A stretch of 64,000 nucleotides of DNA from Alphaproteobacteria bacterium (GTDB lineage Bacteria; Pseudomonadota; Alphaproteobacteria; Sphingomonadales; Sphingomonadaceae): positions 716 through 64,715 of the forward strand of contig JBBCJP010000008.1 of NCBI GenBank assembly GCA_037190625.1, given 5' to 3'. This document shows positions 1 through 64,000 of the stretch, piece by piece. Below the pieces are notes generated by a model, which did not search any database, was not told the DNA's origin, and saw only the letters and a program-made list of their open reading frames with translations. The first letter of the stretch is position 1, and the number at the start of each line of letters is the position of its first letter. Both the position numbers and the translations under genes were made by a program.

Positions 1-182
1 CCGGACAGCGATCGGCCGCGCCGGTCGGTCTGGGTGAAATCGGCGGTCATCGTATCGACGCCGCGCAAATGGGCCTGGACCAGCGCCAGTCCGTCCGAAG
101 CCTGGGCATGGACGGCGATGGGCGCGGCGACGGCGGCCAGCGCCAGCGGGGCCAGAGCGAGGGCGAGAGCGCGAAGGCGCAT
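1..182 (-). CDS. lolA: Outer-membrane lipoprotein carrier LolA, 5' part (runs off window)
   Basis: Manual translation from ATG at 182: MRLRALALALAPLALAAVAAPIAVHAQASDGLALVQAHLRGVDTMTADFTQTDRRGRSLSG. Signal peptide plus the ADFTQ motif; lies downstream of ftsK as is usual in alphaproteobacteria. Not in the ORF track. Confidence 0.85.
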   Translation of the reverse strand, partial: MRLRALALALAPLALAAVAAPIAVHAQASDGLALVQAHLRGVDTMTADFTQTDRRGRSLS

Positions 183-273
183 ATGTCTTTTCCTTTGCGG
201 ACCGTTCCGAATTCCGCCGCGCTATGGCGGCGCGCGTTTGAATGTCCAGTGAACCTTCCGGGTTCCGCGTCCG

Positions 274-693
274 TCACCCGAAACGAAGACAACAATGGCC
301 ATCGCGGCTCATGCTGAAATCGCATTGCCGAAGAATGTCCATGCCGATGAGGGCGTTGAATTCAAACGTATCGGTCAGCTCGATTCCGATCACCTCGTCG
401 AAGACGAAGGGAAAGGCAGGATTGCTTGACGAGGTCTGATCGGGCTTGAAGCCGATGCGGAATGCATAACGTTCGACCTGGCCAAGCCCCTGCGCGGACT
501 TGAGAGGACGTTTGCCGAGCTGCTTCAGGCCCATGTCTTCCGCAATCCGCGTCGCCACGCCGCTCACCGACGAGCCGGTATCGATAAGCGCGGTGGCTTC
601 CCAGCCGGTCAGATCGGCTACGGGATAGGGAGCAAGGACGATGACAGGCAGGAGGATGCGGCGTGGTTCGCGCCGCCACTCAATGGCCGACAT
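274..693 (-). CDS. Retropepsin-like (clan AA) aspartyl protease, cytoplasmic, 139 aa
   Basis: ALIDTGSS catalytic motif and C-terminal ALIGMDIL motif. Start placed at ATG 693 because the upstream part of the track ORF overlaps the partner gene. Confidence 0.85.
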   Translation of the reverse strand: MSAIEWRREPRRILLPVIVLAPYPVADLTGWEATALIDTGSSVSGVATRIAEDMGLKQLGKRPLKSAQGLGQVERYAFRIGFKPDQTSSSNPAFPFVFDEVIGIELTDTFEFNALIGMDILRQCDFSMSRDGHCCLRFG

Positions 694-931
694 GAGACCA
701 GAAGCCGAGATCGATCGGCTCGTCAGTGACCTCCTGAATAGAAAAGATTTCGTCCGGGAAGAGTTCGGAGGCTGCGGAAAGCGCCTGTCGCGGCGTATCA
801 TAATAACCGACAATTCGCCCGTCACGCATGAGGGCCAACTGATCCCGATGCTCAGGCAAGATCGCGCCAAGCATCCTCATGAACGCATCATAGTTCCGAT
901 CGACTTCTTGTTGCTGGCGCTCGATGTCCAT
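680..931 (-). CDS. DUF5678-like small protein (83 aa), partner of the aspartyl protease
   Basis: NYDAF..ML..IL.EHRDQLALMRDGRIVGYYDT...A pattern; 14-nt overlap with the protease start. Confidence 0.7.
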   Translation of the reverse strand: MDIERQQQEVDRNYDAFMRMLGAILPEHRDQLALMRDGRIVGYYDTPRQALSAASELFPDEIFSIQEVTDEPIDLGFWSHVGH

Positions 932-1029
932 CCTCGGAATCCTTTCGGTTCATCCACAGAATCGCACGGATCGTCGTTCACGCAAAGTGGATTGCGCCGG
1001 GCGGAATCGTGCGCGGGACGAACTGCGTA

Positions 1030-3330
1030 TCAGCCCAGCGGCCGTCCGTCCGGATCGACCAGGACTTCGCGGCGGCCGACATGATCGGGGGCGGAGACGA
1101 TGCCTTCCTTCTCCATCCGCTCGATCAGGCGCGCGGCGTTGTTGTAGCCGACGCGCAGCTGGCGCTGGAGATAGGAGGTGGACGCCTTCTGGCTTTCGGC
1201 GACGACCTGGACGGCCTTGCGGAACATCTGGGTTTCGGCATCGTCCTCGCCGGTCGGCTGGCCCTCGAACAGATAGCCGCCGTCCTCCGGTTCCTCGGTG
1301 ACCGCCTGGACATAATCGGGCTGGCCCTGGCCGCGCCAGTAATCCGCCACCGCGCGCACCTCCTCGTCGGAGACGAAGGGGCCGTGGACGCGCACGATCT
1401 GCTTGCCACCGGGCATGTAGAGCATGTCGCCCTTGCCCAGCAGCTGCTCGGCGCCCTGCTCGCCGAGGATGGTGCGCGAATCGATCTTCGAGGTGACCGA
1501 GAAGGAGATGCGGGTCGGCAAGTTCGCCTTGATGACGCCGGTGATGACGTCGACCGAGGGGCGCTGCGTCGCCATGATCAGGTGGATGCCGGCGGCGCGC
1601 GCCTTCTGGGCGAGGCGCTGGATCAGGAATTCGACCTCCTTGCCGGCGGTCATCATCAGATCGGCCAGCTCGTCCACCACCACAACGATCTGGGGCAGGA
1701 TGTCATATTCCAGCTCCTCCATCTCGTAGGTGGGCTGGCCGGTTTCGGGATCGTAGCCGGTCTGCACGCGGCGGCCGAGCGGCTGGCCCTTCATCCGCGC
1801 CTCGCGCACCTTGGCGTTGAAGCTGGAGAGCTGGCGCACGCCGACCGACGCCATCATCCGGTAGCGCTCCTCCATCTGCTCGACGGTCCATTTGAGCGCG
1901 CGGATCGCCTTGGCGGGCTCGGTGACGACCGGGGAGAGGAGATGCGGGATGTCGTCATAGACGCTGAGTTCCAGCATCTTGGGATCGATCATGATCATTT
2001 TGCACTGCTCGGGCGTCAGCCGGTAGAGCAAAGAGAGGATCATGCAGTTGAGCCCCACCGACTTGCCCGAGCCGGTCGTGCCGGCGACGAGCAGGTGCGG
2101 CATCGGCGCGAGATCGGCGACCACCGGATCGCCGGCGATGTTCTTGCCCAGGATGATCGGCAGCGAGGCGACCTGATCCTCGAAAGCCGGGCTGGCGACC
2201 AGCTCGGACAGGCTCACCATCTCGCGTTTGGCGTTGGGCAGCTCGATGCCGATCACCGAGCGGCCCGGAATGGTGGCGACGCGGGCCGACAGCGCCGACA
2301 TGTTGCGGGCGATGTCGTCGGCGAGCTGGATGACGCGGCTGGCCTTGATGCCGCTCGCCGGCTCCAGTTCGTACATGGTGACGACCGGGCCGGGCCGGAC
2401 CTCGACGATCTCGCCCTTCACCGAGAAATCCTCGAGCACGCTTTCGAGCAGGCGGGCGTTGCGCTCCAGCGCGGCCTTGTCGAGCGCCACGTTCACGGGC
2501 GGCGGGGCGGGATTGAGCAGGTCGATCGAGGGCAGGGTGTAGCTGTCGCCCAAAGCCAGCGAGGGCTGGCGCTCGCGCAGGGGGCGCCGCTCGCGCTCTC
2601 GCGGTGCCGTCCGGTCGGCGATCACAGGCCCGCGCTGCGCCTCCGCGGGCGCGACCGCCGCACGGGCCGGGCGCGGCTCGGGCTCCGGCCGGTTGCCGAC
2701 CTGGACGCGCTCGCGCTTCGCCCGCCGTGTCGCAAGCCAGGCGCGCTCCTCCACGGTCAGGCCGAGGCCGAACAGGCACAAGGCCAGGCCGCCCGCGGCG
2801 GCGAGCGCGATCACCGCGATCCGGAACGGCTGGACAAAGCCTGGGTCGCCGAGCTGGGCAAGGCCCAAATCGGTGAGCCCGGCCAAGGCGAGGCCGATGC
2901 CGCCCCCCCAGCCGGCCGGCAACCCGCCGACCGCGCCGCCGACGACCAGCGTCGCGGCGAGGCCGATCAGCAAGATCCCGGCCAAGGTGATGAGGAGCGA
3001 ACGGAGCCAGCGCCCCGCTTCGGCGCCGCGCGCGATCCTGAGCCCGAGCACGAGCAGCAGCGGCAGGACCAGCGCGGAGGGTGGCCCGAGCAGGCTCAGC
3101 ATCAGATCCGCCACCCAGGCGCCGGGCGCGCCGATCCAGTTGCCGACCGGGCCGGCGGCGGCGGTGTTGAGCGAGGGATCGCTGGTCCGGTAGCTCACCA
3201 GAGCGAGCGCGGCGAGCAGCGAGAAGCCCGCCAGCGCGAGGCCGCCAAGCACCGAGCCCGATCGCCGCGCCGCCTGGTTGAGGCCTTCCCGCCACCGCGC
3301 CATCCGGCCCTGGGCTGTCGTCGCCGCCAT
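1030..3330 (-). CDS. ftsK: DNA translocase FtsK
   Basis: N-terminal TM segments, Walker A GTTGSGKS, MIDPKMLELSVY, ATQRPSVDVITG and a C-terminal gamma domain. Start set at MAATTAQ (ATG 3330). Confidence 0.97.
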   Translation of the reverse strand: MAATTAQGRMARWREGLNQAARRSGSVLGGLALAGFSLLAALALVSYRTSDPSLNTAAAGPVGNWIGAPGAWVADLMLSLLGPPSALVLPLLLVLGLRIARGAEAGRWLRSLLITLAGILLIGLAATLVVGGAVGGLPAGWGGGIGLALAGLTDLGLAQLGDPGFVQPFRIAVIALAAAGGLALCLFGLGLTVEERAWLATRRAKRERVQVGNRPEPEPRPARAAVAPAEAQRGPVIADRTAPRERERRPLRERQPSLALGDSYTLPSIDLLNPAPPPVNVALDKAALERNARLLESVLEDFSVKGEIVEVRPGPVVTMYELEPASGIKASRVIQLADDIARNMSALSARVATIPGRSVIGIELPNAKREMVSLSELVASPAFEDQVASLPIILGKNIAGDPVVADLAPMPHLLVAGTTGSGKSVGLNCMILSLLYRLTPEQCKMIMIDPKMLELSVYDDIPHLLSPVVTEPAKAIRALKWTVEQMEERYRMMASVGVRQLSSFNAKVREARMKGQPLGRRVQTGYDPETGQPTYEMEELEYDILPQIVVVVDELADLMMTAGKEVEFLIQRLAQKARAAGIHLIMATQRPSVDVITGVIKANLPTRISFSVTSKIDSRTILGEQGAEQLLGKGDMLYMPGGKQIVRVHGPFVSDEEVRAVADYWRGQGQPDYVQAVTEEPEDGGYLFEGQPTGEDDAETQMFRKAVQVVAESQKASTSYLQRQLRVGYNNAARLIERMEKEGIVSAPDHVGRREVLVDPDGRPLG

Positions 3331-3427
3331 CAATTCGTGCCCCAAATGTTCCCGTTGCCCACCATGCGCCCGCCCGGACTCCCCGGTCAAGCTTGGCGTC
3401 GCCCTCTCGTCCCGCTAGAGCGGCGGA

Positions 3428-4648
3428 ATGCGGCAAGCGGACGTCATCATCCTCGGCGGCGGCCTGGTCGGGCTGACGCTCGCCATCGCGCTCGACCGGC
3501 ATGGGCTTACCAGCCTGGTCATCGATCCGGCCGATCCGGAAAAGCAGGTCGCGCCCAGCTATGACGGCCGCGCCACCGCGGTGTCGTCATCGTCGTGGCG
3601 GATGCTGGAGGCGATCGGCGTGGCCGAACGGCTGGCCGGGCGAACCTGCGCGATCCAGGCGATCCGGGTCAGCGATGGGCTCAAGCCCGGCGGCATCCTG
3701 TTCGATCCGGCGGACGAGAGCGATCCGCTCGGCATCATGGTGGAGAACCGGCTGCTGCGGGCGGCCTTGCGCGACGTGGCGCTGGCGGCGGAGCGGATCG
3801 ACCTTCGGATGCCGGCTCGCGCCGCCTCCATCGAACGCGACGCGATGGGCGTGCGGATCGCCCTCGACGATGGCGGCGAGGCGCGCGCGCCGCTGCTGAT
3901 CGGCGCGGAGGGCCGCAATTCGCCGGTGCGCGAGGCGGCGCACATTCCGCTGGCGCGCTGGCGCTACGATCATGTCGCGATCGTCGCCACCGTAACGCAC
4001 GAATGCGATCACGAGCGGACCGCCTACGAAATCTTCTATCCCGCCGGTCCGTTCGCGATTCTGCCGATGCAGGCGGGCGAGGACGGGAAATTCCGCTCGG
4101 CGATCGTCTGGTCGGTTTCGGCGAAGGACGGTCCCGCCGTCGCGGCGCTGCCGGACCGGGCGCTGGCGCAGGAGATCGAGAAGCGGATGGGCGGTTTCCT
4201 GGGCGCGGTGGCACTGGCCGGCCCGCGCTGGTCATACCCGCTCGGCTTCCACCATGCCGCGCGGATCACCGACACGCGCCTCGCCCTGGTCGGCGATGCC
4301 GCCCACGGCATCCACCCGATCGCCGGGCAGGGCCTCAATCTCGGCTTCCGCGACGCCGCCGCGCTCGCCGAAGTGCTGGTCGAAGGCGCGCGGCTCGGGC
4401 TCGACCTTGGCGACGCCCAGTTGCTCGATCGCTACCAGAGGTGGCGCAGCCTCGACACGTTCATGGTCGCGCTCGCGACGGACGGCCTGACCCGGCTTTA
4501 CGGCGTGCCCGGCAAGACGGCCTCGGCGATCCGCCGCTTCGGCATGGGCGCGGTGCAGCGGATCGGGCCATTGAAGGACCGGCTGATGGCCGAAGCGCGG
4601 GGGGAATCGGGCGAAATGCCGCTATTGCTGCGCGGCCTGACGATCTAG
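3428..4648 (+). CDS. UbiH/UbiF/UbiL/COQ6-family FAD-dependent ubiquinone hydroxylase
   Basis: GGGLVG FAD motif, [28 protein letters not shown]. Confidence 0.92.
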
Positions 4649-4810
4649 CGCGCGCGCCTCCTCGACCAGCAGCACCGGGACGCCATCGCGAATCGGGAAA
4701 GCGAGGCCGGCCGCCTCCGACACCAATTCTTGTGCCGCCTCGTCATAACGAAGCGGCGCGCGCGTCACCGGGCAGGCCAGTTTGGCGAGCAGCACCGGAT
4801 CGAGGCTCAT
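4622..4810 (-). CDS. Trm112/YcaR-like protein
   Basis: [10 protein letters not shown]...[12 protein letters not shown] signature. Confidence 0.9.
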
Positions 4811-5439
4811 TGCAGTGTCTGCGGGCCGTCGGCGCCGCCGGGCGCCATGCGCTGGAATTGCATGAACTGGACGAGCAGGTCGGCGCGGGCGAGCAGATCG
4901 GGCGCTTCCAGCAGCGCCTGCTTGGATCCGACGTCGAGCGGGGCGATCTGGGCGATGCCGTTCACCAGCATCTCATCGTCGAGCCGCGTGACGGAGTCCC
5001 AATCGACGGAATAGCCGAGCGAATCGGCGTAAGCCCGCGCCTCTCGCTCGATCTCGGCGCGGTGGGCGATGCCAAGCGGCTCGTCCTCCTCGTCATCGTC
5101 GAAGCCGGCGCGGTCGGCATCGACCTGGCGATAGAGGGTATCGACCTGGGCTTCGCGCGCGATGCGGAATCGGCCGAGCCCTTCGAGCACGATGTTGAAC
5201 CGTCCGTCCTCCAACTCCTCGCAGCCGTCGATCCGGCCAATGCAGCCAATGTCGAACAAGGCCGGCGCCTCGCCATCCCCTCTCGGCTGCACCATCGCGA
5301 TCAGCCGGTCGCCGTCCAGCGCATCGCGGATCATGGCGCGGTAGCGCGGCTCGAAGATGTGCAGCGGCAATTGCGCGCGCGGAAAGAGCAGGGCTCCGGC
5401 GAGCGGGAAGACCGGCACGCGGAGCAGCGCATCTGCCAT
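4807..5439 (-). CDS. LON peptidase substrate-binding domain protein
   Basis: [26 protein letters not shown] motif; start ATG 5439; ATGA overlap with the Trm112 gene. Confidence 0.9.
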
Positions 5440-5441
5440 GA

Positions 5442-6350
5442 TCAGCCGAACAGGATCTGCGACAGCCGCCGCCGCTGCGCCGCCGCCCAGGGATCTTCCA
5501 GACCGATCGCTTCGAGCATTTGCAGCAACCGCTGGCGCGCGGCGCCTTCGTTCCACTCGCGGTCGCGGGCGATGCTTTCGAGGAGCTGGTCCGCAGCTGC
5601 ATCGCGATTGCCCGCCGTCATCAGCGCACCGGCCAGCTCGTAACGCGCCTCGTGATCGTCCGGGTCTTTCGCGATCCGCGCTTCGAACTCGGCCGTCTCG
5701 CCGGTGGGGGCGATCTCGGCCAGCGCGATGGCGGAGCGTGCCTGCGCCACCGCCGCATCCTTCGCCGCCTTTTCCGGCAGCGCGTCCAGCGCCGCCTTGG
5801 CCTCGTCGATCCGCCCGGCCGCGACCAGCGCACGGGCGAGGCCGGCGGTCGCCTCTGGATGCTCCGGCGCCATCTCGACGATCTGGCCGAAAATGTTCGC
5901 GGCGCGCTCGGCATCGCCTTCTGCCAGCACCTGCTCGCCCATTTCGATCAGCGGCTCGATCTGCGTCTCGAGCTGCTGCGCCTCGCCCTGGACCGGGAGC
6001 TGGGCGAGCAGCTGGTCGAGCGCGCCGCCAATCTGGCCTTCGGTCCGCGCCGGGGTAAGGTCGGCGACCGGTTGGCCCTGGAAAATCGCATAGACGGTGG
6101 GAATGGACTGGACGCGAAACTGGGCGGCGATGAACTTGTCCTGGTCGACGTCGATCTTGACCAGCTTCACGCCCTTGTCGGCATAATCGGCGGCGACCTT
6201 CTCCAGCACGGGCCCGAGCTGCTTGCAGGGCCCACACCATTCCGCCCAGAAATCGAGGATGACGAGGCTCGTCATGCTCGGCTCGACGACGTCGCGCCGG
6301 AATCGCTCGACAGCCTCGCGCTCGGCCTCGGTCATGCCCAATGTCGCCAC
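5442..6350 (-). CDS. cnoX: Thioredoxin-TPR co-chaperone CnoX/YbbN
   Basis: DFWAEWCGPCKQL thioredoxin site followed by TPR-like helices; GTG start at 6350 inferred. Confidence 0.88.
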   Translation of the reverse strand: MATLGMTEAEREAVERFRRDVVEPSMTSLVILDFWAEWCGPCKQLGPVLEKVAADYADKGVKLVKIDVDQDKFIAAQFRVQSIPTVYAIFQGQPVADLTPARTEGQIGGALDQLLAQLPVQGEAQQLETQIEPLIEMGEQVLAEGDAERAANIFGQIVEMAPEHPEATAGLARALVAAGRIDEAKAALDALPEKAAKDAAVAQARSAIALAEIAPTGETAEFEARIAKDPDDHEARYELAGALMTAGNRDAAADQLLESIARDREWNEGAARQRLLQMLEAIGLEDPWAAAQRRRLSQILFG

Positions 6351-6389
6351 GTCGAACCTTTCCGGAAAAATGGGATGTCGCAGGGGTTC

Positions 6390-6417
6390 TATGTGGGAAG
6401 AACGCCCCCGATGCCAA
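6390..6417 (-). promoter_or_regulatory. Candidate RpoH (sigma32) promoter for cnoX-LON-Trm112
   Basis: Minus strand TTGGCA-N14-CCCACATA, about 40 nt upstream of the start; fits heat-shock gene content. Confidence 0.5.
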
Positions 6418-6434
6418 CCCCGTTGCCAAAGGGT

Positions 6435-6458
6435 CCTTCGACGAAGCTCAGGACAGGC
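6435..6458. repeat. Partial copy of the CTTCGACAAGCTCAG palindromic repeat family
   Basis: CCTTCGACGAAGCTCAGGACAGGC resembles the right arm of the element at 18283-18367. Confidence 0.55.
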
Positions 6459-6528
6459 TTGCGGAAGGGAAAAGCCCATGCTAGCAGCCGCCGCCTTACC
6501 CGGACCGGCCCCGCCGGTTCCGCCGAGA

Positions 6529-6603
6529 GCGGGCGTAGCTCAGGGGTAGAGCACAACCTTGCCAAGGTTGGGGTCGAGGGTTCGAATCCCTTCGCCCGCT
6601 CCA
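6529..6603 (+). tRNA. tRNA-Gly (GCC)
   Basis: GCGGGCG acceptor stem pairing CGCCCGC, D-arm GCTCAGGGGTAGAGC, anticodon loop TTGCCAA, T-loop GTTCGAATC, encoded CCA end. Confidence 0.98.
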
Positions 6604-6624
6604 GTTTTTCAGACGAGGGTCGCC

Positions 6625-7134
6625 ATGAAGTTTTCAGCCTCCCTCGCGCTTGCCGCCGCGGCGCTGAGCCTTTCCGCCTGCGGCCAGTCCGACAGCGACC
6701 GCCTGTCCGATCTCGCCAACGAGCTCGATGCCGAGCGCCAGGCCGAGCTGAACGCGCCGGCGCCGCAATCGGCCACCACGCCGTCGGGCCTCCGCTTCGA
6801 GACGCTCGCGCCGGGGAATGGCCCGCGCCCGCAGCTCGGCCAGCCGGTGCTGGTCACTTACGAAGGGCGGCTGGCCGACGGCACCGTCTTCGATTCCAGC
6901 GAGCAGCCGGTGCCGATGGTGGTGGGGCAGCTTATCCCCGGCTTCAACGAAGGCCTGATGATGATGAACAAGGGCGGCCGCTACCGCCTGCGCATCCCGC
7001 CCGCGCTCGGCTATGGCGAGCGTGGCGCCGGCGGCGGCGTGATCCCCCCCAATGCCGAGCTGGATTTCACGGTGACGCTGGTGGACATCGCCAATTCCGG
7101 CCCCGCCCAGATGCTGCCGCCCGCCGGCAACTGA
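6625..7134 (+). CDS. FKBP-type peptidyl-prolyl isomerase, lipoprotein
   Basis: Lipobox LSACG; VTYEGRLADGTVFDSS, LIPGFNEGL, IPPALGYG motifs. Confidence 0.93.
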   Translation: MKFSASLALAAAALSLSACGQSDSDRLSDLANELDAERQAELNAPAPQSATTPSGLRFETLAPGNGPRPQLGQPVLVTYEGRLADGTVFDSSEQPVPMVVGQLIPGFNEGLMMMNKGGRYRLRIPPALGYGERGAGGGVIPPNAELDFTVTLVDIANSGPAQMLPPAGN

Positions 7135-7142
7135 CCGGCGGA

Positions 7143-8045
7143 TTATTGCGCTGGCGGCGGGACGTCGCTGCTCGGCGAGGGCGTCCGCGGCTCCAGCAGA
7201 GCGGCCGTCTCGATCGCATCCAGCGCGCGGCGCGCCAGCACGTAGCGGCGCGCGTCCATCGCCCATTCGCGCGCGGCGTCGCGGCCCGGCAGGCGCATCA
7301 CCTCGGCCAGGGCCGGCGCGACCTCGCCCGTTTCCAGCCAGCGCATCGCCCGACGCAGGCGCTCGGTCGGCACCGGCGACGGCGTGCCTTCGCGGCGCAC
7401 GATGATCAGCCCGCCCAGCTCGGCGCGGATCGCGTCCCACCATCCCTGCTCGGGTCCCGCCCGGACCAGTTGCGGGGCCACGCCTTGCAGCCCGTCCTGC
7501 AATTCCTGCAGCGTCACCGGCTCGCGCGCGGCGGCGATGATCGTGCCGACCGCTTGCGGCTGGGTCGCGCCGAAGCGCTGGCGCAGCAGTGCCTCCAGGA
7601 AGCCAAGCGGCACGCCGCGATCGAGCGCGCGCCGCGCCGCGAACGCGACCAGCAGACCTTCGGCGCGATCGGCATTGCCGACGGCGGCGCGCGACTGCGA
7701 ATCGACCTGGCCGATCCGCTGCTCCAGCGTGGCCACCCGCCGGGTGATTTCGGGATCGATGACGATCCGCTGCGGTTCGGCGCCGGGCGCTGGATTGGGC
7801 ACTGCCGGGCGCGCCACTTCGGTGCCGGGTTCCGGCTCGGGCTCGGCGGGCGGCGCTTCGGCCGGGGCCGAAAGCGCTGGCGCGACGCCGACGAACCGGG
7901 CGGCGGCGTCCCATTTCGACAGCAGCCAGCCCATCGCCGCCAGCCCCAGCGCGAAGCAGATCAGCGCGAAGATCAGATAAGCGAGCCATCCGCGCCGGCG
8001 CGGCTCGGCCATCCGGGTGTCGATCGGATCGTAATCGGCGTTCAT
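7143..8045 (-). CDS. Mitofilin-domain protein (alphaproteobacterial Mic60-like, COG4223)
   Basis: N-terminal TM, coiled coil, C-terminal L..GEVAPALAEV..LP...A.EW...AR.Y pattern; third gene of hemC-hemD-X. Confidence 0.7.
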   Translation of the reverse strand: MNADYDPIDTRMAEPRRRGWLAYLIFALICFALGLAAMGWLLSKWDAAARFVGVAPALSAPAEAPPAEPEPEPGTEVARPAVPNPAPGAEPQRIVIDPEITRRVATLEQRIGQVDSQSRAAVGNADRAEGLLVAFAARRALDRGVPLGFLEALLRQRFGATQPQAVGTIIAAAREPVTLQELQDGLQGVAPQLVRAGPEQGWWDAIRAELGGLIIVRREGTPSPVPTERLRRAMRWLETGEVAPALAEVMRLPGRDAAREWAMDARRYVLARRALDAIETAALLEPRTPSPSSDVPPPAQ

Positions 8046-8743
8046 GCGTGCGGCGGCCTCATTTCGGCGCCAGTCTGGCACAGCTTCGCGGCAAGCTCCA
8101 GCAAGGCTTCGTCGCGCGGCCGATCGGCGACAACGATCCGGGCCCAGCCCGGCCCGGCTGTCTGCGCCACCTCGCCGCTCAGCGCTGCTATCCGGGTGGC
8201 GGCGCGCCGGTCCGCGGCGAGAATCGCGAACAAGGCGGCCGCCCGTGCAGAATGGAGCAAGGCGACGGCGCCTTCGTCCAATGCCTGCGAGGCCAGGGCG
8301 GACAGCCTGTCAACCGGATCGGCCGCATAGGCCGCGACCGGGACGATGCGCATGCCGGTTTCGGCCAGTGCCGTTCGATCCGCGCCCGACAGCCAAAGCG
8401 CGCAGCGCACGCCGTCCGCCGCCATGCGCGCGACCAGCGCGTCGCCGTCGGACGGCCCGGTCACGATCGTCGCGAAGCCCGCCTGCGCCGCCGCCTGCGC
8501 CGTCGCTTCCCCCACCGCATAGCAGGGCAGCGGCAGCAATGACGTCAAGCCGTCGCCGGCGAGGCGGGCGGCATTGGCGCTGGTCAGCATCACCGCATCG
8601 AACCGATCCGCCGGCGCCTGCCAGGCCAGCGGCCGCACCGTGAAGAGGGGAGCGGTGACGGGAGCCAGCCCCAGCGCGCGGGCGCGCGCCGCCGTCTCGT
8701 CCGCCCCCGGCTGCGGCCGCAGGATCAGGATGTCGGCGCTCAC
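8042..8743 (-). CDS. hemD: Uroporphyrinogen-III synthase
   Basis: ILILRPQPGA, VMLTSANA, YAVGEATA, ALLHSARAA; GTG start overlaps the hemC stop. Confidence 0.9.
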   Translation of the reverse strand: MSADILILRPQPGADETAARARALGLAPVTAPLFTVRPLAWQAPADRFDAVMLTSANAARLAGDGLTSLLPLPCYAVGEATAQAAAQAGFATIVTGPSDGDALVARMAADGVRCALWLSGADRTALAETGMRIVPVAAYAADPVDRLSALASQALDEGAVALLHSARAAALFAILAADRRAATRIAALSGEVAQTAGPGWARIVVADRPRDEALLELAAKLCQTGAEMRPPHA

Positions 8744-9618
8744 CGCGCGAACATCGCCCGCAGCGCCGGACTGGCCTCGGCCAGCAGCCGGGCGGCCAGC
8801 GCCGTGGGATCGCCGTCTGTGCCGCTCCGTACTTCGCGGCCGTCCGCGCTCAGGATTTCGGCCTCGATCCGGATCGTGCCGCCGTCCAGCACCGCCCGCG
8901 CGGCGACGGCGGAATGGCAATCGCCGCCCAGCGCCGCGAGAAAGGCGCGCTCGGCGGTCACGCAGGCATGGGTCTCGGCATGGCCGATCGCCGCCACCAG
9001 CGCCCGCACCGCATCATTGTCCGCCAATACCTCGATCCCGATCGCGCCCTGTGACGGCGCCGGGAGAAAGCCTTCGAGCGATGTGCCGGCATCGATCCCG
9101 AGGCGGTCCAGCCCGGCCGCCGCGAGCAACGTCGCCTCGAATTCGCCCCGCGCGATCTTGTCGAGTCGGGTCTGCACATTGCCCCGGATCGAGCCGACCG
9201 CCAGATCGGGCCGCCGCGCCAGCAATTGCGCGGTGCGCCGGGGCGAGGAGGTGCCGACCCTCGCGCCCTGCGGCAGCGCATCGAGGCTGCCGGCGCCGAT
9301 CAGCCGGTCGCGCGTATCAGCCCGCTTCAGCATCGCCGCGATGACCAGCCGCTCCGGCCGGATCGTCTCGACATCCTTCATCGAATGGACGGACAGGTCG
9401 GTGCGCCCGTCGATCAGCGCCCGGTCCAGCTCCTTGGTCCACAGCGCCTTGCCGCCGACTTCGGCGAGCGGGCGGTCCTGGATCACGTCGCCGGTGGTGG
9501 TGATGGGCACGATCTCGGTCTCGACGCCGCAGGTGGCGCGCAGCGCACCGGCCACCATATGGGCCTGGGCGAGCGCCAGCGGCGATCCGCGGGTACCGAT
9601 GCGAAGGGGATTGGTCAT
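8740..9618 (-). CDS. hemC: Hydroxymethylbilane synthase
   Basis: IGTRGSPLALAQA, GGKALWTKE, VHSMKD, GTSSPRR motifs. Confidence 0.97.
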   Translation of the reverse strand: MTNPLRIGTRGSPLALAQAHMVAGALRATCGVETEIVPITTTGDVIQDRPLAEVGGKALWTKELDRALIDGRTDLSVHSMKDVETIRPERLVIAAMLKRADTRDRLIGAGSLDALPQGARVGTSSPRRTAQLLARRPDLAVGSIRGNVQTRLDKIARGEFEATLLAAAGLDRLGIDAGTSLEGFLPAPSQGAIGIEVLADNDAVRALVAAIGHAETHACVTAERAFLAALGGDCHSAVAARAVLDGGTIRIEAEILSADGREVRSGTDGDPTALAARLLAEASPALRAMFAR

Positions 9619-9706
9619 GCGGCGCTTGTGCTAGCGGGGTTCGGGTTGCGGTGCCAGCCCGGCGCCAAGCTTGTTCCGTAACGAACGCAATGGCAGGGAA
9701 GCCGCG

Positions 9707-10741
9707 ATGAGTCTGATCCTCGGCATCGAATCGAGCTGCGACGAGACGGCGGCGGCGCTGGTGACGTCCGACCGGCGCATCCTCGCGCACCGGCTTGCCG
9801 GACAGGAAGAGGCGCACCGGCCTTATGGCGGGGTGGTGCCTGAAATCGCCGCGCGCGCGCATGTCGAGATATTGCCGAGTTTGATCGAGGAGGTGCTGGC
9901 GGAAGGGGGCGTGACGCTGGCCGAGGTGGACGCGATCGCGGCGACCGCCGGGCCCGGCCTGATCGGCGGCGTGATGGTCGGCCTCGTCACCGCCAAGGGC
10001 CTGGCGCTGGCGAGCGGCAAGCCGCTGGTGGCTGTCAACCATCTCGAGGCGCATGCGCTGTCGCCGATGCTGGACGCGCCGGACCTCGCTTTTCCCTACC
10101 TGCTGCTGCTCGTCTCGGGCGGCCATTGCCAGCTGCTCTTCGTCGAGGGCGTGGGCCGCTATCGCCGGCTTGCCACGACGATCGACGATGCGGCGGGCGA
10201 GGCGTTCGACAAGACGGCGAAGCTGCTCGGCCTCGGCTATCCGGGCGGGCCGGCGGTGGAGCGCGTCGCGCAGGCGGGCGATCCGCGCGCCGTGCCGCTG
10301 CCGCGCCCGCTGGTCGGCTCGGACGAGCCGCATTTCTCCTTCGCCGGGCTCAAGAGCGCCGTGCTGCGTGCACATGAGACGGGTCGCTACGGCGATGCCG
10401 ATCTCGCCGCCTCCTTCCAGCAGGCGGTGGTCGATTGCCTGCTGGACCGCACCGCGCGCGCGATCTCCGCCGCACCGGGCGCCACCGCCCTGGTCGTCGC
10501 CGGCGGGGTCGCGGCTAATCAGGCGATCCGTAGCGCGCTCACCGATCTGGCGCACGGCCACGATCTGCCCTTCGTCGCGCCGCCGCTCTGGCTGTGCACC
10601 GACAATGCGGCGATGATCGGCTGGGCGGGCGCGTTGCGCTTCGAACGGGGGCTGATCGATGGGCTGGACGCGCCGGCGCGCGCGCGCTGGCCGCTCGATC
10701 CGGATGCGGAAAAAGCGCGGGGCGCGGGGGTGAAGGCATGA
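9707..10741 (+). CDS. tsaD: tRNA threonylcarbamoyladenosine transferase TsaD
   Basis: LGIESSCDETAAA, VNHLEAH, LLVSGGH, DDAAGEAFDK, CTDNAAMI. Confidence 0.97.
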   Translation: MSLILGIESSCDETAAALVTSDRRILAHRLAGQEEAHRPYGGVVPEIAARAHVEILPSLIEEVLAEGGVTLAEVDAIAATAGPGLIGGVMVGLVTAKGLALASGKPLVAVNHLEAHALSPMLDAPDLAFPYLLLLVSGGHCQLLFVEGVGRYRRLATTIDDAAGEAFDKTAKLLGLGYPGGPAVERVAQAGDPRAVPLPRPLVGSDEPHFSFAGLKSAVLRAHETGRYGDADLAASFQQAVVDCLLDRTARAISAAPGATALVVAGGVAANQAIRSALTDLAHGHDLPFVAPPLWLCTDNAAMIGWAGALRFERGLIDGLDAPARARWPLDPDAEKARGAGVKA

Positions 10742-11715
10742 GAATCGGGGTTATCGGGGCCGGCGCCTGGGGGACGGCGCTGGCGCAGGTCGCGGCGGAT
10801 GCGGGCGACGATGTGCTGATCTGGGCGCTGGAGGACGAGGTGGTCGCGTCGATCAACGCCGCCCACGAAAACGCCCTCTATTTGCCGGGCCAGAAGCTCA
10901 GCCCCTCGCTGCGCGCCACTGGCGATCTCGCCGATCTGGCCGACCGGGAGGCCGTGCTGGTCGTGACGCCCGCCCAGCATCTCCGGCGGGTGCTGGATCG
11001 CATGCCCGTCGCCCGCGTCCCGCTGGTGCTCTGCTCCAAGGGGATCGAGGAGGGCAGCGGCAAGCTGATGACCGAGGTCGCGGCCGAAGCACAGCCGGAC
11101 GCGCCGATCGCGGTGCTGTCCGGCCCCTCCTTCGCGGACGAGGTGGCGAAGGGCTTGCCGGCGGCACTCACTCTGGCCACGGCCGATCCCGCGCTTGGCG
11201 ACCGGCTCGTAGCCCGCCTCGGTCGGCCGCATTTCCGGACCTATTATTCCGATGACGTGATCGGCGCGGAGGTGGGCGGCGCGGTCAAGAACGTGATCGC
11301 CATCGCCTGCGGTGTGGTGGAGGGGCTGGGGCTTGGTCTCAACGCCCGCGCGGCCCTGATCGCGCGGGGCTTCGCGGAAATGACCCGTTTCGGGCTCGCC
11401 AAGGGCGCGCGGGCGGAGACGCTGGCGGGGCTGGCCGGGCTCGGCGATCTCGTGCTGACCTGCTCGTCGACCAGCTCGCGCAATTTCAGCCTCGGCAAGG
11501 GGCTGGGCGAAGGCCGCTGTGCCGCCGATCTGCTCGCCGACCGGCGGACTGTGGCGGAAGGCGCCTTCACCGCGCCGGTGCTGCGCCAGGCGGCGGCCGA
11601 TCTCGATGTCGACATGCCGATCGTCGAGGCGGTCTGCGCATTGCTCGCCGACGTGCCGGTGCAATCGGTGGTTTCGGACCTGCTCGCCCGCCCGCTGCGC
11701 AGCGAGGGCGTCTAG
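10738..11715 (+). CDS. gpsA: NAD(P)H-dependent glycerol-3-phosphate dehydrogenase
   Basis: GAGAWGTALA, LSGPSFA, GGAVKNVIAIA, GLGDLVLTC..SRN. Confidence 0.96.
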   Translation: MRIGVIGAGAWGTALAQVAADAGDDVLIWALEDEVVASINAAHENALYLPGQKLSPSLRATGDLADLADREAVLVVTPAQHLRRVLDRMPVARVPLVLCSKGIEEGSGKLMTEVAAEAQPDAPIAVLSGPSFADEVAKGLPAALTLATADPALGDRLVARLGRPHFRTYYSDDVIGAEVGGAVKNVIAIACGVVEGLGLGLNARAALIARGFAEMTRFGLAKGARAETLAGLAGLGDLVLTCSSTSSRNFSLGKGLGEGRCAADLLADRRTVAEGAFTAPVLRQAAADLDVDMPIVEAVCALLADVPVQSVVSDLLARPLRSEGV

Positions 11716-11879
11716 AAATCCCAGCAGATGCCCTTGTTCTCCCAGTCGCCATAGCGGGTGGGCTCCTTGCCCTTGGGGCCGCCATGTTCCTCGGCGGACG
11801 GCGCCTCCTCCGGCGCCGGCACGGGCGGGCTCTTGGAGAGATAAGCTGGCGGTTTCACGTGCGCGGGGCGTTCGGCCAT
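11712..11879 (-). CDS. DUF1674 / SDHAF4-like small protein
   Basis: EHGGPKGKEPTRYGDWENKGICWDF signature; start ATG 11879. Confidence 0.9.
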   Translation of the reverse strand: MAERPAHVKPPAYLSKSPPVPAPEEAPSAEEHGGPKGKEPTRYGDWENKGICWDF

Positions 11880-11890
11880 CGGAGTTCCAT

Positions 11891-11918
11891 TTGAAAAACG
11901 GTCGTCTTCCCCCCACAT
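11891..11918 (+). promoter_or_regulatory. Candidate RpoH (sigma32) promoter for htpX
   Basis: TTGAAA-N14-CCCCACAT, 27 nt before the htpX ATG; htpX is a known heat-shock gene. Confidence 0.65.
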
Positions 11919-11945
11919 TTCGGACGAGGAGGACGTTTAGGCAAG

Positions 11946-12872
11946 ATGAGCTTTTTCAGGACGATGTTGCTGCTGGCGGCGTTGACCGCCCTGTTCATGG
12001 GCCTGGGCTACACGATCGGCGGATCGGGCGGCGCGATCATCGCGCTCGTGATCGCGGCCGGCATGAACTTCTTCACCTACTGGAATGCCGACAAGATCGT
12101 GCTGCGCATGCACAATGCGCGCGAGGTGGATGCCCGCGCGGCGCCGCAGCTCCACGGCATCGTGCGCGAGTTGGCGACGCGCGCCAACATGCCTATGCCG
12201 AAAGTCTATCTGATCGACGAACAGCACCCGAACGCCTTCGCGACGGGGCGCAATCCGCAGAACGCCGCCGTCGCCGCCACCACGGGCCTGCTGCGCATCC
12301 TCGACCATGACGAGGTCGCGGCGGTGATGGCGCACGAGCTCGCCCATGTGAAGAATCGCGATACCCTCGTGATGACGATGACCGCGACGATCGCCGGCGC
12401 GATCGCGATGCTCGCCAATTTCGGCCTCTTCTTCCGGGGCAACGGCAACCAGAACATGATCGCGACCTTGCTCGCGGTCTTCGTCGCGCCCTTCGCGGCG
12501 ATGCTGGTCCAGCTCGCGATCAGCCGGACGCGCGAATATGGCGCGGATCGCGGCGGCGCGGAGATTCACGGCAATCCCCGCGCGCTCGCCTCGGCGCTCG
12601 CCAAGCTGGCACAGGGGGCTCAGCGCATTCCCAATCCGGTCGCGGCGCGCAATCCGGCGGCTTCGGCGCTCTACATCGTGCCCGGCCTCGCCCGTGGCGG
12701 CGATTCGATGTTCTCGACCCATCCGGCGACCGAGAACCGCATCGCCGCGCTGGAAGCGATGACGCGCGAGCCCGGCTTCGCGAAGGTCGCGGCGCCGCGT
12801 GAAACAACGGGGCTGGACCGCGAGCGCACCGTGCGCGTGTCGTCGCTCAATCCGCACGGACGGCGGGACTGA
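11946..12872 (+). CDS. htpX: Zinc metalloprotease HtpX
   Basis: [17 protein letters not shown] zinc motif, [13 protein letters not shown]. Confidence 0.96.
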
Positions 12873-14077
12873 GCCGCGCCGATCCGCCGGGCACGCCCGC
12901 GCGGCGTGCCGCGCTGCGCCTGCTCGATGCGGTGCTGCGCAAGGGGCTGCCGCTCGAGGCGGCGCTCGACGGCGCGGCGCGCGATCTCGACAAGAGCGAG
13001 GACAGGGCATTGGCCCATGCCATCGTGGCGGAAGCGCTGCGCCGCCTGCCCGATCTCGATGCGCTGATTGATCGCGCGACGAAGCAGCGTCTGCCGGACG
13101 ATGCCAAGGCCCGCTTCGCGCTCCGTATCGCGTTGGTTCAGGCGCTGCGGCTCGGCACGCCGCCCCATGCCGCTATCTCCACCGTGCTGCCGCTGGTCGA
13201 CGGCGGTCCGCGCAAGCTGGTCCACGGCGTATTCGGGACGGCGATGCGCGGCGGCTGGGCGCTGCCGGACGTGCCGACGCTGCCCGATCCGGTCGCGATG
13301 CGCTGGCACAGCGCCTGGGGCGATGACGTGGTTGCCGCCGCATCCCGTCTGATCGCCACGCCGCCGCCCATCGATCTCGCCTTCGCGCCGGAGGATGCGC
13401 CGGATGTGGAAGGGCTCAGCCTGATGCCCGGCCATCTGCGCCTGCCGCGCGGCACCGATGTCGCCGCCTTGCCCGGCTATGCGGACGGCCGCTGGTGGGT
13501 GCAGGACATTTCCGCCTCGCTGCCGGCACGGATGCTTGGGCCGGGCGAGGGGCGCGCCGTGCTGGACCTGTGCGCGGCGCCGGGCGGCAAGACGATGCAG
13601 CTCGCCGCCGCCGGCTGGCGGGTCACTGCCGTGGATGCCTCGGAAAGTCGCCTCGCGCGACTTTCGGACAATCTCGCCCGCACCGGCCTTCAGGCGGACG
13701 TGATCGCCGCCGATGTGATGACCTGGGCGCCGCCCGGCCCCGTCGATGCGATCCTGCTCGATGCGCCCTGCTCGGCGACCGGCATCTTCCGCCGTCATCC
13801 CGATGTGCTGCACCGCGTGCGCCCGAAGGCGATCGCGGCGCTGGCGGAGGCCCAGCAAGCGATGCTCGCCCGGGCCTCCGGCTGGCTGAAGCCCGGCGGA
13901 ACCCTGGTCTATTCGGTCTGTTCGCTGGAGCCGCAGGAGGGCGAGGAGGTCGCCCGGGCCTTCCGCGAAGCTCAACCCGATTTCGCGCAGGAGGAGGAGC
14001 GGCGCATCCTGCCCGGCGCGCATGAGGAGGCGGGCGGGGCCGACTCCTTCTACCTGACCCGTTTCCGGCGCAATTAG
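12869..14077 (+). CDS. RsmB/NOP-family RNA m5C methyltransferase with NusB-like N-terminus
   Basis: [29 protein letters not shown]. The frame is open upstream to a CTG at 12869 that overlaps the htpX stop; the ORF track starts at 12932. Confidence 0.9.
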
Positions 14078-14138
14078 CCGGGGATAAGTCCGCCCCCTTC
14101 CTTGCTCCCCGACTCGCGGGGGTGCTAGATTCGCCGCC

Positions 14139-14801
14139 GTGCAGCAGCCCGTCCGCATCTCCCCCTCGATCCTCTCGGCCGATTTCGCGCGGCTGGGCGA
14201 GGAGGTGCGCGCGATCGACGAAGCCGGCGCGGACTGGATCCATGTCGATGTGATGGACGGCCATTTCGTGCCCAACATCACGATCGGCCCGGCCGTGGTG
14301 AAGGCGCTGCGGCCCCACACCAAGAAGCCCTTCGACGTCCACCTGATGATCTCGCCGGTGGATTCCTATCTGGAGGCCTTCGCCGAGGCGGGGGCGGACA
14401 CGATCACGGTCCATCCCGAGGCGGGGCCGCATCTCCACCGCACCATCCAGGCGATCAAGGCGCTGGGCAAGCGCGCCGGCGTGTCGCTCAATCCCGCGAC
14501 GCCCGCCAAGATGCTCGATTATGTGCTGGAGGAGCTCGATCTCGTCCTGGTGATGAGCGTCAATCCCGGCTTCGGCGGGCAGAAGTTCATCGAGAGCCAG
14601 CTCCGCAAGATCGAGGCGATCCGCAAGCAGATCGACAAGCTGGGCAAGCCCATCGACCTGGAAGTGGACGGCGGCGTCGACCAGTCCAATTGCCAGCGCG
14701 TGATCGAGGCCGGCGCCGACGCGCTCGTCGCCGGCACCGCTACGTTCAAGGGCGGCCCGGCCGCTTATGCCGACAATATCCGGGCGCTGAGGGGGTCATG
14801 A
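14139..14801 (+). CDS. rpe: Ribulose-phosphate 3-epimerase
   Basis: [37 protein letters not shown]. Confidence 0.97.
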
Positions 14802-16543
14802 GCCTGCTCGAGCGGATCGACCCCGATGACGAGCCGGGTGAGATCGAGCAGGGCAAGCGTCTGATCCGGGTCGGCGACGATCGTGGCCTCTCGCTGATCG
14901 AGCGGATGAGCTACCGGCTGCACCGGCTCGCCTGGAAGACGCCGCTGCACAAATTGCGGCTGCGCGGCCGGGTGCCGCTGAAGCTGCTCGCGGTGCCGAA
15001 GGATCCGGTCGCCGGGGAGAAGGCGGCGGGCGAAGCGTTGCTGGAGGGTGTCTTCCTCCACAACGGCCACGAGCTGCCGATCGACGGCGTCGATTTCACC
15101 GCCGCCGGCTTCCCCGAGGATGTCGCGGACTATCTGCAGAGCTTCGCCTGGCTGCGCGACCTCGCTGCCGCCGCGACCCGGGAGCGCGGTGCGAAGATCG
15201 CCGAAAAGGCGATGCGCAAATGGCTCGATGCCTATGGCGAGCATGTCAGCGAGCCGGCCTGGCGCGCCGATCTTTGGGGCCGGCGCATCCTCTTCTGGAC
15301 GGCCTATGCGCCCTACATCCTGTCCAGCAGCGACATCGTCTATCGTTCGTCGGTGCTCTACGCGCTGGCGCGCGGCGCCCGCCATCTCGATCGCGGCGCG
15401 GACAAGGTGCCGCCCGGCCTGCCGCGCGTCACCGCCTGGTGCGGAGTCATCGCCGCCGCTTTGGTCGTCCAGGGCGGGCCGGCGCGCCTCCGATCGGGCG
15501 AGGCGGGATTGACCCGCGCGCTCGCCGTCTCGCTGCACGAGGATGGCGGCCTGATCAGCCGCGCGCCCATCGAGCAGCTTGCGCTCGTCGAGACGCTCGC
15601 CCAATTGCGCTCCGCCTATATCGCCGCGCGCCGCGAGGTGCCGGACTGGCTCGGCGAGGCGCTGGCCGGGACGGTCGGCGCCCTGCTCGCGGTCACGCTC
15701 GGCGACGATGCGCTGTCCTCCTGGCAGGGCGGCAACATGGTCCGCCGGCGCCGGGTGCTCGCCGCCGTGGAGGCTTCCGCCGTCACTTCGCGGGCGCTGC
15801 GCCAGGCGCGCGGCTGGGGCTATCAGCGGCTCCAGTGCAAGCAGAGCGTGCTGGTGTTCGACGCCGCGCCGCCGCCGCCGCCCCGTGCGCTCTCGGGCGG
15901 CTGCGCCTCCACGCTCGCCTTCGAATTCTCGGACGGCGAATCGCGCCTCATCGTCAATTGCGGCGGCGAGGGCGCGGCCAAGGGCACTCTGCCCGAAGTG
16001 CTGGCCAGCGGCCTTCGCACCACCGCCGCCCATTCCACCCTGACATTGGCCGACCGCAACTCGACCGCGATCCACGAGGACGGCTCGCTCGGCAAGGGCG
16101 TCGGCGCGGTCGAAATGTCGCGCGACCAGACCGCCGGCATCGCCCGGGTGGAGGCGACGCATGACGGCTATGCCAGGCGCTACGGCCTGATCCACGAGCG
16201 CCGATTGGTCCTCTCGCCGGACGGGCGCCAGCTCACCGGCGAGGACATCCTCCATCCCGCGCCCAAGCGCCGCCGCCGGAACGAGCCGGTGCCCTTCGCA
16301 GTCCGCTTCCATCTCGCCCCCGCCGTCGAGGTGACGGCGACCGCCGACGGGCAGGGCGCGCTGCTGCGCATCCGGGGCGGCGCCGTCTGGCAGTTCCGCT
16401 GCCGGGGCGGCCAGCTCATGGTCGAGGACAGCCTCTGGATCGACGGCCGGACGCAGCCGCAGGCCACGCTGATGCTCGCCATCGCCGGCGAGACTCCGGC
16501 GGACGGCATGACCATCTCCTGGGAGATGAAGCGGGCGAGCTGA
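14798..16543 (+). CDS. Heparinase II/III-family protein
   Basis: HASTL-like [29 protein letters not shown] and HDGY motifs; rpe-X-purH position. Confidence 0.8.
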
Positions 16544-16552
16544 CTTTTCCTT

Positions 16553-16638
16553 CGTCACCCTGAACTTGTTTCAGGGTCCATTTTCTCATGTGTCGCTCCA
16601 GTCTCCGAAATGGATGCTGAAACAAGTTCAGCATGACG
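16553..16638. repeat. CGTC-ended palindromic (REP/MITE-like) element
   Basis: Arms CGTCACCCTGAACTTGTTTCAG (16553-16574) and CTGAAACAAGTTCAGCATGACG (16617-16638) are near-perfect inverted repeats. Confidence 0.85.
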
Positions 16639-16674
16639 TTATGGGGGTCGCGTTTCCATCATGAAGGACCCTCC

Positions 16675-18264
16675 ATGACCGACGTGAAAGTCACGCGCGC
16701 GCTTCTGTCCGTTTCCGACAAGACCGGGCTGGCCGAGCTGGGCCAGGCGCTCGCCCGCCACAATGTCGAGCTGGTCTCGACCGGCGGGACGGCCAAAGCG
16801 CTGCGCGACGCGGGGCTCGACGTGCAGGACATTTCGGACCTGACCGGCTTTCCCGAGATGATGGACGGGCGGGTCAAGACGCTCCACCCCAAGGTCCATG
16901 GTGGCCTGCTCGCGGTGCGCGACGATCCCGCCCATGCGACCGCGATGGCCGATCACGGCATTGGCGCGATCGATCTGGTCGTGGTCAATCTCTATCCGTT
17001 CGCCGCCACCGTCGCGAAGGGTGCGGATCGGGACGAAATCATCGAGAATATCGATATCGGCGGCCCCTCCATGGTGCGCTCCGCCGCCAAGAACCATGCC
17101 TATGTCGGCATCGTCACCGATCCGGCCGATTATGCGGAGATCATCGCCGCGCTCGACGAAAGCGGCGGCATGACGTCGCTGGACCTGCGCCGGCGCCTTG
17201 CCGCCAAGGCCTATGCCGCCACGGCGGAATATGACGCGATGATCGCCTCCTGGTTCGCCTTCGCCGATCAGGGGCAGATGTTCCCGCCGCGCCTCAGTGT
17301 GCCGTTCAAGCTGGGCCAGAGCCTGCGCTATGGCGAGAATCCGCATCAGAGCGCCGCGCTTTATCTGCCGGCTTTCGCGCCGGGCGGCAGCCTCGCCGAT
17401 CACCGGCAGGTGCAGGGCAAGGAGCTGTCCTACAATAATCTCAATGATGCCGACGCGGCGCTGGAGCTGGTCGGCGAGTTCCGCGATGCCGACCCGACCT
17501 GCGTGATCGTCAAGCATGCCAATCCCTGCGGTGTCGCCACCGCCGCCACGCTGGCGGAAGCCTATAAGGCCGCCTTCGAATGCGACAGCGTCTCGGCCTT
17601 CGGCGGCATCGTCGCGCTCAACCGTCCGCTCGACGGCGCGACCGCCGAGGCGATCGCCGGTATCTTCACCGAAGTCGTCGCCGCGCCCGAGGCGGACGAA
17701 GACGCGCTCGCCATCTTCGCGAAGAAGAAGAATCTGCGCCTGATCCTCACCGGCCCGCTGGGTGATCCCGCGCGGGGCGGGATCATGCTGAAGACGATCG
17801 CCGGCGGGGCGCTCGTCCAGTCGCGCGACAACGGCATCGTCACCCGCGACCAGCTCAAGGTGGTGACGAAGCGCGCGCCGACGGAGCAGGAACTGGCCGA
17901 TTGCCTGTTCGCCTGGAAAGTCGCCAAGCATGTGAAATCGAACGCCATCGTCTATGCCAAGGACGGATCGACCGCCGGCATCGGCGCGGGCCAGATGAAC
18001 CGGCTCGAATCCGCGCGCATCGCCGCCTGGAAGGCGAAGGACGCGGCGGAGAAAGCGGGCTGGGCGCAGCCGCGCACGATCGGCTCGGCGGTGGCGTCGG
18101 ACGCCTTCTTCCCCTTCGCCGACGGCCTGCTCGCCGCGGTCGAGGCGGGAGCGACGGCCGTGATCCAGCCCGGCGGCTCGATCCGCGACGAGGAGGTGAT
18201 CGCCGCTGCGGACGAGGCTGGCCTCGCGATGGTCTTCACCGGGATGCGCCATTTCCGGCACTAG
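16675..18264 (+). CDS. purH: Bifunctional AICAR transformylase / IMP cyclohydrolase
   Basis: [43 protein letters not shown]. Confidence 0.98.
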
Positions 18265-18282
18265 GTGCCCCTGGCAAGCACT

Positions 18283-18367
18283 GCCGTTCGCCCTGAGCCT
18301 GTCGAAGGGCTGTCCTTCTTGCAGCAAAAGAGAAGGAAAGGGCTTCGACAAGCTCAGCCCGAACGGC
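18283..18367. repeat. Palindromic REP-like element between convergent genes
   Basis: GCCGTTCGCCCTGAGCCTGTCGAAG (18283-18307) inverted to CTTCGACAAGCTCAGCCCGAACGGC (18343-18367), with an internal hairpin. Confidence 0.85.
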
Positions 18368-18381
18368 TGAGGGGTTCCGGA

Positions 18382-19917
18382 TCAGCCGCCCTTCGCGCCC
18401 GGCGTAGGCAGCGCCGGCTCCTCGTCGCCGTGGCGGCGGAAGAGCACGCGGTCCTCGTGGGTGAAGCCGCGCAGCCAGATCACCAGCCCGAAGGCGAACA
18501 GGATGGCGGGGATGCCGAAGGCGAGCTCCACCCACTCATAAGCGGGCGGCACCTGCAGGAAGGCGAAGCCGACGATGACCGCCGCCGCCGCCGCCCAGAT
18601 GAGCGGCCAGCGCCAGCCCTGCACCGGTGCGCCGAGCAGGTGGGCGAGCAGGTTGGACTTCAGCACCGAGGCGAGGCCGAGCGCCAGCATCAGCGCGATC
18701 GCCGCGCCCGCCGTCTGGAAGGCTTCCGACCAGCCCAGCGCGCGCATGGCGAGGATGATGCCGACGGTCAGCACCGCCTGCACGGCGAGCATCAGCATGG
18801 AGATCAGCAGGTTGCGGTGCCGCGCGACATAGACCAGAGCCGCCTCCGACACCGCCGCCGTGGCCGCGATCACTTCGGCGGCGAGCAGGAAGGCCAAAGC
18901 CGCCGTGCCGCCGACGAAGGCGCCGCCCGGCCCGACCAGGCCCATCACGGCCTCGCCCGGAATGCCGAGCGCGAGGCCGATGCCGGCCTGTGCGGCGATG
19001 ATCCAGAAACCGACCTGCCGCACCTGTTTCGCCACCGCCTTGCGGTCATCCTCGGCAAGCTTCTGGGTGATGACCGGGGCGAGGATCGGATCGAAGCTGG
19101 TCTTGAGCTTCTGCGGCAGCGAAGCGACCTGCTGCGCGACATAATAGACGCCGACCCAGTAGGGCGCGACGAACAGGCCGAGGATCGCGATGTCGAGCCG
19201 GCGCGATCCCCATTCGATCGCATCGGCGGCGGCGAGGGGGATATTGCGCCGCGCCACTGCCATCAGCTCGGCCGGGCGCGGTTTCCAGCCGCGCGGCAGG
19301 CCGTAGCTGCGCCCCAGCCGCCAGAAGGCGGTCGCGAGCCCGGCCGCGATCGACACGACATAGGCGATGATCAGGCCGTCGCGCGAAGACACGAAGATCA
19401 GTAGGCCGGCGGCGATGCTGATCGTCCAGGGCTCGACGATGGCGCGGACATGCACCGTGGACGCGACGTCATGGCGATAGGCGAGCGCGGCGAGCGCCAC
19501 GTCCGCCCCGGCAATGCCGAAGATGACGAGGGGCAGCAGCCATTCCGCGCCGCGTATGTCGCCGGACGGGAACATCGCCTGCGGGAAGGCCATCAGGATC
19601 AGGCTTGCGGCGGTCGAGGCGATGAAGGCGGCGAGCAGGCCGTCCCAGACGATCCAGACATGGGGCCGATCGGTATTGGCAAGCTGCTGGGCGAGCCCGC
19701 GCTTCAGCCCGATCGTGGCGAGCTGCGCGGCCAGTTCGATGACGATGATCGCATAGGCGAAGCGGCCGAGCAGCTCCGGCCCGTAATAATGGCCGGCGAT
19801 GAACAGGAAGGGCAGCCGCGCGGCGAGCCGCAGCAGGAAACCGAAGAAATTGGTCCGCCCGCCCTTTGCGAGCGCGGCGATGTCCTGATCGGGGGCCGCT
19901 TTGGCCGCCTCGGTCAA
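18382..19917 (-). CDS. Polysaccharide flippase / MOP (Wzx-like) exporter
   Basis: About 13-14 hydrophobic segments, LGPELLGRFAY and GVYYVAQQ pattern. Confidence 0.75.
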   Translation of the reverse strand: MTEAAKAAPDQDIAALAKGGRTNFFGFLLRLAARLPFLFIAGHYYGPELLGRFAYAIIVIELAAQLATIGLKRGLAQQLANTDRPHVWIVWDGLLAAFIASTAASLILMAFPQAMFPSGDIRGAEWLLPLVIFGIAGADVALAALAYRHDVASTVHVRAIVEPWTISIAAGLLIFVSSRDGLIIAYVVSIAAGLATAFWRLGRSYGLPRGWKPRPAELMAVARRNIPLAAADAIEWGSRRLDIAILGLFVAPYWVGVYYVAQQVASLPQKLKTSFDPILAPVITQKLAEDDRKAVAKQVRQVGFWIIAAQAGIGLALGIPGEAVMGLVGPGGAFVGGTAALAFLLAAEVIAATAAVSEAALVYVARHRNLLISMLMLAVQAVLTVGIILAMRALGWSEAFQTAGAAIALMLALGLASVLKSNLLAHLLGAPVQGWRWPLIWAAAAAVIVGFAFLQVPPAYEWVELAFGIPAILFAFGLVIWLRGFTHEDRVLFRRHGDEEPALPTPGAKGG

Positions 19918-22679
19918 TGCGCGGCGCCCCAGTTCGGGCCGGTGCCGATCTCGACGCCGAGCGGCACGTCGAGCTTCACCGCCGGCTCGGCGGCGCTTGC
20001 CATGACGCGGCGGATCACCGCGCTGGCCGCCTCGATATCGCCCTCCGGCACTTCGAAGACCAATTCGTCATGGACCTGCATCAGCATGCGGACATTGCCG
20101 AGCCCTTCGGCGGCGAGAGCCGGGCCGATGCGGGCCATGGCGCGCTTGATGATGTCGGCGGCGGTGCCCTGGATCGGCGCGTTGATCGCGGCGCGCTCTG
20201 CGCCCTGGCGCTCGTGCTGGATCTTGGAATCGAGGCGCGGGAAATGCGTCTTGCGGCCGAACAAAGTGGTGGTGAAGCCGCTTTCCTTCGCATGGGTCAG
20301 CGTGTCGCCGATATAGGCGCGGATGCCGGGGAAACGCTCGAAATAGCGGTCGATCATCTCCTGCGCCTCTTCCGGCGTGATCTCCAGCCGCCCGGCCAAG
20401 CCCCAGCGCGAGATGCCGTAGAGGATGGCGAAGTTGATCGTCTTGGCGCGCGCGCGGGTGTCGCGGTCGACCGTGCCGAACAGTTCCTGCGCGGTGCGGT
20501 TGTGAATGTCCTCGCCCGCTTCGAACGCGGCCTTCAGCGTCGGCACGTCGCACATATGGGCGGCGAGGCGCAGCTCGATCTGGCTGTAATCCGCCGCCAG
20601 CATGACGAAGCCCGGTTCGGCGACGAAGGCGTCGCGGATGCGCCGGCCGATTTCGGTGCGGATCGGGATGTTCATGAGGTTCGGATCGGTGGAGGCGAGC
20701 CGTCCGGTCTGCGCGCCGGAGAGGGAATAGGAGGTGTGGACGCGGCCGGTCTTGCCGTTGATCTGCTCCTGCAGCGCGTCGGTATAGGTGGACTTGAGCT
20801 TGGAAAGCTGCCGCCAGTCGAGCACCAGCTTCGCGATCGGCACGCCTTCGCGCCCCAGCCGCTCCAGCTCGTTGACGTCGGTGGACCAGGCCCCGGACTT
20901 GCCCTTGCGCCCGCCCGACAGGCCCATCTTGCCGAACAGGATTTCGCCAAGCTGCTGCGGCGACCCGATCGTGAAGCGGTCGCCCGCTTCGGCCCAGATC
21001 CTCTCCTCCAGCGCTCCGATCTGCGTGTTGAACTCGGCCGACAGGCTGGCCAGCACCTCGCGGTCCACCTTGACGCCAAGGCGCTCCATGCCGCCGATCA
21101 CGGCGACCATCGGCCGGTCCACCATCTCATAGACCCGCGAGGCTTTCTCGAACGGCAGGCGGCGGCGGAAGCGGTGCCACAGGCGCAGCGCCACATCGGC
21201 ATCCTCGGCGGCATATTCGGTCGCCTTGTCCACCGGCACCTTGTCGAACGTGATCTGCTTCTGCCCCGTGCCGCATAGCGATTTGTAGGGGATGCACTCG
21301 TGATCGAGATGCTTCTTCGCCAGATCGTCGAGCGCATGGCTGTTGAGCCCGCCGGCATCGAGGTTGAAGCTCATCACCAGCGTATCGTCATAGGGCGCGA
21401 TGGCGATGCCGCGCTGGCCGAGCACCACCCAGTCGAATTTCAGATTGTGGCCGATCTTGAGGATCGCGGGATCCTCCAGCACCGGCTTCAGCCTGTCCAG
21501 CACCAGTGCCGCATCGAGCTGCTCGGGCCGCTCGGCGAACATGTCATCGCCGCCATGCTCCAGCGGAATGTAGCAGGCCTTGTTGGGCGCGGTGGCGAGG
21601 CTGATGCCGACCAGCCGGGCGGACACGCTGTCCCGCCCGTCGGTTTCGGTGTCGATCGCGACATGGCCCTGTGTCCGGATGTCCGCGATCCAGGCGTCCA
21701 GCGCGGCCTCGTCCGTGACCGTCTCGTAAAGCGAACGGTCGATCGCCGGCTCGGGCGTCTCCGTGACGGCGGGCGCCGCGACGGCGGCCACCGGCGCGGC
21801 CGCCTGCGCCTGCACGCCGAGCCGCGCGAGCAAGGACTTGAAGCCATGCTCCTCGAGGAACGCCTGCAAAGGCTCCTTCGGAATCCCCTTGATCGCCAGG
21901 TCTTCGAGCGGCTCAGGCAAGGGCGCGTCGCTGATCAGCTCGACCAGCTGGCGCGACAGCCGCGCCATGTCGGCATGGGCGATCAGATTCTCGCGCATCT
22001 TGGAGGGCTTCATCTCCGGCGCCGCCGCCAGCACCGCCTCCACCGTGCCGAACTCCTGGATCAGCTTCGATGCCGTCTTGGGGCCGATGCCCGGCACGCC
22101 CGGCACATTGTCCACGCTGTCGCCCATCAGCGCCAGCACCTCGCCCACCTTCTCCGGCCCGACGCCGAACTTCTCGATCACCTGTTCCCGCCCGATCCGC
22201 CGGTCGTTCATCGTGTCGAGCATGTCGATCTTGCCGTCTTCGACGAGCTGCATCAGATCCTTGTCGGACGAGACGATCGTCACCTGCCAGCCGGCGGCGG
22301 CCGCCGCCTTGGCATAGCCGGCGATGATGTCGTCCGCCTCCAGCCCCATTTCCTCGATGCAGGGTATGGAAAAGGCGCGGGTGGCGTCGCGGATCAGCGG
22401 GAATTGCGGCACCAGCTCGGGCGGCGCGGGCGGGCGGTTCGCCTTATACTGGTCGTACAGCTCGTTGCGGTGCGTGCTTTCGGACGCATCGAGGATCACC
22501 GCCAGATGGGTCGGCCCGTCCGCCTTGTTCAGGCTGTCGGCCAGCTTCCACAGCATGGTCGTATAGCCATAGACCGCGCCGACATTGAGCCCATGCCGGT
22601 TGGTCAGCGGCGGCAGCCGGTGAAAGGCGCGGAAAATATAGCTGGAGCCGTCGACGAGATAGAGGTGCGGAGAGGACAT
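19914..22679 (-). CDS. polA: DNA polymerase I
   Basis: LYLVDGSSYIFRAF 5'-3' exonuclease, 3'-5' exonuclease domain, ADYSQIELR, AKTINFAILYG, QVHDEL. Confidence 0.99.
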   Translation of the reverse strand: MSSPHLYLVDGSSYIFRAFHRLPPLTNRHGLNVGAVYGYTTMLWKLADSLNKADGPTHLAVILDASESTHRNELYDQYKANRPPAPPELVPQFPLIRDATRAFSIPCIEEMGLEADDIIAGYAKAAAAAGWQVTIVSSDKDLMQLVEDGKIDMLDTMNDRRIGREQVIEKFGVGPEKVGEVLALMGDSVDNVPGVPGIGPKTASKLIQEFGTVEAVLAAAPEMKPSKMRENLIAHADMARLSRQLVELISDAPLPEPLEDLAIKGIPKEPLQAFLEEHGFKSLLARLGVQAQAAAPVAAVAAPAVTETPEPAIDRSLYETVTDEAALDAWIADIRTQGHVAIDTETDGRDSVSARLVGISLATAPNKACYIPLEHGGDDMFAERPEQLDAALVLDRLKPVLEDPAILKIGHNLKFDWVVLGQRGIAIAPYDDTLVMSFNLDAGGLNSHALDDLAKKHLDHECIPYKSLCGTGQKQITFDKVPVDKATEYAAEDADVALRLWHRFRRRLPFEKASRVYEMVDRPMVAVIGGMERLGVKVDREVLASLSAEFNTQIGALEERIWAEAGDRFTIGSPQQLGEILFGKMGLSGGRKGKSGAWSTDVNELERLGREGVPIAKLVLDWRQLSKLKSTYTDALQEQINGKTGRVHTSYSLSGAQTGRLASTDPNLMNIPIRTEIGRRIRDAFVAEPGFVMLAADYSQIELRLAAHMCDVPTLKAAFEAGEDIHNRTAQELFGTVDRDTRARAKTINFAILYGISRWGLAGRLEITPEEAQEMIDRYFERFPGIRAYIGDTLTHAKESGFTTTLFGRKTHFPRLDSKIQHERQGAERAAINAPIQGTAADIIKRAMARIGPALAAEGLGNVRMLMQVHDELVFEVPEGDIEAASAVIRRVMASAAEPAVKLDVPLGVEIGTGPNWGAAH

Positions 22680-22756
22680 CCGGCCTGTCTAGCCTCTGGC
22701 GCGGGGAGCGGGAAGGGTAAGGCTGCGTTCAAGGAGCGGGAGTTAGGCGAGGTGTA

Positions 22757-23593
22757 ATGAAACGCCGCGATTTCATGTTGATGGGCCTTGCGCTGGGGCT
22801 GACGGGCCTGCCCGGCCTCGCCGCCGCGCAGCCCTTCCGGCCGACCCGCTTCTCGGTCGAGCTGCTCGGACGCGGGCCGGACGTGCTGCTGATTCCCGGG
22901 CTCACGGCCGGGCGGGATGTCTGGCGCGACACCGCCGCCGCGACGCCGGGCTATCGCTATCATCTCCTCCAGGTCGCGGGCTTTGCCGGCGCGCCGGCGG
23001 GCGGCAATGCGCAGGGGCCGGTGGTCGATCCGCTCGCCAGGGAGATCGCGCGCTATATCGAGGCGAACGGCCTGAGGCGCCCCGCCATCGTCGGCCATTC
23101 GATGGGCGGCACGCTGGCGATGATGATCGCCGCGCGCCGGCCGGAGCTGGCCGGCCGGGTCATGGTGGTGGACATGCTGCCGCAGCCCGCCAGTCTGTTC
23201 GGCGGCAGCGCCTCGGGCTGGGGGCCGCTCGCCCGCGATCTCGGCACGATGCTCGATTCCCCCGGCGGTCGGCAGCTTTTCGCCAACATCATGGGTGCGT
23301 TCAGTCCGCCCAACACCGCCAATCGCCGCAGCGATCCCGACGTGGTCGGCCGCGCCGCCCGCGATCTCGCCGGAATGGACCTGGCGAACGATCTCCCCCG
23401 CATCCGCGCCCCGCTGACCGTGGTCTACGCCTCGCCCGATCCGCGCGCGCGGGCCGCGATCGACCGCAGCTTTATCCAGGCCTATGCTCCCGCCCGCGGC
23501 GCCCGCCTCGTCCGTATCGACGACAGCGGCCACATGGTGATGCAGGACCAGCCGGCGGCGTTCCGCCGGGCGTTCAGGGCATTTCTGGGCTAA
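22757..23593 (+). CDS. Alpha/beta hydrolase with Tat-like signal
   Basis: MKRRDF twin-arginine leader, LIPG, GHSMGG nucleophile, SGHMVM. Confidence 0.85.
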   Translation: MKRRDFMLMGLALGLTGLPGLAAAQPFRPTRFSVELLGRGPDVLLIPGLTAGRDVWRDTAAATPGYRYHLLQVAGFAGAPAGGNAQGPVVDPLAREIARYIEANGLRRPAIVGHSMGGTLAMMIAARRPELAGRVMVVDMLPQPASLFGGSASGWGPLARDLGTMLDSPGGRQLFANIMGAFSPPNTANRRSDPDVVGRAARDLAGMDLANDLPRIRAPLTVVYASPDPRARAAIDRSFIQAYAPARGARLVRIDDSGHMVMQDQPAAFRRAFRAFLG

Positions 23594-24576
23594 CGTCTCC
23601 CGGAGCCGGCGCAGGCGGCGGCGATCGGGCGCAGCGCGGCGGTCGATCCATCCAGTGAGAGATATTCGGTGGGCAGCCAATAATCGCCATTGGAACTGCT
23701 GACATGAAATTCGATCGAGTCCCCCGCCCCGGCGAGGAGCCCATAGGCGCGCGGCGGGATGGCCCCGGCAAATTCGCGGGCTTCGGAAAGAGGATCGAGC
23801 CGGATCAGTTGCTCCTCGCTCTGGCTGCCCAGCGCCAGCACGAGCTGGCGGCCGGGTGGCGGCAGCGGGAGATTGCCGCCCTGCGCGTTGGCGCCGAGCC
23901 GCAGCGTCATGACCGGCACGCCTTCCACGCATCGCACCAGAGCCAGCGGGATTTGCGTATGGCCGCGCAGCAGCGCCAGCGGTCCGGTCGCCGCCGATCC
24001 GGCATGTGCTTCCCAGCGCGGCCGCGCCGGTGGCGGGGCGTTCTCCCGGGCGACCCGTGCGGCGAGTTCGGGCGGTTCGCGGTTGAGCCGAGTGGTGGTC
24101 CAGGCGCTGCCGTTCCAGCTCATCGCCACATAGCAGGCCTCCGCGCCGACCCGGCCGCAGGCCGATCCGTGCATGCCGGTGGCGAGGCCCTGGCGGCCGT
24201 TGGGCAAGGTGACCAGGGCATAGACCTGGATATTGCTGGCATAGACCTGCCGCAGGCGATTGCCTTCGGAGATCAGGACGATTTGGGTGCATCCCGCCGA
24301 TCCGCAATGCTGGGAATAGCCGAATGCCGAGCAATGAAGGGCGGCCGGGGAAACGATATAATCTGGACGGTTGTCGCCGTTGAAGTCGGCCGTTTCGTAA
24401 AAGCCGGTGGGATCGGCGATGAAGCGTCCGCCCGCGCTGCGGCATTCGGCCAGCGCCTCGTCGAAAATCCGGCGCACTTCCGGCGGCGGGCCGCTCGGGG
24501 CCTGTGCCGCCACGGCGGATGGAAGAAGCAGGGACGCTAAAAGCAGAACGCGTTGCGCAACCGATACAAAACCCAC
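23590..24576 (-). CDS. Secreted cysteine-containing hypothetical protein
   Basis: Signal peptide, ADFNGDNRPDY Ca-binding-like loop, several Cys pairs (CGSAGC), second C-terminal domain. Confidence 0.7.
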   Translation of the reverse strand: MGFVSVAQRVLLLASLLLPSAVAAQAPSGPPPEVRRIFDEALAECRSAGGRFIADPTGFYETADFNGDNRPDYIVSPAALHCSAFGYSQHCGSAGCTQIVLISEGNRLRQVYASNIQVYALVTLPNGRQGLATGMHGSACGRVGAEACYVAMSWNGSAWTTTRLNREPPELAARVARENAPPPARPRWEAHAGSAATGPLALLRGHTQIPLALVRCVEGVPVMTLRLGANAQGGNLPLPPPGRQLVLALGSQSEEQLIRLDPLSEAREFAGAIPPRAYGLLAGAGDSIEFHVSSSNGDYWLPTEYLSLDGSTAALRPIAAACAGSGRR

Positions 24577-24647
24577 CGCGACACCCCCCAGATGGATCGT
24601 TGGTCCGTCAGGCCTATCGACCGCTCCTTATGGAGGCAAGCCGGCCG

Positions 24648-26237
24648 TTACGGCGCCAGCACGGTGTCCGCCGCTTTGGCCAGGGTCTTCGGGTAATCCA
24701 GCGTGTAGTGCAGGCCCCGGCTTTCCTTGCGGCGCAGCGCCGAACGGACGATCAGGTCGGCGGTCTGGAGAAGGTTTCTGAGTTCCACCAGGTCCGGCGT
24801 CACCCGGAAATGCCCGTAATAATCCTCCACCTCGCCGGTCAGCAGCTTGATCCTGTGCGCCGCGCGCTCCAGCCGCTTGGTCGTCCGCACGATGCCGACA
24901 TAATTCCACATGAAGCGGCGGATCTCGGTCCAGTTCTGCTTGATGACGACTTCCTCGTCGGAATCGGCCACGCGGCTTTCGTCCCACGGGCGGATCGCGG
25001 GTGGCGTCGGCAGATCGTCCCAGCTCGCCGCGATGTGCCGCGCCGCCGCCTCGCCGAACACGAAGCATTCGAGCAGGGAGTTGGAGGCGAGGCGGTTTGC
25101 TCCGTGCAGCCCGGATTCGCTGACCTCGCCGGCGGCGTAGAGGCCGGGCAGATCGGTGCGCCCGTCCAGATCGATGACCACCCCGCCGCAGGTATAATGC
25201 TGGGCGGGAACGACCGGGATCGGATCCGTCGTGATGTCGATGCCGAGCTCGAGCAGCCGCGCGTGGATGTTCGGGAAATGCCCCTTCACGAACTCCGGCG
25301 GCTGGTGGCTGATGTCGAGATGGACGTAATCGAGGCCGAGCCGCTTGATCTCATGGTCGATCGCGCGGGCGACCACGTCGCGCGGCGCCAGCTCGGCGCG
25401 CGCGTCGAAATCGGGCATGAAGCGGTGGCCAGTGTCGGGAATCTTCAGATGCCCGCCCTCGCCGCGCACCGCCTCGGTGATCAGGAAGTTCTTGACCTCC
25501 AGATTGTAGAGGCAGGTCGGGTGGAATTGCATGAATTCCATGTTCGCCACCCGGCATCCGGCGCGCCAGGCCATGGCGATGCCGTCGCCGGTCGCGCCGC
25601 GCGGGGCGGTGGAGAAGAGATAGACGCGCCCCGCCCCGCCGGTCGCCAATATGGTGGCGCGCGCGATGAAGGTCTCGACCTTCCCCCTCTTCCGGTTCAG
25701 CGCATAGACGCCCCAGACATGGCCGTCGCCCGAATAGCGCTCGCCATGCCGGCTGGTGACGAGATCGATCGCCACCATGTCGGGGATGAGGGTGATGTTG
25801 GGATGGGCGGCGGCCGCGCGCTCCAGCGCCTCCTGCACCGCCCAGCCGGTCGCGTCGTCGACATGGACGATGCGGCGGTGGCTGTGCCCGCCCTCGCGGG
25901 TCAGGTGCCAGCTGCTCTTGTCCTCGGCGACGTTGAACGGCACGCCCAGCTCCGCCAGCCGGGCGATCGCCGCTGGGGCGTTCTCGACGACGAACTCGAC
26001 CGTTGCGCGCTTGTTGAGGCCGGCGCCGGCGATCATCGTGTCCTCGATATGGCTTTCGAACGTGTCGCCCGGCTCCAGCACCGCGGCGATGCCGCCCTGG
26101 GCCCAGGCGGTCGATCCCTCGTTCAGCGCGCCCTTGGCGATCACTGCGACCTTGAAGCGCGGCGCCAGATTCAGCGCTGCCGTAAGCCCCGCCGCGCCGG
26201 AGCCGATGACGAGCACGTCATAGGCATGTTCAGCCAT
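24648..26237 (-). CDS. nadB: L-aspartate oxidase
   Basis: GSGAAGL, STAWAQGGIAA, REGGHSHRRIVH, QFHPT, HGANRLASNSLLE. Confidence 0.97.
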   Translation of the reverse strand: MAEHAYDVLVIGSGAAGLTAALNLAPRFKVAVIAKGALNEGSTAWAQGGIAAVLEPGDTFESHIEDTMIAGAGLNKRATVEFVVENAPAAIARLAELGVPFNVAEDKSSWHLTREGGHSHRRIVHVDDATGWAVQEALERAAAAHPNITLIPDMVAIDLVTSRHGERYSGDGHVWGVYALNRKRGKVETFIARATILATGGAGRVYLFSTAPRGATGDGIAMAWRAGCRVANMEFMQFHPTCLYNLEVKNFLITEAVRGEGGHLKIPDTGHRFMPDFDARAELAPRDVVARAIDHEIKRLGLDYVHLDISHQPPEFVKGHFPNIHARLLELGIDITTDPIPVVPAQHYTCGGVVIDLDGRTDLPGLYAAGEVSESGLHGANRLASNSLLECFVFGEAAARHIAASWDDLPTPPAIRPWDESRVADSDEEVVIKQNWTEIRRFMWNYVGIVRTTKRLERAAHRIKLLTGEVEDYYGHFRVTPDLVELRNLLQTADLIVRSALRRKESRGLHYTLDYPKTLAKAADTVLAP

Positions 26238-27159
26238 CGGTGCCGGTCGCCCGGGTGAGGTTCAGGAACACATCCTCCAGATCCGCCTCGCGGGTCGAGA
26301 CGTCGACGATACCCAGTCCTTCGCGCTGGAGCGCGGCGAGCACGTCGCCGGCATTCACCTTGTCCTTGCGATAGGTGATCGCCAGCACCCGCTCGCCTTT
26401 CAGCTCCACCTTCTCGAACGGCGCGGCGTCGGGGGCATGGGCGATGTCGCGGTCGGTGACGACCTCGACCACCTTCTCCTGCGCCATGCCGACCAGGTCG
26501 CGCGTCGCCTCGTTCGCGATCACCTTGCCGTGATTGATGATCGCGATCCGGTCGCAAAGCTCCTCGGCTTCCTCCAGATAATGCGTGGTGAGCACGATCG
26601 TGACGCCCTGCGCATGGAGCGAGCGGACATAGTCCCAAAGCTGCTGGCGCAGCTCCACGTCGACGCCCGCGGTCGGCTCGTCGAGCACCAGGATGGGCGG
26701 CGAATGGACCATCGCCTTGGCGACCAGCAGCCGGCGCTTCATGCCGCCCGACAGGGTGCGCGCATAAGCGTTGGCCTTGTCCTCCAGCCGCACCGCGCGC
26801 AGCAGCTCCATCGATCGCCGTTCGGCCTTGGGGATGCCGTAGAGGCCGGCGAACAATTCCAGCGTCTCGAACGGGGTGAAGAAGGGATCGAACAGGATTT
26901 CCTGCGGCACCACGCCGATCGCCCGCTTGGCGTTGCGCGGATGGGCGTCGATGTCGAAGCCCCAGATGGAGGCGGTGCCGCCGGTCTTCATCACCATCCC
27001 GGCCAGGATGTTGATCGTCGTCGATTTGCCGGCGCCGTTGGGGCCGAGCAGCCCGAAAATCTGGCCGCGCGGCACGTCCAGCGAAATCCCGTCGAGCGCG
27101 CGCTTGCCACCCTGATAGGTCTTTTCCAGATCGCGGATCGAAATCGCGGCGTCGTCCAT
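26230..27159 (-). CDS. ABC transporter ATP-binding protein (YadG-like)
   Basis: GPNGAGKST, LSGGMKRR, LDEPT, TTHY; start ATG 27159. Confidence 0.92.
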   Translation of the reverse strand: MDDAAISIRDLEKTYQGGKRALDGISLDVPRGQIFGLLGPNGAGKSTTINILAGMVMKTGGTASIWGFDIDAHPRNAKRAIGVVPQEILFDPFFTPFETLELFAGLYGIPKAERRSMELLRAVRLEDKANAYARTLSGGMKRRLLVAKAMVHSPPILVLDEPTAGVDVELRQQLWDYVRSLHAQGVTIVLTTHYLEEAEELCDRIAIINHGKVIANEATRDLVGMAQEKVVEVVTDRDIAHAPDAAPFEKVELKGERVLAITYRKDKVNAGDVLAALQREGLGIVDVSTREADLEDVFLNLTRATGTDG

Positions 27160-27250
27160 GGCGAACCGCATAGCCGCCTTCACGGCCCACGAAAAGCGGG
27201 GCGCGCACGGCGGATTGTCGTGCGCGCGGGCGCTTGCTAAGGCGCGGATC

Positions 27251-27448
27251 ATGGCTGCCACCGATCCCCTCGTGCCCGAAACCGCTTATGTGACCGGCAC
27301 CCGCGTCGCCTGCGACGGCGCGACGGAAATCTCGCCCGCGCTCGGCCATCCGCGCGTCTTCCTGCAGATCGACGAGAAGGGCTATGTCGACTGCGGCTAT
27401 TGCGACAAGCGCTTCATCCTGAGGGGCGGCCCGGCGGACCGAGCCTAG
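27251..27448 (+). CDS. zf-CHCC zinc-finger protein (NDUFS6-like)
   Basis: VACDG...LGHPRVFL...CGYC signature; start ATG 27251. Confidence 0.85.
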   Translation: MAATDPLVPETAYVTGTRVACDGATEISPALGHPRVFLQIDEKGYVDCGYCDKRFILRGGPADRA

Positions 27449-27456
27449 CTTTCCCT

Positions 27457-27486
27457 CGTCATTGCGAGCGCAGCGAAGCAATCCAG
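27457..27486 (+). repeat. CGTC-type REP copy 1 (left of GIY-YIG gene)
   Basis: CGTCATTGCGAGCGCAGCGAAGCAATCCAG. Confidence 0.9.
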
Positions 27487-27497
27487 TTCGGCGCCGG

Positions 27498-27785
27498 TCA
27501 ATGGATGATGCTCTCGTAAAGATCGAGCCAGTCCGGGTTCATCGCTTCGATCAGCGCCAGCTTTTTCGCCCGTGAACCGGCCTTGATCTGCTTTTCGCGC
27601 AGGATGGCGGCGCTCATATCGCCGTGCAGTTCATACCAGACCAGTATCTTACAGCCGTAGCGGGCGGTGAAGCCCACCGATCCGTTCTTGTGCTGCCAGA
27701 TTCGCGCGATGAGATCGGACGTTACGCCGGCATAGAGTGTTCCGTTGCGCCGGCTGGCCACGATGTAGACGGCGGGCTGCTTCAT
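27498..27785 (-). CDS. Stand-alone GIY-YIG nuclease (YhbQ/UPF0213-like), 95 aa
   Basis: VYIVAS..NGTLYAGVTSDL..RIWQH, WYE...AILREKQIK, NPDWLDLY; start ATG 27785. Confidence 0.9.
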   Translation of the reverse strand: MKQPAVYIVASRRNGTLYAGVTSDLIARIWQHKNGSVGFTARYGCKILVWYELHGDMSAAILREKQIKAGSRAKKLALIEAMNPDWLDLYESIIH

Positions 27786-27795
27786 CCACACCGTT

Positions 27796-27826
27796 CTGGA
27801 TTGCTTCGCTGTCGCTCGCAATGACG
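27796..27826 (-). repeat. CGTC-type REP copy 2, inverted (right of GIY-YIG gene)
   Basis: Reverse complement is CGTCATTGCGAGCGACAGCGAAGCAATCCAG, one base different from copy 1. Confidence 0.9.
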
Positions 27827-27838
27827 AAAAAGGAAGCT

Positions 27839-27872
27839 CGTCATTGCGAGCCCATAGGGCGCGGCAATCCAG
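27839..27872 (+). repeat. CGTC-type REP copy 3 (variant)
   Basis: CGTCATTGCGAGCCCATAGGGCGCGGCAATCCAG. Confidence 0.85.
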
Positions 27873-27915
27873 TCCGGCCTTCGACAAGTGCGTCTGAGCA
27901 CCCTATATCCTCCAG

Positions 27916-29340
27916 ATGACACCCGATCCCCGCCGCTTCCTCTATCGCCCCGCCGGCCTCGATCCCGATGCCGCGCTTCGTCTCACCGCCGATGCCCTGA
28001 AGGGCTGCGACGATGGCGAGCTCTATCTGCAATATACCGCCTCGGAGAGCTTCAGCTTCGACGACGGCCGGCTGAAGACCGCCGATTTCAACACCCAGGC
28101 GGGCTTCGGCCTGCGCGGCGTGTCCGGCGAGACGACGGCCTTCGCCCAGGCCAACGACATCAGCGAGGCGGGGATCCGCCGCGCCGCCGAGACGATGGCG
28201 GTGCTCGATCCGGCCAAAGGTGCGCGCGCCGCGCCGCCCCGGCGCACCAATGCCAATCTCTACACCGATGCCGATCCGCTGAGCCTGATCCCGTTCGCGA
28301 AGAAGGTCGCGCTCTGCCAGCAGATCGACGCCGCCGCGCGCGCGCGCGACCCGCGCGTCGCGCAGGTCTCGGTGAGCCTGGCGGGCAACTGGAGCGTGAT
28401 CGAGATCGTCCGGCCGGACGGCTTCGTCGCCCATGACGTGCGCCCGCTGGTGCGGCTCAACGTCCAGATCATGGTCGAGCAGAACGGCCGGCGCGAGACC
28501 GGCTATCACGGCCTTGGCGGCCGCTATCTCTATGACGAGCTGTTCGAGCCCGCGACCTGGAACCGCGCGATCGACGTCGCGCTGGCCCAGGCCCTGGTCA
28601 ATCTCGACTCCGTCGCGGCGCCGGCGGGCGAGATGACGGTCGTGCTCGGCCCCGGCTGGCCCGGCGTGCTGCTGCACGAGGCGGTTGGCCATGGGCTGGA
28701 GGGCGATTTCAACCGCAAGGGCACGTCGGCATTCTCCGGCCGGATCGGCGAGCGGGTCGCCGCCCCCGGCGTCACCGTGATCGACGACGGCGCCATGGGT
28801 GCGCGGCGCGGCTCGCTCACCATCGACGACGAAGGCACGCCGACGCAGCGCAACGTGCTGATCGAGGACGGCATCCTGAAGGGCTATATCCAGGACCGGA
28901 TGAACGCACGGCTGATGGGCGTCGAACCGACCGGCAACGGGCGCCGGGAAAGCTTCGCCCATGCCCCGATGCCGCGCATGACCAACACCTTCATGCTCGG
29001 CGGCAAGGACGATCCGCGCGAGATCCTCGCCCGCGCGAAGAACGGCATCTATGCCAAAAGCTTCGGCGGCGGGCAGGTGGATATCACCTCGGGCAAGTTC
29101 GTCTTCTCCTGCACCGAGGCCTACCGGATCGAGGACGGCAAGCTGGGCGCGCCGATCAAGGGCGCGACCCTGATCGGCGACGGGCCGACCGTGCTTACGC
29201 AGGTGAAGGCGATCGGCGACGACATGGCGCTGGACGAGGGCATCGGCATTTGCGGCAAGGGCGGACAGTCCGTCCCCGCCGGCGTCGGCCAGCCCACCCT
29301 GCTGATCGAGGGACTGACGGTGGGCGGCACCGCCGCATGA
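27916..29340 (+). CDS. tldD: Metalloprotease TldD
   Basis: GPGWPGVLLHEAVGHGLEGDFNRKG, PRMTNT, CGKGGQSVPAGVGQPT. Confidence 0.97.
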   Translation: MTPDPRRFLYRPAGLDPDAALRLTADALKGCDDGELYLQYTASESFSFDDGRLKTADFNTQAGFGLRGVSGETTAFAQANDISEAGIRRAAETMAVLDPAKGARAAPPRRTNANLYTDADPLSLIPFAKKVALCQQIDAAARARDPRVAQVSVSLAGNWSVIEIVRPDGFVAHDVRPLVRLNVQIMVEQNGRRETGYHGLGGRYLYDELFEPATWNRAIDVALAQALVNLDSVAAPAGEMTVVLGPGWPGVLLHEAVGHGLEGDFNRKGTSAFSGRIGERVAAPGVTVIDDGAMGARRGSLTIDDEGTPTQRNVLIEDGILKGYIQDRMNARLMGVEPTGNGRRESFAHAPMPRMTNTFMLGGKDDPREILARAKNGIYAKSFGGGQVDITSGKFVFSCTEAYRIEDGKLGAPIKGATLIGDGPTVLTQVKAIGDDMALDEGIGICGKGGQSVPAGVGQPTLLIEGLTVGGTAA

Positions 29341-29873
29341 CGCTCGCCTGGACGCGCGATCTGCTCGATTTCTGGTTCGCGCATCCGGACGATTGGTGGT
29401 GTGGAGACAAAAGCTTCGACGATGAGATCCGCACCCGCTTCCTCGATCTGTGGAAGTCCGAGCGGGAGCGGCCGGTGATCGATTTCCTCTACGGTGAGGA
29501 CGATGCGCTCGCCGCCGTGATCCTGTTCGATCAGTTTCCGCGCAACATGTTCCGGGATCATGTCGATCAGTTCGCGACCGACCATATCGCGCTCGCCGTC
29601 GCCAAGAATGCAGTGGAGCTCGATTACGATCACGACATGACGAAGGATCAGCGGGCCTTCCTCTACATGCCCTTTCAGCACAGCGAGGATGCCAAGGATC
29701 AGCTTCAGTCGCTGCTGCTCTTCACCGCATTGGGCGACGACGAAATGCTCGATTATGCCCGCAAGCACCATGACGTCATCGAGCGGTTCGGCCGCTTCCC
29801 GCACCGCAATGCGATCCTGGGGCGAAAGCCGACCGCGATGGAGCGGGCGGCGGGCGACGTGGTGCCCTGGTAA
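29337..29873 (+). CDS. DUF924 family protein
   Basis: LLDFWF, LFDQFPRNMFR, FLYMPFQHSED, FGRFPHRNAILGR. Confidence 0.92.
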   Translation: MTLAWTRDLLDFWFAHPDDWWCGDKSFDDEIRTRFLDLWKSERERPVIDFLYGEDDALAAVILFDQFPRNMFRDHVDQFATDHIALAVAKNAVELDYDHDMTKDQRAFLYMPFQHSEDAKDQLQSLLLFTALGDDEMLDYARKHHDVIERFGRFPHRNAILGRKPTAMERAAGDVVPW

Positions 29874-30082
29874 TGGCGTTGGTCGAGATCGGCCGCTACG
29901 TCGCCGGCTTCGAGGCGGACATCGATCGGCTGCGGCTTGAGGATGCCGGCATCTACGCCTTCGTCTTCGATTCCGGCATGGGCGCTCTGGTCGCCGGCGT
30001 GCGGTTGATGGTCGACGACGAGGATGAGGATGCGGCGCGCGCCTTGCTGCTCAGTCCAGCAGATAGGCGCGAAGGGGACTGA
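29873..30082 (+). CDS. DUF2007-like small protein
   Basis: L..AGIYAFVFD...GVRLMV..ED...AR.LL pattern. Confidence 0.75.
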   Translation: MALVEIGRYVAGFEADIDRLRLEDAGIYAFVFDSGMGALVAGVRLMVDDEDEDAARALLLSPADRREGD

Positions 30083-30463
30083 GATCGTAGCCGGCGCCGG
30101 CCGCCTTCTCGAACAGCTCCGTGCCGTCCGCCCCGCGGTCTTTTTCCGCCAGCGCCCATAGGAAGGTGGAGCGCGTCCCCGATTTGCAGAAGGCGAGCGT
30201 CCTGCCTTCCGCCGCATCCAGCGCATCGGCCATGGCGGCGACCTGCTCCGGTCCAAAGCCGCCCATCGTGACCGGGATATGCCGGTAGCCGATCCCGGCC
30301 GCCTGCGCCGCCGCCTCGATCTCCGCCGATGCCGGCTGCCCCGGCTCCTCGCCGTCCGGCCGGTTGTTGACGATCATCGTCACCCCCATGGCGGCCGCCT
30401 GCGCCACCTGCGCCGGTGCGATCTGGACGGACACCAAAGTCGAATCGTCGAGCGTCTTGAAGG

Positions 30464-30467
<4 letters not shown>
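30051..30467 (-). CDS. TIGR01244-family sulfur transferase / phosphatase-like protein
   Basis: IVNNRPDGEEPGQP and LAFCKSGTRS motifs. Confidence 0.88.
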
Positions 30468-32233
<1,766 letters not shown>

Positions 32234-32330
32234 CCGCGCGGTCCTAGCCGCAGCGCGCGCCGGAAGTCGAGTGCGTGCGGAACCTTCCCCTCACGCCTGC
32301 GCTCAACCCGGATCGAAATCGGAGATTCTC

Positions 32331-32951
32331 ATGCGTCATCGCGGCTATTTTCTGCTCCCCTTGCTTCTCGCCACCGCCTCATGCGGGCGCGAATCCACCG
32401 GCCCCGTCGACATCGCCAATGACGTCATGGCGCCACAGGCCGAGCGGAAAGTTGAGGCCGAGCCCGCCGAAGCGATGCTGACCGCCGAAGGCTGGGGACC
32501 GCTGCGGATCGGCATGACCCGCGCCGAGATCGAGGCCGCGGCCGGGCCCGATGCCGATCCCGAGGCGGTTGGCGGCGCCGAGCCCGAGCGCTGCGATCAG
32601 TTCCGCCCGGCCCGCGCGCCCGAAGGGCTTCTGGCGATGGTCGAGGACGGCCGCCTGACCCGCATCTCGCTGATCCGCGACAGCCGCTTGCGCAGCAGCG
32701 ACGGTTTCGGCCTCGGCACTCCGGCCGCCGACATCAAGGCCAGGCTTGGCGATGCGGCGCATGTCAGCCCGCACAAATATGTGGAGGCGCCGGCCGAATA
32801 TATCGATCACTGGGCGCCGGGCGTCGCCGTGACGGCCAATGTGGAAGATCCCGCGGCGCGCGGCATACGTTACGAGATCGGCGACGACGGCAGGGTTCAG
32901 GCTATCCACGCCGGCGGGCCCGCGATCCAATATGTCGAGGGTTGCGCCTGA
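32331..32951 (+). CDS. Lipoprotein of unknown function
   Basis: Lipobox ATASCG; WGPLRIGMT..E motif; C-terminal YVEGCA. Confidence 0.75.
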   Translation: MRHRGYFLLPLLLATASCGRESTGPVDIANDVMAPQAERKVEAEPAEAMLTAEGWGPLRIGMTRAEIEAAAGPDADPEAVGGAEPERCDQFRPARAPEGLLAMVEDGRLTRISLIRDSRLRSSDGFGLGTPAADIKARLGDAAHVSPHKYVEAPAEYIDHWAPGVAVTANVEDPAARGIRYEIGDDGRVQAIHAGGPAIQYVEGCA

Positions 32952-33052
32952 TCTGCACCGGGTTCCACTGCCGAACGGCGATTGCGGGCCGTGTCCTGCC
33001 GATTTGAGCCACGTGAAGAAGGCTGTGTGACGCGGCGGAAAGCGGTATTGCC

Positions 33053-33081
33053 GTTAATCGATAAATGATTTATTGATTAAC
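33053..33081. promoter_or_regulatory. 29-bp AT-rich palindrome, candidate operator of the DUF2975-HTH operon
   Basis: GTTAATCGATAAAT-G-ATTTATTGATTAAC, 13 of 14 positions pair. Confidence 0.7.
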
Positions 33082-33108
33082 AATAAGTGATTCGCAGGAG
33101 ATGCCGCC

Positions 33109-33612
33109 ATGCTTGGGTTCGTCCGCAATCTTCTCACGGTCTTGAACGTTCTCAATTGGCTTTGCATTGCGGTCTTTACCCTGATCGGCGCGTCCGCGCT
33201 TTTGGGCGGAGCCGGATTGGAGGCGCTGGTCAGCGAACGGTTCGCGGTCGCCGATGCGCACGCCATTCGCCTGCTCGTCGCGGGCGTTATGGGGATTGCC
33301 GCCGGCGTCGGCATCGCCGCGCATTTCATCCTGCGCAGGCTTGTGGCGATAATCGATACGGTCGCGATGGGCCGCCCGTTCAGTTTCGCCAATGCCGATC
33401 GTCTGCGCGTCATCGCCATCGCATTGCTGGCGATCCAGTTCTGCGATCTGATATTCGGCTGGCTTTCGATGCAGCTGACCGACGCGACAGGCGAGATGTT
33501 CGGCTGGAGCCCGTCGATTTCCGGCTGGATCGCGGTGTTCCTGCTGTTCGTGCTGGCGGAAGTGTTTCGACAGGGCGCCCGGATGCAGGACGAAATCGAG
33601 GCGACGGTCTGA
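33109..33612 (+). CDS. DUF2975 membrane protein
   Basis: Four TM segments, PFSFANADRLR, LAEVFRQGARMQDEIEATV. Confidence 0.88.
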   Translation: MLGFVRNLLTVLNVLNWLCIAVFTLIGASALLGGAGLEALVSERFAVADAHAIRLLVAGVMGIAAGVGIAAHFILRRLVAIIDTVAMGRPFSFANADRLRVIAIALLAIQFCDLIFGWLSMQLTDATGEMFGWSPSISGWIAVFLLFVLAEVFRQGARMQDEIEATV

Positions 33613-33842
33613 TGGCGGTGCGGGTGACTCTCGACGATATCCTCCATGACCGGCGGATGTCGCTGACCGAGCTTGCCGACCGGGTCGGTATCACGCTCGC
33701 CAATCTGTCGATCCTCAAGACCGGCAAGGCCAGGGCGATCCGGTTCACCACGCTCGACGCGATTTGCCGCGCGTTGCGCTGCAAGCCCGGCGATATCCTG
33801 ACGTTCGAGGAGGGGCCGCCCGACATTGAAGCGGGCGATTGA
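33612..33842 (+). CDS. Cro/C1-type HTH regulator (YozG-like)
   Basis: ELADRVGITLANLSILKTGKARAIRFTTL..IC..L.C.PGDIL. Confidence 0.92.
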   Translation: MAVRVTLDDILHDRRMSLTELADRVGITLANLSILKTGKARAIRFTTLDAICRALRCKPGDILTFEEGPPDIEAGD

Positions 33843-33849
33843 GCCGGAC

Positions 33850-35673
33850 TCACTCCGCCGCTTCGGCCTTCTCCTCCGCCTCGCGCTCGCTTTGCTGGCG
33901 GGTCCACATCTCCGCATAGAGGCCGCCGGCGCGCAGCAGCTCCGCATGGGTGCCGCGTTCGGCGACGCGGCCCTGGTCGAGCACGACGATCTGGTCGGCA
34001 TCGACCACCGTGGACAGCCGGTGGGCGATGACGATGGCGGTGCGCCGTTCGGCGACATTGCCGAGCGTCTCCTGGATCGCGTCCTCGGTGCGGCTGTCCA
34101 GCGCGCTGGTCGCCTCGTCGAGGATCAGGATCGGCGGGTCCTTCAGCAGGGTGCGGGCGATGGCGACGCGCTGCTTCTCGCCGCCGGAGAGCTTCAGTCC
34201 CCGCTCGCCGACCTTCGCCTCATAGCCTTCGGGCAGCGACAGGATGAAATCGTGGATCGCGGCGCCCCTGGCCGCGGCCTCGATCTCCGCTTGCGTCGCG
34301 CCCTCGCGGCCATAGCCGATATTGTAGCCGATCGTGTCGTTGAACAGCACGGTGTCCTGCGGCACGATGCCGATCGCAGCGCGCAGCGCAGATTGTTTCA
34401 CACCTGAAATATCCTGCCCGTCGATCGAAATCCGGCCCGCTTGCGGATCGTAGAATCGGAAGAGCAGGCGCGAGAGCGTGGACTTGCCCGCGCCGGACGG
34501 GCCGACCACCGCGACGGTCGTGCCGGGCGGCACGTCGAGGTCCACGCCCTTCAAAATCTCGCGCCCCGGCTCGTAGCTGAAATGCACGTCCTCGAAGCGG
34601 ACATGGCCGGCGGTGACGATGAGGTCCGGCGCGTCGGGCACGTCCCGGATTTCGGCGTTCGTGTCGATCACGCCGAACATCTGCTCCATGTCGATCAGGC
34701 CTTGGCGGATGTTGCGATAGACGAAGCCGAGCATGTCGAGCGGGCGGAAGAGCTGGGCCAGCATCGTGTTGACGAACACCACGTCGCCCGTCGTGAACAT
34801 GCCGCGCGACCAGCCCCAGACGCTGTAGCCCATCGCGCCCAGCATCATGATGTTGGTGATAAAGGACTGGCCGATATTGAGCCAGGCGAGGCTGGTCTCG
34901 TTCTTGGTCGCGCTGTTCGCATAAGCGCGCACCGCCTTGCCGTAGCGCTCCGCCTCGCGGGCCTCGGCGTTGAAATATTTGACCGTCTCGTAATTGAGCA
35001 GCGAATCCACCGCCCGCGCGATCGCCTGGTTGTCGATCTCGTTCATCTCGCGCCGCAGCTTGGTGCGCCATTCGGTGACGATGCGGGTGAACAGGATATA
35101 GGCGGCGACCATGACGAGCGTGGCGAGGACAAGGCCGGGGCCGAACTTGAACCAGAAGATGATGCAGACGGCGGTCAGCTCGATGATCGTCGGGGCGATG
35201 TTGAAGAGCAGGAAATAGAGCATCGAATCGATGCTCTTGGTGCCGCGCTCGACGATCTTGGTGAGGGCTCCGGTGCGCCGCTCGAGATGGTAGCGCAGCG
35301 ACAGCGCATGGACGTGGCGGAAGACGTTTTCGGACAATCGCCGCGCCGCGTCCTGCCCGACCCGCTCGAAGATCGCGTTCCGCAGATTGTCGAACAGCAC
35401 GCTGCCGAAGCGCGCGGCGGAATAAGCGAAGACCAGGGCCAGCGCGAGGCCGACAGCCGGCTCGAAGCCTGGCGCCATCCGGTCCACCACCGCCTTGTAG
35501 GCATAGGGCATGGCGATGAGCGTCGCCTTGGCCGCCAGCACCAGCAGCATGGCGATGACGACCCGGCTCTTGAGTGCGGTCTCGCCCGCAGGCCACAAAT
35601 AGGGGAGGAAACGCCGGAACGTCGCCCAGCCGGCTTGGTCCTTCACCTCTTCATTCGCCCCGTGCGCCGCCAT
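33850..35673 (-). CDS. ABCB-family exporter, Atm1/ABCB7-like
   Basis: RRTGALTKIVERG, DSLLNYETVKYF, GPSGAGKST, LSGGEKQRVA; start ATG 35673. Confidence 0.93.
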   Translation of the reverse strand: MAAHGANEEVKDQAGWATFRRFLPYLWPAGETALKSRVVIAMLLVLAAKATLIAMPYAYKAVVDRMAPGFEPAVGLALALVFAYSAARFGSVLFDNLRNAIFERVGQDAARRLSENVFRHVHALSLRYHLERRTGALTKIVERGTKSIDSMLYFLLFNIAPTIIELTAVCIIFWFKFGPGLVLATLVMVAAYILFTRIVTEWRTKLRREMNEIDNQAIARAVDSLLNYETVKYFNAEAREAERYGKAVRAYANSATKNETSLAWLNIGQSFITNIMMLGAMGYSVWGWSRGMFTTGDVVFVNTMLAQLFRPLDMLGFVYRNIRQGLIDMEQMFGVIDTNAEIRDVPDAPDLIVTAGHVRFEDVHFSYEPGREILKGVDLDVPPGTTVAVVGPSGAGKSTLSRLLFRFYDPQAGRISIDGQDISGVKQSALRAAIGIVPQDTVLFNDTIGYNIGYGREGATQAEIEAAARGAAIHDFILSLPEGYEAKVGERGLKLSGGEKQRVAIARTLLKDPPILILDEATSALDSRTEDAIQETLGNVAERRTAIVIAHRLSTVVDADQIVVLDQGRVAERGTHAELLRAGGLYAEMWTRQQSEREAEEKAEAAE

Positions 35674-35776
35674 GCTGTCCCAGATAGGGCCGGCCGCGCC
35701 CGAACCCAAGCGCCGAGACCGAAACGAACGGAACTCCTGCGGGCATTCCGCATTGGTGGTTCAGGAAGGAGCGGGT

Positions 35777-36076
35777 ATGGAACCGGTGCTTTTCGTGATG
35801 GCGATCCTGGGCTGCGGCGAGAGCGATGCGCCCTGCCGCGAGCTGCGTGTCGCCGAGACTCGCTATCAGTCGGAACAGGCGTGCATGGCCGCGACCGAAG
35901 AGGCGCTGCTCGCCAGCAGCGACCTTCCCTATCCCAACATCGTCGCCGATTGCCGCCGCGCGGGCATTCGCGTGGAGCCGCTGCGCGGCAGCGACCTGCT
36001 CCGGCCGGAGCCAGGCCGCTTGCCGGATATCGGGGCACGCTATGCCGGCGGGCTGCCGGTCAGATCGTCCCGCTGA
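35777..36076 (+). CDS. Hypothetical protein (sphingomonad-type, three Cys)
   Basis: MEPVLFVMAILGCGESDAPC...C...C with SD GGAG upstream. Confidence 0.65.
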   Translation: MEPVLFVMAILGCGESDAPCRELRVAETRYQSEQACMAATEEALLASSDLPYPNIVADCRRAGIRVEPLRGSDLLRPEPGRLPDIGARYAGGLPVRSSR

Positions 36077-38192
36077 TCGACAGGGTGAAGATCGGGCCGT
36101 AGGGACGGTCGCGATATTCGGTGAAGGCGATGTTGCTGTTCGTCGCGTTGCGGCGGCCGTCGAAGAAGGACCGGCGGAAGCTCTCATTGGTGTCGAGCAG
36201 GTTGTCGACGCTGGCCCGCACCGTCATTCCCATCACGTTCTTGTTCTCGACGAAGATCCCCAGGCTGCCCGGCGTGTCGAGATACTGGAAGCTCTGGTCG
36301 AGGCGGAAGCCCTGCGACTGGCGGAACTGGTTGGCGCTTGCGCCCCAGGCCCAAGTCGAACCGGGTATATCGTGGCGGAAATTGATCTCCAGCCGACGAG
36401 TCAGATTCTCGTTGATCGGCCGGCGGCGTCCGGTGAGCGGATCCTCCAGCGAGGTGCGCTGGAACTGGAGGTTCATGTCCAGACGGGCGCCGCGCCAGCC
36501 CAGCGGATCGAGGTTGAACGTGCTGGTCCATTGCAGGCCGTAGACCCGGGCTACGCCGTTGAGGTTTCCCGGCGCCTGTCCGGTCTCGCCGATCGGGATG
36601 ATATCGACCACATCGGTGATCAGCCGTCCGTAGAGCCGCGCCGTGGCGGTGCCCCAGGGGCCGAGGCCGCGGGTGACTTGAACCTGTCCGTTCCAGCTTT
36701 GCGGGGGCACGAGATTGGCATTGCCGGCATTGACCGTGCCGCCGCTCACATTGGTCGAGGCGACGAAATCGAAGAAGTTCAGTTGCCCGACCTGCCGTTC
36801 GACCCGAGCGCTCACGTCGAGGTTGTCGGCCGGCCGCCAGGCAAGGTTGAGGAAGCCCTTGGGCCGCCAGAATTCGCGCGTCTGGCCGTTGGCGCCGGAC
36901 TGGGAGAGCCGCGAATATTCGCCGCCGATCGAGGCCTGCAGGGTCAGATTCGACGCGAGCGGCCGTCCATAGGTCAGGATCGCCTCGGCGCGCTTTTCCT
37001 CCACCGTGCCGGCGGCATTGGGGAAGGGCACCGGCACGAAATCGCCGTCGGCATTCAGCACCGCCAGGCCGTTTTCGATGTCGAGCCGGTTCAGCGCACC
37101 TTCGGCGGAAATCTGCCAGTCGGCGCCGCCGCCGCGCCAGCGATATTCGGCGCGCGCGATCGTCTCCGCCTCGTCTGCGACCTGGCTGAAGCGTTGCCCC
37201 AGGGTTGGGCTGTCGTCGGCATAGGTCTCGATCAGCGTCTGGGTGAACGGGCTGTGCTCGAACCGGTGTGATCCGATCAGCTTCAGCCGCCCGCCGCCGA
37301 GGCCGAATTCGTAATCGCCGCCGAAATCGTAATTATATTCGCGCTCGATCTCCCGCACGGTCCGCACGCGGTCGGGCTGCCCGGGTCCGGAGCGCGTGCC
37401 GTCCTCGCCGACGGTGGAATGGTAGAGTGCGACGCCGCCATTGAGGTTGAGCACCGAACCGTTGCCGAAGGCGCGGCGGATCGATCCGGCGAGCCGCGGC
37501 GCCTCCACATTGACGAACAGCACTTCGTCGCGACGATCGATGATCGTGCCGTCGGGCGTGAAGACGATCTCCGGCCCGGCATTGCCGTTCCGTCGGCTGT
37601 CGTTGCGCAGGCTCAAAGTATATTGCGTGCCGCCGAGCGCGCCGGTGACGGACACCTCGCCGTCGAGCAGACGGGCGGGCGTGCGCCGCGCCCGGATCTG
37701 CGGGCGCCAGGCGAAATTGCCGGATAGCTGGCGCGAGGCGGTGACGACATTCGCCACCTGGCCGGTCAGGCCGGACACGTTCAGCGTCGCGCCGTCGACG
37801 ATCTCGATGCGCACGACATTGGCGGCGCTGATCTGGCGCAGTTCGGTGAAGATATCAGTGGACCTGCCGAGGAAGCGCTCGCCGTTGATCAACACGTTGC
37901 CGGTCGCCTGGCCCAGGCCGCGGCGGCTGGTGTCGCCGGCGTCGATCGCGAATCCGGGCACCCGGTTCAGCATGTCGAGGGCGCTGCGCGGCGCGTAGCG
38001 GGCGAAATCGGCCGCCGCATAGGTACGCGGCCCTTCCGATGCGGCGGCTGCGGCCTCGCTTCCCGTGGCTGGCGGCGCGTCACCCGGCGGCGTTTCGGCG
38101 TCTTGCGCGAAAGCTGGCGCGGCCGATGCCATCAGGCTGATCGCCAGCGCCCGCCATGCGCCCGCCATCGCTTCGTGTCGCGTCGCAATCAT
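36060..38192 (-). CDS. TonB-dependent receptor
   Basis: Signal peptide, plug DMLNRVPGF..VLINGER, beta-strand-rich barrel. Confidence 0.85.
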   Translation of the reverse strand: MIATRHEAMAGAWRALAISLMASAAPAFAQDAETPPGDAPPATGSEAAAAASEGPRTYAAADFARYAPRSALDMLNRVPGFAIDAGDTSRRGLGQATGNVLINGERFLGRSTDIFTELRQISAANVVRIEIVDGATLNVSGLTGQVANVVTASRQLSGNFAWRPQIRARRTPARLLDGEVSVTGALGGTQYTLSLRNDSRRNGNAGPEIVFTPDGTIIDRRDEVLFVNVEAPRLAGSIRRAFGNGSVLNLNGGVALYHSTVGEDGTRSGPGQPDRVRTVREIEREYNYDFGGDYEFGLGGGRLKLIGSHRFEHSPFTQTLIETYADDSPTLGQRFSQVADEAETIARAEYRWRGGGADWQISAEGALNRLDIENGLAVLNADGDFVPVPFPNAAGTVEEKRAEAILTYGRPLASNLTLQASIGGEYSRLSQSGANGQTREFWRPKGFLNLAWRPADNLDVSARVERQVGQLNFFDFVASTNVSGGTVNAGNANLVPPQSWNGQVQVTRGLGPWGTATARLYGRLITDVVDIIPIGETGQAPGNLNGVARVYGLQWTSTFNLDPLGWRGARLDMNLQFQRTSLEDPLTGRRRPINENLTRRLEINFRHDIPGSTWAWGASANQFRQSQGFRLDQSFQYLDTPGSLGIFVENKNVMGMTVRASVDNLLDTNESFRRSFFDGRRNATNSNIAFTEYRDRPYGPIFTLSISGTI

Positions 38193-38313
38193 TCAAACCC
38201 TCCCCGAATGCCGGCCCGTCGCGGCCCGCTACATTTGTGGCATATCAGTGGCGCGACGAACCTGAACGCCAGACTAACAGCCCTGCCCCCGAAACGACCG
38301 GCTCGACGAACCG

Positions 38314-38335
38314 GTGTTTTGTCTCGATAAAACAC
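38314..38335. promoter_or_regulatory. Imperfect palindrome upstream of the TonB receptor
   Basis: GTGTTTTGTC-TC-GATAAAACAC, 9 of 10 positions pair. Confidence 0.45.
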
Positions 38336-38355
38336 ATGCCGGGCGCCACGCCTTT

Positions 38356-38374
38356 ATTGCGATCCGTTCGCAAT
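38356..38374. promoter_or_regulatory. Candidate alphaproteobacterial Fur box
   Basis: ATTGCGA-TCCGT-TCGCAAT, a 19-bp 7-5-7 palindrome of the TGCGA-N5-TCGCA type known from Caulobacter. Confidence 0.6.
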
Positions 38375-38503
38375 TCCAATCCTCGAAAGAATGCGGAGCG
38401 TGCAGGCGCTGAAATTTCGCGCCAGCATCATCGCGCGCACCGCTCTTCCGCCCCCGCCGGTCTTGCGGTAGGCTTGCCGCGAAAAATGCAGGAGGGGCAG
38501 ATC

Positions 38504-38938
38504 GTGCGGACATTTCTCGGCATCGCCGCGGGCATAATCGTCGGACTGGCCAGCGCGGCGGGAATCGGCTTCCTGGGCGATTTTTTGTTTCCCAGCGGCA
38601 TCGCCGTGGAGCGCTACACTGCGGCGGTGGCGGCCGATATCTTTCCGCGCCTGCCGTTCGAGGCACAGCTTCTTTCCATCCTGTCCTGGGGCATCGCGAC
38701 GCTGATCGGCGCCTCGCTCGCCAAGAAGATCGCCGGCCGATCCTGGGCCGCCTGGGCAGTCGCCGCCTTCTTCGTCGCCTATGTGGTCCTCACCTTGCTC
38801 GTCCTGCCGATGCCGGGCTGGATGCAGGCCGTCGCGATCGGCGGGCCGGTGATTGGGGGCTTCATCGCCAACCGCCTCGTGGCCGAACGGCCGGCCGCCG
38901 AGGCGCCGGTGGAAGCGCCCGACGATGCGGACCTGTAA
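38504..38938 (+). CDS. Hypothetical membrane protein
   Basis: Four hydrophobic segments; GTG start after GAGGGG. Confidence 0.7.
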
Positions 38939-39272
38939 TAGCTTCGCCGAATTCTGGCCCTTCTACCTGCGCGAGCATGCGCGGCCGCGCACGCGCGCAT
39001 TGCATTATATCGGCACCAGCCTGGTCGTGATCCTCGCGCTCGTCGCGCTTGCGACCGGGCACTGGTGGCTGTTCGCGGCGTTGCCGTTCGCCGGCTACGG
39101 CTTCGCCTGGGCGGCGCATTTCTTCGTCGAGCGCAATCGGCCGGCCACCTTCACCTATCCCTTATGGTCGCTCGCCGCGGATTTCCGCATGTGGGGCTTG
39201 TGGCTCGCCGGACGGCTCGGTCCGGAGCTGGAGCGCGCCGGCGTCGCGCCGGACAGTCCCAAAGCCCGTTGA
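38925..39272 (+). CDS. DUF962 / Mpo1-like membrane protein
   Basis: [45 protein letters not shown]. Confidence 0.9.
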
Positions 39273-39412
39273 GTCGTTTCTGTCCGGAAACGGACAGGCG
39301 TTCGAAATCGCACCGCCAAGCCTTGGTGAAATCCACCATCTGTTGGCGGCGTGCTTTGCGCCAGATCGTTCGCAAAAATTGGAAAACGGCTGATTTCCGC
39401 CAAAAATTCCGT

Positions 39413-39429
39413 TTGGCACGCCCTCTGCA
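39413..39429 (+). promoter_or_regulatory. Sigma54 (RpoN) -24/-12 promoter
   Basis: TTGGCACGCCCTCTGCA, GG-N10-GC spacing exact; about 55 nt upstream of the small ORF. Confidence 0.75.
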
Positions 39430-39482
39430 AAACATTGGGCATGATCGTCGGATGGTCCGACGCTCACAAACGGAGACGAAAA

Positions 39483-39593
39483 ATGACGCTTTCTTATGCC
39501 AACCTGCAGAACATCGCCGCTTCGGTGGTCGCCGCTCTGGTCGCCAGCAGCCTGTTCATTTCCGCCGCCATCGGCCCGGTTCCGGTCATCTGA
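39483..39593 (+). CDS. 36-aa single-TM small protein
   Basis: MTLSYANLQNIAASVVAALVASSLFISAAIGPVPVI, SD GGAG upstream, follows the sigma54 promoter. Confidence 0.7.
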   Translation: MTLSYANLQNIAASVVAALVASSLFISAAIGPVPVI

Positions 39594-39646
39594 TGACCGG
39601 GCCGGCCACCCGCGCCGCCCAACCCGATTTCGACAGGATCTACGAC

Positions 39647-39835
39647 ATGAACAGCCCCTATGCCCTCGACAAGTCCAATGCCAAGCTGCTCGGCGTCTGC
39701 GCCGGCCTGGCGCGGACGACCGGCTGGGACCCCCTGGCCATTCGCCTCGGCGCGGTTGCCGCGACGATCCTGCTCTTCGGCCCGTTCGGCATCCTGCTCT
39801 ATGTCCTCTGCGCGCTGCTTGCCGAAAGCCGCTGA
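39647..39835 (+). CDS. PspC-domain protein
   Basis: LDKSNAKLLGVCAGLA..TGWDPLAIRLG...LY PspC signature; alternative start at 39593. Confidence 0.85.
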   Translation: MNSPYALDKSNAKLLGVCAGLARTTGWDPLAIRLGAVAATILLFGPFGILLYVLCALLAESR

Positions 39836-40243
39836 AACCGCGAACCGCCCTGCCGGTCCCGCCTAGCGGATCGGCAGGAACAGGCCGAGCACCGCAAGGG
39901 CCAGGGCCATCGTGGCGATGATCGGCGCGATCCGCGCGACCTGCGCCGCTCCCGCCGCCTCTTGGGCGGCATCTCCCTCATCTTTCTGCGAAATCCGCGC
40001 CTCCCTCCGGCTCTGCCCGTCGGAGCGTCCGCCCGCCGTCGCGGTAAGTCAATCGCCGCGCATCGTTTCGGCGGATTAACCAAAGATAACGGGCTCATTC
40101 AGCCATCGCTCAATCGCACTCGGCCATTGGCCGTTCCGGGCTGGTCGCCGCGCATCTGCGTCCCGCCCCGGTATCCTGGGTTCCCTCGCGTCGCGTAACG
40201 AGGGAGGGGCCGGCCTTCCGCATGGAGGGCCGGCCCCATTGTT

Positions 40244-40900
40244 TCAGGCCGACGCCTCGGGGAACATGTGCGCATAGGGCGCGGCTTCGGCCAGCACCCG
40301 GGTGAAGCTCGGCCGCGCCTCGAGCCGCTCCAGATAAGCGCTCAATATGGGCAGGCGCGCGCGAAACGGCCGCACCTTGTTTGCATAATGCAGCGCCGGT
40401 GCCGCCGCGCAATCGGCCAGGCTGAAATCCTCGCCCGCCGCCCAGCTCCGGTCGGCCAGCTCGGTCTCCAGCCAGGCATAGCTCCTGTCGAGAAGGTCGC
40501 GCGCGCGCGCCACGTCGTCTGCGTTGCGCGTTTCCGCCGGGCGGATCCGATCGAACACGATCTGCTGCATTGGCGTCATGACGTAATGGTCGAACACCCG
40601 GTCCATCATGCGCACCTTCAGCGCCGCGTCGGGATCGGCATGGTGCGGGATCAGGGGCGTCGGCCCGCGATGATGCAGGCCGAGATATTCGATGATGATC
40701 GAAGATTCGGCGATCGTCCGGCCGCGGTCGGTGAGCACCGGCATCTTGCCGATCGGCCAGAGCATCGCGAACTCGGCGCCATTGCCCGGATGCTCCGGAT
40801 CGAGCTGCCGGAACGCGAACGGCGTGCCGTTCTCGTAGAGCGCGATCAGCACTTTCCAGCAATAGGAGGAGAGCGGGTGGGCATAGAGTGTCAGGGCCAT
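40244..40900 (-). CDS. Glutathione S-transferase family protein
   Basis: HPLSSYCWKV..ALYE, WPIGKMPVL, ESSIIIEYL, FSLADCAAAPAL. Confidence 0.92.
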   Translation of the reverse strand: MALTLYAHPLSSYCWKVLIALYENGTPFAFRQLDPEHPGNGAEFAMLWPIGKMPVLTDRGRTIAESSIIIEYLGLHHRGPTPLIPHHADPDAALKVRMMDRVFDHYVMTPMQQIVFDRIRPAETRNADDVARARDLLDRSYAWLETELADRSWAAGEDFSLADCAAAPALHYANKVRPFRARLPILSAYLERLEARPSFTRVLAEAAPYAHMFPEASA

Positions 40901-40979
40901 GGCGACCTCCTCTTTCAGCAGGTCATTCTAGCCTTCCGAAAAAAGCCCGGAAAACCGCCAATGCGACGAACCGAGTCCG

Positions 40980-40994
40980 TTAACGACGATTTAC
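40980..40994. promoter_or_regulatory. CtrA-like site upstream of nrdA
   Basis: TTAA-CGACGAT-TTAC (consensus TTAA-N7-TTAA). Confidence 0.4.
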
Positions 40995-41020
40995 CCTCTT
41001 GTGTCTGATTCCAGATGAGG

Positions 41021-41066
41021 CACAATGGCTAGTGGCGCTTCAAAGGGGGAGCCGCTAGCGGTTGTG
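41021..41066. promoter_or_regulatory. Tandem NrdR boxes
   Basis: CACAATGGCTAGTG (41021-41034) and CGCTAGCGGTTGTG (41053-41066), 32 bp apart, upstream of RNR genes. Confidence 0.75.
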
Positions 41067-41192
41067 GGAGCGTGACCCGGCGGGCATTTGCCGCCGGGCG
41101 AGGCCGGCCTGTCTCTGTGGATATCGGGGACAAGCGCAAAATCGCCCGCCGCTCCCCATATTAGGCGCCTATGATGGCGTGTGGTTCCGCTG

Positions 41193-41207
41193 GAACGTTT
41201 TAAGAAC
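41193..41207. promoter_or_regulatory. Alphaproteobacterial LexA box
   Basis: GAAC-GTTTTAA-GAAC (GAAC-N7-GAAC), 13 nt before the nrdA ATG. Confidence 0.6.
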
Positions 41208-41220
41208 ATGGGGTAGAGTG

Positions 41221-43116
41221 ATGGACCTGTCCGGCAGCAATGAAGTGAGCGCGAGCGACGTGACGACGGAAGTGCAGGAGCGTCCGGCCAAGGCCGCCCC
41301 CGCCAATTCGAAGTCGGTGACGCCGAACCCCTATAAACTGGAGCTCGACCGGAGCCGTGATGGCCTGCTGACCGATTTCGGCAAGGACACGCTGCAGGAC
41401 CGCTATCTGCTGCCCGGCGAATCCTACCAGGATCTCTTCGCGCGCGTCGCCTCGGCCTATGCCGACGACGAAGCGCATGCCCAGCGGCTCTACGATTATA
41501 TCTCGCGCCTGTGGTTCATGCCGGCGACGCCGGTCCTGTCCAATGGCGGCACGGGCCGGGGCCTGCCCATCTCCTGCTATCTGAACAGCGTGTCGGACAG
41601 CCTGGAGGGCATTGTCGGCACCTGGAACGAGAATGTCTGGCTCGCCTCGCGCGGCGGCGGCATCGGCACCTATTGGGGCAATGTGCGCGGCATCGGCGAG
41701 GCGGTCGGCCTCAACGGCAAGACCAGCGGCATCATCCCGTTCGTGCGCGTGATGGATTCGCTGACGCTCGCGATCAGCCAGGGCTCGCTGCGGCGCGGCT
41801 CGGCCGCCTGCTATCTCGACATCTCCCATCCGGAGATCGAGGAGTTTTTGGAAATCCGCAAGCCGTCGGGCGATTTCAACCGCAAGGCGCTGAACCTCCA
41901 TCACGGCGTCCTGATCTCGGACGCCTTCATGGAGGCGGTGCGCGACGGGACGGAGTGGGTGCTGCAAAGCCCCAAGGACGGCTCGGAGCGCGGCTCGGTG
42001 GACGCCCGCGCCCTCTTCCAGAAGCTGGTCGAGACCCGCCTCGCGACCGGCGAGCCCTATATCATCTTCATCGATCAGGTGAATCGCTCGATGCCCAAGC
42101 ATCACCGCGATCTGGGGCTGAAGGTCACCACGTCGAACCTGTGCAGCGAGATCACGCTGCCGACCGGCACCGATCATCTCGGCGCTGATCGCACCGCCGT
42201 GTGCTGCCTCTCCAGCCTCAATCTCGAGACCTGGGACGAATGGAACGGCGACAAGACCTTCATCGAGGACGTGATGCGCTTCCTCGACAATGTGCTGACC
42301 GACTATATCGATCGCGCGCCGGACGAGATGGCCCGCGCCCGCTATTCGGCCAGCCGGGAGCGCAGCGTCGGCCTCGGCGTGATGGGCTTCCACTCCTTCC
42401 TCCAGGCGCGCGGCCTGCCGTTCGAGGGGGCGATGGCCAAGTCCTGGAACATGAAGATCTTCAAGCATGTCCGCGCCCAGGTGGACGAGGCGTCGCTGAT
42501 GCTCGCCAACGAGCGCGGGCCCTGCCCGGACGCGGCCGACATGGGCGTGATGGAGCGTTTCTCCTGTAAGATGGCGATCGCGCCCACCGCGTCGATCAGC
42601 ATCATCGCCGGCGGCACCTCGGCCTGCATCGAGCCGATCCCGGCGAATATCTACACGCACAAGACGCTGTCGGGCTCCTGGTCGATCAAGAACCCGCATC
42701 TCCAGGCTTTGCTCAAGGAGAAGAGCAAGGACAGCGACAGCGTGTGGAATTCGATCCTGGAGCGGGGCGGCTCGGTCCAGCATCTCGATTTCCTTACGAG
42801 CGAGGAAAAGGACACGTTCAAGACCAGCTTCGAGATCGACCAGCGCTGGCTGATCGAGCTGGCGGCGGACCGCACGCCCTATATCGATCAGGCGACCAGC
42901 CTGAACCTCTTCATCCCGGCCGACGTGGACAAGTGGGACCTGCTGATGCTCCACTATCGCGCCTGGGAGCTGGGCATCAAATCGCTCTATTATCTGCGCT
43001 CCAAGAGCGTGCAGCGCGCCGGCTTCGCGGGCGGCGTGGAGGCGGACAACACGCCCGATCTCAAGGAGATCCAGATCGAAAGCACCGATTATGACGAGTG
43101 TTTGGCGTGCCAATGA
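41221..43116 (+). CDS. nrdA: Class I ribonucleotide reductase alpha subunit (short, no obvious ATP cone)
   Basis: FMPATPVL, ISCY, TSNLCSE catalytic motif, AIAPTASIS, SLYYLRS, C-terminal ECLACQ. Confidence 0.96.
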   Translation: MDLSGSNEVSASDVTTEVQERPAKAAPANSKSVTPNPYKLELDRSRDGLLTDFGKDTLQDRYLLPGESYQDLFARVASAYADDEAHAQRLYDYISRLWFMPATPVLSNGGTGRGLPISCYLNSVSDSLEGIVGTWNENVWLASRGGGIGTYWGNVRGIGEAVGLNGKTSGIIPFVRVMDSLTLAISQGSLRRGSAACYLDISHPEIEEFLEIRKPSGDFNRKALNLHHGVLISDAFMEAVRDGTEWVLQSPKDGSERGSVDARALFQKLVETRLATGEPYIIFIDQVNRSMPKHHRDLGLKVTTSNLCSEITLPTGTDHLGADRTAVCCLSSLNLETWDEWNGDKTFIEDVMRFLDNVLTDYIDRAPDEMARARYSASRERSVGLGVMGFHSFLQARGLPFEGAMAKSWNMKIFKHVRAQVDEASLMLANERGPCPDAADMGVMERFSCKMAIAPTASISIIAGGTSACIEPIPANIYTHKTLSGSWSIKNPHLQALLKEKSKDSDSVWNSILERGGSVQHLDFLTSEEKDTFKTSFEIDQRWLIELAADRTPYIDQATSLNLFIPADVDKWDLLMLHYRAWELGIKSLYYLRSKSVQRAGFAGGVEADNTPDLKEIQIESTDYDECLACQ

Positions 43117-43152
43117 TCGCCGTCGCGGCGCGCGGCCGGAGGCGCTGAGCCG

Positions 43153-43332
43153 ATGAGCCTCATGGACGTCGCCAGGTACGGCGCGGGCTTCGTCTTCGCG
43201 GGCGCGGGGCTGTACGTCCTCTTCGTCTCGCGCGGCGAGGAGGGCTTCGGCCAGCGCCGCCAGCTCGGCGTCCTCCTGCTCGCCGGCGGCGCGCTGCTGC
43301 TCGCCGTCGGCTTCGGCCTGGTGGATTTCTAG
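43153..43332 (+). CDS. 59-aa two-TM protein between nrdA and nrdB
   Basis: Manual translation MSLMDVARYGAGFVFAGAGLYVLFVSRGEEGFGQRRQLGVLLLAGGALLLAVGFGLVDF; host-like codon usage; below the ORF-track cutoff. Confidence 0.7.
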   Translation: MSLMDVARYGAGFVFAGAGLYVLFVSRGEEGFGQRRQLGVLLLAGGALLLAVGFGLVDF

Positions 43333-43385
43333 GCGATGGTCCGCGTCCGCCCCGTCGTCGTGCTGGCGCCGTCCTTTCTCCTTCC

Positions 43386-43452
43386 CGTCACCCCGGCGAA
43401 GGCCGGGGTCCAGATGGGCCCCACAACTTTCGCGGCCTGGGCCGCAATGACG
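43386..43452. repeat. CGTC-type REP with degenerate partner
   Basis: CGTCACCCCGGCGAAGGCCGGGGTCCA ... GCAATGACG. Confidence 0.75.
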
Positions 43453-43472
43453 ATTGAACCGGAGTAACCCCA

Positions 43473-44525
43473 ATGCCCCTTCTTCAGGCCTCCAAGACCT
43501 ACAAGCCCTTCGAATATCCCTGGGCGTTCGAGTTCTGGAAGCGTCAGCAGCAGATTCACTGGATGCCCGAGGAGGTGCCGCTCGGCGAGGATTGCCGCGA
43601 TTGGGCGCAGAAGCTGACCGAGCATGAGCGCAATCTGCTCACCCAGATCTTCCGCTTCTTCACGCAGGCCGATGTCGAGGTGCAGGATTGCTACCACGAC
43701 AAATATGGCCGCGTGTTCAAGCCGACCGAGATCAAAATGATGCTGACGGCCTTCTCCAACATGGAGACGGTCCACATCGCGGCCTATTCCCACCTGCTCG
43801 ACACGATCGGCATGCCGGAGAGCGAATATTCGGCCTTCCTCCAGTACAAGGAGATGAAGGACAAGCACGACTATCTCGCCACCTTCGGCGTCGACAATGA
43901 CGAGGACATCGCCAAGACGCTCGCCATGTTCGGCGGCTTCACGGAGGGGCTGCAGCTCTTCGCCAGCTTCGCGATGCTGATGAACTTCCCGCGCTTCAAC
44001 AAGATGAAGGGCATGGGCCAGATCGTGAGCTGGTCGGTCCGCGACGAAAGCCTCCATTGCGAGGGCATCACCCGCCTCTTCCACGCCTTCGTGAAGGAGC
44101 GCGATTGCCTGACCAAGAGCGTGAAGGACGACATCCTCGACGTCTGCCAGAAGACGGTCCGGCTGGAGGACGCCTTCATCGATCTGGCGTTCGAACAGGG
44201 CCCCGTCCCCGGCATGACGCCCAAGGAGATCAAGAAGTACATCCGCTACATCGCCGACTGGCGCCTCGGCCAATTGGGCTTCGCGCCGATCTACATGGTC
44301 GACGAACACCCCCTCCCCTGGCTCGCCCCGCTCCTCAACGGCGTCGAGCACGCCAACTTCTTCGAAACCCGCGCGACGGAATATTCGAAGGCCGCGACAC
44401 GGGGGAATTGGAACGAGGTCTGGGACAATTTCGACCGGCGGCAAAAGGCTAAGGTCGCGAACGACGCGCCGGAAGGCGAGGGCGGGGACGACATGTTCAC
44501 GCGGGCCGGTGTGGCGGCGGAGTAA
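43473..44525 (+). CDS. nrdB: Class Ia ribonucleotide reductase beta subunit
   Basis: FFTQAD, METVHIAAY (metal ligands plus radical Tyr), FTEG, RDESLH. Confidence 0.96.
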   Translation: MPLLQASKTYKPFEYPWAFEFWKRQQQIHWMPEEVPLGEDCRDWAQKLTEHERNLLTQIFRFFTQADVEVQDCYHDKYGRVFKPTEIKMMLTAFSNMETVHIAAYSHLLDTIGMPESEYSAFLQYKEMKDKHDYLATFGVDNDEDIAKTLAMFGGFTEGLQLFASFAMLMNFPRFNKMKGMGQIVSWSVRDESLHCEGITRLFHAFVKERDCLTKSVKDDILDVCQKTVRLEDAFIDLAFEQGPVPGMTPKEIKKYIRYIADWRLGQLGFAPIYMVDEHPLPWLAPLLNGVEHANFFETRATEYSKAATRGNWNEVWDNFDRRQKAKVANDAPEGEGGDDMFTRAGVAAE

Positions 44526-44531
44526 AATGAC

Positions 44532-44559
44532 TTGTCAGGTCGTCGTGCCCTTGTAATTT
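44532..44559 (+). promoter_or_regulatory. Candidate sigma70 promoter for a leaderless RT transcript
   Basis: TTGTCA-N16-TAATTT, then 6 nt to the ATG at 44566; no clear SD. Confidence 0.4.
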
Positions 44560-44565
44560 GAGAAA

Positions 44566-46038
44566 ATGCAGGCGGATTTCGTTCGTGACGCCCTTTTGCA
44601 GGCGAACTATTTCCCAAATCACAAGGTCAAAAGTAGGGAGATGCCTCCCTGTTTTCATACGAAGCACCTCACTTCGGCAGTAGCAGCGGCTATCGTCGCT
44701 GCTCAGAAGCCCGCACCCGGAAAATATAAGGGCTGCGACTATGCCCAATATACCCTCACCCGTTTCAACGGGGGTCCAAGGGTGTGCGGGATTCCTCACC
44801 CGTATTCCTACTGCGTTCTTGTCGAGAAAATCCATCAGGAATGGGATCGGATAAAGCCGCAACTCATTTCAAGCTCTAGCGCTATCCAACCCAAGCAGCA
44901 TGCAGATGGACGCTTGTTTGTTATGGACTACGGAAATCAGCGAGCAACATCTGCTCGCTACTTGAACAAGCAGGCATCGGCGCGATTCATAGTCAACGCG
45001 GATATCGCGAATTTTTATCCTAGTCTCTACACTCACGCGATTCCTTGGGCAATCGTCGGCATCGACAATGCGAAACAAAATATCAGCGCAAAGAAATGGT
45101 ATAACGCGTTAGATCGGGATATTCGAAACTGCCGCAGAGCTGAAACTAACGGTGTTTCCATTGGCCCCGGCACTTCAAGCCTAGCTGCCGAGATAGTCCT
45201 ATCGCAAATAGATAGGAAGCTAGAGAAACAATTCACATATAATCGCTTCATAGACGATTATACGTGCTACACTCGCTCCAGACAGAGCGCCGAGGACTTT
45301 TTGCGTCAACTAGAGACTGAGCTTGCTAGATACAATCTATATTTGAATTTCCGTAAAACTAGAATTTTTTCAATGCCGGATTCTGAAATACCGCGTTGGA
45401 TTGATCAACTGGCAGTTGATACGCTTCCGAATCAGCCGTCATTCTATCAGACGAAGATTTTTATAAATCGCGCACTCCATCTTTCTGAAGAGTGCCCTGA
45501 CGGAAGTGTCCTCAGATACGCCATACATTCGCTCACTGGAAGAAAATTTGACAAGGGTACCGGAGAATATATTCTCAGAATCTTGCTAAGCCTCGGCCTT
45601 AATCATCCTCATGTGGCTTCTTCCATTGAGCCTTTCCTAGATTATGGATATGATAATGCTGGTAACTTCAAGTACACAACAGAGTTGGTATCACTTGTAG
45701 AATCTTCTGCCCTCGCACGCCGATCGGACGCAATTTGCTGGTCCCTGTGGATGGTGCGGCAAACTGGAAGTGCTCTTCCACTTGGGGTCGAAACTCTGGT
45801 TCTAAAGACATACGATACTTTCGGCCTAGTAGCGCTCTATCAGGTTGCCTCATCTCAAACGCGTCGATCCATTACCTTGTTTGTTAAAAAGCGAGTGCTG
45901 AGCCGTCCGCATTCGGTTGTGGAGAGGAACTGGTTCCTAGTTCATTACCTTCTAAATACAGGCCGACTGGCAGTCGCCGATGTGAACGACGCATCGCTGA
46001 GGGTGTTGAAAGCGCAATCCACCAACCTTTTTGATTGA
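44566..46038 (+). CDS. Stand-alone reverse transcriptase, DRT4 (UG15)-like anti-phage RT, 490 aa
   Basis: RT motifs ADIANFYPSLYTHAIPWA, GVSIGPGTS..AEIVL, RFIDDY, LNFRKT. Family-type segments NYFPN..EMPP, YTLTRFN..PR..GIPHP, QPKQHADGRLFVMDY, PDGSVLRYA and RRSDAICW recalled from DRT4. Many A/T-ending codons. Confidence 0.8.
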   Translation: MQADFVRDALLQANYFPNHKVKSREMPPCFHTKHLTSAVAAAIVAAQKPAPGKYKGCDYAQYTLTRFNGGPRVCGIPHPYSYCVLVEKIHQEWDRIKPQLISSSSAIQPKQHADGRLFVMDYGNQRATSARYLNKQASARFIVNADIANFYPSLYTHAIPWAIVGIDNAKQNISAKKWYNALDRDIRNCRRAETNGVSIGPGTSSLAAEIVLSQIDRKLEKQFTYNRFIDDYTCYTRSRQSAEDFLRQLETELARYNLYLNFRKTRIFSMPDSEIPRWIDQLAVDTLPNQPSFYQTKIFINRALHLSEECPDGSVLRYAIHSLTGRKFDKGTGEYILRILLSLGLNHPHVASSIEPFLDYGYDNAGNFKYTTELVSLVESSALARRSDAICWSLWMVRQTGSALPLGVETLVLKTYDTFGLVALYQVASSQTRRSITLFVKKRVLSRPHSVVERNWFLVHYLLNTGRLAVADVNDASLRVLKAQSTNLFD

Positions 46039-46144
46039 GTCGAAATTTGGGGACTCTGATTGCGGCGCGAATTCCGGGCACACAATACCCAATTCGGATT
46101 ACGGTGACAGTGCACTAAATTAGCGCATTGCTCCCCAATCCTCC

Positions 46145-46446
46145 TCAATCCCGCCAATAGCTTCCCCGCTCCGCGCCGTCGAAACCGGCCGGAGGACATG
46201 CAGTAGCGCTTGAAATCTCTTCCCCGAACCGCATGGGCACGGATCGTCGCGGCCGAGTTTCTCGACCAACTCCTTCTCGCCGCCGCGCAAGAAGCGCAGC
46301 CCGCGCTTCACCCGCGTCTCGCTCGGTAAGCCCCTTCCTTCATTGCGAGCTCGCAGGGCGCGGCAATCCCGATTGCGACGCGACTGGATCGCCACGGCGC
46401 TACGCGCCTCGCGATGACGGACGATAAACCTCGGAACCCGGATCAA
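46145..46446 (-). CDS. SEC-C motif protein, apparently needing two +1 frameshifts; start uncertain
   Basis: PSETRVKRG...[22 protein letters not shown] in frame 0. A +1 shift at TTT-C (46215-46212) gives [10 protein letters not shown], and a second +1 at TTT-C (46184-46181) gives [11 protein letters not shown]-stop (46147-46145). Confidence 0.6.
46339..46419. repeat. Inverted pair of CGTC-type REPs (same family as 27457-27872)
   Basis: TTCATTGCGAGCTCGCAGGGCGCGGCAATCC ... CTGGATCGCCACGGCGCTACGCGCCTCGCGATGACG. Confidence 0.8.
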
Positions 46447-46467
46447 AGTACCACTTTGATCCGCCCC

Positions 46468-47052
46468 TCAGCACCAACCCTCCCGCCGCCCTGTCCACGT
46501 CCGCGCCAGTCCCTCGCTGACCAGCTGGTCGCCCAGGCTGCGTCCGTCGCGGATCACGACGCGCAGCTTGCGGCCATATTGGTCCTCGTCCCGGCCGCTC
46601 GCCAGCGGGTGCAGCTCGATCGGCCCCTGTGCGATCAGCGTCCGCATCCGCGCCGTCGCGCGCCGCGCCAGATCGCTTTCATGGGCGCAGCGCCCGTCCA
46701 TTTCCGGTGTGTCGATATCGGCGATCCGCACCTTCAGCCCACGAAAGCGGAACGTGTCGCCGTCGATCATCCGCACCTCGCCCGGCCGTGCGATCGTCAC
46801 GTCACTGCGCGTCACGCCCGCACCAGCCGCGCCTTGCGGCGCCGGTCCTTGCGTCCAGACCGGCAGGCCGATCAGCGCGATGGCGAGCCCGGCGAAGATG
46901 CCCCCCAGCAAGGTCAGCCGGATTTCGCCCGCGCTGAACCGCCAGCGGCTTCGGCCACGGGCGCGCGCCCGACGCCGGGGACGGTTCCACCGGAAGGCCC
47001 GTCCGGTCGCCTGCCGGCTCCAATCGCGGTTCGGGTCCCAATGCCTGGACAT
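46468..47052 (-). CDS. Thermonuclease (SNase-like) family protein, membrane-anchored
   Basis: IDGDTF, VRIADIDTPE, DQYGRKLR, LVSEGLAR.W; TM segment before the nuclease domain. Confidence 0.9.
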   Translation of the reverse strand: MSRHWDPNRDWSRQATGRAFRWNRPRRRARARGRSRWRFSAGEIRLTLLGGIFAGLAIALIGLPVWTQGPAPQGAAGAGVTRSDVTIARPGEVRMIDGDTFRFRGLKVRIADIDTPEMDGRCAHESDLARRATARMRTLIAQGPIELHPLASGRDEDQYGRKLRVVIRDGRSLGDQLVSEGLARTWTGRREGWC

Positions 47053-47389
47053 CTCTCCGCTCTAGCGGCTCAGTCCTAATCCTTCGCAAAGGGCCAACTG
47101 GACCTTCTCCGCGCCCTTGCGTCTCCGCGCGAACCCGAAAGCCGATTGTTGGATACAAATAGGATTTCGTCTGTCAGCCTTGCCGAATCGGTCCGTTCCG
47201 GCGGGCCGACGGCTCTTTCAGATCGTCCGCCCGCCGCCGGAATTCCCCGCCGGAATCGCCGCGCCCTCGGCCCGTGATCGGGGCGCCGAAACACCCCCTC
47301 ACCCTGTAAACTTTGTAAACTTCGCAGAGAGGGCGCCGCCAAATCCGGCGCGCGATTTGCGCCGCAGACGCACCTGCTTCGGCCCGTCC

Positions 47390-47740
47390 TCACCCCCGCA
47401 AAATCTTCTCCATCTTGCGGCCCTTGGCGAGTTCGTCGATCAGCTTGTCCATGTAGCGCAGCTCGCGCATCAGCGGCTCCTCGATCTCCTCCACGCGATG
47501 GCCGCAGATCATGCCGGTGATCAGCGTCCGGTTCGGGTTCAGCCGGGGCGCGCCCGCGAAGAAGTCCTCGAAGTTGGTCCTCGCCGCGATCTCCGCCTCC
47601 AGGCTCGCCTGGCTGTGCCCGGTCAGCCAGCGCAGGATCTCGTCCACCTCGTCCTTCGTCCGCCCCTTCCGCTCCGCCTTGGCGATGTAGAGCGGATAGA
47701 CGCTCGCGAAGCTCATCCGGTAGATGCGGTGCTGGGTCAT
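47390..47740 (-). CDS. DUF2200 family protein
   Basis: [55 protein letters not shown]. Confidence 0.92.
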
Positions 47741-47832
47741 GGCCGGACCCTGCGCGCCGCGATCGGGGAGGTCAATCGCCCGCCCCCGCCGCCGTATCCG
47801 CCGCCGTCCCCGCCCCCGCCCCGCCGCAGCCG

Positions 47833-48732
47833 TCAGGCGTGGTCGCAGCCCGGCTCGCCGTCACAGATCAGGGCGTCATAGCCGGAACCGGCGTCGATCA
47901 TGTGGGCGGCCAGCACGGCGGATTGATAGGCCTTGGCGCGGCCTGTCCCGAAATAGGCGCCGGCATGCCTGAGCCAGCCCTGCGCCCATTCGATCCAGCC
48001 CTGGCTGGCCGGCACGCGGCGGCCGATCGAGACATAGGCGCCGGCGACCAGGCCTGGCCAGATCCGCGCGAGGAAGGCGCGGACCGGGGCGGGCGTGTCG
48101 AGCCCGAGCGGCAGCAGCGGCACGGCGTCGAGCGCCACTTCGTAGCGCACGCAGTCGATTCCGGCGGCGTGATAGGCGTCGCGGAAGGCATCGTTCCCCG
48201 TCCGCGCCGCGGCGACGGTGAAGACGCGCACCGGCAAATCGGGCCAGAGCTGGCGCGCGCGCCAGGCGGCGAGATTGGCCAGCGCACCGCCTTTGCTGTG
48301 CCCGGTGATGAACAGCCTTTGCGGGCCGCCATCGGCCAGCAGCGCGGCGATCGCCGTCGCCAGGCCCGGCGCGCCGGCCTCGTCGCGCCACAGCCGGTCG
48401 ATCGATTGCGCGAAGCCGGGATGCACCTGCCCCGGATAGGGGGCGATCGCCCCGGCGACGAACTTGCCGTTATTCGCCCAGTCGAGCAGCACCGCCTCGC
48501 TGGCATGTTCGTCGTCCTGCTTGAAAGGCGGCAGCGTGCCGCGAAACGCCACCAGCACGCCCTCCGGGATGCGCCCGGCCAGCGCCAGGTCGATCGGCTG
48601 TTGCCAATGCGATGCCTTGCGCTCGATGACTAGGGGATCGCCGGCCCAGTCGACCTCGCGCTGCTCGACGGCCTGTTTCGGCGCATAGCTTTGTGCGCAG
48701 GCGAAAAGCATCCGGCGCTTCAGGCAATGCAT
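47833..48732 (-). CDS. Lipase class 3 family protein
   Basis: [34 protein letters not shown], terminal His. Confidence 0.85.
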
Positions 48733-48855
48733 CGCTCTTCCCCCGACATCGGCGCCGCGTGACCATGCCGAAAGACCGTGGCGACCGGATTGTTTCTTTG
48801 CCGCCTTACCGGAATTTCGTTCCCGATACTATTGCCGGGGGTTCGATACGGCCCG

Positions 48856-49761
48856 CTATTCGCCGACGTCTTTGCCGGAGCGCTGCGCCGCAGGAATCGC
48901 GCCGATCGCCATCAGCAGCAGCGTGCCGCCGATCCCGCCGCACATGAAGGTGAAGAGCAAGCCGAGCAGGGTCATCGCGAAATAGGTGTCGCGTTGGCCA
49001 TTCTCGCCGTCCCGGAGCAGGTAATGGGGCCTCGCGATCGGCACGCCGCTGCGCTCCAGCGCGATCCGGGCATAAGCGGGCAGGCCGTTCTCGATCAGGT
49101 AGCCCTCCGCCGTTTCCGGCTCCGCGGCCCGCGCCTCCGGCCGGCCGTTGTAGGAGCGTTCCAGGAAGAGAATGATTGGCGCCTCGCCACTTGTGCCCTC
49201 ACTTCCCTTCGTCCCCGTGCCGGGCCGGAAGCCGCCATAGAGCCAGTAACGCTCGCCGCCGCGCAGCGATTCGTGGAAGCCGACGACCGCGCCGATGTCG
49301 CGCACGCCCGTGATCGCGACACGTCCCTCCGGCACCGCGCCGCGCGCCAGGTCTTCCGGAGAGAGCAAGGCGGCCGCTTCCTGCCCGTCCGGCGCCCGCG
49401 CCGCCCGGACGCCGCCGGTTACCGCCATCGCCAGAAACCCGGCGGCGAGGCCGAGCAGGACGACGCCGTAGCGGCGATACAGGAGCCGTCGCGCTGCCTC
49501 GCCTTGTTCGGCCATGGCATGTTCGAACCGGAACACTGCGCCCCACAGCACCCAGATCGAAGGAAGCGTGAGGATCAGGATCAGGAAGAGGATGTCCGCG
49601 CCCAGAATGCTGCCGGTGCGCAGGCTATATTCGGTCTCGATCCAGGCGATCGGCCCCTGTCCGGTCAGCTTGGCCCAGATGCTGGCGAGCACCACCAGGG
49701 CGAGCCAGGCCAGCGCCAGCCATGTTCCCGGCCGCGCCGCGCTCCTCTCGTTCTTCGCCAT
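48856..49761 (-). CDS. Hypothetical membrane protein
   Basis: Three N-terminal TM segments, soluble domain, C-terminal TM; start ATG 49761. Confidence 0.7.
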   Translation of the reverse strand: MAKNERSAARPGTWLALAWLALVVLASIWAKLTGQGPIAWIETEYSLRTGSILGADILFLILILTLPSIWVLWGAVFRFEHAMAEQGEAARRLLYRRYGVVLLGLAAGFLAMAVTGGVRAARAPDGQEAAALLSPEDLARGAVPEGRVAITGVRDIGAVVGFHESLRGGERYWLYGGFRPGTGTKGSEGTSGEAPIILFLERSYNGRPEARAAEPETAEGYLIENGLPAYARIALERSGVPIARPHYLLRDGENGQRDTYFAMTLLGLLFTFMCGGIGGTLLLMAIGAIPAAQRSGKDVGE

Positions 49762-49884
49762 CGCACGTCCCCCCGAACGCCGTCCCTCGCAGCCAAGCGC
49801 GAACACGGCAGATCGTCAAGCCGCCCTTGCGCTTCGCCCGCGCGCCGCCATGATGGCGGGCGGAGCAGGATGATCGGAGGATTC

Positions 49885-50331
49885 ATGCGCATCACCATAG
49901 TCGCGACCGCGGCGGCCCTGCTGGCGCTCGCCGGCTGCGAGGGCGGTACGCCCGCGCCGAAGGGCAATGCGGCCGCACCCGCCGCCGAGGCCAATGCCGT
50001 GGCGGACGCCGCGCCCGATCCGGCCAATGAGGCGTCCCTGCGCGCGCTGCTGCCGCCTTATCCCGGCGCCACCCGGGTGCGCGACGGGCTCGGCGGCGGC
50101 GGGACCAGCGGGTCGTTCGCCTTCGCCACAAGCGATCCGACCCGGCCGGTGATCGATTTCTACGCCGCCGCCGCGCGGCGCGCAGGCTATGCGGTGGAGG
50201 TCCACGAGCCTGTCGGCATCGCCTTGTCGATGACCGCGACCAATGCCGAGGGCGCCCTCGCCAACGTCACAGCCAGCCGCGTCGGCCAGGTGACCGAAGT
50301 GCAGGCAATGGCTTCGCTCGGCACGCGCTAG
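49885..50331 (+). CDS. Lipoprotein of unknown function
   Basis: SD GGAGG, lipobox LAGC, Ala/Pro linker, LPPYPGA..F...D....VIDFY domain. Confidence 0.75.
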   Translation: MRITIVATAAALLALAGCEGGTPAPKGNAAAPAAEANAVADAAPDPANEASLRALLPPYPGATRVRDGLGGGGTSGSFAFATSDPTRPVIDFYAAAARRAGYAVEVHEPVGIALSMTATNAEGALANVTASRVGQVTEVQAMASLGTR

Positions 50332-50373
50332 GAGCTGTTTCGGTTTTGCCGCGACAGCGAGGCAGAAACGGCG

Positions 50374-50838
50374 CTAGCGCGCGATCGCCTCGGCGAAGCG
50401 GGCGTTGTTGACGAAGCCCAGGCGGGTCACGCCGGCACGCTGGACGTCGGCGAGAATCTCGTCGACCAGCTCGTAACGCGCGGCGCCGTCGGCATCGAGG
50501 TTAAGCGCTGGCTGGGCAGGATCGGCGGCGAGCACGGCCAGCCGGCCGCGCAGCTCCTCCCGCGCAACGACGCGTCCGTCCCAAAGGGCCTGCCCGGCGG
50601 CGTCGATGTCGAGCCGGTGAACGGGCCTGGTGTCGGCGGGGCCGGGAACGGGCGGCGGCAGGTCGAGCGGCACCTTATGGGTGCCGAGCGGGATTGCGAC
50701 GATGAACATGATCAACAAAACCAGCATCATGTCGATCAACGGCGTCGTATTGATCGCGGCGATCGGCGGATGGCTGTCCGGCCGATAGCGGAACGGCGCG
50801 CGGTTCCGGCGGGAGGAGGCGGGGCGGGCTGCTGTCAT
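50374..50838 (-). CDS. exbD: ExbD/TolR family protein (no adjacent exbB)
   Basis: INTTPLIDMMLVLLIMF signature; SD AAGGAGG before ATG 50838. Confidence 0.9.
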   Translation of the reverse strand: MTAARPASSRRNRAPFRYRPDSHPPIAAINTTPLIDMMLVLLIMFIVAIPLGTHKVPLDLPPPVPGPADTRPVHRLDIDAAGQALWDGRVVAREELRGRLAVLAADPAQPALNLDADGAARYELVDEILADVQRAGVTRLGFVNNARFAEAIAR

Positions 50839-50852
50839 GGCGGTCCTCCTTG

Positions 50853-50874
50853 ATGATATGTAGCAACATATCAT
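50853..50874. promoter_or_regulatory. Perfect 9-4-9 palindrome, candidate operator of exbD
   Basis: ATGATATGT-AGCA-ACATATCAT directly upstream of the SD. Confidence 0.7.
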
Positions 50875-50923
50875 ACAATTGGCCGCGGCGAAATGCCTGT
50901 TGCGCGCCCTTGCCGCTCTGTCT

Positions 50924-51637
50924 TTAGAGTTCGCCCAGACCGGCCGCGCACCAGGGATTGGGGACGGTGCTCCATGGCCGCGCGAGCCCATCGGCGATCA
51001 TCGAGTCTCCCAGCGACTGGCCGCCGCGCGAGGCGATGCGCAGCTTGCGTCCCTCGCTGTCGGCGTCCCGGCCGAAGGATTCGCTGAGCTGGAAGGGGCC
51101 GGCGCGCAGCAGCGTGGCCAGCCGCTGCGCCGCGCGGGCGCCCAGCATGGCTTCATGCGGGCAGGGTGCACGCATGTTGGGCGTGTGGATATCGGCCAGC
51201 CGAATGCGGTCGCCATGCAGGGCGAAGCTGCCGCCGTCGATCGGCCGGACAGTGTCGGGACGCACCGTGACGCCGCGCAGCAGCGAGGTCGCGCCGGCGG
51301 TGCCCCCACCGCCAATGTCGTTGCGTGCAGCCCGGGGGCGAAGCGCCTCTGCCGCCGGATCGGCGGTGGCAGCCGCCGCCGGTGCGGGCGGGCGGATGGG
51401 CGCGGCCTTGTTCTCCGGCGCATCGCTGGCGAGCATGCCGAAGCCGAAGCCGCTGCGTGTGCCTTCGAACAGGATGATGGCGAGCGCCAGGCCGATGCCG
51501 ATCATCATGCGCAGTTCGCGGCCGTTGAAGACCGCGTTGCCGGTGCGGATGCGTTCGTCCTGGCGACGACCATTCTGGTCGATCCGCCGGCCGGAACGGT
51601 CGCGCGCGACCATATAGGGATCCCAGTCCTTGCCCAT
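50924..51637 (-). CDS. Thermonuclease-like protein with degenerate active site
   Basis: IDGGSF, IRLADIHTPN, DSEGRKLR, MIADGLARPW align to the intact paralog at 46468-47052. Confidence 0.75.
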   Translation of the reverse strand: MGKDWDPYMVARDRSGRRIDQNGRRQDERIRTGNAVFNGRELRMMIGIGLALAIILFEGTRSGFGFGMLASDAPENKAAPIRPPAPAAAATADPAAEALRPRAARNDIGGGGTAGATSLLRGVTVRPDTVRPIDGGSFALHGDRIRLADIHTPNMRAPCPHEAMLGARAAQRLATLLRAGPFQLSESFGRDADSEGRKLRIASRGGQSLGDSMIADGLARPWSTVPNPWCAAGLGEL

Positions 51638-51786
51638 GGACCGGCCGATAGCAGGCTTGTCCTACCAACCTCCTAACGCGCCATTTACCCTGCCGGCGAG
51701 CGGCCGACGGGAAACAAGCCGTCTTCTGCATCGTTATTGCGCGCGGGGTCCAGTGTATCGGGCCCGTTGCCCGGAAGGAGCATAAC

Positions 51787-52308
51787 ATGCGTAAGATGAT
51801 TCTGGCCGCCGCGATGGCGGCAATCACGGTGCCTCTCGCCGCCGCCCCGGCCGAGGCGCAAGGGCGCAACGAGCGTCGTGCCGAGCGCGACTGCGAGCGC
51901 GAACTGCGCCGTGCCGACAATCGCCGCGAATATCGCCGCGAACTGGCCGAGTGCCGCCGCGAAATCGCCCAGGCGCGCAACCGCGACTGGCGCCAGTACA
52001 ATCGCTACGATTACAATCGGCCGCCGCCGGGCGGCGCCTATTATGCCGACGATTATTATCGCGACGCGCGCTATTATCGCGAGCGGCGGCTGACCCGGAA
52101 CGATCGGATTTATCGCGGCCGTGACGGCCGTTATTATTGCCGTCGCAGCGACGGCACGACCGGTCTCATCATCGGTGCCGGCGTCGGTGCGCTGCTTGGC
52201 AACGCGCTGGACGGCGGACGCTCCAGCCTGCTCGGCACATTGATCGGCGCGGGCGTCGGCGGTGTCGCGGGCCGCGAGATCGAACGCGGCAACGTCCGCT
52301 GCCGGTAA
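51787..52308 (+). CDS. Secreted Arg/Asp/Tyr-rich protein with glycine-zipper 2TM domain
   Basis: Signal peptide, YRGRDGRYYCRRSDGTTGLIIGAGVGALLG..., C-terminal VRCR. Confidence 0.85.
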   Translation: MRKMILAAAMAAITVPLAAAPAEAQGRNERRAERDCERELRRADNRREYRRELAECRREIAQARNRDWRQYNRYDYNRPPPGGAYYADDYYRDARYYRERRLTRNDRIYRGRDGRYYCRRSDGTTGLIIGAGVGALLGNALDGGRSSLLGTLIGAGVGGVAGREIERGNVRCR

Positions 52309-52394
52309 ACCTCCGGTGAACGTTCCGGTCGCGCCCGGTTCAGGCAAGCCCGCCTAGGATCGGGCGCGAGCGGGACGGATATGGGAGTAGGATC

Positions 52395-52712
52395 ATGCGT
52401 ACCATCCTGATTGCCGCCGCGATCGGCATGCTGGGCGTCGCCTTGCCGGCAGCCCCGGCCAGTGCCCAGCATTGGCGCGGCGACCGCCACGATTATCGCG
52501 ATTATCGCCGCGATGTCGCCCGGGCGCAGCGCGAATGCCAGCGCGACTTGAGGCGCGCCGACAGCCGCCGCGAATACCGCCGCGCTCAGCGCGAATGCCG
52601 CCGCGAGATCGCGCAGGCGCAGCGTGGCTATCGTTACGACAGGGGCCGCCATTACGGACCGCCGCGCTCCGGCTATCGCTGGGACGGTTACCGCTGGCGC
52701 TCGCGTTGGTAG
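52395..52712 (+). CDS. Secreted Arg-rich paralog of the N-terminal half of the preceding gene
   Basis: Signal peptide; RECQRDLRRADSRREYRR..RECRREIAQA matches RDCERELRRADNRREYRRELAECRREIAQA. Confidence 0.8.
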   Translation: MRTILIAAAIGMLGVALPAAPASAQHWRGDRHDYRDYRRDVARAQRECQRDLRRADSRREYRRAQRECRREIAQAQRGYRYDRGRHYGPPRSGYRWDGYRWRSRW

Positions 52713-52878
52713 CGCGGGCACCAGCCTTCATCGCCATGGGCTCGCCTGGCGGCCGATGACGTCCCGTCGGCCATTCTCCTATCGGGGGATGGCCGGCAGC
52801 GGACCCTCATCGCTTTTGCCTGTTCCTGACCTGCGCGATTGCCGCTAGACTTGGCACTTCTCTGGCGGAGGGAAGGCC

Positions 52879-53880
52879 ATGGTTCTCGACTGGATCAAGA
52901 AGCAGTTCGTCGATGTCATCGACTGGACGGACGAGCCGGGCGTGCTCGCCATCCGCTATCCGATGCAGGATCGCGAGATCCAGAATGGCGCGCAACTGAC
53001 GGTGCGCGAAGGCCAGATGGCGGCCTTCGTCAACGAGGGCCGCGTCGCCGACGTATTCGGGCCCGGCCTCTACACGCTGGAAACGGCGAACCTGCCGATC
53101 CTCACCTCGCTGATGAACTGGGACAAGGCCTTTGCCTCACCGTTCAAATCCGACGTCTACTTCTTCTCGCAGCGCGAACAGATCAACCTGAAATGGGGCA
53201 CCGCCCAGCCCGTGACGGTGCGCGACAAGGAGTTCGGCGCGATCCGCCTGCGCGCGTTCGGCGCCTATTCCTTCCGGATCGACGATGTCGCGCCCTTCTC
53301 GGTGAAGCTGATGGGCTCGCTGGAGCGGATGACGACGGAGGAGCTGGAGCCCCAACTCCGCGCCGCGATCGCCACCGCGATCGCGACCGCGCTGGGCGGC
53401 AGCGACGTGCCGTTCCTCGATCTCGCCGCCAATCAGACTCTGATGTCCGAAAGGCTCCAGGAAGCGGTCGGTGCCTCCTTCGCGCAATGGGGGCTCGCGG
53501 TGCCGAGCTTCTTCGTCGAAAGCGTTTCGCTGCCCGAGGAGGTGCAGGCCTATCTCGACAAGTCGAGCTCGATGCGGGTGATCGGCGATCTCGACAGATA
53601 TGCCAAGTTCCAGGCCGCCGAGGCGATCGAGACGGCGGCGGCCAATCCCGGTGGGGTTGCCGGGATCGGAGCCAGCCTCGCGGCGGGCGCGGCGATCGGG
53701 CAGTCGATGGCGGCGGGACTCACGCCAGGCGCCCCCGCGGCGCCGGCAGCGGCCTCGGCCGCGCCGGAGGAAGATGCGTTCGCCCAGGTGGAAAAGCTGC
53801 ACAAGCTGCTCACCATCGGCGCGATCACGCAGGAGGAGTTCGACGCCAAGAAGGCCGAGCTGCTGAGCCGGATCCGCTGA
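52879..53880 (+). CDS. SPFH/Band-7 (YdjI-like) protein with C-terminal SHOCT
   Basis: QLTVREGQMAAFVNEG, FGPGLYTLET.NLP.L, KWGT..P; ends LHKLLTIGAITQEEFDAKKAELL. Confidence 0.88.
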   Translation: MVLDWIKKQFVDVIDWTDEPGVLAIRYPMQDREIQNGAQLTVREGQMAAFVNEGRVADVFGPGLYTLETANLPILTSLMNWDKAFASPFKSDVYFFSQREQINLKWGTAQPVTVRDKEFGAIRLRAFGAYSFRIDDVAPFSVKLMGSLERMTTEELEPQLRAAIATAIATALGGSDVPFLDLAANQTLMSERLQEAVGASFAQWGLAVPSFFVESVSLPEEVQAYLDKSSSMRVIGDLDRYAKFQAAEAIETAAANPGGVAGIGASLAAGAAIGQSMAAGLTPGAPAAPAAASAAPEEDAFAQVEKLHKLLTIGAITQEEFDAKKAELLSRIR

Positions 53881-53887
53881 CCGCCAG

Positions 53888-54562
53888 ATGCAGAAGGTCT
53901 CCTGCCCCAATTGCGGCGCGGAGGTCTCGTTCCGCTCGCCCGCTCTGCCCTCGCGTGTGTGCGACTATTGCCGCACCATCCTGGTGCGCTCGGGCGGCGG
54001 GATCGAGGCGGTCGGCAAGGCGGCGGTGCTGCCCTTCGACGTCAGCCCGATCGGCATCGGCACGCGCGGCACGTTCGACGGGCGCGGCTTCGACGTGGTC
54101 GGCCGGGTGCGCTGGGGCTGGACGGACGGGTCGTGGAACGAATGGCTGCTGCTGTTCGGCGACGGCTCGGACGCCTGGCTGGGCGAGGCGATGGGCCAAT
54201 TCATGTTGACCGAGGAGCGCGCGATCGGCGACGTGCAGGGCGATGAGGGCATCCGCCGGCTCATCCTGGGCGGCCGGGTGATGATCGGGACGCGGGTGCG
54301 CATCGACGACGAGACCTATGTGGTCTCCGATGCGCGCGATGCGACCTGCATCGCCGCGGAAGGCGAGCTGCCCTTCTCGCCCAGGCCCGGCTGGACGATC
54401 CACAGCGTCGATTTCCGCTCCGTGTCCGGCCGCTGTGCCAGCCTGCAGCGCGAGGAGACGCTGTCGAGCTTCTATCAGGGCCGCTATGTGACGCTGGACG
54501 AGCTGGTGCCGCGCAATCTGCGTCCCATAGAGGGCTGGCCGATGCCGGCTTATGGCGGCTGA
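53888..54562 (+). CDS. Zn-ribbon + DUF4178 protein
   Basis: CPNCG...CDYC, IGTRGTFDGRGF.VVGR, WNEWLL..DG..AWL. Confidence 0.8.
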   Translation: MQKVSCPNCGAEVSFRSPALPSRVCDYCRTILVRSGGGIEAVGKAAVLPFDVSPIGIGTRGTFDGRGFDVVGRVRWGWTDGSWNEWLLLFGDGSDAWLGEAMGQFMLTEERAIGDVQGDEGIRRLILGGRVMIGTRVRIDDETYVVSDARDATCIAAEGELPFSPRPGWTIHSVDFRSVSGRCASLQREETLSSFYQGRYVTLDELVPRNLRPIEGWPMPAYGG

Positions 54563-55922
54563 GATGACCGACGGGGGGCTTCAGGAAATGGGCATCGAGG
54601 CACCGCCGCCTCCCCCGCCCGCGCCGGCGATCCGGGCGCTGTCCTGTCCGGGTTGCGGCGGATCGATCAGCGTGCGGGCGGCGGGCTATACCGTCACCGT
54701 CGCCTGCCAATATTGCGGCTCCATCCTCGACGTCGCCAATCCCGAGGTGCGGCTCCTCACGGAATATCATCTGGCGATCCAGGAGCTGGAGATTCCGCTC
54801 GGCACGCGCGGCACGCTGCGCGGGATCGAATGGGAGGTGATCGGCTATCTCAGCCGGTCCGAACGCGGCAGCTATCCCTGGGAAGAATATCTGCTGTTCA
54901 ATCCTTATCAGGGTTATCGCTGGCTGGTGACCAACGGGCGCGGCTGGTCGTTCGGCGAAATGCTGACCCGCGCGCCGGACTGGGGGCATCACGGCCCCCG
55001 GCTCGACGGCCACGATTACGCGCCCTTCTTCGTCGATGGCCAGGCGCAGGTCGATTATGTGCTGGGCGAATTCTACTGGCGGGTTGCGGTCGGCGAGGAG
55101 GTCTCGACCGACGATTATGTCCGCCCCGGCTATATGCTGTCGCGGGAGGCCAATGAGCAGGAGGTGAGCTGGACGCTCTCCACCCTGCTCGACGGCGACG
55201 AGATCCGCCGCGCCTTCGGCGTCCGGCCGCCATCCAATCCCTGGCCGCCATTGCCGCACCAGCCCTCGCCCTATCGCGACGTCATGCGCAAGGGCGGCAA
55301 GATCGGCCTCGCCGTGCTCGCTTTCCTGTTGCTGCTGACTATGGTGATGGGCAGTGGCGGGCAGCCGCTGCTGACCGAAACGCTGCCGGTCGATCTCGCC
55401 GGCACGACGCGAACCGCGACTTTGGGGCCGATCACGGTGACGCGGCCCTATCAGCTTGTCGCGATCCGCGCCCAGGTGCCGGGGCTGGAAAATGGCTGGA
55501 TCGACCTCGATTATGCCCTGGTCGACCGCGCAACCCAGGCCTCCTATCAGGCCTATGGAGCGGCGGAGCGTTATTCGGGGCGCGATTCCGACGGCGACTG
55601 GACGGAAGGCAGCCGCCGCAAGACGGTCAAGCTCGCCTCGGTCCCCGCCGGCACCTACGATCTCGTCATCGATTATGCCGGCAATGGCTGGCGGGACTTT
55701 TCCCGGCCCTATGCCAACAGCCAGACGGGCGGATCGGTGATCATCGAGGTCAGCCGCGCGGCGGCCTTCCCTTCGAACCTCATCCTCGCCGTGATCCTGA
55801 TCCTCGCGCCGCTCGTCTATTTCTTCTTCCGCCATCTGTCCTTCGAGCAGGCCCGGCAGGACGAAAGCGATATCGGCCGCACCGGCCTCGCCAAATTGTT
55901 CACTTCGGAGGATGACGACTGA
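54552..55922 (+). CDS. Zn-ribbon + DUF4178 membrane protein
   Basis: CPGCG...CQYC, IPLGTRG.L.G.EWEVIGY, WEEYLLFNPYQGYRWL, GEFYWRV, two TM segments. Confidence 0.8.
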   Translation: MAAEMTDGGLQEMGIEAPPPPPPAPAIRALSCPGCGGSISVRAAGYTVTVACQYCGSILDVANPEVRLLTEYHLAIQELEIPLGTRGTLRGIEWEVIGYLSRSERGSYPWEEYLLFNPYQGYRWLVTNGRGWSFGEMLTRAPDWGHHGPRLDGHDYAPFFVDGQAQVDYVLGEFYWRVAVGEEVSTDDYVRPGYMLSREANEQEVSWTLSTLLDGDEIRRAFGVRPPSNPWPPLPHQPSPYRDVMRKGGKIGLAVLAFLLLLTMVMGSGGQPLLTETLPVDLAGTTRTATLGPITVTRPYQLVAIRAQVPGLENGWIDLDYALVDRATQASYQAYGAAERYSGRDSDGDWTEGSRRKTVKLASVPAGTYDLVIDYAGNGWRDFSRPYANSQTGGSVIIEVSRAAAFPSNLILAVILILAPLVYFFFRHLSFEQARQDESDIGRTGLAKLFTSEDDD

Positions 55923-56068
55923 TGGACCGCCGGACCTTCCTCTACGGCCTGTGGTCGCTGGCGACGGCGGGCCTGTTCGTGACGAGCACGATCTACGCAT
56001 ATTCGCCTTTCGCCGATGGTGGCCGCGTCGCGCCGCGCGCCGGCGTCTACGGCCCAACCCACAAATAG
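55922..56068 (+). CDS. 48-aa single-TM peptide ending in HK
   Basis: Manual translation MDRRTFLYGLWSLATAGLFVTSTIYAYSPFADGGRVAPRAGVYGPTHK; TGATG coupling to the upstream gene; its stop overlaps the SD of DUF350. Confidence 0.75.
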   Translation: MDRRTFLYGLWSLATAGLFVTSTIYAYSPFADGGRVAPRAGVYGPTHK

Positions 56069-56077
56069 GAGACGGAC

Positions 56078-56290
56078 ATGATCGCCAACACCGCCGCCAT
56101 CTTGAATTCGCTGATCTTCGCGGGGATCGGCATCGTCGTGCTGGTTCTCGGCTTCTTCATCCTCGACATCCTGACGCCCGGCAAATTGTGGGAGGAGATC
56201 AACCACAAGCAGAACCGCGCCGTCGCGACCTTCGCCGGCGCGATCGCGATCGGCCTCGCCATCATCGTCGCCGCCGCCATTCACGGCTGA
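56078..56290 (+). CDS. DUF350 small membrane protein
   Basis: DILTPGKLWEEI..KQNRAVA..AGAIAIGLAIIVAAAIHG. Confidence 0.9.
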   Translation: MIANTAAILNSLIFAGIGIVVLVLGFFILDILTPGKLWEEINHKQNRAVATFAGAIAIGLAIIVAAAIHG

Positions 56291-56323
56291 GGCAAGGACA
56301 GGTTTTCATCGCCCTTGCCTGAC

Positions 56324-57850
56324 ATGAACGATACGTCCCGGCCGCCGCTGCGCGTCTCGGCGCCGACCGCCGCCTTGCTCGCCTCCGCCTTCGTGGTGGC
56401 GACCTGCGGCCTCGTCTATGAATTGCTGGCGAGCACCCTGGCCAGCTACCTGCTCGGCGACAGCGTCACCCAATTCTCCACCGTCATCGGCACCTATCTG
56501 TTCGCGATGGGGATCGGGAGCTGGTTCTCCCGCTATGTGAAGCGCAACGAGCTCGCCATCTTCGTGCGCGTCGAGCTGCTGATCGCCCTGATTGGCGGCT
56601 TTTCCGCGGCGGGGCTGTTCATGCTCTTCCCGATCATAGATCATTTCCGGGTCGCGCTCTATTCGATCGTCTTCGCGATCGGCTTCTTCGTCGGGCTCGA
56701 AATCCCGCTGCTGATGCGGATTCTCAAGGATTACGATTTCCGCGAGGTCGTCTCCAGCGTGCTGACCTTCGATTATGTCGGCGCGCTGTTCGCGGCCCTG
56801 CTCTTCCCGCTCGTGCTGATGCCCTATCTCGGCATGATCCGGACCGGCTTCCTGTTCGGCATTCTCAACGCCGCCATCGCGCTCGCTTTGCTCGTAGTCC
56901 TGCCGCGCGGCACGCGCATGTATCTGGAAAAGATCGCCTCCGTCCTGGTGCTCGCCATCCTGATCGCCGGCTTCGCCGGCTCGGAGCGGCTGCAGCGCTG
57001 GGCCGAGGTGGCGAGCTATCAGGAGCCGGTCATCTACGCCGAATCCAGCCGCTTCCAACGCATCGTGCTGACCCGCAGCGGCGACGATCTGCGCCTCTAT
57101 CTCAACGGCAATCTGCAATTCTCCTCGCGCGACGAATATCGCTATCACGAGGCGCTGGTGCATCCGGCGCTGGGCCGGGTGGATCGGCCCGCCAATGTGC
57201 TGATCCTGGGCGGAGGCGACGGGCTGGCGGCGCGTGAGGTGCTACGCCATCCGGAGGTGGAGCGGATCACGCTCGTCGATCTCGATCCGGCGATGACCCG
57301 CTTGTTCGCGCAAAGCCCGATGCTGGCGGCGCTGAACCGGGGATCGCTGTCCGATCCGCGCCTGACCGTCATCAATGCCGACGGCTTCCGCTGGGCGCGC
57401 GACGCGCGCGAGCAATATGACGCGATCATCGTCGATTTTCCCGATCCCGTCGATTTCTCGGTGGGGAAACTTTACACCGAAAGCTTCTACCGGGAGCTTT
57501 CCCGCCTGCTCGCGCCGCACGGCGTCGCGGCGATCCAGAGCACCTCGCCCCTGGTCGCGCCGATCTCCTACTGGACGGTGGTGACGACGCTGGAGGCTGT
57601 GGGCCTGCAGACCCGGCCTTACCATGTCTATGTGCCGAGCTTCGGCGAATGGGGCTTCACCCTGGTCGCGCATCGCCCGATCGGGATGGAGGCGCGGATC
57701 CCGGAGGGCCGCTTCCTCACCCCGGTCATCGCCGAGCGCCTGTTCGATTTCCCCCCCGACATGGCGCGCCGCCCGGCGCCGGTGAACCGGCTCGACAATC
57801 AGGCGCTGGTCCGGGCCTTCTCCGACGAATGGGCGCGCTATGCGGGTTGA
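56324..57850 (+). CDS. Membrane-bound polyamine aminopropyltransferase (SpeE-like)
   Basis: About 7 N-terminal TM segments (CGLVYEL, VLTFDYVGAL), then YQRIV-like FQRIV, LNGNLQFSS.DEYRYHEALVH, GGGDG, VDFPDP. Confidence 0.9.
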   Translation: MNDTSRPPLRVSAPTAALLASAFVVATCGLVYELLASTLASYLLGDSVTQFSTVIGTYLFAMGIGSWFSRYVKRNELAIFVRVELLIALIGGFSAAGLFMLFPIIDHFRVALYSIVFAIGFFVGLEIPLLMRILKDYDFREVVSSVLTFDYVGALFAALLFPLVLMPYLGMIRTGFLFGILNAAIALALLVVLPRGTRMYLEKIASVLVLAILIAGFAGSERLQRWAEVASYQEPVIYAESSRFQRIVLTRSGDDLRLYLNGNLQFSSRDEYRYHEALVHPALGRVDRPANVLILGGGDGLAAREVLRHPEVERITLVDLDPAMTRLFAQSPMLAALNRGSLSDPRLTVINADGFRWARDAREQYDAIIVDFPDPVDFSVGKLYTESFYRELSRLLAPHGVAAIQSTSPLVAPISYWTVVTTLEAVGLQTRPYHVYVPSFGEWGFTLVAHRPIGMEARIPEGRFLTPVIAERLFDFPPDMARRPAPVNRLDNQALVRAFSDEWARYAG

Positions 57851-59453
57851 CCGCCGTGCGGTCGTCGCCGGTCTCGGATTGGCCGGCGCGGTCGCGGCGG
57901 TGGGCCTGGGCTGGCGCGCGACACGCCCCGCGCCGCCCGTCACGACGCTGGCCGGTGCCGACATGGAACGCGGCCATCGCCTGCGAGACGGCGATTTCCC
58001 GGAGCCGTCCGAGACGGAGGAAGCGGGCGTGGTCATCGCCGGCGGCGGCGTTGCCGGGCTGACGGCGGGCTGGGCGCTGGCCGAAGCGGGGTTCGCCGAT
58101 TTCCAGTTGCTCGAGCTGGAGGATGCGGTCGGCGGCAATGCGCGCAGTGGCCGCAACGCCGTCTCCGCCTTTCCGCTCGGCGCCCATTATCTGCCCGTCG
58201 CCAATCGCGAGGCGCGGGCGCTGCGGCACCTGCTCACCCGGCTCGGCATCATCACCGGCGAGGCGGGCGGCGCACCGATCTACGATCCGCTCCAGCTCTG
58301 CGCCGATCTGCAGGAACGGTTGCTCTGGCGGGGAAGCTGGCAGGAGGGCCTGATCCCCCGCACCGGGCTGGAGCTGCGCGATGAAGAACATCTCGCCGCC
58401 TTCGATGCCGCAATGCGCGCTTTCTCCGCCCGCATCGGCGCGGACGGCAAGCCGGCCTTCGCGACGCCGCTCGCCTACAGCTCGCGCGACGCCGATCTGA
58501 TGGCGCTCGACGGAATGAGCTTTGCTTCCTGGCTGGACGAGCAGGGCTGGGACTCGCGCGTGCTGCGTGCACATGTCCGATATGGGATGCGCGACGATTA
58601 TGGCTGCGAGCCGGCCGACGTCTCGGCCTGGGCCGGCATCCATTATTATGCCGGGCGTCGCGGCTGGGCGGCGGGCGAGGCGGCGGACAATGTGCTGACC
58701 TGGCCGGAAGGAAACGACCGGCTGGCGCGCGGCATGGCGGCGCGGTTCAGCGGCCGGATCCGCGCCGGCCGCATCGTCCACCGCCTCACCCGCGAAACCT
58801 CGCACATCCTCGTCGATTCCTTCGACGTCGCCCGCCAGACCACCGTTCGCACCCGCGCCCGCGCCGCGATCCTCGCCATGCCCCGCTTCATCGCCGGCCA
58901 TGTCGCCCAGGAACTGCCGCCGGCACCCGATTTCGGCTACGCGCCCTGGCTGGTCGCCAATGTCACGGTCGATCGGTTGCCCACCGGTCGCGGCGCGCCG
59001 CTCGCCTGGGACAATGTGTCGTCGACCAGCAATTCGCTGGGCTATGTCGTCGCCACCCATCAGGGACCGGCGGCGATCCCCGGCGCCAGCGTCCTCACCT
59101 GGTATCTGCCGCTCTCCGACATGAGCCCCTCGGAAGGCCGCCGCCTGCTGATGGAGCGGTCCGCCGAGGAGTGGCGGGCGCTGGTGACCGACGATCTGCT
59201 CGCCACGAATCCCGATCTGGAGGGCGCGATCCGTTCGGTCGATCTGTGGCGTTGGGGCCATGCGATGATCCGGCCCGTGCCCGGCCTGGTCTGGGGCGCG
59301 GCCGAGGCGGCGGCGCGGGCCGAGCCCCCGCTCTTTCTCGCCCATTCCGATCTGTCCGGACTCTCGCTGTTCGAGGAGGCCCATTATCGCGGGGTGCTGG
59401 CGGCCGAAGGGGCGATGCGTCACCTCGGACATGGCTTTGAAAGCCTGCTATGA
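57840..59453 (+). CDS. FAD-dependent amine-oxidase-like oxidoreductase with RR leader
   Basis: DRRAVV twin-arginine-like leader, GGGVAGL, GGNARSG, PLGAHY, RWGHAM, AHSDLSG.SLFEEA. Confidence 0.85.
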   Translation: MRVDRRAVVAGLGLAGAVAAVGLGWRATRPAPPVTTLAGADMERGHRLRDGDFPEPSETEEAGVVIAGGGVAGLTAGWALAEAGFADFQLLELEDAVGGNARSGRNAVSAFPLGAHYLPVANREARALRHLLTRLGIITGEAGGAPIYDPLQLCADLQERLLWRGSWQEGLIPRTGLELRDEEHLAAFDAAMRAFSARIGADGKPAFATPLAYSSRDADLMALDGMSFASWLDEQGWDSRVLRAHVRYGMRDDYGCEPADVSAWAGIHYYAGRRGWAAGEAADNVLTWPEGNDRLARGMAARFSGRIRAGRIVHRLTRETSHILVDSFDVARQTTVRTRARAAILAMPRFIAGHVAQELPPAPDFGYAPWLVANVTVDRLPTGRGAPLAWDNVSSTSNSLGYVVATHQGPAAIPGASVLTWYLPLSDMSPSEGRRLLMERSAEEWRALVTDDLLATNPDLEGAIRSVDLWRWGHAMIRPVPGLVWGAAEAAARAEPPLFLAHSDLSGLSLFEEAHYRGVLAAEGAMRHLGHGFESLL

Positions 59454-59818
59454 ACGCCGCGATGAATCAGGGGCGCCATCTCATCGCCGATCTCCACGGA
59501 TGCTCGGGACTCGACGATATCGACCTTATCGAGGCCGCTTTGACCGACGCGGCGGTGGCGGCGGGCGCGACATTGCTGGAGATAAGGCTGCACGATTTCG
59601 GCGAGGGCCAGGGCGTCACTGGCGTTGCCCTGCTCGCCGAATCACACATCTCGATCCACTCCTGGCCCGAACATGGCTATGCCGCGATCGACATCTTCCT
59701 GTGCGCCGAATGGCATGACGTGGAGGCGGGGCTGGCGGTGATCTCAGCCGCCCTGCGCGCCGAGAGGATCGACAAGCAGCTGATCGCGCGCGGCGCGATG
59801 GCGACCGCGCCGGCGTGA
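59450..59818 (+). CDS. speD: S-adenosylmethionine decarboxylase proenzyme
   Basis: GRHLIADL, GVTGVALLAESHISIHSWPE.GYAAIDIFLC (ES self-cleavage site). Confidence 0.93.
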   Translation: MNAAMNQGRHLIADLHGCSGLDDIDLIEAALTDAAVAAGATLLEIRLHDFGEGQGVTGVALLAESHISIHSWPEHGYAAIDIFLCAEWHDVEAGLAVISAALRAERIDKQLIARGAMATAPA

Positions 59819-59908
59819 TGGACAGGGCGGGGCACGCGGGCTAAGGGCGACACCGCTCCGCCGGCTTGGGGGTGTCGGCGCAACGATCGCGCGACCTTGG
59901 AGTGTTCG

Positions 59909-60406
59909 ATGAAAGGTGGCCTGGAGGCCGTCTTCCTGGAAAACCGGATGACGTTGCTGCGCTTCCTGCGCGCGCGCGGGGCCGGCGACGCGGCCGAGGA
60001 TTTTCTGCAGGAGGTGTGGATCAAGGCGTCGGCCGGTGCGTCCGGCCCGATCGCTGAGCCGCTCGCCTATCTCTACCGCACCGCCAACAATGTGATGCTG
60101 GATCGCCGCCGCGCCGAAGTCCGCGCAACGCGGCGCGACACCGCCTGGAGCGAGATGGCGGGTGATACTGCGCCGGCGCAAAGCGAGACGCAGCTGATCG
60201 CGCGCGAGCGGCTGGCGGCGGTGGAAACCGTGCTGGCCGCGCTGGGCGATCGCACCGATGCGATCTTCCGTCGCTATCGGTTGGACGGCGTCAGCCAGCG
60301 CGATGTCGCCGCCGAATTCGGGATCAGTCTGTCGGCGGTCGAGAAGCATCTACAAAAGGCCTATCGCGCGCTGGCCGATTTGCGGGAGCGGCTCGATGCG
60401 GAATGA
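59909..60406 (+). CDS. FecI-like ECF sigma factor
   Basis: AEDFLQEVW, AYLYRTANNVMLD, IFRRYRLDG.SQRDVA..FGIS.SAVEKH. Confidence 0.9.
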   Translation: MKGGLEAVFLENRMTLLRFLRARGAGDAAEDFLQEVWIKASAGASGPIAEPLAYLYRTANNVMLDRRRAEVRATRRDTAWSEMAGDTAPAQSETQLIARERLAAVETVLAALGDRTDAIFRRYRLDGVSQRDVAAEFGISLSAVEKHLQKAYRALADLRERLDAE

Positions 60407-60424
60407 CCGGGGCGGCGGCGTCAT
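60397..60424 (+). promoter_or_regulatory. Candidate ECF promoter, copy 1 (before fecR-like gene)
   Basis: TGCGGA-N16-CGTCAT. Confidence 0.4.
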
Positions 60425-60443
60425 GCTGCGGGAAGGGCTGTAG

Positions 60444-61388
60444 ATGGCGTATGTGACGGACGAGATCAGGGATGCGGCGGCGGCATGGCATGTCCGGCTG
60501 GGTGGCGATGCCGCGTCCGCCGACTGGGCGGCCTTCACCGCCTGGCTGGAGGCCGATCCGGCGCATGCGCAAGCCTATGACCTGGTAGCGGTCGCCGACG
60601 CCGAGCTCGACGATCTGCCGCTCACGCCCGCGCCGCCGACACCCGCTTATGCCGAACCGCGCCGGCCGAGCCGTCGCGCTTTCCTGGGCTGGGGCGGGGC
60701 GGCGATCGCGGCTGCCGCGGTCGGCGCGATCACCTTGATGCCCGCCGGCGGCACCTACGAAATCGTCACCGCGCCCGGCGAGCGCCGCGTCATCGCACTC
60801 GATGAAGGCAGCCGGATCGAGATCAATGGGGATAGCCGGCTGGTGCTCGACCGTGGCGATGCGCGGTTCGCCCGGGTCGAGCGGGGCGAGGCCCTGTTCA
60901 CCGTCGTCCATGACGATGCGCGCCCGTTCCGTGTCGAAGCGGGCGCAGCGCGGCTGATCGATCTGGGCACGATCTTCAACGTCATCCAAGACGGCGACCG
61001 CACCGAAGTCGCCGTTTCGGAGGGCGAGGTGGAATGGCGTCGCGCCAATGCGCGGGTGAACCTGACGCCCGGCATGGCGCTTAGCCAGCGCGGCACGGAG
61101 GATCCGGTCGTGACCCGCCCGGCCATCGAATCGATCGGTGGCTGGCGGGAGGGCAGGCTAAGCTATTCGGCGGCGCGCTATGATGCGGTTGCGGCTGATC
61201 TGTCGCGCAATCTCGGCGCGCGGGTGTCGCTGGACGATGCGGCCGCCGCGCGCCGGTTCAGCGGCGTGATCGTGATCGATCGCGATCCGGGCGTGACGCT
61301 CGACCGCGCCGGCGCGCTGCTTGAGCTTGGCGCCCGGCGCGAAGGCGACGGCTGGCGATTGACGGTGGAGCGCGGTGCGCGGCGCTAG
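60444..61388 (+). CDS. FecR-like anti-sigma / signal transducer
   Basis: AAAWHVRL..F.AWL..DPAH..AY, TAPGERR...LDEGS.I..N, GEALFTV.HD..RPF.V, WREGRL. Confidence 0.92.
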   Translation: MAYVTDEIRDAAAAWHVRLGGDAASADWAAFTAWLEADPAHAQAYDLVAVADAELDDLPLTPAPPTPAYAEPRRPSRRAFLGWGGAAIAAAAVGAITLMPAGGTYEIVTAPGERRVIALDEGSRIEINGDSRLVLDRGDARFARVERGEALFTVVHDDARPFRVEAGAARLIDLGTIFNVIQDGDRTEVAVSEGEVEWRRANARVNLTPGMALSQRGTEDPVVTRPAIESIGGWREGRLSYSAARYDAVAADLSRNLGARVSLDDAAAARRFSGVIVIDRDPGVTLDRAGALLELGARREGDGWRLTVERGARR

Positions 61389-63807
61389 CCTGATCCTGCC
61401 CGCCGCGATCCTGGTCTGCGCTGCGTCCGCGGAAGCTTCGTCGCGCCACCATATCGATCTGCCCGCCGGCCGCCTCGGCGACGCGCTGGTGGCGCTGGGC
61501 CAGCAGGCCGGGATCAGCGTGGGCGTGGCCGATGCAGCCCTTGCCGATCGCCGCGTCGCGCGGCTGCGCGGCCGGATGACGGTCAACGACGCGCTCGAGC
61601 GGTTGACCCGGGGAACCGGTGCGCGCGCCGTCGCCACCGATGCCCGCACCTGGCGCGTCGTGCGCGCTCCGGCGCCGCGTTACGCCGCCCGGCCGCAGCG
61701 CCGGACGCCGCCGCCACCGCAGCCCCGCTTGGAGGAGATCGAACAGGCGGACATCGTCATCACCGCGTCCAAGCGCGCCTTCCGCCTTGCCTCCTTTCCC
61801 GGCTCCGTGATGTTCGCATCCGGCGAGGATCCGATGGCCGCCGCGCATGGGCGCGGCACGGAGGGGCTGGTCGCGACCTTGCCCGGCCTCAACTCCACTC
61901 ATCTCGGCACCGGTCGCAACAAGCTGTTCATCCGCGGCATCGCCGATTCGAGCTTCAACGGCCCGACCCAGGCGACGGTCGGACAATATCTCGGCGAGAC
62001 GCGGCTGAACTACAACACGCCGGACCCGAACCTGCACCTGCACGATATCGACCGGATCGAAGTGCTGCCGGGGCCGCAGGGCACGCTCTACGGTGCCGGC
62101 TCGCTCGGCGGCATCCTGCGCATCGTTCCTAATGCGCCGCGCATGGGCATCGTCCAGGGCTCGGTGTCGATCGGCGCCGCCTTCACCCAGCATGGCGATC
62201 CTGGCGGCGAGGCGGCGGCGGTGCTGAACCTGCCGATCGGCGAAGCGCTGGCATTGCGCGTCGTCGGCTATGGCGCGCGCGAGGGCGGCTATATCGACGA
62301 CAGCCTGCGTGGGCTCGACGACGTCAATCGCACCGATATCCAGGGCGGCCGTGCTCGGCTGCGGGCCGAGGTTGGCGACTGGGCGATCGGCCTGGGCGTC
62401 GCCGGTCAGCGCATCCGGGGCAGGGATGGCCAGTTCGCCGATCGCGACGCCCCGCCGCTGACCCGCGCCAGCCCGATCGCCGAGGATTATTCGAACGACT
62501 ATCTTCTCGGCGACATCGTGGTGGAACGCGACTGGGGCAATGGCCTGCGTTTCGTCTCGACCGCGGGCATGGTTCGCCAGACGCTCGACGAACGTTACGA
62601 TTCCACCCGGCCGGGCGGCCCGGTCACCGCCTATCACCAGACGAATCGCCTCACCCTCCTGTCCGCAGAAAGCCGGCTGTCGCGCTCCGGCCGGGATGGC
62701 ACGGGCTGGTTGATCGGCGCCAGCTTCATCTCCAACCGCTCGGAGATTTCGCGGGCATTGGGCAATCCCGATGCGCCTGCGCCGATCGCCGGAGTGCGCA
62801 ACAGCGTCGACGAGATCACCGCCTTCGGCGAGGCCACGATCGGTATCCGTGACGGCATCACCGCGACGTTTGGCGGCCGGCTCACCCACAGCCGCCTGTC
62901 GGGCGGTGTGCTCGACGCTCCGATGACCTTCCTCGCGATGCTGCGCGAATTGCGCGCGCAGCGCGACGAGACGGTCTTTCTGCCCTCGGTCGCGCTCGCC
63001 GCGCGGGCGAATGACGATCTGCTCCTCTTCGCCCGCTACCAGCAGGGCTTCCGGCCCGGCGGGCTCGCGGTCACCTCGCCCTTCATCGCCCGGCTGGTGA
63101 ACGGCGCGGTCGTGACGACGGAATCGATCGAGCCACTGCCCGCCGGCGCGATCGCGGTCGGCCGTTTCGAGAATGATCGCGTAGCGACGATGGAGGCGGG
63201 CCTGCGTCATGGCGCGCCCGGCATGGGCCGCTTCGATCTCGCCGTCGCCTTGGCCTATACGCGCTGGACCGATATCCAGGCCGATATCGTCAATCCGTTC
63301 GGTTTCCAGACCACGTCCAACATTGGCGATGGGCGGATCTTCACGCTCGATCTGCAGGTGGGCTGGCGCCCCGTGCCGGGCCTCAATCTCGAGGCGGCAA
63401 TCGTGCTCAATGACAGCCTGGTCACCAATCCGGCGCCCAGCATCGTCATCACCCCGCGCGCGCCTCTGCCCAATGTCGCGCGGGTCAATTTCCATCTGGG
63501 CGCGGATTACAGCGTCGAGATCGCGCCGGACGCGGCGCTGCGGCTGTGGAGCTCGGCCCGCTATGCCGGGACGTCTCGGCTTGGCATCGGCCCGATCCTG
63601 GGCGAGGAGCAGGGCGACTGGGTCGATATCGGCGCCGGCGCGCGGCTCGAACGCGGCCGCCATGCCCTTACCTTGGGCATGACCAATATCCTCGATGCGG
63701 AGGGCAACCGGTTCGCGATGGGGTCGCCCTTCACGCTGGCGCTGCGCCGCCAGATCACGCCGCTGCGCCCGCGCACGCTGCGCGTCGGCTGGGAAGTGCG
63801 TTTCTAG
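61375..63807 (+). CDS. TonB-dependent receptor with N-terminal signalling (STN) domain
   Basis: Signal peptide, IDLPAG.L..AL..LGQQAG STN domain, IVITASKR TonB-box region, DIDRIEVLPGPQGTLYG, C-terminal F. Confidence 0.93.
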   Translation: MRGASLILPAAILVCAASAEASSRHHIDLPAGRLGDALVALGQQAGISVGVADAALADRRVARLRGRMTVNDALERLTRGTGARAVATDARTWRVVRAPAPRYAARPQRRTPPPPQPRLEEIEQADIVITASKRAFRLASFPGSVMFASGEDPMAAAHGRGTEGLVATLPGLNSTHLGTGRNKLFIRGIADSSFNGPTQATVGQYLGETRLNYNTPDPNLHLHDIDRIEVLPGPQGTLYGAGSLGGILRIVPNAPRMGIVQGSVSIGAAFTQHGDPGGEAAAVLNLPIGEALALRVVGYGAREGGYIDDSLRGLDDVNRTDIQGGRARLRAEVGDWAIGLGVAGQRIRGRDGQFADRDAPPLTRASPIAEDYSNDYLLGDIVVERDWGNGLRFVSTAGMVRQTLDERYDSTRPGGPVTAYHQTNRLTLLSAESRLSRSGRDGTGWLIGASFISNRSEISRALGNPDAPAPIAGVRNSVDEITAFGEATIGIRDGITATFGGRLTHSRLSGGVLDAPMTFLAMLRELRAQRDETVFLPSVALAARANDDLLLFARYQQGFRPGGLAVTSPFIARLVNGAVVTTESIEPLPAGAIAVGRFENDRVATMEAGLRHGAPGMGRFDLAVALAYTRWTDIQADIVNPFGFQTTSNIGDGRIFTLDLQVGWRPVPGLNLEAAIVLNDSLVTNPAPSIVITPRAPLPNVARVNFHLGADYSVEIAPDAALRLWSSARYAGTSRLGIGPILGEEQGDWVDIGAGARLERGRHALTLGMTNILDAEGNRFAMGSPFTLALRRQITPLRPRTLRVGWEVRF

Positions 63808-63835
63808 CCTTATTCCGAAAAATTCGATCGCCAGG

Positions 63836-63863
63836 TGCGGGTCCCGGGGCGCGGTGGCGTCAA
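63836..63863 (+). promoter_or_regulatory. Candidate ECF promoter, copy 2 (before the next gene)
   Basis: TGCGGG-N16-CGTCAA. Confidence 0.4.
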
Positions 63864-63945
63864 TGCGGGCAGAGAGCGGCGCCCGACTCCCCCCACCCCG
63901 CGGCGTCGCTCTCCCCCATTCACGGTTCGAGGAACGATTGTGTCG

Positions 63946-64000
63946 ATGCGTCTTCTGCTTGCCTGCACCTGCCTTACGCCCATCGCTATCTTCGCCAGCG
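63946..64000 (+). CDS. 5' end of a secreted protein (runs off window)
   Basis: MRLLLACTCLTPIAIFAS signal-peptide-like start after GAGGA. Confidence 0.55.
   Translation, partial: MRLLLACTCLTPIAIFAS

Follow-up and report, generated by a model that had tools for sequence, protein, structure and literature searches.

A sphingomonad GIY-YIG nuclease gene set among CGTC-tagged repeats, a probable member of the Ssn family

The closest described counterparts of the locus examined here are the Ssn nucleases, GIY-YIG proteins of about 94 amino acids whose genes are flanked by hairpin repeats (Chenal et al. 2025, Nat Commun 16:2388; PMC11893778). SsnA of Neisseria meningitidis is a 94-aa single-domain protein assigned to cd10448 (GIY-YIG_unchar_3), and its gene is flanked by NTS repeats, CGTCATTCCCGCGMAVGCGGGAATCYRG (PMC11893778). 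SsnA binds NTS solely as single-stranded DNA and in one orientation, and its cut falls a few nucleotides upstream. Of the bases next to the palindrome, the preceding three matter for cutting and the C that directly follows matters for binding, and each of the substitutions Y6A, Y17A and E64A abolishes cutting (PMC11893778). Three other Ssn homologues cut their own motifs, the published homologues do not cut double-stranded DNA, and in Neisseria the Ssn enzyme reduces transformation by NTS-bearing DNA (PMC11893778). With E < 1e-10 to SsnA as the criterion of homology, an Ssn-related motif (SRM) was reported near 71% of homologues and on both sides in 42%, and of the genomes that carry over 200 SRMs, 81% have a gene for a homologue (PMC11893778). 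The same work already describes the gene-repeat association across phyla, and its discussion notes that NTS-ssnA-NTS resembles an insertion sequence and draws a parallel with IS200/RAYT-REP (PMC11893778). The pairing of nuclease and repeat, published in 2025, is thus not new, and what is new here is modest: a clade whose repeat has a bipartite stem and lies outside the published SRM search motif.

Two further systems bear on the comparison. The CGTC-tagged REPs were described, with no dedicated enzyme reported, by Di Nocera, De Gregorio and Rocco (BMC Genomics 2013;14:522; PMC3733652). Our repeats resemble them in the CGTC tag, a probable stem, the CCA(G) tail, the high copy number, the extragenic position, the mostly inverted dimers and the predominance in Alphaproteobacteria. 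The Ssn paper does not appear to use the CGTC-REP classification (PMC11893778). The Ssn-related motifs of 2025 and the enzyme-less CGTC REPs of 2013 are the same repeats, and recognizing this joins two literatures. The REPtron, a RAYT with its GTAG-tagged REPs or REPINs, is similar in that a small single-copy nuclease gene is nested in its own repeat family, with a tagged hairpin that would likewise be recognised in single-stranded DNA, a variable arrangement of repeats around the gene and partly vertical inheritance. However, fold and chemistry are unrelated, with GIY-YIG hydrolysis here as opposed to an HUH-tyrosine covalent intermediate; the tag here is CGTC rather than GTAG; and a search of the genome for Y1/RAYT transposases (PF01797) gave zero matches while its controls responded. 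On these three grounds we rejected REPtron membership.

The window we analysed is a stretch of 64,000 nucleotides from a member of the Sphingomonadaceae (contig JBBCJP010000008.1). In it, an ssn-like gene for a 95-aa single-domain GIY-YIG nuclease, recognised by Pfam, homology and an AF2 model, occupies 27498..27785 on the minus strand, with 95 codons from the ATG at 27783-27785 to the stop at 27498-27500. It lies between a zf-CHCC gene (27251-27448, plus strand) and tldD (27916-29340, plus strand). Repeat copy A, a short-type unit (CGTCATTGCGAGCGCAGCGAAGCAATCCAG; 27457-27486, plus strand), is found 11 nt past the stop codon and consists of a CGTC tag, an ATTGC basal stem, a GAG/AA internal loop, a CG-CAG-CG tip, GCAAT and a CCAG tail. 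Its inverted partner, copy B (27796-27826, minus strand), lies 10 nt upstream of the start codon and differs from copy A solely by one inserted base, the two forming inverted CGTC-ATTGCGAG...GCAAT-CCAG units around the gene. Copy C, a variant with the inner stem CCC-ATA-GGG (27839-27872, plus strand), stands tag-to-tag with copy B; copies A and C share their orientation on the plus strand and bracket the nuclease gene. A first-pass annotation had described the 95-aa GIY-YIG gene between inverted repeats with a third variant copy alongside, which we could confirm base for base, and an enclosing unit of 370 bp, which is the span from 27457 to 27826. Its report of the same repeat family, free of the nuclease, at 46339-46419 also holds, as a diverged doublet at 46338-46419. 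The left arm of this solo doublet (46338..46371, plus strand) has the tag CTTC for CGTC, and the right arm (46384..46419, minus strand) reads CGTC-ATCGCGAG...GCGAT-CCAG, in which ATCGC...GCGAT replaces ATTGC...GCAAT, a compensatory change in the basal stem.

We regard the ATG as the true start because homologues begin with an identical MKQP at this position; an upstream TTG, considered as an alternative start codon, was ruled out. The Pfam GIY-YIG family (PF01541) matches the protein at E 2.5e-12 over residues 5-75, a second domain is absent, and an NCBIfam search returned no family assignment. In an alignment of 33 homologues the conserved positions are Y7, Y18, R28, H32, E64 and N83, of which Y18, R28, H32 and E64 never vary and Y7 is kept in at least 90% of the sequences. 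The AF2 model (pLDDT 96) predicts a compact single domain with the GIY-YIG fold, and its best structural matches in the PDB are GIY-YIG domains, namely 1zg2 (TM 0.55), Slx1 (7cq3) and the UvrC N-terminal domain; neither a close relative nor an Ssn entry was among the matches listed. By sequence, the sole PDB match was 1zg2, at E 0.1. Stand-alone GIY-YIG proteins of the UPF0213/Slx1-like type (BH0048, 1zg2; EF2693, 1ywl) thus resemble the window protein in their minimal GIY-YIG domain and as its best structural matches, whereas they differ in sequence (about 22% identity) and in the invariant Asn83 of the window clade, reportedly without an equivalent in the Slx1-like group (PMC1564403). The gene has a dN/dS of about 0.17, with synonymous sites saturated (median pS 0.70), and is under purifying selection.

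For a direct comparison with the Ssn family, Neisseria genomes were picked by a DUS-plus-NTS pattern and then searched with a profile of 33 sequences. Because the profile search found no homologue in N. polysaccharea or N. lactamica NS19, the gonococcal protein was used as the yardstick. The single match in N. gonorrhoeae is a 94-aa ORF with Y6, Y17 and E64 and an NTS directly after its stop. The window protein shows 60% identity to this orthologue of the assayed, meningococcal SsnA (E 4e-39, residues 3-94 aligned with 2-94), and its Y7, Y18 and E64 align with the catalytic Y6, Y17 and E64 of Ssn. In both systems the protein is a single GIY-YIG domain of 94-95 aa with matching catalytic residues (Tyr, Tyr and Glu), the gene has oriented hairpin repeats on either side that carry a CGTC tag and, past the stem, a C, this repeat is scattered in tens to hundreds of copies, and a genome holds several paralogue-repeat pairs. 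Judging from these sequence relationships, we consider it highly probable that the gene is a member of the Ssn family and that it recognises the surrounding repeats as its cognate motif, a variant form of the Ssn-related motifs.

The variant is a distinct one. Where NTS has an 8-bp palindrome, the repeat at this locus (CGTC-ATTGCGAG-variable tip-GAA-GCAAT-CCAG) combines a basal stem of 5 bp with an internal loop and a variable tip, and its genomic doublets pair short and long arm types. The published SRM pattern, HGTCWYN(0-2)YYVSBRHN(0-5)WNVSBRGN(0-2)RNCYNB, which is a search tool and not a definition of the family, returns 60 genomic sites and 12 control sites, yet it matches none of the 66 ATTGCGAG units and no CTGAA unit either. 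Thus, this Ssn clade pairs with a motif outside the SRM pattern. Despite the mismatch, the ATTGCGAG repeat keeps the CGTC tag and the post-stem C, and several paralogues within the genus (L125, L009 and L011) have exact matches to the NTS consensus at their flanks.

At the level of the genome, the repeats are too numerous to be due to chance, since the 14-mer TCGTCATTGCGAGC has six matches in the window at no more than two mismatches where 1.1 are expected, and the 12-mer CGTCATTGCGAG has 66 copies in the 2.74-Mb, 25-contig assembly against one for the reversed control. Inverted doublets, 24 in number, take up 48 of the 66 cores, and 18 of them are heterodimers of a short arm (inner GCGNAGCGAA) and a long arm (inner GGAGCGNAGCGACGMR); the spacers of the doublets vary far more than their arms. 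Each unit has an unpaired CGTC tag at one end and a CCAG tail at the other; between them lie a predicted basal stem of 5 bp (ATTGC/GCAAT), an internal loop of GAG/(C)GAA and a small paired tip of variable sequence. In the tag, CGT reaches at least 90% conservation ahead of the anchor, and the tail occurs as CCAG in 197 units, CCAT in 22 and CCAC in 13. Pairing of the stem is backed by the compensatory ATCGC/GCGAT and by tips that vary yet remain paired. Inverted doublets fold strongly (-30.4 kcal/mol, z -6.9) and copy C folds at -7.6 kcal/mol (z -2.25), while a lone short-type unit folds weakly, at -2.7 to -3.7 kcal/mol, no more stably than shuffles. Recognition may therefore differ from that of NTS, or may need the doublet.

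The spacer between the zf-CHCC gene and tldD measures 467 nt here and 18-48 nt in seven syntenic congeners, from which it follows that a cassette of about 424 bp (27455..27878) was inserted. The first-pass annotation had suggested looking for an empty site at this position in relatives, and these seven congeners, which keep the zf-CHCC-tldD neighbourhood and lack the cassette, have one. The right edge at about 27878/27879 is fixed by sequence common to three congeners (G015, G006 and G004), the left edge is approximate, and inspection of the junctions revealed no target-site duplication. None of the relatives compared has a solo doublet at the site, which is plainly empty, and four congeners carry repeats of other families upstream of tldD. 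Elsewhere, the closest homologues, from Allosphingosinicella MAGs (81% and 79% identity), sit beside quite different genes, and the 81 loci compared represent 59 genomic contexts, a few of them apparently common within sphingomonads, Sphingopyxis and Bradyrhizobium. Eight Sphingomonadales loci have flanking gene families in common and may represent one conserved context kept vertically across genera.

The association between nuclease and repeat extends well beyond this locus. Two further paralogues in the same genome, 53% and 58% identical to the window protein, are wrapped by other abundant CGTC-tagged families, of the CCCCGGC type and the CTGAA/CTGAC type, and CGTC- or TGTC-tagged hairpins likewise enclose 30 of the 31 additional paralogues from relatives. 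Repeat types were labelled by hand from repeat-finder output for a tree of 33 proteins (32 relatives), on which the repeat stem type changes nine times; when the labels are shuffled 1000 times, the mean is 20.9 changes and the lowest count 16. Proteins flanked by ATTGCGAG form one clade with 97% support, and single genomes such as G015 hold four nuclease clades, each with its own repeat. Among the best 80 homologues in species genomes (63-81% identity to the window protein), whose hosts include Kuenenia and other Planctomycetota, Nitrospina, Legionellales, Bdellovibrionales and Rickettsiales, the exact 11-mer GTCATTGCGAG occurs within 170 nt on both sides of the gene in 56 and on one side in 12. 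Its density is 7.5 per kb near the gene and 0.15 per kb farther away, a 50-fold enrichment. Because the synonymous sites of the gene are saturated (pS 0.70), the conservation of the repeat beside it is not neutral, and both the protein and the repeat sequence are under constraint. The arrangement of repeats is far less constant: order, type and orientation are highly variable, with more than 30 different arrangements among the 80 loci and the '+ gene -' order seen here and in six of the 80, and we accordingly rejected a fixed element architecture.

Repeat abundance also follows the nuclease, with some clear departures. Genomes with more Ssn copies tend to have more repeats (rho 0.66 across 41 genomes and 0.54 inside the genus, kinship being ignored in both), and the ATTGCGAG-type gene is found in five of 11 genomes rich in that repeat and in none of 30 poor ones. 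The genomes G017 (99% complete; 114 repeats) and G014 (185 repeats) have zero Ssn genes even by profile search, a count to be read with the loss of repeat-flanked genes that short-read assemblies may suffer at contig ends. Six genomes have 56-217 ATTGCGAG repeats, and the Ssn genes examined in them are flanked by other repeats; among these genes strict co-occurrence of the ATTGCGAG repeat with a cognate gene is rejected. Within one genus the distribution of the gene is patchy, with copy numbers of 0-5 from genome to genome, and pseudogenes and remnants occur. The expectation of the first-pass annotation that repeat variant and repeat abundance would co-vary with the phylogeny and presence of the nuclease is thus borne out, by the nine changes against a shuffled mean of 20.9 and by the correlation of 0.66 with kinship ignored. 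Together with the empty site, these two results support its view of the nuclease as a dedicated partner of the CGTC-tagged repeats around it. Co-variation of protein and repeat is, on the other hand, also expected simply from a gene and its flanks being inherited as one unit.

From homology we infer a biochemical activity and a biological role for the window protein. The protein would bind the folded repeat when it is single-stranded and in one orientation only, and would then cut a few nucleotides 5' of the CGTC tag, with the GTC before the stem governing cutting and the C after the stem governing binding. The repeat-gene-repeat cassette of about 424 bp, inserted between the zf-CHCC gene and tldD, would be one of a lineage of cassettes that moves between sites and between phyla together with its repeat. 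Two cuts of the Ssn type on the same strand, just upstream of the tags of copies A and C, would free the 370-bp unit in single-stranded form. By analogy, the role may be the restriction or processing of repeat-bearing single-stranded DNA, as in Neisseria, or the dispersal of the repeat, or both.

How the gene came to be wrapped in its repeats can be read in several ways. As the first-pass annotation proposed and the discussion of Chenal et al. also raises, the nuclease may be the replicative enzyme of its repeats, in the manner of a RAYT, cutting at the tags in single-stranded DNA so that the repeats and the repeat-flanked gene are excised and copied to new sites, with the solo doublets as non-autonomous derivatives. 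An insertion that brought its repeats along, homologues in many contexts, repeat counts that track Ssn copy number (rho 0.66, 41 genomes), a ATTGCGAG-type gene confined to genomes rich in that repeat (5/11 against 0/30), a genome without RAYT, and the same-orientation copies A and C, at which cuts could release the 370-bp unit, are all consistent with such a role. To our knowledge, however, GIY-YIG nucleases form no covalent intermediate, and we know of no strand-transfer, ligation or other DNA-joining activity among them. G017 and G014 are repeat-rich without an Ssn gene, six genomes have many ATTGCGAG copies while the Ssn genes examined carry other repeats, the surroundings of the gene are highly variable in repeat order, type and orientation, and target duplication was not seen at this site. 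Moreover, the spacers of the doublets diverge much more than their arms, which is not how units copied whole would behave, and the orientation of short/long doublets relative to GC skew (11 of 20) has no bias, so that a sign of strand-coupled insertion is absent. We hypothesize that the nuclease could mobilise its repeats, and the solo pairs may plausibly be non-autonomous derivatives of the nuclease cassette, but as a full account of the locus we find this reading rather unlikely. It could be widened so that Ssn nucleases replicate the entire superfamily of CGTC-tagged REPs, as a hydrolytic GIY-YIG counterpart of RAYT acting via single-stranded intermediates, with the ATTGCGAG clade as a separate specificity class defined by its bipartite stem and short/long arm heterodimers. 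This idea, already raised in print, we entertain with similar doubt.

Alternatively, the nuclease may serve the host only, as a domesticated enzyme that restricts or trims repeat-bearing single-stranded DNA in transformation, conjugation, repair or replication, with the repeats spread by other means and the gene-adjacent copies kept for autoregulation or as historical baggage. The sole biological effect demonstrated in the Ssn family is of this kind (PMC11893778), the gene is under purifying selection, repeats persist in genomes without it, and the eight Sphingomonadales loci that share flanking gene families are perhaps one vertical context. What such a function leaves unaccounted for are the patchiness of the gene within a genus (0-5 copies per genome), its insertion at this site, and identities of 63-73% across phyla such as Planctomycetota and Nitrospinota, which are typical of an element that is selfish or moves horizontally, as well as the existence of pseudogenes and remnants; we treat host function alone as a real possibility that falls short of probable. 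A homing-type selfish gene, which would spread among pre-existing repeat sites and create no repeats, by cutting a solo doublet and having the break repaired from a gene-bearing copy through the homology of the repeat arms, would explain why the gene is found solely in repeat-rich genomes and why it occupies the position of a doublet spacer here and in six of 80 loci. Such homing appears improbable given that the site is empty, with a solo doublet in no relative compared, that solo doublets are short-long heterodimers (18/24) whereas the gene here lies between two short-type arms, that published homologues do not cut double-stranded DNA, and that 30-nt arms are short for recombinational repair. 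Repeats of other families upstream of tldD in four congeners might even suggest that repeats pile up in any permissive spacer and that the nuclease gene is there by chance. This coincidence has a negligible chance of being correct and is refuted by the 50-fold repeat enrichment beside the gene, by the wrapping of all three paralogues here and of 30 of 31 in relatives, and by each clade having its own repeat type, even within one genome.

Two familiar classes of mobile element were also considered and set aside. An insertion sequence with terminal inverted repeats does not fit a cassette that has no fixed ends (more than 30 arrangements among 80 loci) and no target duplication seen at this site. 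A GIY-YIG homing endonuclease of the I-TevI type, which would have a DNA-binding domain of its own and reside in an intron or phage genome, was rejected for a protein of 95 aa with one domain at a chromosomal intergenic site.

Our findings allow the gene to be annotated as a probable Ssn-type single-stranded-DNA nuclease instead of a hypothetical GIY-YIG protein, and they point to a widespread Ssn clade, present in at least 80 species genomes from several phyla, whose recognition motif the published search pattern does not cover. The clade is of practical interest because Ssn enzymes are under development as site-specific cutters of single-stranded DNA. Repeat mobility also has a clean natural test case here: one small genome holds three nuclease-repeat pairs, some congeners show the empty site, and there are congeners rich in repeats and free of the nuclease. 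As to other signals at the locus, a promoter scan found no promoter-like site and an Rfam scan of 26500-29000 (E up to 1) gave zero matches; a terminator scan detected one weak terminator-like site, which falls within copy C.

The genome from which the window is drawn encodes two further paralogues of the 95-aa Ssn-type GIY-YIG nuclease, at C7:375239-375517 and C7:289555-289818 (53% and 58% identity to the window protein; C-numbers denote contigs). Because each of these paralogues is surrounded by a separate repeat family of its own, the genome contains three nuclease-repeat pairs. Such an association of gene and repeat is already in the literature, in the 2025 Ssn paper (PMC11893778).

Across Sphingomonadales, the gene families flanking the ATTGCGAG-type cassette, the repeat-gene-repeat unit, are common to eight genera, as judged by blastp at a threshold of at least 40% identity and with synteny unconfirmed (loci L044, L048, L049, L053, L056, L060, L079, and L085). 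These common flanks, which exist in addition to many unique contexts, may reflect long vertical retention of the cassette. An alignment of loci L014-L029 places a different CGTC repeat, of the CCCCGGCGAAGGCCGGGG type, immediately upstream of tldD in four congeners (genomes G014, G011, G005, and G009). The promoter-proximal spacer before tldD is a recurrent target of repeats.

Split, truncated, or stop-containing Ssn genes are present in congeners at G020:C70:53323-53596, G012:C113:8018-8107, G038:C528, and G019:C31, the last two of which carry one TAG apiece. Thus, Ssn genes decay besides spreading. Profile searches of the whole genomes of two further congeners, G017 and G014, found no Ssn-type gene, and these genomes hold 114 and 185 CGTC-tagged repeats, respectively. 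They therefore offer natural test cases for asking whether the presence of the repeats requires the nuclease.

Additional repeats lie elsewhere in the window. A doublet of inverted units lacking a nuclease gene, at 16553-16637, belongs to another CGTC family and sets CGTC-ACCCTGAA-CTTGT-TTCAGGGT-CCA opposite CGTC-ATGCTGAA-CTTGT-TTCAGCAT-CCA; this family numbers 34 + 25 units when counted over the whole genome, and the repeats wrapping the paralogue at C7:289555-289818 are its kin. Two repeat types are combined in the doublet at 43386-43452, in which CGTC-ACCCCGGC-GAAG-GCCGGGGT-CCAG is joined by a short CGTC-ATTGCGGCC-CAGG unit. A distinct repeat, GCCCTTCGACAGGCTCAGGGCGAACGG, which mostly forms inverted pairs flanking a T/C-rich spacer, is represented by 30 copies in the whole genome, one of them in the window (18285-18350), and the CGTC tag was not seen beside it in the copy contexts inspected.

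Finally, a 30-nt motif, GTGACAGAGCATTTCCTACATTGGAAGCGG, is absent from the window and occurs in 23 copies in the genome (C1:158914, C2:130047, C3:203152, and 20 others). This motif may be an RNA or regulatory element; most copies inspected are preceded by a small GC hairpin and followed by a ...GACCCGTTGCGG box.

Follow-up and report, generated by a model that had tools for sequence, protein, structure and literature searches.

A divergent DRT4-type reverse transcriptase gene in a variable defence-gene slot behind nrdB of a sphingomonad

Introduction

DRT4 (UG15) is a reverse transcriptase (RT) defence system encoded by a single gene. Its synthesis of ssDNA is untemplated and protein-primed, and phage NrdAB, raised dNTPs and phage SSB activate it; in the Escherichia coli enzyme a C-terminal tail is required for the RNase activation triggered by the SSB gp44 (PMC12783706; bioRxiv 10.64898/2026.10.27.754916, 10.64898/2026.10.21.760695). 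Template-independent synthesis sensitive to dNTP levels, which a preliminary description of the locus studied here had given as unverified, is covered by these publications. The E. coli reference used below is the DRT4/UG15 of Escherichia coli 21-C8-A (PDB 9vdo, 9vdv, 9ltm, 9l9s, 21ou). DRT6 (UG12), AbiK and Abi-P2 have the same overall fold, belong to the same hexamer-forming class 1 UG/Abi family (PDB 9wy8, 7r06, 7r08) and, like DRT4, are protein-primed, template-independent polymerases.

In this study, a stretch of 64,000 nucleotides from a draft sphingomonad genome (hereafter the window) was analysed. Defence hotspots that are flanked by core genes and lack mobility genes are represented by the cDHS sites of Pseudomonas aeruginosa and the defence-island hotspots of E. 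coli. We hold it to be quite probable that the window carries a functional-looking DRT4 (UG15) of a tail-less lineage, placed as an added cistron in a recombinase-free defence hotspot 3' of nrdB.

A foreign gene behind the ribonucleotide reductase operon

The class I ribonucleotide reductase operon of the window is encoded on the plus strand and includes nrdA, the gene for the large subunit (41221..43116; Pfam Ribonuc_red_lgC, 3.5e-113, and Ribonuc_red_lgN), followed by nrdB, the gene for the small subunit (43473..44525; Pfam Ribonuc_red_sm, 1.9e-75). The nrdA frame is open from 41062; N-terminal alignment with congeners indicates the ATG at 41221 as the likely start. As described earlier, a 490-aa RT frame (44566..46038, plus strand) is co-oriented with nrdB and starts 40 nt past its stop codon.

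The foreign, AT-rich nature of this gene, which had been suspected, is borne out by its composition and distribution. Its GC content is 47.9% versus 67.6% for the 64-kb window, GC drops to 0.43-0.52 over 44600-46200 and is 0.60-0.75 on either side, GC3 is 48.7% versus 84-89% in the neighbour genes, and the gene was missing from all 36 congeners compared. Among the codons previously named as frequent, ATA, AGA and CTA are present at 16, 14 and 22 per thousand, respectively, and do not occur in the neighbours, but TTA is represented by a single codon. No integrase, transposase or partner gene was found among the ORFs annotated across 39-50 kb, in line with the preliminary description, and no Rfam/ncRNA family or tRNA was detected near the gene. 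A search of phages returned zero matches to the protein, and plasmid matches were at most 32% identical.

The gene is bordered by nrdB and by a convergent gene for a small SEC-C-motif protein (46120..46446, minus strand; Pfam SEC-C, 1.5e-5), which forms the native right flank and is followed by an SNase-like nuclease gene (46468..47052, minus strand; Pfam SNase, 1.8e-8). The SNase-like gene is the most frequent right neighbour of this position in the family (in about 20 of 60 genera a homologue follows nrdB or its cargo on the right side), and homologues adjoin the DRT4 genes of loci L005, L040 and L249 too. The empty site can be seen in another genus (L178), where 31 nt separate the nrdB stop from a SEC-C homologue. 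The right junction of the insert, 81 nt from the DRT4 stop to the convergent SEC-C stop (46039..46119), contains no significant hairpin (z = -0.83), and GC is again at least 0.60 after about 46100. The left and right junctions have no repeat in common, and the search for a target-site duplication or terminal inverted repeat around the insert gave short chance matches only.

An abrupt shift in composition, in a 25-contig draft genome with 3.6% estimated contamination, might also arise from a low-GC fragment of another organism misjoined into the contig. We regard such an assembly artefact as extremely unlikely: the genes on either side are native to sphingomonads and stand in the ancestral order (nrdB, then SEC-C and SNase), the nrdB-DRT4-SNase layout is also found in four independent metagenome assemblies (L005-L008) as well as in L040 and L249, and half of the related genomes, closed ones included, have a low-GC insert at the same site.

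Identity of the reverse transcriptase

The proposed identity as a single-gene DRT4/UG15 system was supported by PADLOC, NCBIfam, PDB alignment, Foldseek and invariant key residues. The PADLOC profile PDLC02180 (Drt4) matched residues 3-488 on profile positions 6-494 of 532 (E 2.1e-137, 457 bits), with Drt6 as the runner-up family at 285 bits, followed by AbiK (141 bits) and Abi-P2 (107 bits). Pfam RVT_1 matched at 5.8e-15, and the DRT4/UG15 chains of the PDB could be aligned residue by residue (E 1.2e-73). The score for the NCBIfam Drt4 model (NF041749; positions 2-486 of 489) was 421.9 bits, 28 bits short of the equivalog cut-off of 450. Relatives G354 and G161 exceed this cut-off, and we read the lower score as that of a divergent DRT4 member, not of a non-member.

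The protein consists of an RT lobe (residues ~1-275) and a helical alpha-Rep lobe (~276-490). In the AF2 model (pLDDT 71.6 overall) the RT lobe is only moderately confident, and residues 290-490 are helical with pLDDT 80-95; the alpha-Rep helical domain stands in for the thumb, as in solved DRT4. Foldseek searches with this model ranked DRT4/UG15 best (TM 0.79-0.82; 0.79 for 9vdo and 0.80-0.82 for 9l9s), then DRT6 (TM 0.71), then AbiK.

The Drt6, AbiK and Abi-P2 models thus also score, the NCBIfam value falls slightly below its cut-off, and the catalytic motif is FIDD instead of YxDD. These features could be expected of an RT of some other class (DRT6/UG12, AbiK, Abi-P2, retron or group II intron), or of an inactive remnant, yet either reading is very unlikely. 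The Drt4 models are far ahead in score and matched at full length, the structural order runs from DRT4/UG15 through DRT6 to AbiK, and F and Y alternate at the first position of the motif within the family. The RT phylogeny that had been suggested as a check places the protein inside DRT4, apart from DRT6-type RTs, with support of 100 for the split. Group II intron and retron models stayed below 50 bits on the protein, and no ncRNA or Rfam match accompanies the gene. An inactive remnant is contradicted by the intact ORF, in which the catalytic residues are all retained. Membership in DRT6, AbiK, retrons or group II introns was rejected on scores, tree and fold. From sequence and model, the gene after the ribonucleotide reductase operon is a genuine full-length DRT4/UG15 class 1 UG/Abi RT. 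It is an ordinary though divergent DRT4 and mainly extends the DRT4 family into sphingomonads.

Residues of the E. coli enzyme were mapped onto the protein. The priming Y125 corresponds to Y122 (codon 44929-44931, plus strand), the RNase pair H160 and D192 to H157 (45034-45036, plus strand) and D183 (45112-45114, plus strand), D240/D241 to D230/D231, K24 to K20, R75 to R72, and S333/K336/Y337 to S314/R317/Y318; the mapped residues are invariant across 15 homologues (alignment A1). The FIDD motif reported earlier was found at residues 228-231 (45247-45258, plus strand). It aligns with YIDD 238-241 of E. coli, and all 15 homologues retain I229, D230 and D231.

The protein ends a few residues past a GVxF-type motif and differs from the E. 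coli enzyme in being without the flexible C-terminal tail (E. coli 508-540, NNPFxED; N521/F523/E525). Enterobacterial, Pseudomonas and Burkholderia DRT4s carry this tail, whereas the clade of the window protein lacks it, as do the four further nrdB-linked DRT4s in the alignment. The tail does not define the family, since the match to the 489-position NCBIfam model runs to position 486. The tail-less lineage has so far been found only in sphingomonad-type genomes and metagenome contigs.

The nrdB 3' flank as a defence hotspot

A low-GC island beginning at the nrdB stop was found in 28 of 57 genera and in 17 of 28 congeners; of 85 nrdB flanks sampled without bias, 45 were occupied. Such an island occurs in about 0-1 of 20 other alphaproteobacterial families, and this control ruled out a low-GC dip after nrdB as a generic trait of Alphaproteobacteria. 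On the left the slot is bounded by the nrdB stop codon, exactly where homology between congeners breaks off; the right border is not conserved. The position behind nrdB proved not to be specific to DRT4: across the family the slot is filled with unrelated defence genes.

The cargo genes are mutually unrelated, and an all-against-all BLASTP comparison found almost none in common. Defence-type genes were present in 11 of 13 islands examined (a raw count, not set against the genome background). Annotation of these islands revealed a PycC cyclase of the Pycsar type (1.7e-80), two OLD/AriA/GajA-like ATPases, PDC-S33 and, as a weak match, PDC-S34, three restriction-modification pairs, STAND NTPases (NACHT, AAA_16/nSTAND) and DUF4062; several cargo proteins were without any family match. 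The cargo mostly comprises 1-3 genes, co-oriented with nrdB and often abutting or overlapping its stop, and at 33 of the 45 occupied sites a co-oriented ORF, at least 100 aa long, starts no more than 100 nt from the nrdB stop. Empty sites have a stronger hairpin directly after nrdB.

No integrase or transposase was detected among the annotated cargo proteins, which represent part of the island ORFs, nor around the insert of the window. The 3' end of nrdB is duplicated beyond the cargo in L180 and L249, which points to homology-anchored exchange; a search of the window found no such duplication. Homologous DRT4 loci have no conserved cassette ends, their homology stopping at the ORF. A full-text literature search found no paper describing an nrdB hotspot. 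We conclude that the nrdB 3' flank in this family is a general variable-cargo, apparently recombinase-free defence hotspot. DRT4 probably sits behind nrdB because this flank is a swap-slot with a differing defence gene per species.

Expression context and linkage of DRT4 to nrdAB

Because the cargo is usually an extra co-oriented cistron, it is probably transcribed by read-through. In the 40-nt nrdB-DRT4 spacer of the window (44526..44565, plus strand) a terminator scan found no terminator-like site, and the fold was no better than that of shuffles (z = +0.79). Read-through from the nrdAB promoter into DRT4 would fit this anatomy, with co-orientation, a 40-nt gap and no terminator.

NrdR and LexA boxes had been assigned to the nrdAB promoter in the preliminary description. 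The LexA assignment held: an alphaproteobacterial LexA-type box GTTC-N7-GTTC (41193..41207, minus strand) lies 14 nt before the nrdA start, is one of only two matches in the window and is conserved in the genus, GAAC-N7-GAAC being retained in 7 of 9 congeners. The canonical 16-nt NrdR box (ACACWATATATWGTGT) had no match in the window at up to 3 mismatches. Two NrdR-like boxes were found instead (41021..41066, plus strand), CACAATGGCTAGTG at 41021-41034 and CGCTAGCGGTTGTG at 41053-41066, spaced 32 nt centre to centre upstream of nrdA and conserved in the alignment of congener nrdA upstream regions; they are putative NrdR sites, and an nrdR gene is present in the genome. The nrdA leader/promoter region also contains an invariant 14-mer, TGTGGATATCGGGG (41116..41129, plus strand), identical in 9 of 9 aligned congeners.

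Published activation of DRT4 by phage NrdAB and dNTPs makes an expression-coupling idea plausible, and DRT4 may have a special tie to nrdAB. If the tie were selected, DRT4 would be kept behind nrdAB since a dNTP-sensing enzyme gains from synthesis in step with the host reductase, either by NrdR/LexA derepression during infection or by a trigger threshold that depends on a fixed DRT4:RNR ratio, and the hotspot alone would be insufficient to explain the linkage. We consider selected coupling rather unlikely. Apart from the activation by phage NrdAB and dNTPs, it would draw on the conserved NrdR-like and LexA-type boxes upstream of nrdA and on the missing SSB-sensing tail of the linked DRT4s aligned, which might rely on the dNTP branch.

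Recurrent nrdB linkage, for which a test had been set in advance, was observed in seven further DRT4 genes behind sphingomonad-type nrdB. In total, 8 of 11 sphingomonad DRT4 genes are behind nrdB versus 0 of 8 DRT6-type RTs of the same order, which speaks for coupling, as does the retention of the linkage across lineages only 31-40% identical and the tight spacing (start/stop overlap with nrdB in L005; 12 nt in L255 by a tblastn match). The wider distribution argues against it. Among the 45 occupied sites of the 85 flanks, DRT4 was found only in the index case, the others holding unrelated systems with no nucleotide theme, and about 150 non-sphingomonad DRT4 loci had no nrdB neighbour, two weak matches to the RNR large subunit being about chance level. 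The nearest relatives of the window's DRT4 (L003 and L004, 71-72% identity) are also located at other sites.

Phylogeny bears on the same question. A first tree of DRT4 homologues left a polytomy; in the fuller, best tree all nrdB-linked DRT4s form one clade with weak support (SH-aLRT 77), so the linkage may have a single origin, with flank-homology exchange as its carrier; this weighs against selected coupling. The nrdB-linked DRT4s may be one old lineage, and the linkage may therefore be inherited instead of repeatedly selected. Multiple independent captures of DRT4 at nrdB cannot be claimed from a single weakly supported clade. A purely generic hotspot does not obviously predict the different frequencies of DRT4 and DRT6-type genes behind nrdB.

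A broader and equally doubtful version would make the nrdAB operon of the family an infection-responsive docking station, in which promoter-less cassettes are captured at the stop codon and induced via NrdR/LexA on dNTP disturbance or DNA damage, with the threshold of the tail-less DRT4 set by co-translation with the reductase. If true, a threshold set in this manner would explain why the lineage stays behind nrdB down to about 31% identity.

Proposed mechanism and significance

Returning to the preferred reading, a tail-less DRT4 in a general nrdB hotspot, single defence genes or small modules would be exchanged right after the nrdB stop. The likely route, judging from the footprints, is recombination for which the highly conserved nrdB provides the anchor and in which the opposite side is joined irregularly, and read-through from the NrdR/LexA-type nrdAB promoter probably transcribes the cargo. 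By homology to E. coli DRT4, the protein would form a hexamer and use its own Tyr122 as the primer for short untemplated ssDNA, which would remain covalently bound to it. Phage-raised dNTPs and/or an ssDNA-binding protein would then switch on the RNase site His157/Asp183, and the activated RNase would abort the phage infection.

The tail-less variant with altered base-reading residues is useful for learning how much of the E. coli activation model holds generally. The context is of greater use than the gene: at the end of an essential, tightly regulated operon lies a one-base-sharp slot which half of the family fills with differing defence genes, and the slot is a cheap place for mining unannotated candidate defence genes. 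Three RT defence systems are now reported to be activated by the phage ribonucleotide reductase; a DRT4 lineage riding on nrdAB therefore offers a direct genetic test of expression context tuning dNTP-sensing immunity.

Comparison with known systems

E. coli DRT4 is likewise a class 1 UG/Abi RT encoded by a single gene; it combines an RT lobe with an alpha-Rep lobe replacing the thumb and has no partner gene or ncRNA. The two proteins share their priming Tyr, catalytic DD, RNase His/Asp pair and DNA-channel residues. The window protein differs in being ~31% identical and shorter (490 versus 540 aa), in having FIDD versus YIDD, and in the purine-reading residues, N124 being replaced by D121 and N285/D286 by I275/P276. 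Its gene, unlike that of E. coli, is the third cistron behind the host nrdAB. With the tail missing and N124, N285 and D286 replaced, the E. coli mechanism may not transfer in full, and trigger and product composition of the tail-less lineage may differ from those of the E. coli enzyme.

DRT6, AbiK and Abi-P2 match the protein less well (Drt6 285 versus Drt4 457 bits; TM 0.71 and ~0.5 versus 0.8), and in the same order DRT6-type RTs make up a clade of their own with none behind nrdB. DRT9 and DRT2 resemble DRT4 in that a raised dNTP pool driven by phage NrdAB is the infection cue; the published cue is the phage reductase, not the host operon. Both differ as class 2 systems with ncRNA templates, and DRT9 structures are remote from the window protein (TM 0.2-0.3, weak sequence relation). 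The dNTP cue shared by DRT9, DRT2 and DRT4 forms a conceptual link to ribonucleotide reductase.

As a locus, the nrdB flank is comparable to the cDHS and E. coli hotspots: one site beside a conserved gene holds differing defence systems in related genomes, the annotated cargo includes no integrase or transposase, and the cargo is compositionally foreign. It differs from them in that its right border is not conserved, its left border is a single base position, the stop codon, and its cargo resembles an added cistron of an essential NrdR/LexA-type operon.

Identity and sequence features of the DRT4 gene

The reverse transcriptase gene (44566-46038, + strand; ATG start, 490 codons) is located 40 nt past the stop codon of nrdB (43473-44525, +), which encodes the small subunit of a class I ribonucleotide reductase. 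It is co-oriented with nrdB and with the large-subunit gene nrdA further upstream (+; open from 41062, likely ATG at 41221, end at 43116); both reductase genes were assigned by Pfam. This arrangement, the 490-aa ORF and its catalytic FIDD motif (residues 228-231) had been reported in the preliminary description and were all observed. The GC content drops to 0.43-0.52 over exactly the ORF, versus 0.60-0.75 around it. The gene has 47.9% GC and a GC3 of 48.7%, compared to 84-89% GC3 in neighboring genes, and ATA, AGA, and CTA codons, practically missing from the adjacent genes, are frequent. The gene is thus foreign in composition, as had been claimed, except that TTA, also listed as frequent, occurs only once. 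Annotation of the ORFs from 39 to 50 kb of the window revealed neither an integrase nor a transposase nor a partner gene, in agreement with the earlier reading, and a search for direct or inverted repeats bracketing the gene found none. A perfect 11-nt inverted repeat (CGGATCAAAGT ... ACTTTGATCCG, 3-nt loop, 46439-46463) is located between the SEC-C and SNase-like genes on the right flank.

A public protein cluster (P0002, 465 aa) begins at Met26 of the protein (44641). Residues 1-25 are kept in 490-aa homologs (M1, R7, L10, L11, N14, P17, S23, and E25 are invariant), making the longer start at 44566 the better call.

The protein is a DRT4/UG15 reverse transcriptase, as initially proposed. The PADLOC Drt4 model matched its whole length (2.1e-137, 457 bits), followed by Drt6 (285 bits); AbiK scored 141 bits. 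The NCBIfam Drt4 equivalog aligned end to end with 421.9 bits, slightly below the curated cut-off of 450 bits. Top PDB sequence matches were DRT4/UG15 chains (1.2e-73). An AlphaFold2 model built with 15 homologs (mean pLDDT 71.6; helical lobe 80-95) placed DRT4 9vdo (TM 0.79) and UG15 9l9s (TM 0.80-0.82) on top in Foldseek, ahead of DRT6 (0.71) and then AbiK and Abi-P2.

Predicted mechanism and functional residues

DRT4 is a hexamer (dimer of trimers) performing tyrosine-primed, untemplated synthesis of short purine-rich ssDNA that is left attached to the protein; it is activated by phage ssDNA-binding proteins and, independently, by phage NrdAB via raised dNTPs, upon which it cleaves RNA in a dNTP/dGTP-dependent manner and aborts infection (PMC12783706; bioRxiv 10.64898/2026.10.21.760695; bioRxiv 10.64898/2026.10.27.754916). 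The template-independent, dNTP-sensitive synthesis mentioned in the preliminary description is correct according to these three papers. Based on homology, the same mechanism may apply to the window protein.

Functional residues named in the three papers were mapped by residue-by-residue alignment to the PDB DRT4. The priming tyrosine (E. coli Y125) corresponds to Y122, the catalytic aspartates (D240/D241) to D230/D231, the RNase pair (H160/D192) to H157/D183, and the DNA-channel residues K24, R75, and S333/K336/Y337 to K20, R72, and S314/R317/Y318. Y122, D230/D231, H157/D183, R72, and S314 are invariant across A1, an alignment of 15 homologs. In contrast to the E. coli protein, the window protein has F228 in place of Y238, and D121 and I275/P276 in place of the purine-reading N124 and N285/D286. 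It is also about 35-45 residues shorter at the C-terminus, where the flexible tail of the E. coli enzyme (residues 508-540, motif NNPFxED) is missing; in E. coli DRT4 this tail is needed for SSB-triggered RNase activation (Pausch-group preprint).

Recurrence of the nrdB linkage

No DRT4 homolog was detected in 36 congeners and 24 same-order genomes. A survey of protein clusters, GTDB genomes, and metagenome contigs revealed seven more DRT4 genes behind nrdB (L005, with L006-L008; L209; L027, equal to genome G161; L255; L049; L040; L249), and the nrdB genes at these loci are 80-91% identical to that of the window. In L005 the nrdB stop and the DRT4 start codon (ATG) overlap, and in L255 the tblastn match to DRT4 starts 12 nt past that to nrdB. 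The SNase-like right-hand neighbor is shared by L005, L040, and L249. In L209, whose DRT4 is 60% identical to the window protein, two additional co-oriented ORFs (162 and 254 aa; 1059-2311) separate nrdB from DRT4; therefore, the slot is able to hold stacked cargo. Three sphingomonad DRT4s (L003, L004, G354) are not behind nrdB. L003 and L004 carry the nearest relatives of the window DRT4 (71-72% identity). At these two loci the gene (about 48% GC; hosts 62-65%) is found between a LysR-family regulator and parC (L003, 5090-6562; L004, about 1677-3155), a region that may be a second variable slot.

Among approximately 150 DRT4 loci of other phyla no sphingomonad-type nrdB neighbor was found; only two had weak matches to a reductase large subunit within a few kb, about the chance expectation. 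The linkage whose recurrence had been left to comparison is therefore recurrent, and only within sphingomonad-type genomes. Eight RTs of the same order are of the DRT6/UG12 type, with Drt6 as their best PADLOC model (G142, G323, G371, G373, G121, G215, G407, G110); none is located behind nrdB, a contrast with DRT4 that a purely generic hotspot does not explain.

Three groups can be distinguished among the linked DRT4s, with 31-40% identity to one another: the window, L209, and L005 (52-60% within the group); L049, L040, and L249 (47-60%); and L027 and L255 (84%). All have 39-54% GC, versus 53-70% in flanking host DNA. The C-terminal tail is missing in all six proteins aligned (window, L005, L027, L049, L040, and the unlinked L004). 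The groups formed a polytomy in the first tree, and in the best tree of all members the linked DRT4s and the unlinked L003 and L004 formed one clade (SH-aLRT 77). This tree is compatible with a single old sphingomonad-associated lineage moving from slot to slot via flank homology, and for this reason the 8 of 11 sphingomonad DRT4s behind nrdB are not countable as eight independent events.

The nrdB 3' flank as a cargo hotspot

DNA downstream of nrdB was sampled across 60 genera of the family (one genome each) and in 29 congeners, an island being defined as at least 600 nt, starting at the nrdB stop, at least 10 GC points under the local background. Of the 57 usable genera, 28 had an island, as did 17 of 28 congeners (median length 1.4-1.7 kb), compared to at most one in a control of 20 other alphaproteobacterial families (one genome each). 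Similarity between congeners stops exactly at the nrdB stop codon. Of the 45 occupied sites, 33 have an ORF of 100 aa or more, co-oriented with nrdB, that starts within 100 nt of that stop; empty sites have a GC-rich hairpin instead. One empty site, L178 (another genus), has nrdB, 31 nt, and then convergent SEC-C and SNase genes; the window DRT4 sits between nrdB and exactly these neighbors (SEC-C, 46120-46446, -; SNase-like, 46468-47052, -).

All-against-all BLASTP revealed hardly any cargo shared between sites. Among the proteins annotated in the cargo were a Pycsar cyclase accompanied by a membrane protein, two OLD/AriA/GajA-like ATPases, PDC-S33, three methylase-nuclease pairs (C5-MTase with NotI-like, N6/N4-MTase with an unknown protein, MT-A70 with BglII-like), NTPases of the NACHT and AAA_16/nSTAND types, and a DUF4062 protein; none of the annotated cargo proteins was a recombinase. 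In L138 (G384; fetched stretch, 72-1422) a PycC cyclase (1.7e-80) and, upstream of it, a 213-aa ORF with hydrophobic stretches by our own reading lie as a pair directly behind nrdB; together they resemble a full two-gene Pycsar-like module. Low-GC cargo ORFs of 255-458 aa are found behind nrdB in L165, L167, L142, L160, L173, and L130, several without a Pfam or PADLOC match or unscanned, and are candidates for undescribed defense genes.

Partial second nrdB 3' ends were observed past or beside the cargo in L180 (genome G485 of the same genus; positions about 828-926 of the fetched stretch; 33 aa, 82% identity) and L249 (981-1187; 82 aa, 41% identity), and look like traces left by cassette exchange anchored in homologous sequence. 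In combination with a left border that is sharp and a right one that is ragged, these duplicates suggest that exchange would be anchored by homology within the strongly conserved nrdB, the far side being joined irregularly.

The slot is a family-specific, apparently recombinase-free defense hotspot, and this, not a DRT4-specific rule, is probably the main reason why DRT4 is found there. A full-text literature search found no description of it. Selection for a functional link between DRT4, as a dNTP sensor, and the reductase operon of the host is an attractive minority reading that we consider unlikely; in its favor are the published activation by phage NrdAB, the tail-less state of the linked lineage, the way in which the linkage has persisted, and the lack of DRT6-type RTs in the slot.

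Regulation and read-through

Promoter features were identified by aligning nrdA upstream regions from congeners. The preliminary description had placed NrdR and LexA boxes here. A conserved alphaproteobacterial LexA-type box (GAAC-N7-GAAC, 41193-41207), with a single further match in the 64-kb window, is indeed found just before the ribosome-binding site. NrdR is encoded in the genome, and two similar 14-mers 32 nt apart (41021-41034 and 41053-41066) have NrdR-box-like outer halves; their assignment as NrdR boxes is tentative, since the textbook 16-mer had no match at up to three mismatches. Another 14-mer, TGTGGATATCGGGG (41116-41129), is identical in 9 of 9 aligned congeners and fits neither pattern. 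No terminator-like structure was detected at the nrdB-DRT4 or DRT4-SEC-C junction, and read-through transcription from nrdAB into DRT4 would thus be the simplest reading of the anatomy.

Comparison with known systems

The window gene extends a known family by one member. The hotspot represents an already known kind of site, one whose docking point is here unusually sharp and operon-internal.

Follow-up and report, generated by a model that had tools for sequence, protein, structure and literature searches.

A truncated SEC-C gene with two UUU-C sites, the probable relic of a widespread family with serial +1 frameshift sites

Locus and reading frames of the SEC-C remnant

The window analysed here, the whole 64,000-nt stretch of a contig from a member of the Sphingomonadaceae, carries on its minus strand the remnant of a short gene for a SEC-C protein, which lies between a REP-like hairpin element and a low-GC island (40-54% GC, about 44550-46130) filling the interval from the stop codon of nrdB to the stop codon of the remnant (Table 1). 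The island contains the gene of the single-gene defence reverse transcriptase Drt4 (DRT type 4). Homology to related genomes ends at the stop codon of the remnant, where the island abuts; relatives carry at this spot other variable DNA or a gene for a 131-aa protein, and in view of such variable content, the DNA downstream of nrdB seems to be a hot spot for insertions. On the opposite side, further upstream of the REP-like hairpin, an 11-bp-stem palindrome follows directly after the stop codon of the SNase gene. An Rfam search of positions 45800-46800 (evalue mode) returned no RNA family, and a promoter and terminator scan revealed no promoter-like site near the remnant.

Frame 0 of the minus strand reads into the zinc knuckle (...CPCGSGKRF) up to the first TTT-C and continues past it as QALLHVLRP..., a sequence without similarity to anything. 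When one base is skipped at this TTT-C and another at the second one, 31 nt away, the composite reading passes through two further frames before it reaches a TGA. These frame readings, together with the coordinates and the spacing of both TTT-C sites on which the original prediction was built, were reproduced in our analysis. The assignment to SEC-C also held, as the window copy scored 25.2 bits unshifted and 25.8 bits shifted against Pfam SEC-C (PF02810), both values being above the gathering score of 20.4 bits. The claim that the first shift completes the metal site was correct only in part: the shift does supply a cysteine, but where the family has F/K-R-C-C (the slash marking the shift) the window has K-R-Y-C, and one ligand position is lost. 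In terms of the four-ligand arrangement C-x-C ... C-[C/H], the window reads CPCGSGKRF/KRYC with Tyr as the third ligand. The C-C pair is invariant in the family alignments, TGY TGY being present at this position in all other loci listed.

Further features of the family are retained in the window, namely UUU_CAA_R within the knuckle and UUU_CGA_Y before the DG tail, both at the family codon positions (designated below as sites 2 and 3), and the C-terminal DG.ER.(D)YWR(D) tail, which ends at the stop codon in the third frame. At both sites the P-site UUU is followed by a pyrimidine (UUU_C), as in frameshift sites of the UUU_Y type, and a rare AGA codon stands directly 5' of the UUU of site 2.

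Table 1. Position of the SEC-C remnant, its segments and neighbouring elements in the window
Feature	Position	Strand	Basis
Remnant of the putatively recoded mini SEC-C gene, 3' two-thirds only	46145..46333	-	blastn, alignment with orthologs
Segment B' (frame 0, codons 46332 to 46213), first half of zinc knuckle, ends in UUU of the first retained site	46213..46332	-	minus-strand translation
Family site 2, UUU_CAA_G (TTT-C 46215-46212), read UUU (46215-46213) then AAG, C46212 skipped	46209..46215	-	sequence
Segment C (+1 frame, 46211 to 46182, 10 residues), second half of zinc knuckle	46182..46211	-	translation, family pN/pS
TAC (Tyr) at the first Cys of the CC ligand pair	46203..46205	-	alignments
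Family site 3, UUU_CGA_C, read UUU (46184-46182) then GAC, C46181 skipped	46178..46184	-	sequence
Segment D (+2 frame), 11 residues (46180 to 46148) and TGA stop (46147-46145)	46145..46180	-	translation, family pN/pS
REP-like dispersed hairpin element, about 85 nt	46337..46425	-	blastn, fold, alignment
Palindrome GGATCAAAGTGGTACTTTGATCC	46437..46463		
Drt4 (DRT type 4) gene	44566..46038	+	PADLOC, E 2e-137

Intact relatives, conservation of the sites and selection in the shifted frames

In a DNA search of 40 related genomes, positions 46333-46144 were matched in seven genomes of the same genus (blastn), the homology to intact orthologs running from 46333 to the stop codon, and the region upstream of 46333 matched dispersed repeats only. 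Three-frame translation of the same-genus loci revealed both TTT-C sites at the same codons and a third site further upstream, preceded by a strong Shine-Dalgarno sequence (SD) and ATG. The intact gene is laid out as GGAGG-N6-ATG, MARKHISDDLPCF, UUU_CGA_G, 48 residues, UUU_CAA_G, KRCCLDGGRF, UUU_CGA_C and DGAERQDYWR with the stop codon, its N-terminal peptide beginning with SD-ATG-M.. and ending with ..DLPCF at site 1. The shift at site 2 restores a perfect SEC-C knuckle, and the three +1 steps return the reading to the frame of the ATG. Read through the shifts, an intact relative scores 34.1 bits against Pfam SEC-C over 16 of the 19 profile positions. Therefore, the two-site gene initially described has two real sites but is incomplete, as its intact relatives possess a third, upstream UUU_CGA_G and the N-terminal peptide, both lost in the window.

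The three-site layout with SD and ATG was detected in eight same-genus genomes and about 20 further species. Cultured isolates that come into question as carriers of an intact three-site gene are Sphingomonas oligophenolica JCM 12082, Sphingobium aquiterrae DSM 106441 and Novosphingobium fluoreni DSM 27568, the UUU_UGA type being represented by Massilia pinisoli JCM 31316. UUU_CAA occupies site 2 in 24 of 25 three-site loci and is directly preceded by AGA in 12 of them, while the other Phe codons of these 25 genes are TTC in 27 cases vs TTT in 6. The zero frame meets a stop codon no more than 8 codons from site 1 in 62 of 76 loci, partly via a conserved CGT-AAG spelling TAA; in the 25 three-site loci it is the rare CGT with the AAG within KRRKG that produces TAA 8 codons past site 1.

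The Nei-Gojobori pN/pS ratio, calculated per segment in all three frames for the 25 loci with the full three-site layout (these were picked by a site-requiring pattern and their pairs are non-independent, neither of which can yield a frame-specific synonymous excess), was in the proposed frame 0.42 for the N-terminal peptide, 0.20 for segment B, 0.39 for segment C (1.7 in the other two frames) and 0.20 for segment D, the wrong frames of the four segments giving 0.9-3.5 and containing stop codons. Third-position entropy in these loci was highest in the proposed frame for every segment, so that purifying selection is seen in four successive frames. Since the same sites occur in independent genomes and purifying selection on each segment is confined to its own frame, the UUU-C sites are not random lesions. 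A conserved site with selection on both sides in different frames was found for the family (25 and 77 loci), not for the window lineage alone. The comparative evidence thus makes recoding in the family well supported.

The same evidence bears on two simpler explanations. According to the first, the window contains an ordinary pseudogene, i.e., a once-continuous SEC-C gene with two unrelated 1-nt insertions and no programmed recoding; each site indeed resembles an in-frame TTC with one extra T, and the window copy is otherwise damaged. We consider this very improbable, as the same insertions are found at the same codons in dozens of species, with SD and ATG intact and every shifted frame under purifying selection; that all these loci are copies of one recently spread dead element is argued against by the pS of 0.4-0.7 between the three-site loci. 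In comparison with an ordinary frameshifted pseudogene, the window copy is similar in having lost its 5' end and a ligand Cys, being probably dead, but differs in that both frame changes are ancestral and selected and are not the killing lesions. According to the second explanation, the sites are assembly or sequencing errors at short T runs, the chance of which is negligible: T3 is not an error-prone homopolymer, and the sites are found unchanged in independent assemblies that different projects produced with different technologies.

Homologs that are continuous and carry the same residues in frame (proteins P0018, P0036, P0045, P0084, P0103 and loci L023, L027, L041, L051) have sequences such as GS.RKFKNCCL.. 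and ..GRYDGSLRNHYF followed by the stop codon, with the DG..R..Y[FW] tail in frame in L027, L041 and L051. These in-frame relatives possess TTC AAG at site 2 and TAY, TTC or TTT followed by GAY at site 3, and the shifted sites equal the in-frame versions with one extra T (TTC AAG to TTT C AAG; TTC/TAC GAC to TTT C GAC or TTT T GAC). Alignment of the homologous loci, with TTT-C kept at both sites, purifying selection in the shifted frames, the same codon positions in independent assemblies and the same residues in continuous homologs, bears out the original proposal of conserved recoding. The homologs mentioned there with an unshifted RFQ.LL..LRP tail do exist as well (P0004, P0013, P0038, P0057, P0062, P0064).

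About 800 proteins were matched in a protein search with the composite sequence, and a scan of one genome per GTDB species gave at least 592 loci; among the matches listed were Sphingomonadales, other Alphaproteobacteria, Burkholderiales, Planctomycetes, Verrucomicrobia, Acidobacteria, Cyanobacteria, Deinococcales and others. Within the genus the distribution is patchy (11 of 61 genomes). Of the best 120 proteins in the database, 9 run without a break through both site 2 and site 3, and another 29 through site 2 only (most of them stop exactly at the Phe of site 3, the rest enter a wrong frame); the remaining 83 are, by the pattern used, not continuous through the knuckle. Annotation pipelines either overlook the gene or label its product a 'SEC-C domain' or 'hypothetical' protein, 60-110 aa long and with a tail in the wrong frame. 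An origin as a phage gene was rejected, the phage and plasmid collections searched having yielded almost only generic SEC-C motif matches.

The number of shifts required varies between the members. In 77 species loci the states of sites 1, 2 and 3 were +1,+1,+1 in 20-22, +1,0,+1 in 33 and +1,+1,0 in 8, and 3 loci had no +1 shift at all. Among the 57 loci with a +1 shift at site 3, TTTCGAY (27) and TTTTGAY (24) prevail, CTGTGAT (2) and CTTTGAT (1, L044) being rarer; UUU_UGA_Y is found at sites 1 or 3 in many members outside the sphingomonads. Site 1 of several planctomycete members (L043, L050, L076, L081, L092, L093, L096) is a T7 run (TTTTTTTCGAG), and their N-terminal peptide M..FDEQPFF is in a frame that needs +2 or -1 to join the main frame, which could be achieved either by two back-to-back +1 slips (UUU_U, then UUU_C), by one -1 slip or by polymerase slippage.

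Probable decay of the window copy

Alignment of the window copy with eight orthologs demonstrated that its homology starts inside the most conserved motif of the family, the window reading ..E-G-R-G-L-PSE vs SKRRKGFPSE: only G-L-PSE is left (with F replaced by L), the SKRRK codons are gone and 4 nt are missing at the junction. The place where intact relatives have the SD, the ATG, the N-terminal peptide, site 1 and the EVTSKRRK codons is occupied by the REP-like hairpin. With this hairpin and the palindrome in position there is no room for the SD, the ATG, the N-terminal peptide and site 1, and neither SD with ATG nor the ..(D)LPCF peptide with UUU_CGA_G is present in the window copy. The REP-like element is predicted to fold into a long hairpin (dG -42.5 kcal/mol) and is present in six copies in its own genome and in many places in genomes G000, G003, G015, G021 and G026; in some relatives (G015, G026, G038) its copies number dozens. 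The palindrome upstream of it recurs as exact copies of 26-27 nt elsewhere in the genus (e.g., L007/L111, about 1660-1700), and the SEC-C gene of G009 is disrupted by a similar inserted palindrome with a CAAAGTG.TACTTTG core (CCCCGCAAAGTGATACTTTGCGGGG). These palindromes may represent a tiny mobile palindromic element.

The gene neighbourhood identifies the remnant as the positional ortholog of the intact genes: in G012 and L032 the gene and nrdB are arranged tail-to-tail, DUF2200 (91% identical) is directly upstream of it in G075, SNase is upstream in G060, and lipase_3 lies beyond in G017. The gene is single-copy in its own genome, the assembly being 95% complete, so that an intact paralog could be missing from it. 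The codon differences between the window copy and G075 comprise 7 synonymous and 8 non-synonymous ones, the corresponding ratios among intact copies being 12:5, 13:6 and 13:4; the non-synonymous excess, which rests on 15 codons, is suggestive of decay. Two of the ten relatives that possess the gene also have a broken copy, that of G009 being interrupted by a 39-nt palindromic insert with TAG inside CPC and that of G060 having foreign DNA in place of its 3' half.

Nevertheless, the composite frame of the retained 189 nt is free of stop codons and further indels and keeps both sites intact, so that any decay must be recent unless this part remains under constraint. One could accordingly imagine a copy that still works, starting at GTG 46311-46309 or at TTG 46446 (through the REP element) and yielding, after two +1 shifts, an N-terminally truncated SEC-C protein with three Cys ligands. 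Besides the clean composite frame with its two intact sites, the 90.5% nucleotide identity to the intact G075 copy and the open reading frame from TTG 46446 would agree with this possibility, which we regard as unlikely: the SD, the ATG, the conserved N-terminal peptide and the invariant SKRRK are lost, relatives use the GTG as an ordinary Val codon, the promoter scan found no candidate, an invariant ligand Cys is replaced by Tyr, and the independent disruption of the gene in two other members of the genus indicates that its loss is common. For the same reasons (missing SD, start codon and SKRRK motif, Cys-to-Tyr replacement at a ligand) the window copy is probably not a working switch. With good probability, the window copy is a recently inactivated relic.

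Taking the window and its relatives together, we consider it probable that the TTT-C sites of the window are inherited programmed +1 sites of a widespread unnamed family, and that the window copy is a positional ortholog which is probably non-functional. The proper annotation of the feature would then be a disrupted copy of a recoded gene, and neither an ordinary pseudogene with two lesions nor an active switch.

Putative mechanism, known recoding systems and possible role

The family would consist of genes of about 80 codons for a basic SEC-C zinc-knuckle protein, in which a strong SD and its ATG start the translation of a short N-terminal peptide with ..D-L-P-C-F at its end, and the full protein would be made only with +1 moves at UUU_CGA_G, UUU_CAA_G and UUU_CGA_C. 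[quoted passage not shown] The genome of the window organism is compatible with such a scheme: UUU is used 3.0 times per 1000 codons vs 31 for the other Phe codon, CGA 3.8, CAA 4.2 and AGA 0.86 times; it encodes one tRNA-Phe GAA with no extra Phe-like tRNA, and one tRNA-Arg ACG with no tRNA-Arg UCG, leaving CGA to be read by inosine wobble. CGA and CAA are thus rare zero-frame A-site codons and are probably slowly decoded ones.

Several results weaken the slippage model. No SD-like stimulator was found upstream of the three sites, the anti-SD duplex energies in the 25 loci being no better than background; GGAGG or GGGGG occurs 3-4 nt upstream of site 3 in a few members only (L002, L032, L044, L057, L092). 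In the search for a conserved RNA stimulator in the 25 three-site genes, the RNAalifold consensus, which included one possible GUCGAG/UUCGAC helix touching site 3, reached -10.5 kcal/mol with z = -2.75 vs column shuffles, which is weak and unconvincing. Avoidance of UUU_CGA or UUU_CAA throughout the genome of the window organism was not seen (UUU_CGA was observed 11 times vs 6.9 expected, in a crude ORF set); hence efficient shifting need not follow from the heptamer alone, and very little product could then result from three serial shifts.

Given that no ribosomal stimulator was found, and that T6 or T7 runs at site 1 of planctomycete members make polymerase slippage conceivable, recoding could be real but proceed by another route than P-site slippage of tRNA-Phe, namely RNA editing, transcriptional realignment or quadruplet reading of UUUC/UUUU. 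We judge these routes quite improbable. The sphingomonad runs comprise only three T, fewer than transcriptional slippage is known to need; a single, ordinary tRNA-Phe is encoded in the window genome; a dedicated tRNA or editing enzyme would need to be as widely spread as the layout, which occurs in many phyla; and the zero-frame A-site codons are consistently slow ones or stops (CGA, CAA, UGA), which is relevant to a ribosomal mechanism only. P-site slippage is therefore retained as the putative mechanism.

For cellular genes of bacteria, the known examples of programmed +1 frameshifting are mainly prfB and a small number of cases with a single site. In prfB, encoding release factor 2, it occurs at CUU_UGA_C with an SD-like element 3 nt upstream (cassette AGGGGG-UAU-CUU_UGA_C). 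The SEC-C family resembles prfB as a cellular bacterial gene with a +1 shift at which the P-site tRNA can re-pair on an overlapping codon while the A site is slow, and also in having GAY (Asp) as the first +1-frame codon at site 3. The likeness is closest in the UUU_UGA_Y members and in L044 (about 1680-1700), where site 3 reads GGAGG-CUAC-CUU_UGA_U, with GGAGG 4 nt upstream, and gives ..GGYL/DGVNRDHYF, close to the prfB cassette in an unrelated gene. Unlike prfB, the window copy and its relatives have sense codons (CAA, CGA) and not UGA in the A site of the zero frame; the family has two or three obligatory serial sites within about 80 codons without a conserved SD-like stimulator, and its product is not a release factor, with no autoregulatory logic being evident. 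In Euplotes, +1 frameshifting at AAA_UAA/UAG takes place genome-wide, with stop codons as shift signals. Several obligatory +1 shifts for one protein are common to both cases, but here they concern a single gene family in otherwise ordinary bacteria and mostly sense codons.

As to the tetranucleotide itself, UUU_Y is an established +1-prone sequence, reviewed for influenza A PA-X (UCC_UUU_CGU), for YopN-TyeA of Yersinia and for UUU-pyrimidine sites of E. coli (PMC5009743). With the family these sites share a pyrimidine after the UUU, a rare Arg codon of the CGN type in the A site and the ability of tRNA-Phe to move to UUC, but they are single low-efficiency sites giving a minor extra product. 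The family, in contrast, has no full-length protein unless the frame is shifted, and its sites are serial and conserved across phyla. In our search of the literature outside subscription journals, no description of a multi-frameshift SEC-C gene was encountered. Slippage at UUU_Y, an A site with a hungry codon or a stop, and the SEC-C knuckle are each known singly; we could not find a description of their combination, that is, two or three obligatory serial +1 shifts in a cellular gene of about 80 codons, spread across phyla and interchangeable with in-frame versions. Such a gene would represent a new recoding layout and a test bed for UUU_Y slippage.

The protein shares the knuckle GR(N/D)DPCPCGSGK(K/R)(F/Y)K.C(C/H) with the C-terminal metal-binding domain of SecA and with the SEC-C of YchJ/YecA, the family profile matching the PDB chains 1SX0, 1OZB and 9L6B (SecA, YchJ/YecA-type SEC-C) with E-values from 8e-9 to 3e-6. 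The resemblance to solved structures is confined to the knuckle of the SecA and YchJ metal-binding domains; the family differs from these in that its knuckle belongs to a stand-alone protein of about 80 aa, together with an N-terminal region of basic character (SKRRKGFPSET.VKRG) and a tail of the form DG..R..Y[FW]. Neither Pfam nor NCBIfam has a model that spans the whole protein. AlphaFold2 predicted for an unshifted homolog a beta-hairpin packed on the knuckle at a moderate pLDDT of 65, and Foldseek found no structural match of this model in the PDB.

A universal neighbour gene was not found, the synteny (nrdB, DUF2200, the 131-aa protein, argJ/trxA) being lineage-specific. tRNA genes lie within 1.5 kb of the gene in 10 of 60 loci, where at most about 6% would be expected (estimate from 49 tRNA genes in 2.74 Mb), and in L034, L068, L063, L041 and L049 (also L037, L044 and L046) the gene is co-oriented among 3-13 tRNA genes within 3 kb. 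Judging from these positions in the genomes, the proximity suggests a link to translation or tRNA biology. SecA-like zinc/iron knuckles are of a kind known to bind ribosomes. We tentatively propose, as an idea with no more than a modest chance of being correct, that the intact family serves as a steep translational gauge, the basic SecA-like knuckle product of which would act on the translation or tRNA machinery. If so, with two or three independent slips the output would increase approximately with the second or third power of whatever global factor promotes slippage, candidates being under-modified or scarce tRNAs, slow decoding of CGA/CAA and, in the UGA variants, low RF2. The position of the gene in several phyla, co-oriented within large tRNA arrays, would be compatible with such a role. 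The three alternative products and the sensor of tRNA-Phe, stress or metal that had been envisaged earlier found no further backing: the site layout is what speaks for them, and the sensor roles are speculation.

The loci within tRNA arrays belong to Burkholderiales, Planctomycetes and Verrucomicrobia, and the arrays of L034 and L068 include adjacent tRNA-Phe GAA and tRNA-Arg ACG. The 131-aa protein (MYVRFITPWWRLPRGTDCGLFGPAYA...), which has no Pfam match and is absent from the window, adjoins the SEC-C gene, on either side, in about 10 alphaproteobacterial loci (L004 at 1035-1427 on the minus strand; also L005, L021, L022, L024, L035, L078, L090, L104 and L108).

Follow-up and report, generated by a model that had tools for sequence, protein, structure and literature searches.

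The window analysed here is a stretch of 64,000 nucleotides from a Sphingomonas MAG that is 95% complete. Positions 52879-59818 of its plus strand carry an operon of eight co-directional genes with intergenic gaps of -11 to +24 nt (7, -11, -1, 9, 24, -11 and -4 nt from gene 1 to gene 8). Gene 6 may start at TTG 56315 or at ATG 56324, the second choice giving a preceding gap of 33 nt. The ORF coordinates thus agree with an earlier note on this DNA, which had described eight co-oriented genes with overlaps or gaps of at most 33 nt, and Pfam and NCBIfam scans bear out all of its domain calls. The operon is real and belongs to a widespread type already in print, whose gene order recurs across phyla. 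Judged by its gene content, it is a PspA-free Band-7/SHOCT variant of a conserved 'membrane aminopropyl-transfer' type.

Gene 1 (52879..53880, 333 aa) encodes a Band_7_1 protein of the YdjI-type SPFH kind (PF13421, 252.7 bits) with a Gly/Ala-rich segment, a SHOCT domain at the C-terminus (PF09851, 31 bits) and no signal peptide, presumably a cytoplasmic membrane-peripheral scaffold. Genes 2 (53888..54562, 224 aa) and 3 (54552..55922, 456 aa) both encode Zn-ribbon DUF4178 proteins (PF13785, 59 and 55 bits, respectively; the Zn-ribbon matches are weak) and are fused into one gene in some lineages. The soluble gene 2 product carries CxxC...CxxC near its N-terminus. The gene 3 product has two TM helices, placed by hydropathy and flanking charges at about 250-270 and 408-426; the domain of about 136 aa between them is predicted to be periplasmic and the acidic C-terminal tail cytoplasmic. 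In its homologues the C-terminus likewise has an acidic tail, preceded by the conserved motif FExxRWxESD. Gene 5 (56078..56290, 70 aa) encodes a two-TM DUF350 protein of the YjfL family (PF03994, 55.6 bits) with a conserved C-terminus, ...AAIHG, as a comparison of C-termini revealed.

Gene 6 (56315..57850, 511 aa) encodes a 7TM::aminopropyltransferase of the PRK03612 class (NF002956, 660.8 bits over the full length), with a match to the Spermine_synth Pfam family. Against TIGR00417, the canonical SpeE equivalog, it scores 136 bits, under the cut-off of 249.55, and against NF037959 ('fused MFS/spermidine synthase') 33 bits, under the cut-off of 40. About seven fused TM helices had been suggested; the AlphaFold2 model (pLDDT 92.8) has exactly 7 (16-47, 50-74, 79-104, 111-137, 142-172, 174-195 and 203-221), followed by the catalytic domain at about 236-511. 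GGGDG (aa 299-303) and DFPDP (aa 374-378), previously described as intact, are present and invariant in 116 homologues, and the YHE motif and D374/D377 are likewise intact. Within the modelled TM-helix ranges lie E36, E87, E129, D153, Y35, Y154 and N185, each kept by at least 90% of homologues. Counts of Lys plus Arg per loop are 1.3, 2.9, 3.0 and 3.0 for the loops on the N-terminal side, as against 0.2, 0.9 and 1.0 for those that share a side with the catalytic domain; by the positive-inside rule, which is statistical, the N-terminus is predicted to lie inside and the catalytic C-terminal domain outside the cytoplasm. The closest structures are the T. thermophilus triamine/agmatine aminopropyltransferase, P. 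calidifontis SpeE and thermospermine synthase, enzymes acting on longer or varied amines.

Gene 7 (57840..59453, 537 aa) encodes a protein of flavin amine oxidase fold (PF01593, Amino_oxidase, 36 bits; PF13450, NAD_binding_8), the AF2 model of which reaches a pLDDT of 91.4. Best Foldseek matches are the bacterial monoamine/putrescine oxidases 8p84/9h5p and 2yg3, MAO-A/B and SpdH (TMq 0.60-0.66, 15-21% identity). The RR leader reported earlier is a twin-arginine leader, MRVDRRAVVAGLGLAG. Scoring of 86 oxidase homologues gave a Tat-like motif in 67 and a lipobox Cys in 43; by eye, most of the unscored homologues have (S/T)R(K/x)xFL, that is, R-K or single-Arg variants. Because the Tat signal is conserved, often together with a lipobox, the oxidase is predicted to be exported or outward-facing. 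The family has invariant motifs of its own (GHxLR, GAHYLP, VSAWAG.HY, AWDNV and FAHSD), and TM-SpeE stands directly upstream of the oxidase in 58 of 62 loci, or in 66 of 72 under a looser flank test.

Gene 8 (59450..59818, 122 aa) encodes a class 1b S-adenosylmethionine decarboxylase, SpeD (PF02675, AdoMet_dc, 113 bits; TIGR03330, 116 bits, above the cut-off of 75.65). It has no signal peptide and contains the motif LLAESHISIH..FLC with the Glu-Ser processing site, His and Cys. The operon's Spermine_synth and AdoMet_dc genes are the sole copies in the genome. The operon holds no ornithine or arginine decarboxylase, as had been noted before; a Lys/Orn decarboxylase homologue is found on another contig.

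The remaining gene, gene 4 (55922..56068), encodes a micropeptide of 48 aa in which an N-terminal TM helix is followed by a tail rich in Gly and Pro; Pfam and NCBIfam gave no family match for it, and public gene calls name it just 'hypothetical protein'. Its last residues are His-Lys, in keeping with the label 'HK peptide' that it had been given. Of 67 assessable loci in various phyla, 65 have a TM peptide ending in HK ahead of DUF350. Among 9,961 background small ORFs 73 end in HK, and 67 of these 73 have a hydrophobic 17-mer, like the micropeptides; the background to be set against the 65 of 67 loci with a TM helix and a C-terminal HK is about 0.1%. The N-terminal flank of the helix has a more positive net charge than the other flank in 46 of 51 micropeptides, and the N-terminus is predicted to be inside, with the tail facing the periplasm. 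In operon types lacking the oxidase, too, a gene upstream of DUF350 specifies a protein that ends in Lys. In the alphaproteobacterial type it terminates in ...FGR(I/V)K, and in the gammaproteobacterial PspA type it is a lipoprotein, about 310-370 aa long, whose low-complexity tail ends in ...GK (8/8 loci of the subtype). The tail of a lipoprotein is extracytoplasmic by nature. The penultimate His is confined to oxidase-carrying operons.

The enzyme and accessory genes travel together. A survey of oxidase-anchored loci, 62 in all and drawn from about ten lineages, found TM-SpeE in 61, DUF350 and DUF4178 in 58 each, Band-7 in 48 and SpeD in 45. The earlier note had named dispensable accessory genes that are not co-conserved as a result that would speak against its interpretation; across phyla these genes are, on the contrary, strongly co-conserved with the enzyme genes, and one of the objections it had raised against itself is therefore removed. 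Within the organism's own family the distribution is patchy, 3 of 16 sampled genomes carrying the cluster or enzyme. As the other 13 have no SpeE homologue at E <= 1e-20, the family is independent of SpeE.

The earlier interpretation as a whole, a membrane-microdomain complex that aminopropylates an unusual acceptor or makes and oxidises a polyamine at the envelope as a stress or defence output, is partly supported. The small-peptide option among the acceptors it listed gains support from the invariant C-terminal His-Lys; the idea itself is not new, since a membrane enzyme aminopropylating non-putrescine substrates was proposed by Li et al. 2019, according to the account in PMC11237479. As to defence, no PADLOC defence family fits the operon.

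Our best reading, which we favour tentatively and with less than even confidence, is that the operon directs extracytoplasmic aminopropylation of the micropeptide's C-terminal Lys tail. SpeD, by its family membership, would produce decarboxylated SAM (dcSAM) in the cytoplasm. The seven-helix domain of 7TM::SpeE, with its intramembrane acidic residues, may form a conduit for a cationic molecule, and the catalytic domain, of the thermospermine-synthase/triamine-agmatine type, would lie at the outer face of the inner membrane, as charge rules suggest. There, aminopropyl groups would be passed to an amine held in the envelope rather than to bulk putrescine, the likeliest acceptor being the epsilon-amine of the C-terminal Lys of the membrane-anchored His-Lys micropeptide, a testable candidate for the target of transfer. 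The adduct might then be oxidised in the periplasm by the Tat-exported flavin amine oxidase. Band-7/SHOCT, both Zn-ribbon DUF4178 proteins and DUF350 would make up the scaffold or regulatory part, standing where sister operons have the PspA-CesT dyad and coupling the chemistry to membrane state.

Several points stand against modification of the Lys tail. Catalysis outside would require dcSAM export and would lose MTA extracellularly, and a dcSAM-dependent domain outside the cytoplasm is, to our knowledge, unprecedented. Asp377, which normally binds a second ammonium group of a diamine, suits a free polyamine more than it does a C-terminal Lys with its alpha-carboxylate nearby. Moreover, the micropeptide is not found at every locus that has TM-SpeE and the oxidase: none was detected nearby at L005, L008, L014 and L016, and L012 and L017 have neither micropeptide nor accessory genes nearby.

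A possible though rather unlikely alternative is an envelope module for free polyamines. Starting from a diamine or polyamine, 7TM::SpeE would make a free tri- or tetra-amine (e.g. thermospermine, a norspermidine-type product or aminopropylcadaverine), synthesis being coupled to translocation through the acidic 7-TM conduit; the exported oxidase would trim or recycle the polyamine in the periplasm, and the His-Lys peptide and scaffold would just regulate or gate. In its catalytic domain the enzyme comes closest to thermospermine synthase and the triamine/agmatine aminopropyltransferases, with both acceptor-site Asp kept; the structures nearest to the oxidase in fold include putrescine oxidase, putrescine-bound monoamine oxidase and spermidine dehydrogenase, the Lys/Orn decarboxylase encoded elsewhere could supply the diamine, and a polycation path suits the conserved intramembrane acidic residues. 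Such a module leaves unaccounted for the invariant C-terminal Lys on co-encoded tails in three operon architectures, and the association of the penultimate His with the oxidase. Li, Kurihara, Kim, Liang and Michael (Biochem J 476:2579, 2019) are said to have found clusters that join class 1b AdoMetDC to a membrane-domain::SpdSyn-like fusion and to DUF350; species bearing the fusion reportedly have no spermidine and an E. coli speE mutant was reportedly not complemented, which counts against a free polyamine.

That SpeD and TM-SpeE simply make the cell's spermidine from putrescine, with the anchor and neighbours incidental, we consider improbable. The only SpeE/SpeD pair of the genome lies here and the decarboxylase homologue offers a source of putrescine or cadaverine, so ordinary synthesis of spermidine or aminopropylcadaverine is possible; the catalytic motifs of TM-SpeE are intact and its NCBIfam family is named 'polyamine aminopropyltransferase'. 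The hypothesis of Li et al. 2019, as relayed in PMC11237479, runs contrary to such a role. Plain housekeeping is further argued against by the strict linkage of TM-SpeE across phyla to the exported oxidase, DUF350, DUF4178 and the His-Lys peptide, by the patchiness within the family and by the SpeE score below the equivalog cut-off, taken together.

We know of no aminopropylated lipid. An MprF-like modification of lipid head groups, in which an amine-bearing lipid such as phosphatidylethanolamine would be aminopropylated, flipped as a cationic lipid by the 7-TM domain and stripped of the mark by the periplasmic oxidase to tune surface charge under envelope stress, is very improbable: the fusion of a transferase to a polytopic domain may recall other lipid-modifying enzymes, the oxidase is often a lipoprotein at the membrane surface and the setting is one of Psp-type/SPFH membrane stress (PMC11237479), but no lipid-binding feature was identified, Asp377 and the intramembrane acidic residues suit a polycation over a zwitterionic lipid, and the Lys-ended tails are unaccounted for.

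Known systems offer partial parallels. The gene 6 catalytic domain has its best matches, in sequence and in fold, in ACL5 (6bq2), 1uir/3anx and 7xif (29-32% identity, rmsd 1.9-2.8 A) and shares YHE, GGGDG and D-x-x-D-P with thermospermine synthase and the triamine-agmatine aminopropyltransferases. However, ACL5 and the Thermus and Pyrobaculum enzymes are soluble, cytoplasmic and use free polyamines, whereas gene 6 has 7 TM helices and a predicted extracytoplasmic domain. Gene 7 shares the two-domain FAD amine-oxidase fold with the putrescine oxidase PuO 2yg3, the Thermoanaerobacterales monoamine oxidase 8p84/9h5p and the P. aeruginosa SpdH 7d9j (Foldseek probability 1.00), but differs from known flavin amine oxidases in its low identity and TMq, its own motifs, its conserved Tat leader and its fixed place after TM-SpeE. 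A lysine epsilon-amine can carry polyamine-derived aminobutyl or oligo-aminopropyl groups, as in hypusine on eIF5A and in the lysines of diatom silaffins, which bear long-chain polyamines. These systems are eukaryotic or archaeal, cytoplasmic or vesicular and without sequence kinship to the operon, and may serve as an analogy only.

The clusters of Li et al. 2019, as far as described in PMC11237479, and the present operon alike suggest an acceptor that is probably not putrescine. The present operon has in addition the exported oxidase, SPFH/SHOCT, DUF4178 and the His-Lys peptide, and its enzyme is of the NF002956/PRK03612 class, below the cut-off for NF037959. PSP-associated operons of DUF350/YjfL, DUF4178 and 7TM::spermine-synthase were described by Ravi, Anantharaman et al. 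2024 (mSystems, PMC11237479), including a PspA-free variant with band-7 and SHOCT, AdoMet decarboxylase and polyamine oxidase. In the available parts of that paper the variant takes up one sentence under the ATP-grasp group, with no tabulated example found there, and no defined biochemistry is given for the operon type, nor was any found in the literature. All components named by Ravi et al. 2024 occur co-directionally in the present operon, from which the PspA-CesT/Tir dyad is absent. The same parts of the text and supplement make no mention of the His-Lys micropeptide; for the corresponding slot of the Shewanella operon they list only a 'Ctha_1186' lipoprotein whose tail is of low complexity.

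The region 52879-59818 (+) holds a compact operon of the kind that the earlier note had described, eight co-oriented and closely packed genes: ORF calling returned eight ORFs on the + strand with successive gaps of 7, -11, -1, 9, 24, -11 and -4 nt, and every domain it had named was recovered in family scans of the eight products. The first gene encodes a Band-7 protein (Band_7_1 PF13421, 252.7 bits) with a C-terminal SHOCT domain (PF09851, 31 bits; cut-off 27). Genes 2 and 3 encode DUF4178 proteins (PF13785, 59.1 and 55.4 bits) with Zn-ribbon-like N-termini, the second being the membrane DUF4178 protein (54552-55922). They are followed by a 48-aa ORF belonging to no family (55922-56068), DUF350/YjfL (56078-56290; PF03994, 55.6 bits) and TM-SpeE (56315-57850), a 511-aa fusion in which Spermine_synth (PF01564, 128 bits) covers residues 275-451. 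The last two genes encode a 537-aa oxidase (57840-59453) matching NAD_binding_8 (PF13450) and Amino_oxidase (PF01593), both above cut-off, and SpeD (59450-59818), matching AdoMet_dc (PF02675) and the class 1b equivalog TIGR03330 (116.1 bits; cut-off 75.65). No product matched PspA or CesT in the family scan.

G+C content is about 63-72% across the operon region, without a compositional break. Rfam detected no riboswitch or other RNA element over 51500-60500 at E <= 0.1. Since a promoter and terminator scan gave nothing exceeding shuffled expectation, the limits of the transcription unit are based on gene spacing alone. The flanking genes are unrelated to the operon. Upstream lie an ExbD/TolR gene (50374-50991, -) and a gene for a 173-aa glycine-zipper 2TM lipoprotein (Rick_17kDa_Anti; 51787-52308, +); the 570-nt stretch directly before the operon (52309-52878) has neither a family nor an Rfam match. 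Further upstream, a 517-aa ORF (48778-50331, +) is without Pfam match at E <= 0.001. An ECF sigma factor gene (59897-60406, +) starts 78 nt past the SpeD stop and is followed by genes for a FecR-type anti-sigma protein (60444-61388, +) and a TonB-dependent receptor with STN domain (61375-63807, +). Together, this trio (59897-63807) looks like a FecIRA-type surface-signalling unit.

Operons of this type have been described. In their account of these operons, Ravi et al. 2024 (PMC11237479) report a 7TM::spermine-synthase fusion encoded with YjfL/DUF350, DUF4178 and a PspA-CesT/Tir dyad, as well as variants in which a band-7 plus SHOCT protein takes the place of the dyad, and credit the idea of "aminopropylation of other substrates" to Li et al. 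2019. The present operon carries all features of the PspA-free variant as set out there: band-7/SHOCT, DUF350, DUF4178, 7TM::Spermine_synth, AdoMetDC and oxidase, the dyad being absent. As far as that account goes, the proposal of the earlier note, aminopropyl transfer to an unusual acceptor at the membrane, is the standing published hypothesis and not an original one, and the cluster is known in kind and unexplained. Literature searches turned up no defined biochemistry for the operon type and nothing useful on the topology of Rv2601.

The operon family is very widespread. An oxidase profile search of species-representative genomes gave at least 600 matches, and the best 80 of these include Proteobacteria (Alpha- and Beta-, with a few MAGs labelled Gamma- or Deltaproteobacteria), Nitrospirae, Melainabacteria (including Vampirovibrio), Verrucomicrobia, Bacteroidota (Chitinophaga, Flavobacterium), Leptospiraceae, Acidobacteria and Actinobacteria (Acidimicrobiia). 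A full-length PRK03612 protein, the family to which TM-SpeE belongs, was found in 43 of 401 genomes sampled across the phylum and in 3 of 16 sampled from the organism's own family; the other 13 contained no SpeE homologue whatever at E <= 1e-20. Co-conservation was counted with iterated HMMs built from the window proteins in those 62 of the best 80 oxidase loci where the sequence ahead of the oxidase gene spans at least 6.5 kb. TM-SpeE was present in 61 of the 62, immediately upstream of the oxidase in 58, and SpeD in 45. Contrary to one refuting condition of the earlier note, the accessory genes are co-conserved as well (DUF350 and DUF4178 in 58/62 each, Band-7 in 48/62), and the order Band-7, DUF4178, DUF4178, DUF350, TM-SpeE, oxidase is near-constant. 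Many Betaproteobacteria, Nitrospirae and Verrucomicrobia have the DUF4178 pair fused to one ORF of about 480-740 aa (surveyed loci L005, L006, L009, L010, L016, L018 and several of L087-L114); in L005, L006, L009 and L010, SpeD, the fused DUF4178, Band-7 and DUF350 are divergent from TM-SpeE and oxidase.

The 48-aa ORF of the window encodes a TM peptide ending in His-Lys. Pfam has no model for it, and public gene calls label it "hypothetical protein". A position-based scan of the interval from the membrane DUF4178 gene to DUF350 was possible in 67 loci found via oxidase homologues. In 64 of these it revealed an HK-ending ORF of 39-90 aa with an N-terminal TM helix, and looser limits added one more (65/67). 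This overturned the restriction to Alphaproteobacteria suggested by the HMM survey (26/62 loci); nor do other phyla carry the peptide as a fusion to DUF350 or DUF4178. The tails are lineage-specific (GPTHK, GPGQFHK, RFYHK, SSYHK, SGGSHK) with the final two residues constant. As background, 73 of 9,961 small ORFs from all loci have an HK C-terminus, 67 of them with a hydrophobic 17-mer, a feature shared by the micropeptides of the operons. The N-terminal flank is the more positively charged in 46 of 51 micropeptides, so the tail is predicted to face outward.

A gene for a Lys-ended protein precedes DUF350 in oxidase-less operon types as well. Three alphaproteobacterial TM-SpeE operons (L025, L026, L029) encode TM peptides of 59-80 aa ending in FGR(I/V)K, which keep the terminal Lys and have no penultimate His. 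In the gammaproteobacterial PspA type, all eight loci of the subtype (L021, L030, L034, L035, L038, L039, L043, L044) carry, ahead of a DUF350 of about 300 aa, a gene for a lipoprotein. This protein measures about 310-370 aa, or 576 aa in L039, and its lipobox can be made out in at least L030, L034, L043 and L044. Its low-complexity tail is rich in Ser, Arg and Asn and always ends in Gly-Lys (RRGK, SRGK, FGGK, RSGK). This protein parallels the His-Lys micropeptide and is probably the "Ctha_1186" lipoprotein named in the operon descriptions of Ravi et al. Since the tails of oxidase-less operons end in Lys and lack the His, the terminal Lys tracks TM-SpeE and the penultimate His tracks the oxidase.

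Conserved termini were also seen in two neighbouring proteins. Homologues of the membrane DUF4178 protein share a cytoplasmic motif past the last TM helix, FExxRW(S/A)ESD(Y/F)SPY, and after it an acidic tail; the window protein has a degenerate copy (SFEQARQDESD...SEDDD). Short DUF350 proteins, that of the window and homologues in L074-L124, have almost without exception the C-terminus A(A/S)AIH(G/S); if their charged loop lies inside, this C-terminal His would face the periplasm too.

TM-SpeE matches NCBIfam NF002956/PRK03612 from end to end (660.8 bits; cut-off 472) and stays below cut-off for NF037959, "fused MFS/spermidine synthase" (33 bits; cut-off 40). Its AlphaFold2 model (pLDDT 92.8) shows seven TM helices and a linker helix ahead of the catalytic domain; Foldseek matched the catalytic domain only and found no solved structure of the full-length protein or its TM domain. 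All catalytic and dcSAM-binding motifs are present (GGGDG, the acidic residue after strand 2, D-x-x-D-P), together with a YHE motif; across 71 homologues, D302, D324, D356, D374 and D377 never vary and D322 is kept in at least 90%. The K+R values per loop, summed over 116 homologues, are 1.3, 2.9, 3.0 and 3.0 for loops on the N-terminal side of the membrane and 0.2, 0.9 and 1.0 for those on the side where the catalytic domain lies. The positive-inside rule thus predicts a cytoplasmic N-terminus and a SpeE domain outside, a placement that we hold to be somewhat more likely than not and that is surprising for an enzyme requiring dcSAM. Seven residues within the modelled TM-helix ranges (E36, E87, E129, D153, Y35, Y154, N185) are at least 90% conserved, a pattern expected of a path through which a cation, e.g. 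dcSAM or a polyamine, could pass.

SpeD carries LLAESHISIHSWPE...FLC, i.e. the Glu-Ser self-processing site with His and Cys, and this motif and the equivalog score assign it to the predicted class 1b S-adenosylmethionine decarboxylases. There is precedent for a functional change of such decarboxylases to Orn/Arg decarboxylase (PMC10407285).

The oxidase model (AlphaFold2, pLDDT 91.4) has the flavin amine oxidase fold, with GxGxxG/FAD family matches. Foldseek gave probability 1.00 against 8p84, 2yg3, MAO-A/B and SpdH, and the top matches are the Thermoanaerobacterales monoamine oxidase, of which a structure with putrescine has also been solved, putrescine oxidase, MAO-A/B and spermidine dehydrogenase. 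At TMq 0.60-0.66 and 15-21% identity to these, the oxidase is a distinct subfamily within the fold. Its N-terminus, VDRRAVVAGLGLAG, contains twin arginines and a hydrophobic stretch without a lipobox. Scoring identified a Tat-like motif in 67 of 86 homologues, and inspection by eye showed R-K or single-Arg variants in most others: the motif is (S/T)RRxFL in Proteobacteria, and the variants occur in Melainabacteria, Bacteroidota and Leptospiraceae. In 43 of the 86 a lipobox Cys was scored after the motif. As the Tat consensus is conserved, we conclude that the oxidase would act outside the cytoplasm.

Three independent features suggest that the chemistry takes place at the outer face of the inner membrane: the Tat leader, the loop charges of TM-SpeE, and the peptide's orientation taken with the lipoprotein nature of the gammaproteobacterial counterpart. 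The terminal Lys, invariant and encoded next to an aminopropyltransferase, is most simply, if tentatively, explained as the aminopropyl acceptor. A wider reading that joins all components is possible at a lower level of confidence: a ribosomally made, membrane-anchored micropeptide would be aminopropylated, perhaps repeatedly, on its C-terminal Lys at the periplasmic face.

The main rival, a module for synthesis, export and oxidation of a free polyamine, is itself unlikely on present evidence. It is the better fit to the diamine-type acceptor site, and the closest matches of the catalytic domain are thermospermine synthase and the triamine-agmatine enzymes of Thermus and Pyrobaculum; this rival leaves the Lys tails unexplained. 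A diamine source appears to be present in the genome (2.74-Mb assembly, 95% complete), which near-identical oxidase homologues identify by their names as a Sphingomonas MAG. Of three PF02784 decarboxylases, one is LysA, one is exosortase-associated and the third, a 396-aa PLP-dependent protein away from the operon contig (C10:65520-66206, +), is a Lys/Orn decarboxylase homologue whose nearest solved structures are the Lys/Orn decarboxylases 5gjm (best PDB match) and 2plj; it is a likely source of putrescine or cadaverine, unlinked to the operon. The search for homospermidine synthase gave three weak Sacchrp_dh_NADP matches in ORFs of 343-361 aa.

Plain spermidine synthesis is improbable. In its favour, the fused enzyme is the sole Spermine_synth match in the genome, where all eight operon genes are single-copy. 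Against it, the enzyme scores 136.4 bits against the canonical speE equivalog TIGR00417, below the cut-off of 249.55, and whereas canonical SpeE is soluble and of about 290 aa, TM-SpeE has 511 aa and seven modelled TM helices. In the 2019 work of Li and colleagues, membrane fusions of this kind reportedly failed to rescue an E. coli speE mutant, and spermidine was reportedly absent from the species that carry them. Modification of a lipid, one of the acceptors considered in the earlier note, is the least probable of these readings and offers no explanation for the Lys-ended tails. A PADLOC scan gave generic methyltransferase-fold and FAD-motif matches only, and membership of a known anti-phage defence system was rejected. 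The earlier interpretation is partly supported, in that the accessory genes keep company with the enzyme genes across phyla.

What a membrane-fused SpeE-like enzyme with its own SAM decarboxylase modifies has been a question in polyamine biology since 2019. The near-universal Lys-ended tail, the predicted exported oxidase and the predicted outward transferase domain make it experimentally tractable, and the His-Lys micropeptide is a direct handle on the system. In the reading that joins all components, the acidic 7-TM domain would deliver dcSAM to the periplasmic face, the Tat-exported oxidase would convert the Lys adduct, e.g. into an aldehyde that serves cross-linking or release, and the whole would stand under SPFH/Psp-type control. 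TM-SpeE would then be, to our knowledge, the first dcSAM-dependent transferase outside the cytoplasm. If the peptide is indeed the acceptor, the operon would establish a post-translational modification not seen before, would place SAM-derived chemistry in a new bacterial compartment, and would give Psp/SPFH membrane-stress systems a chemical output. Should the joint reading be true, bacteria would have in their envelope an equivalent of the lysine-polyamine chemistry of the hypusine or silaffin type.
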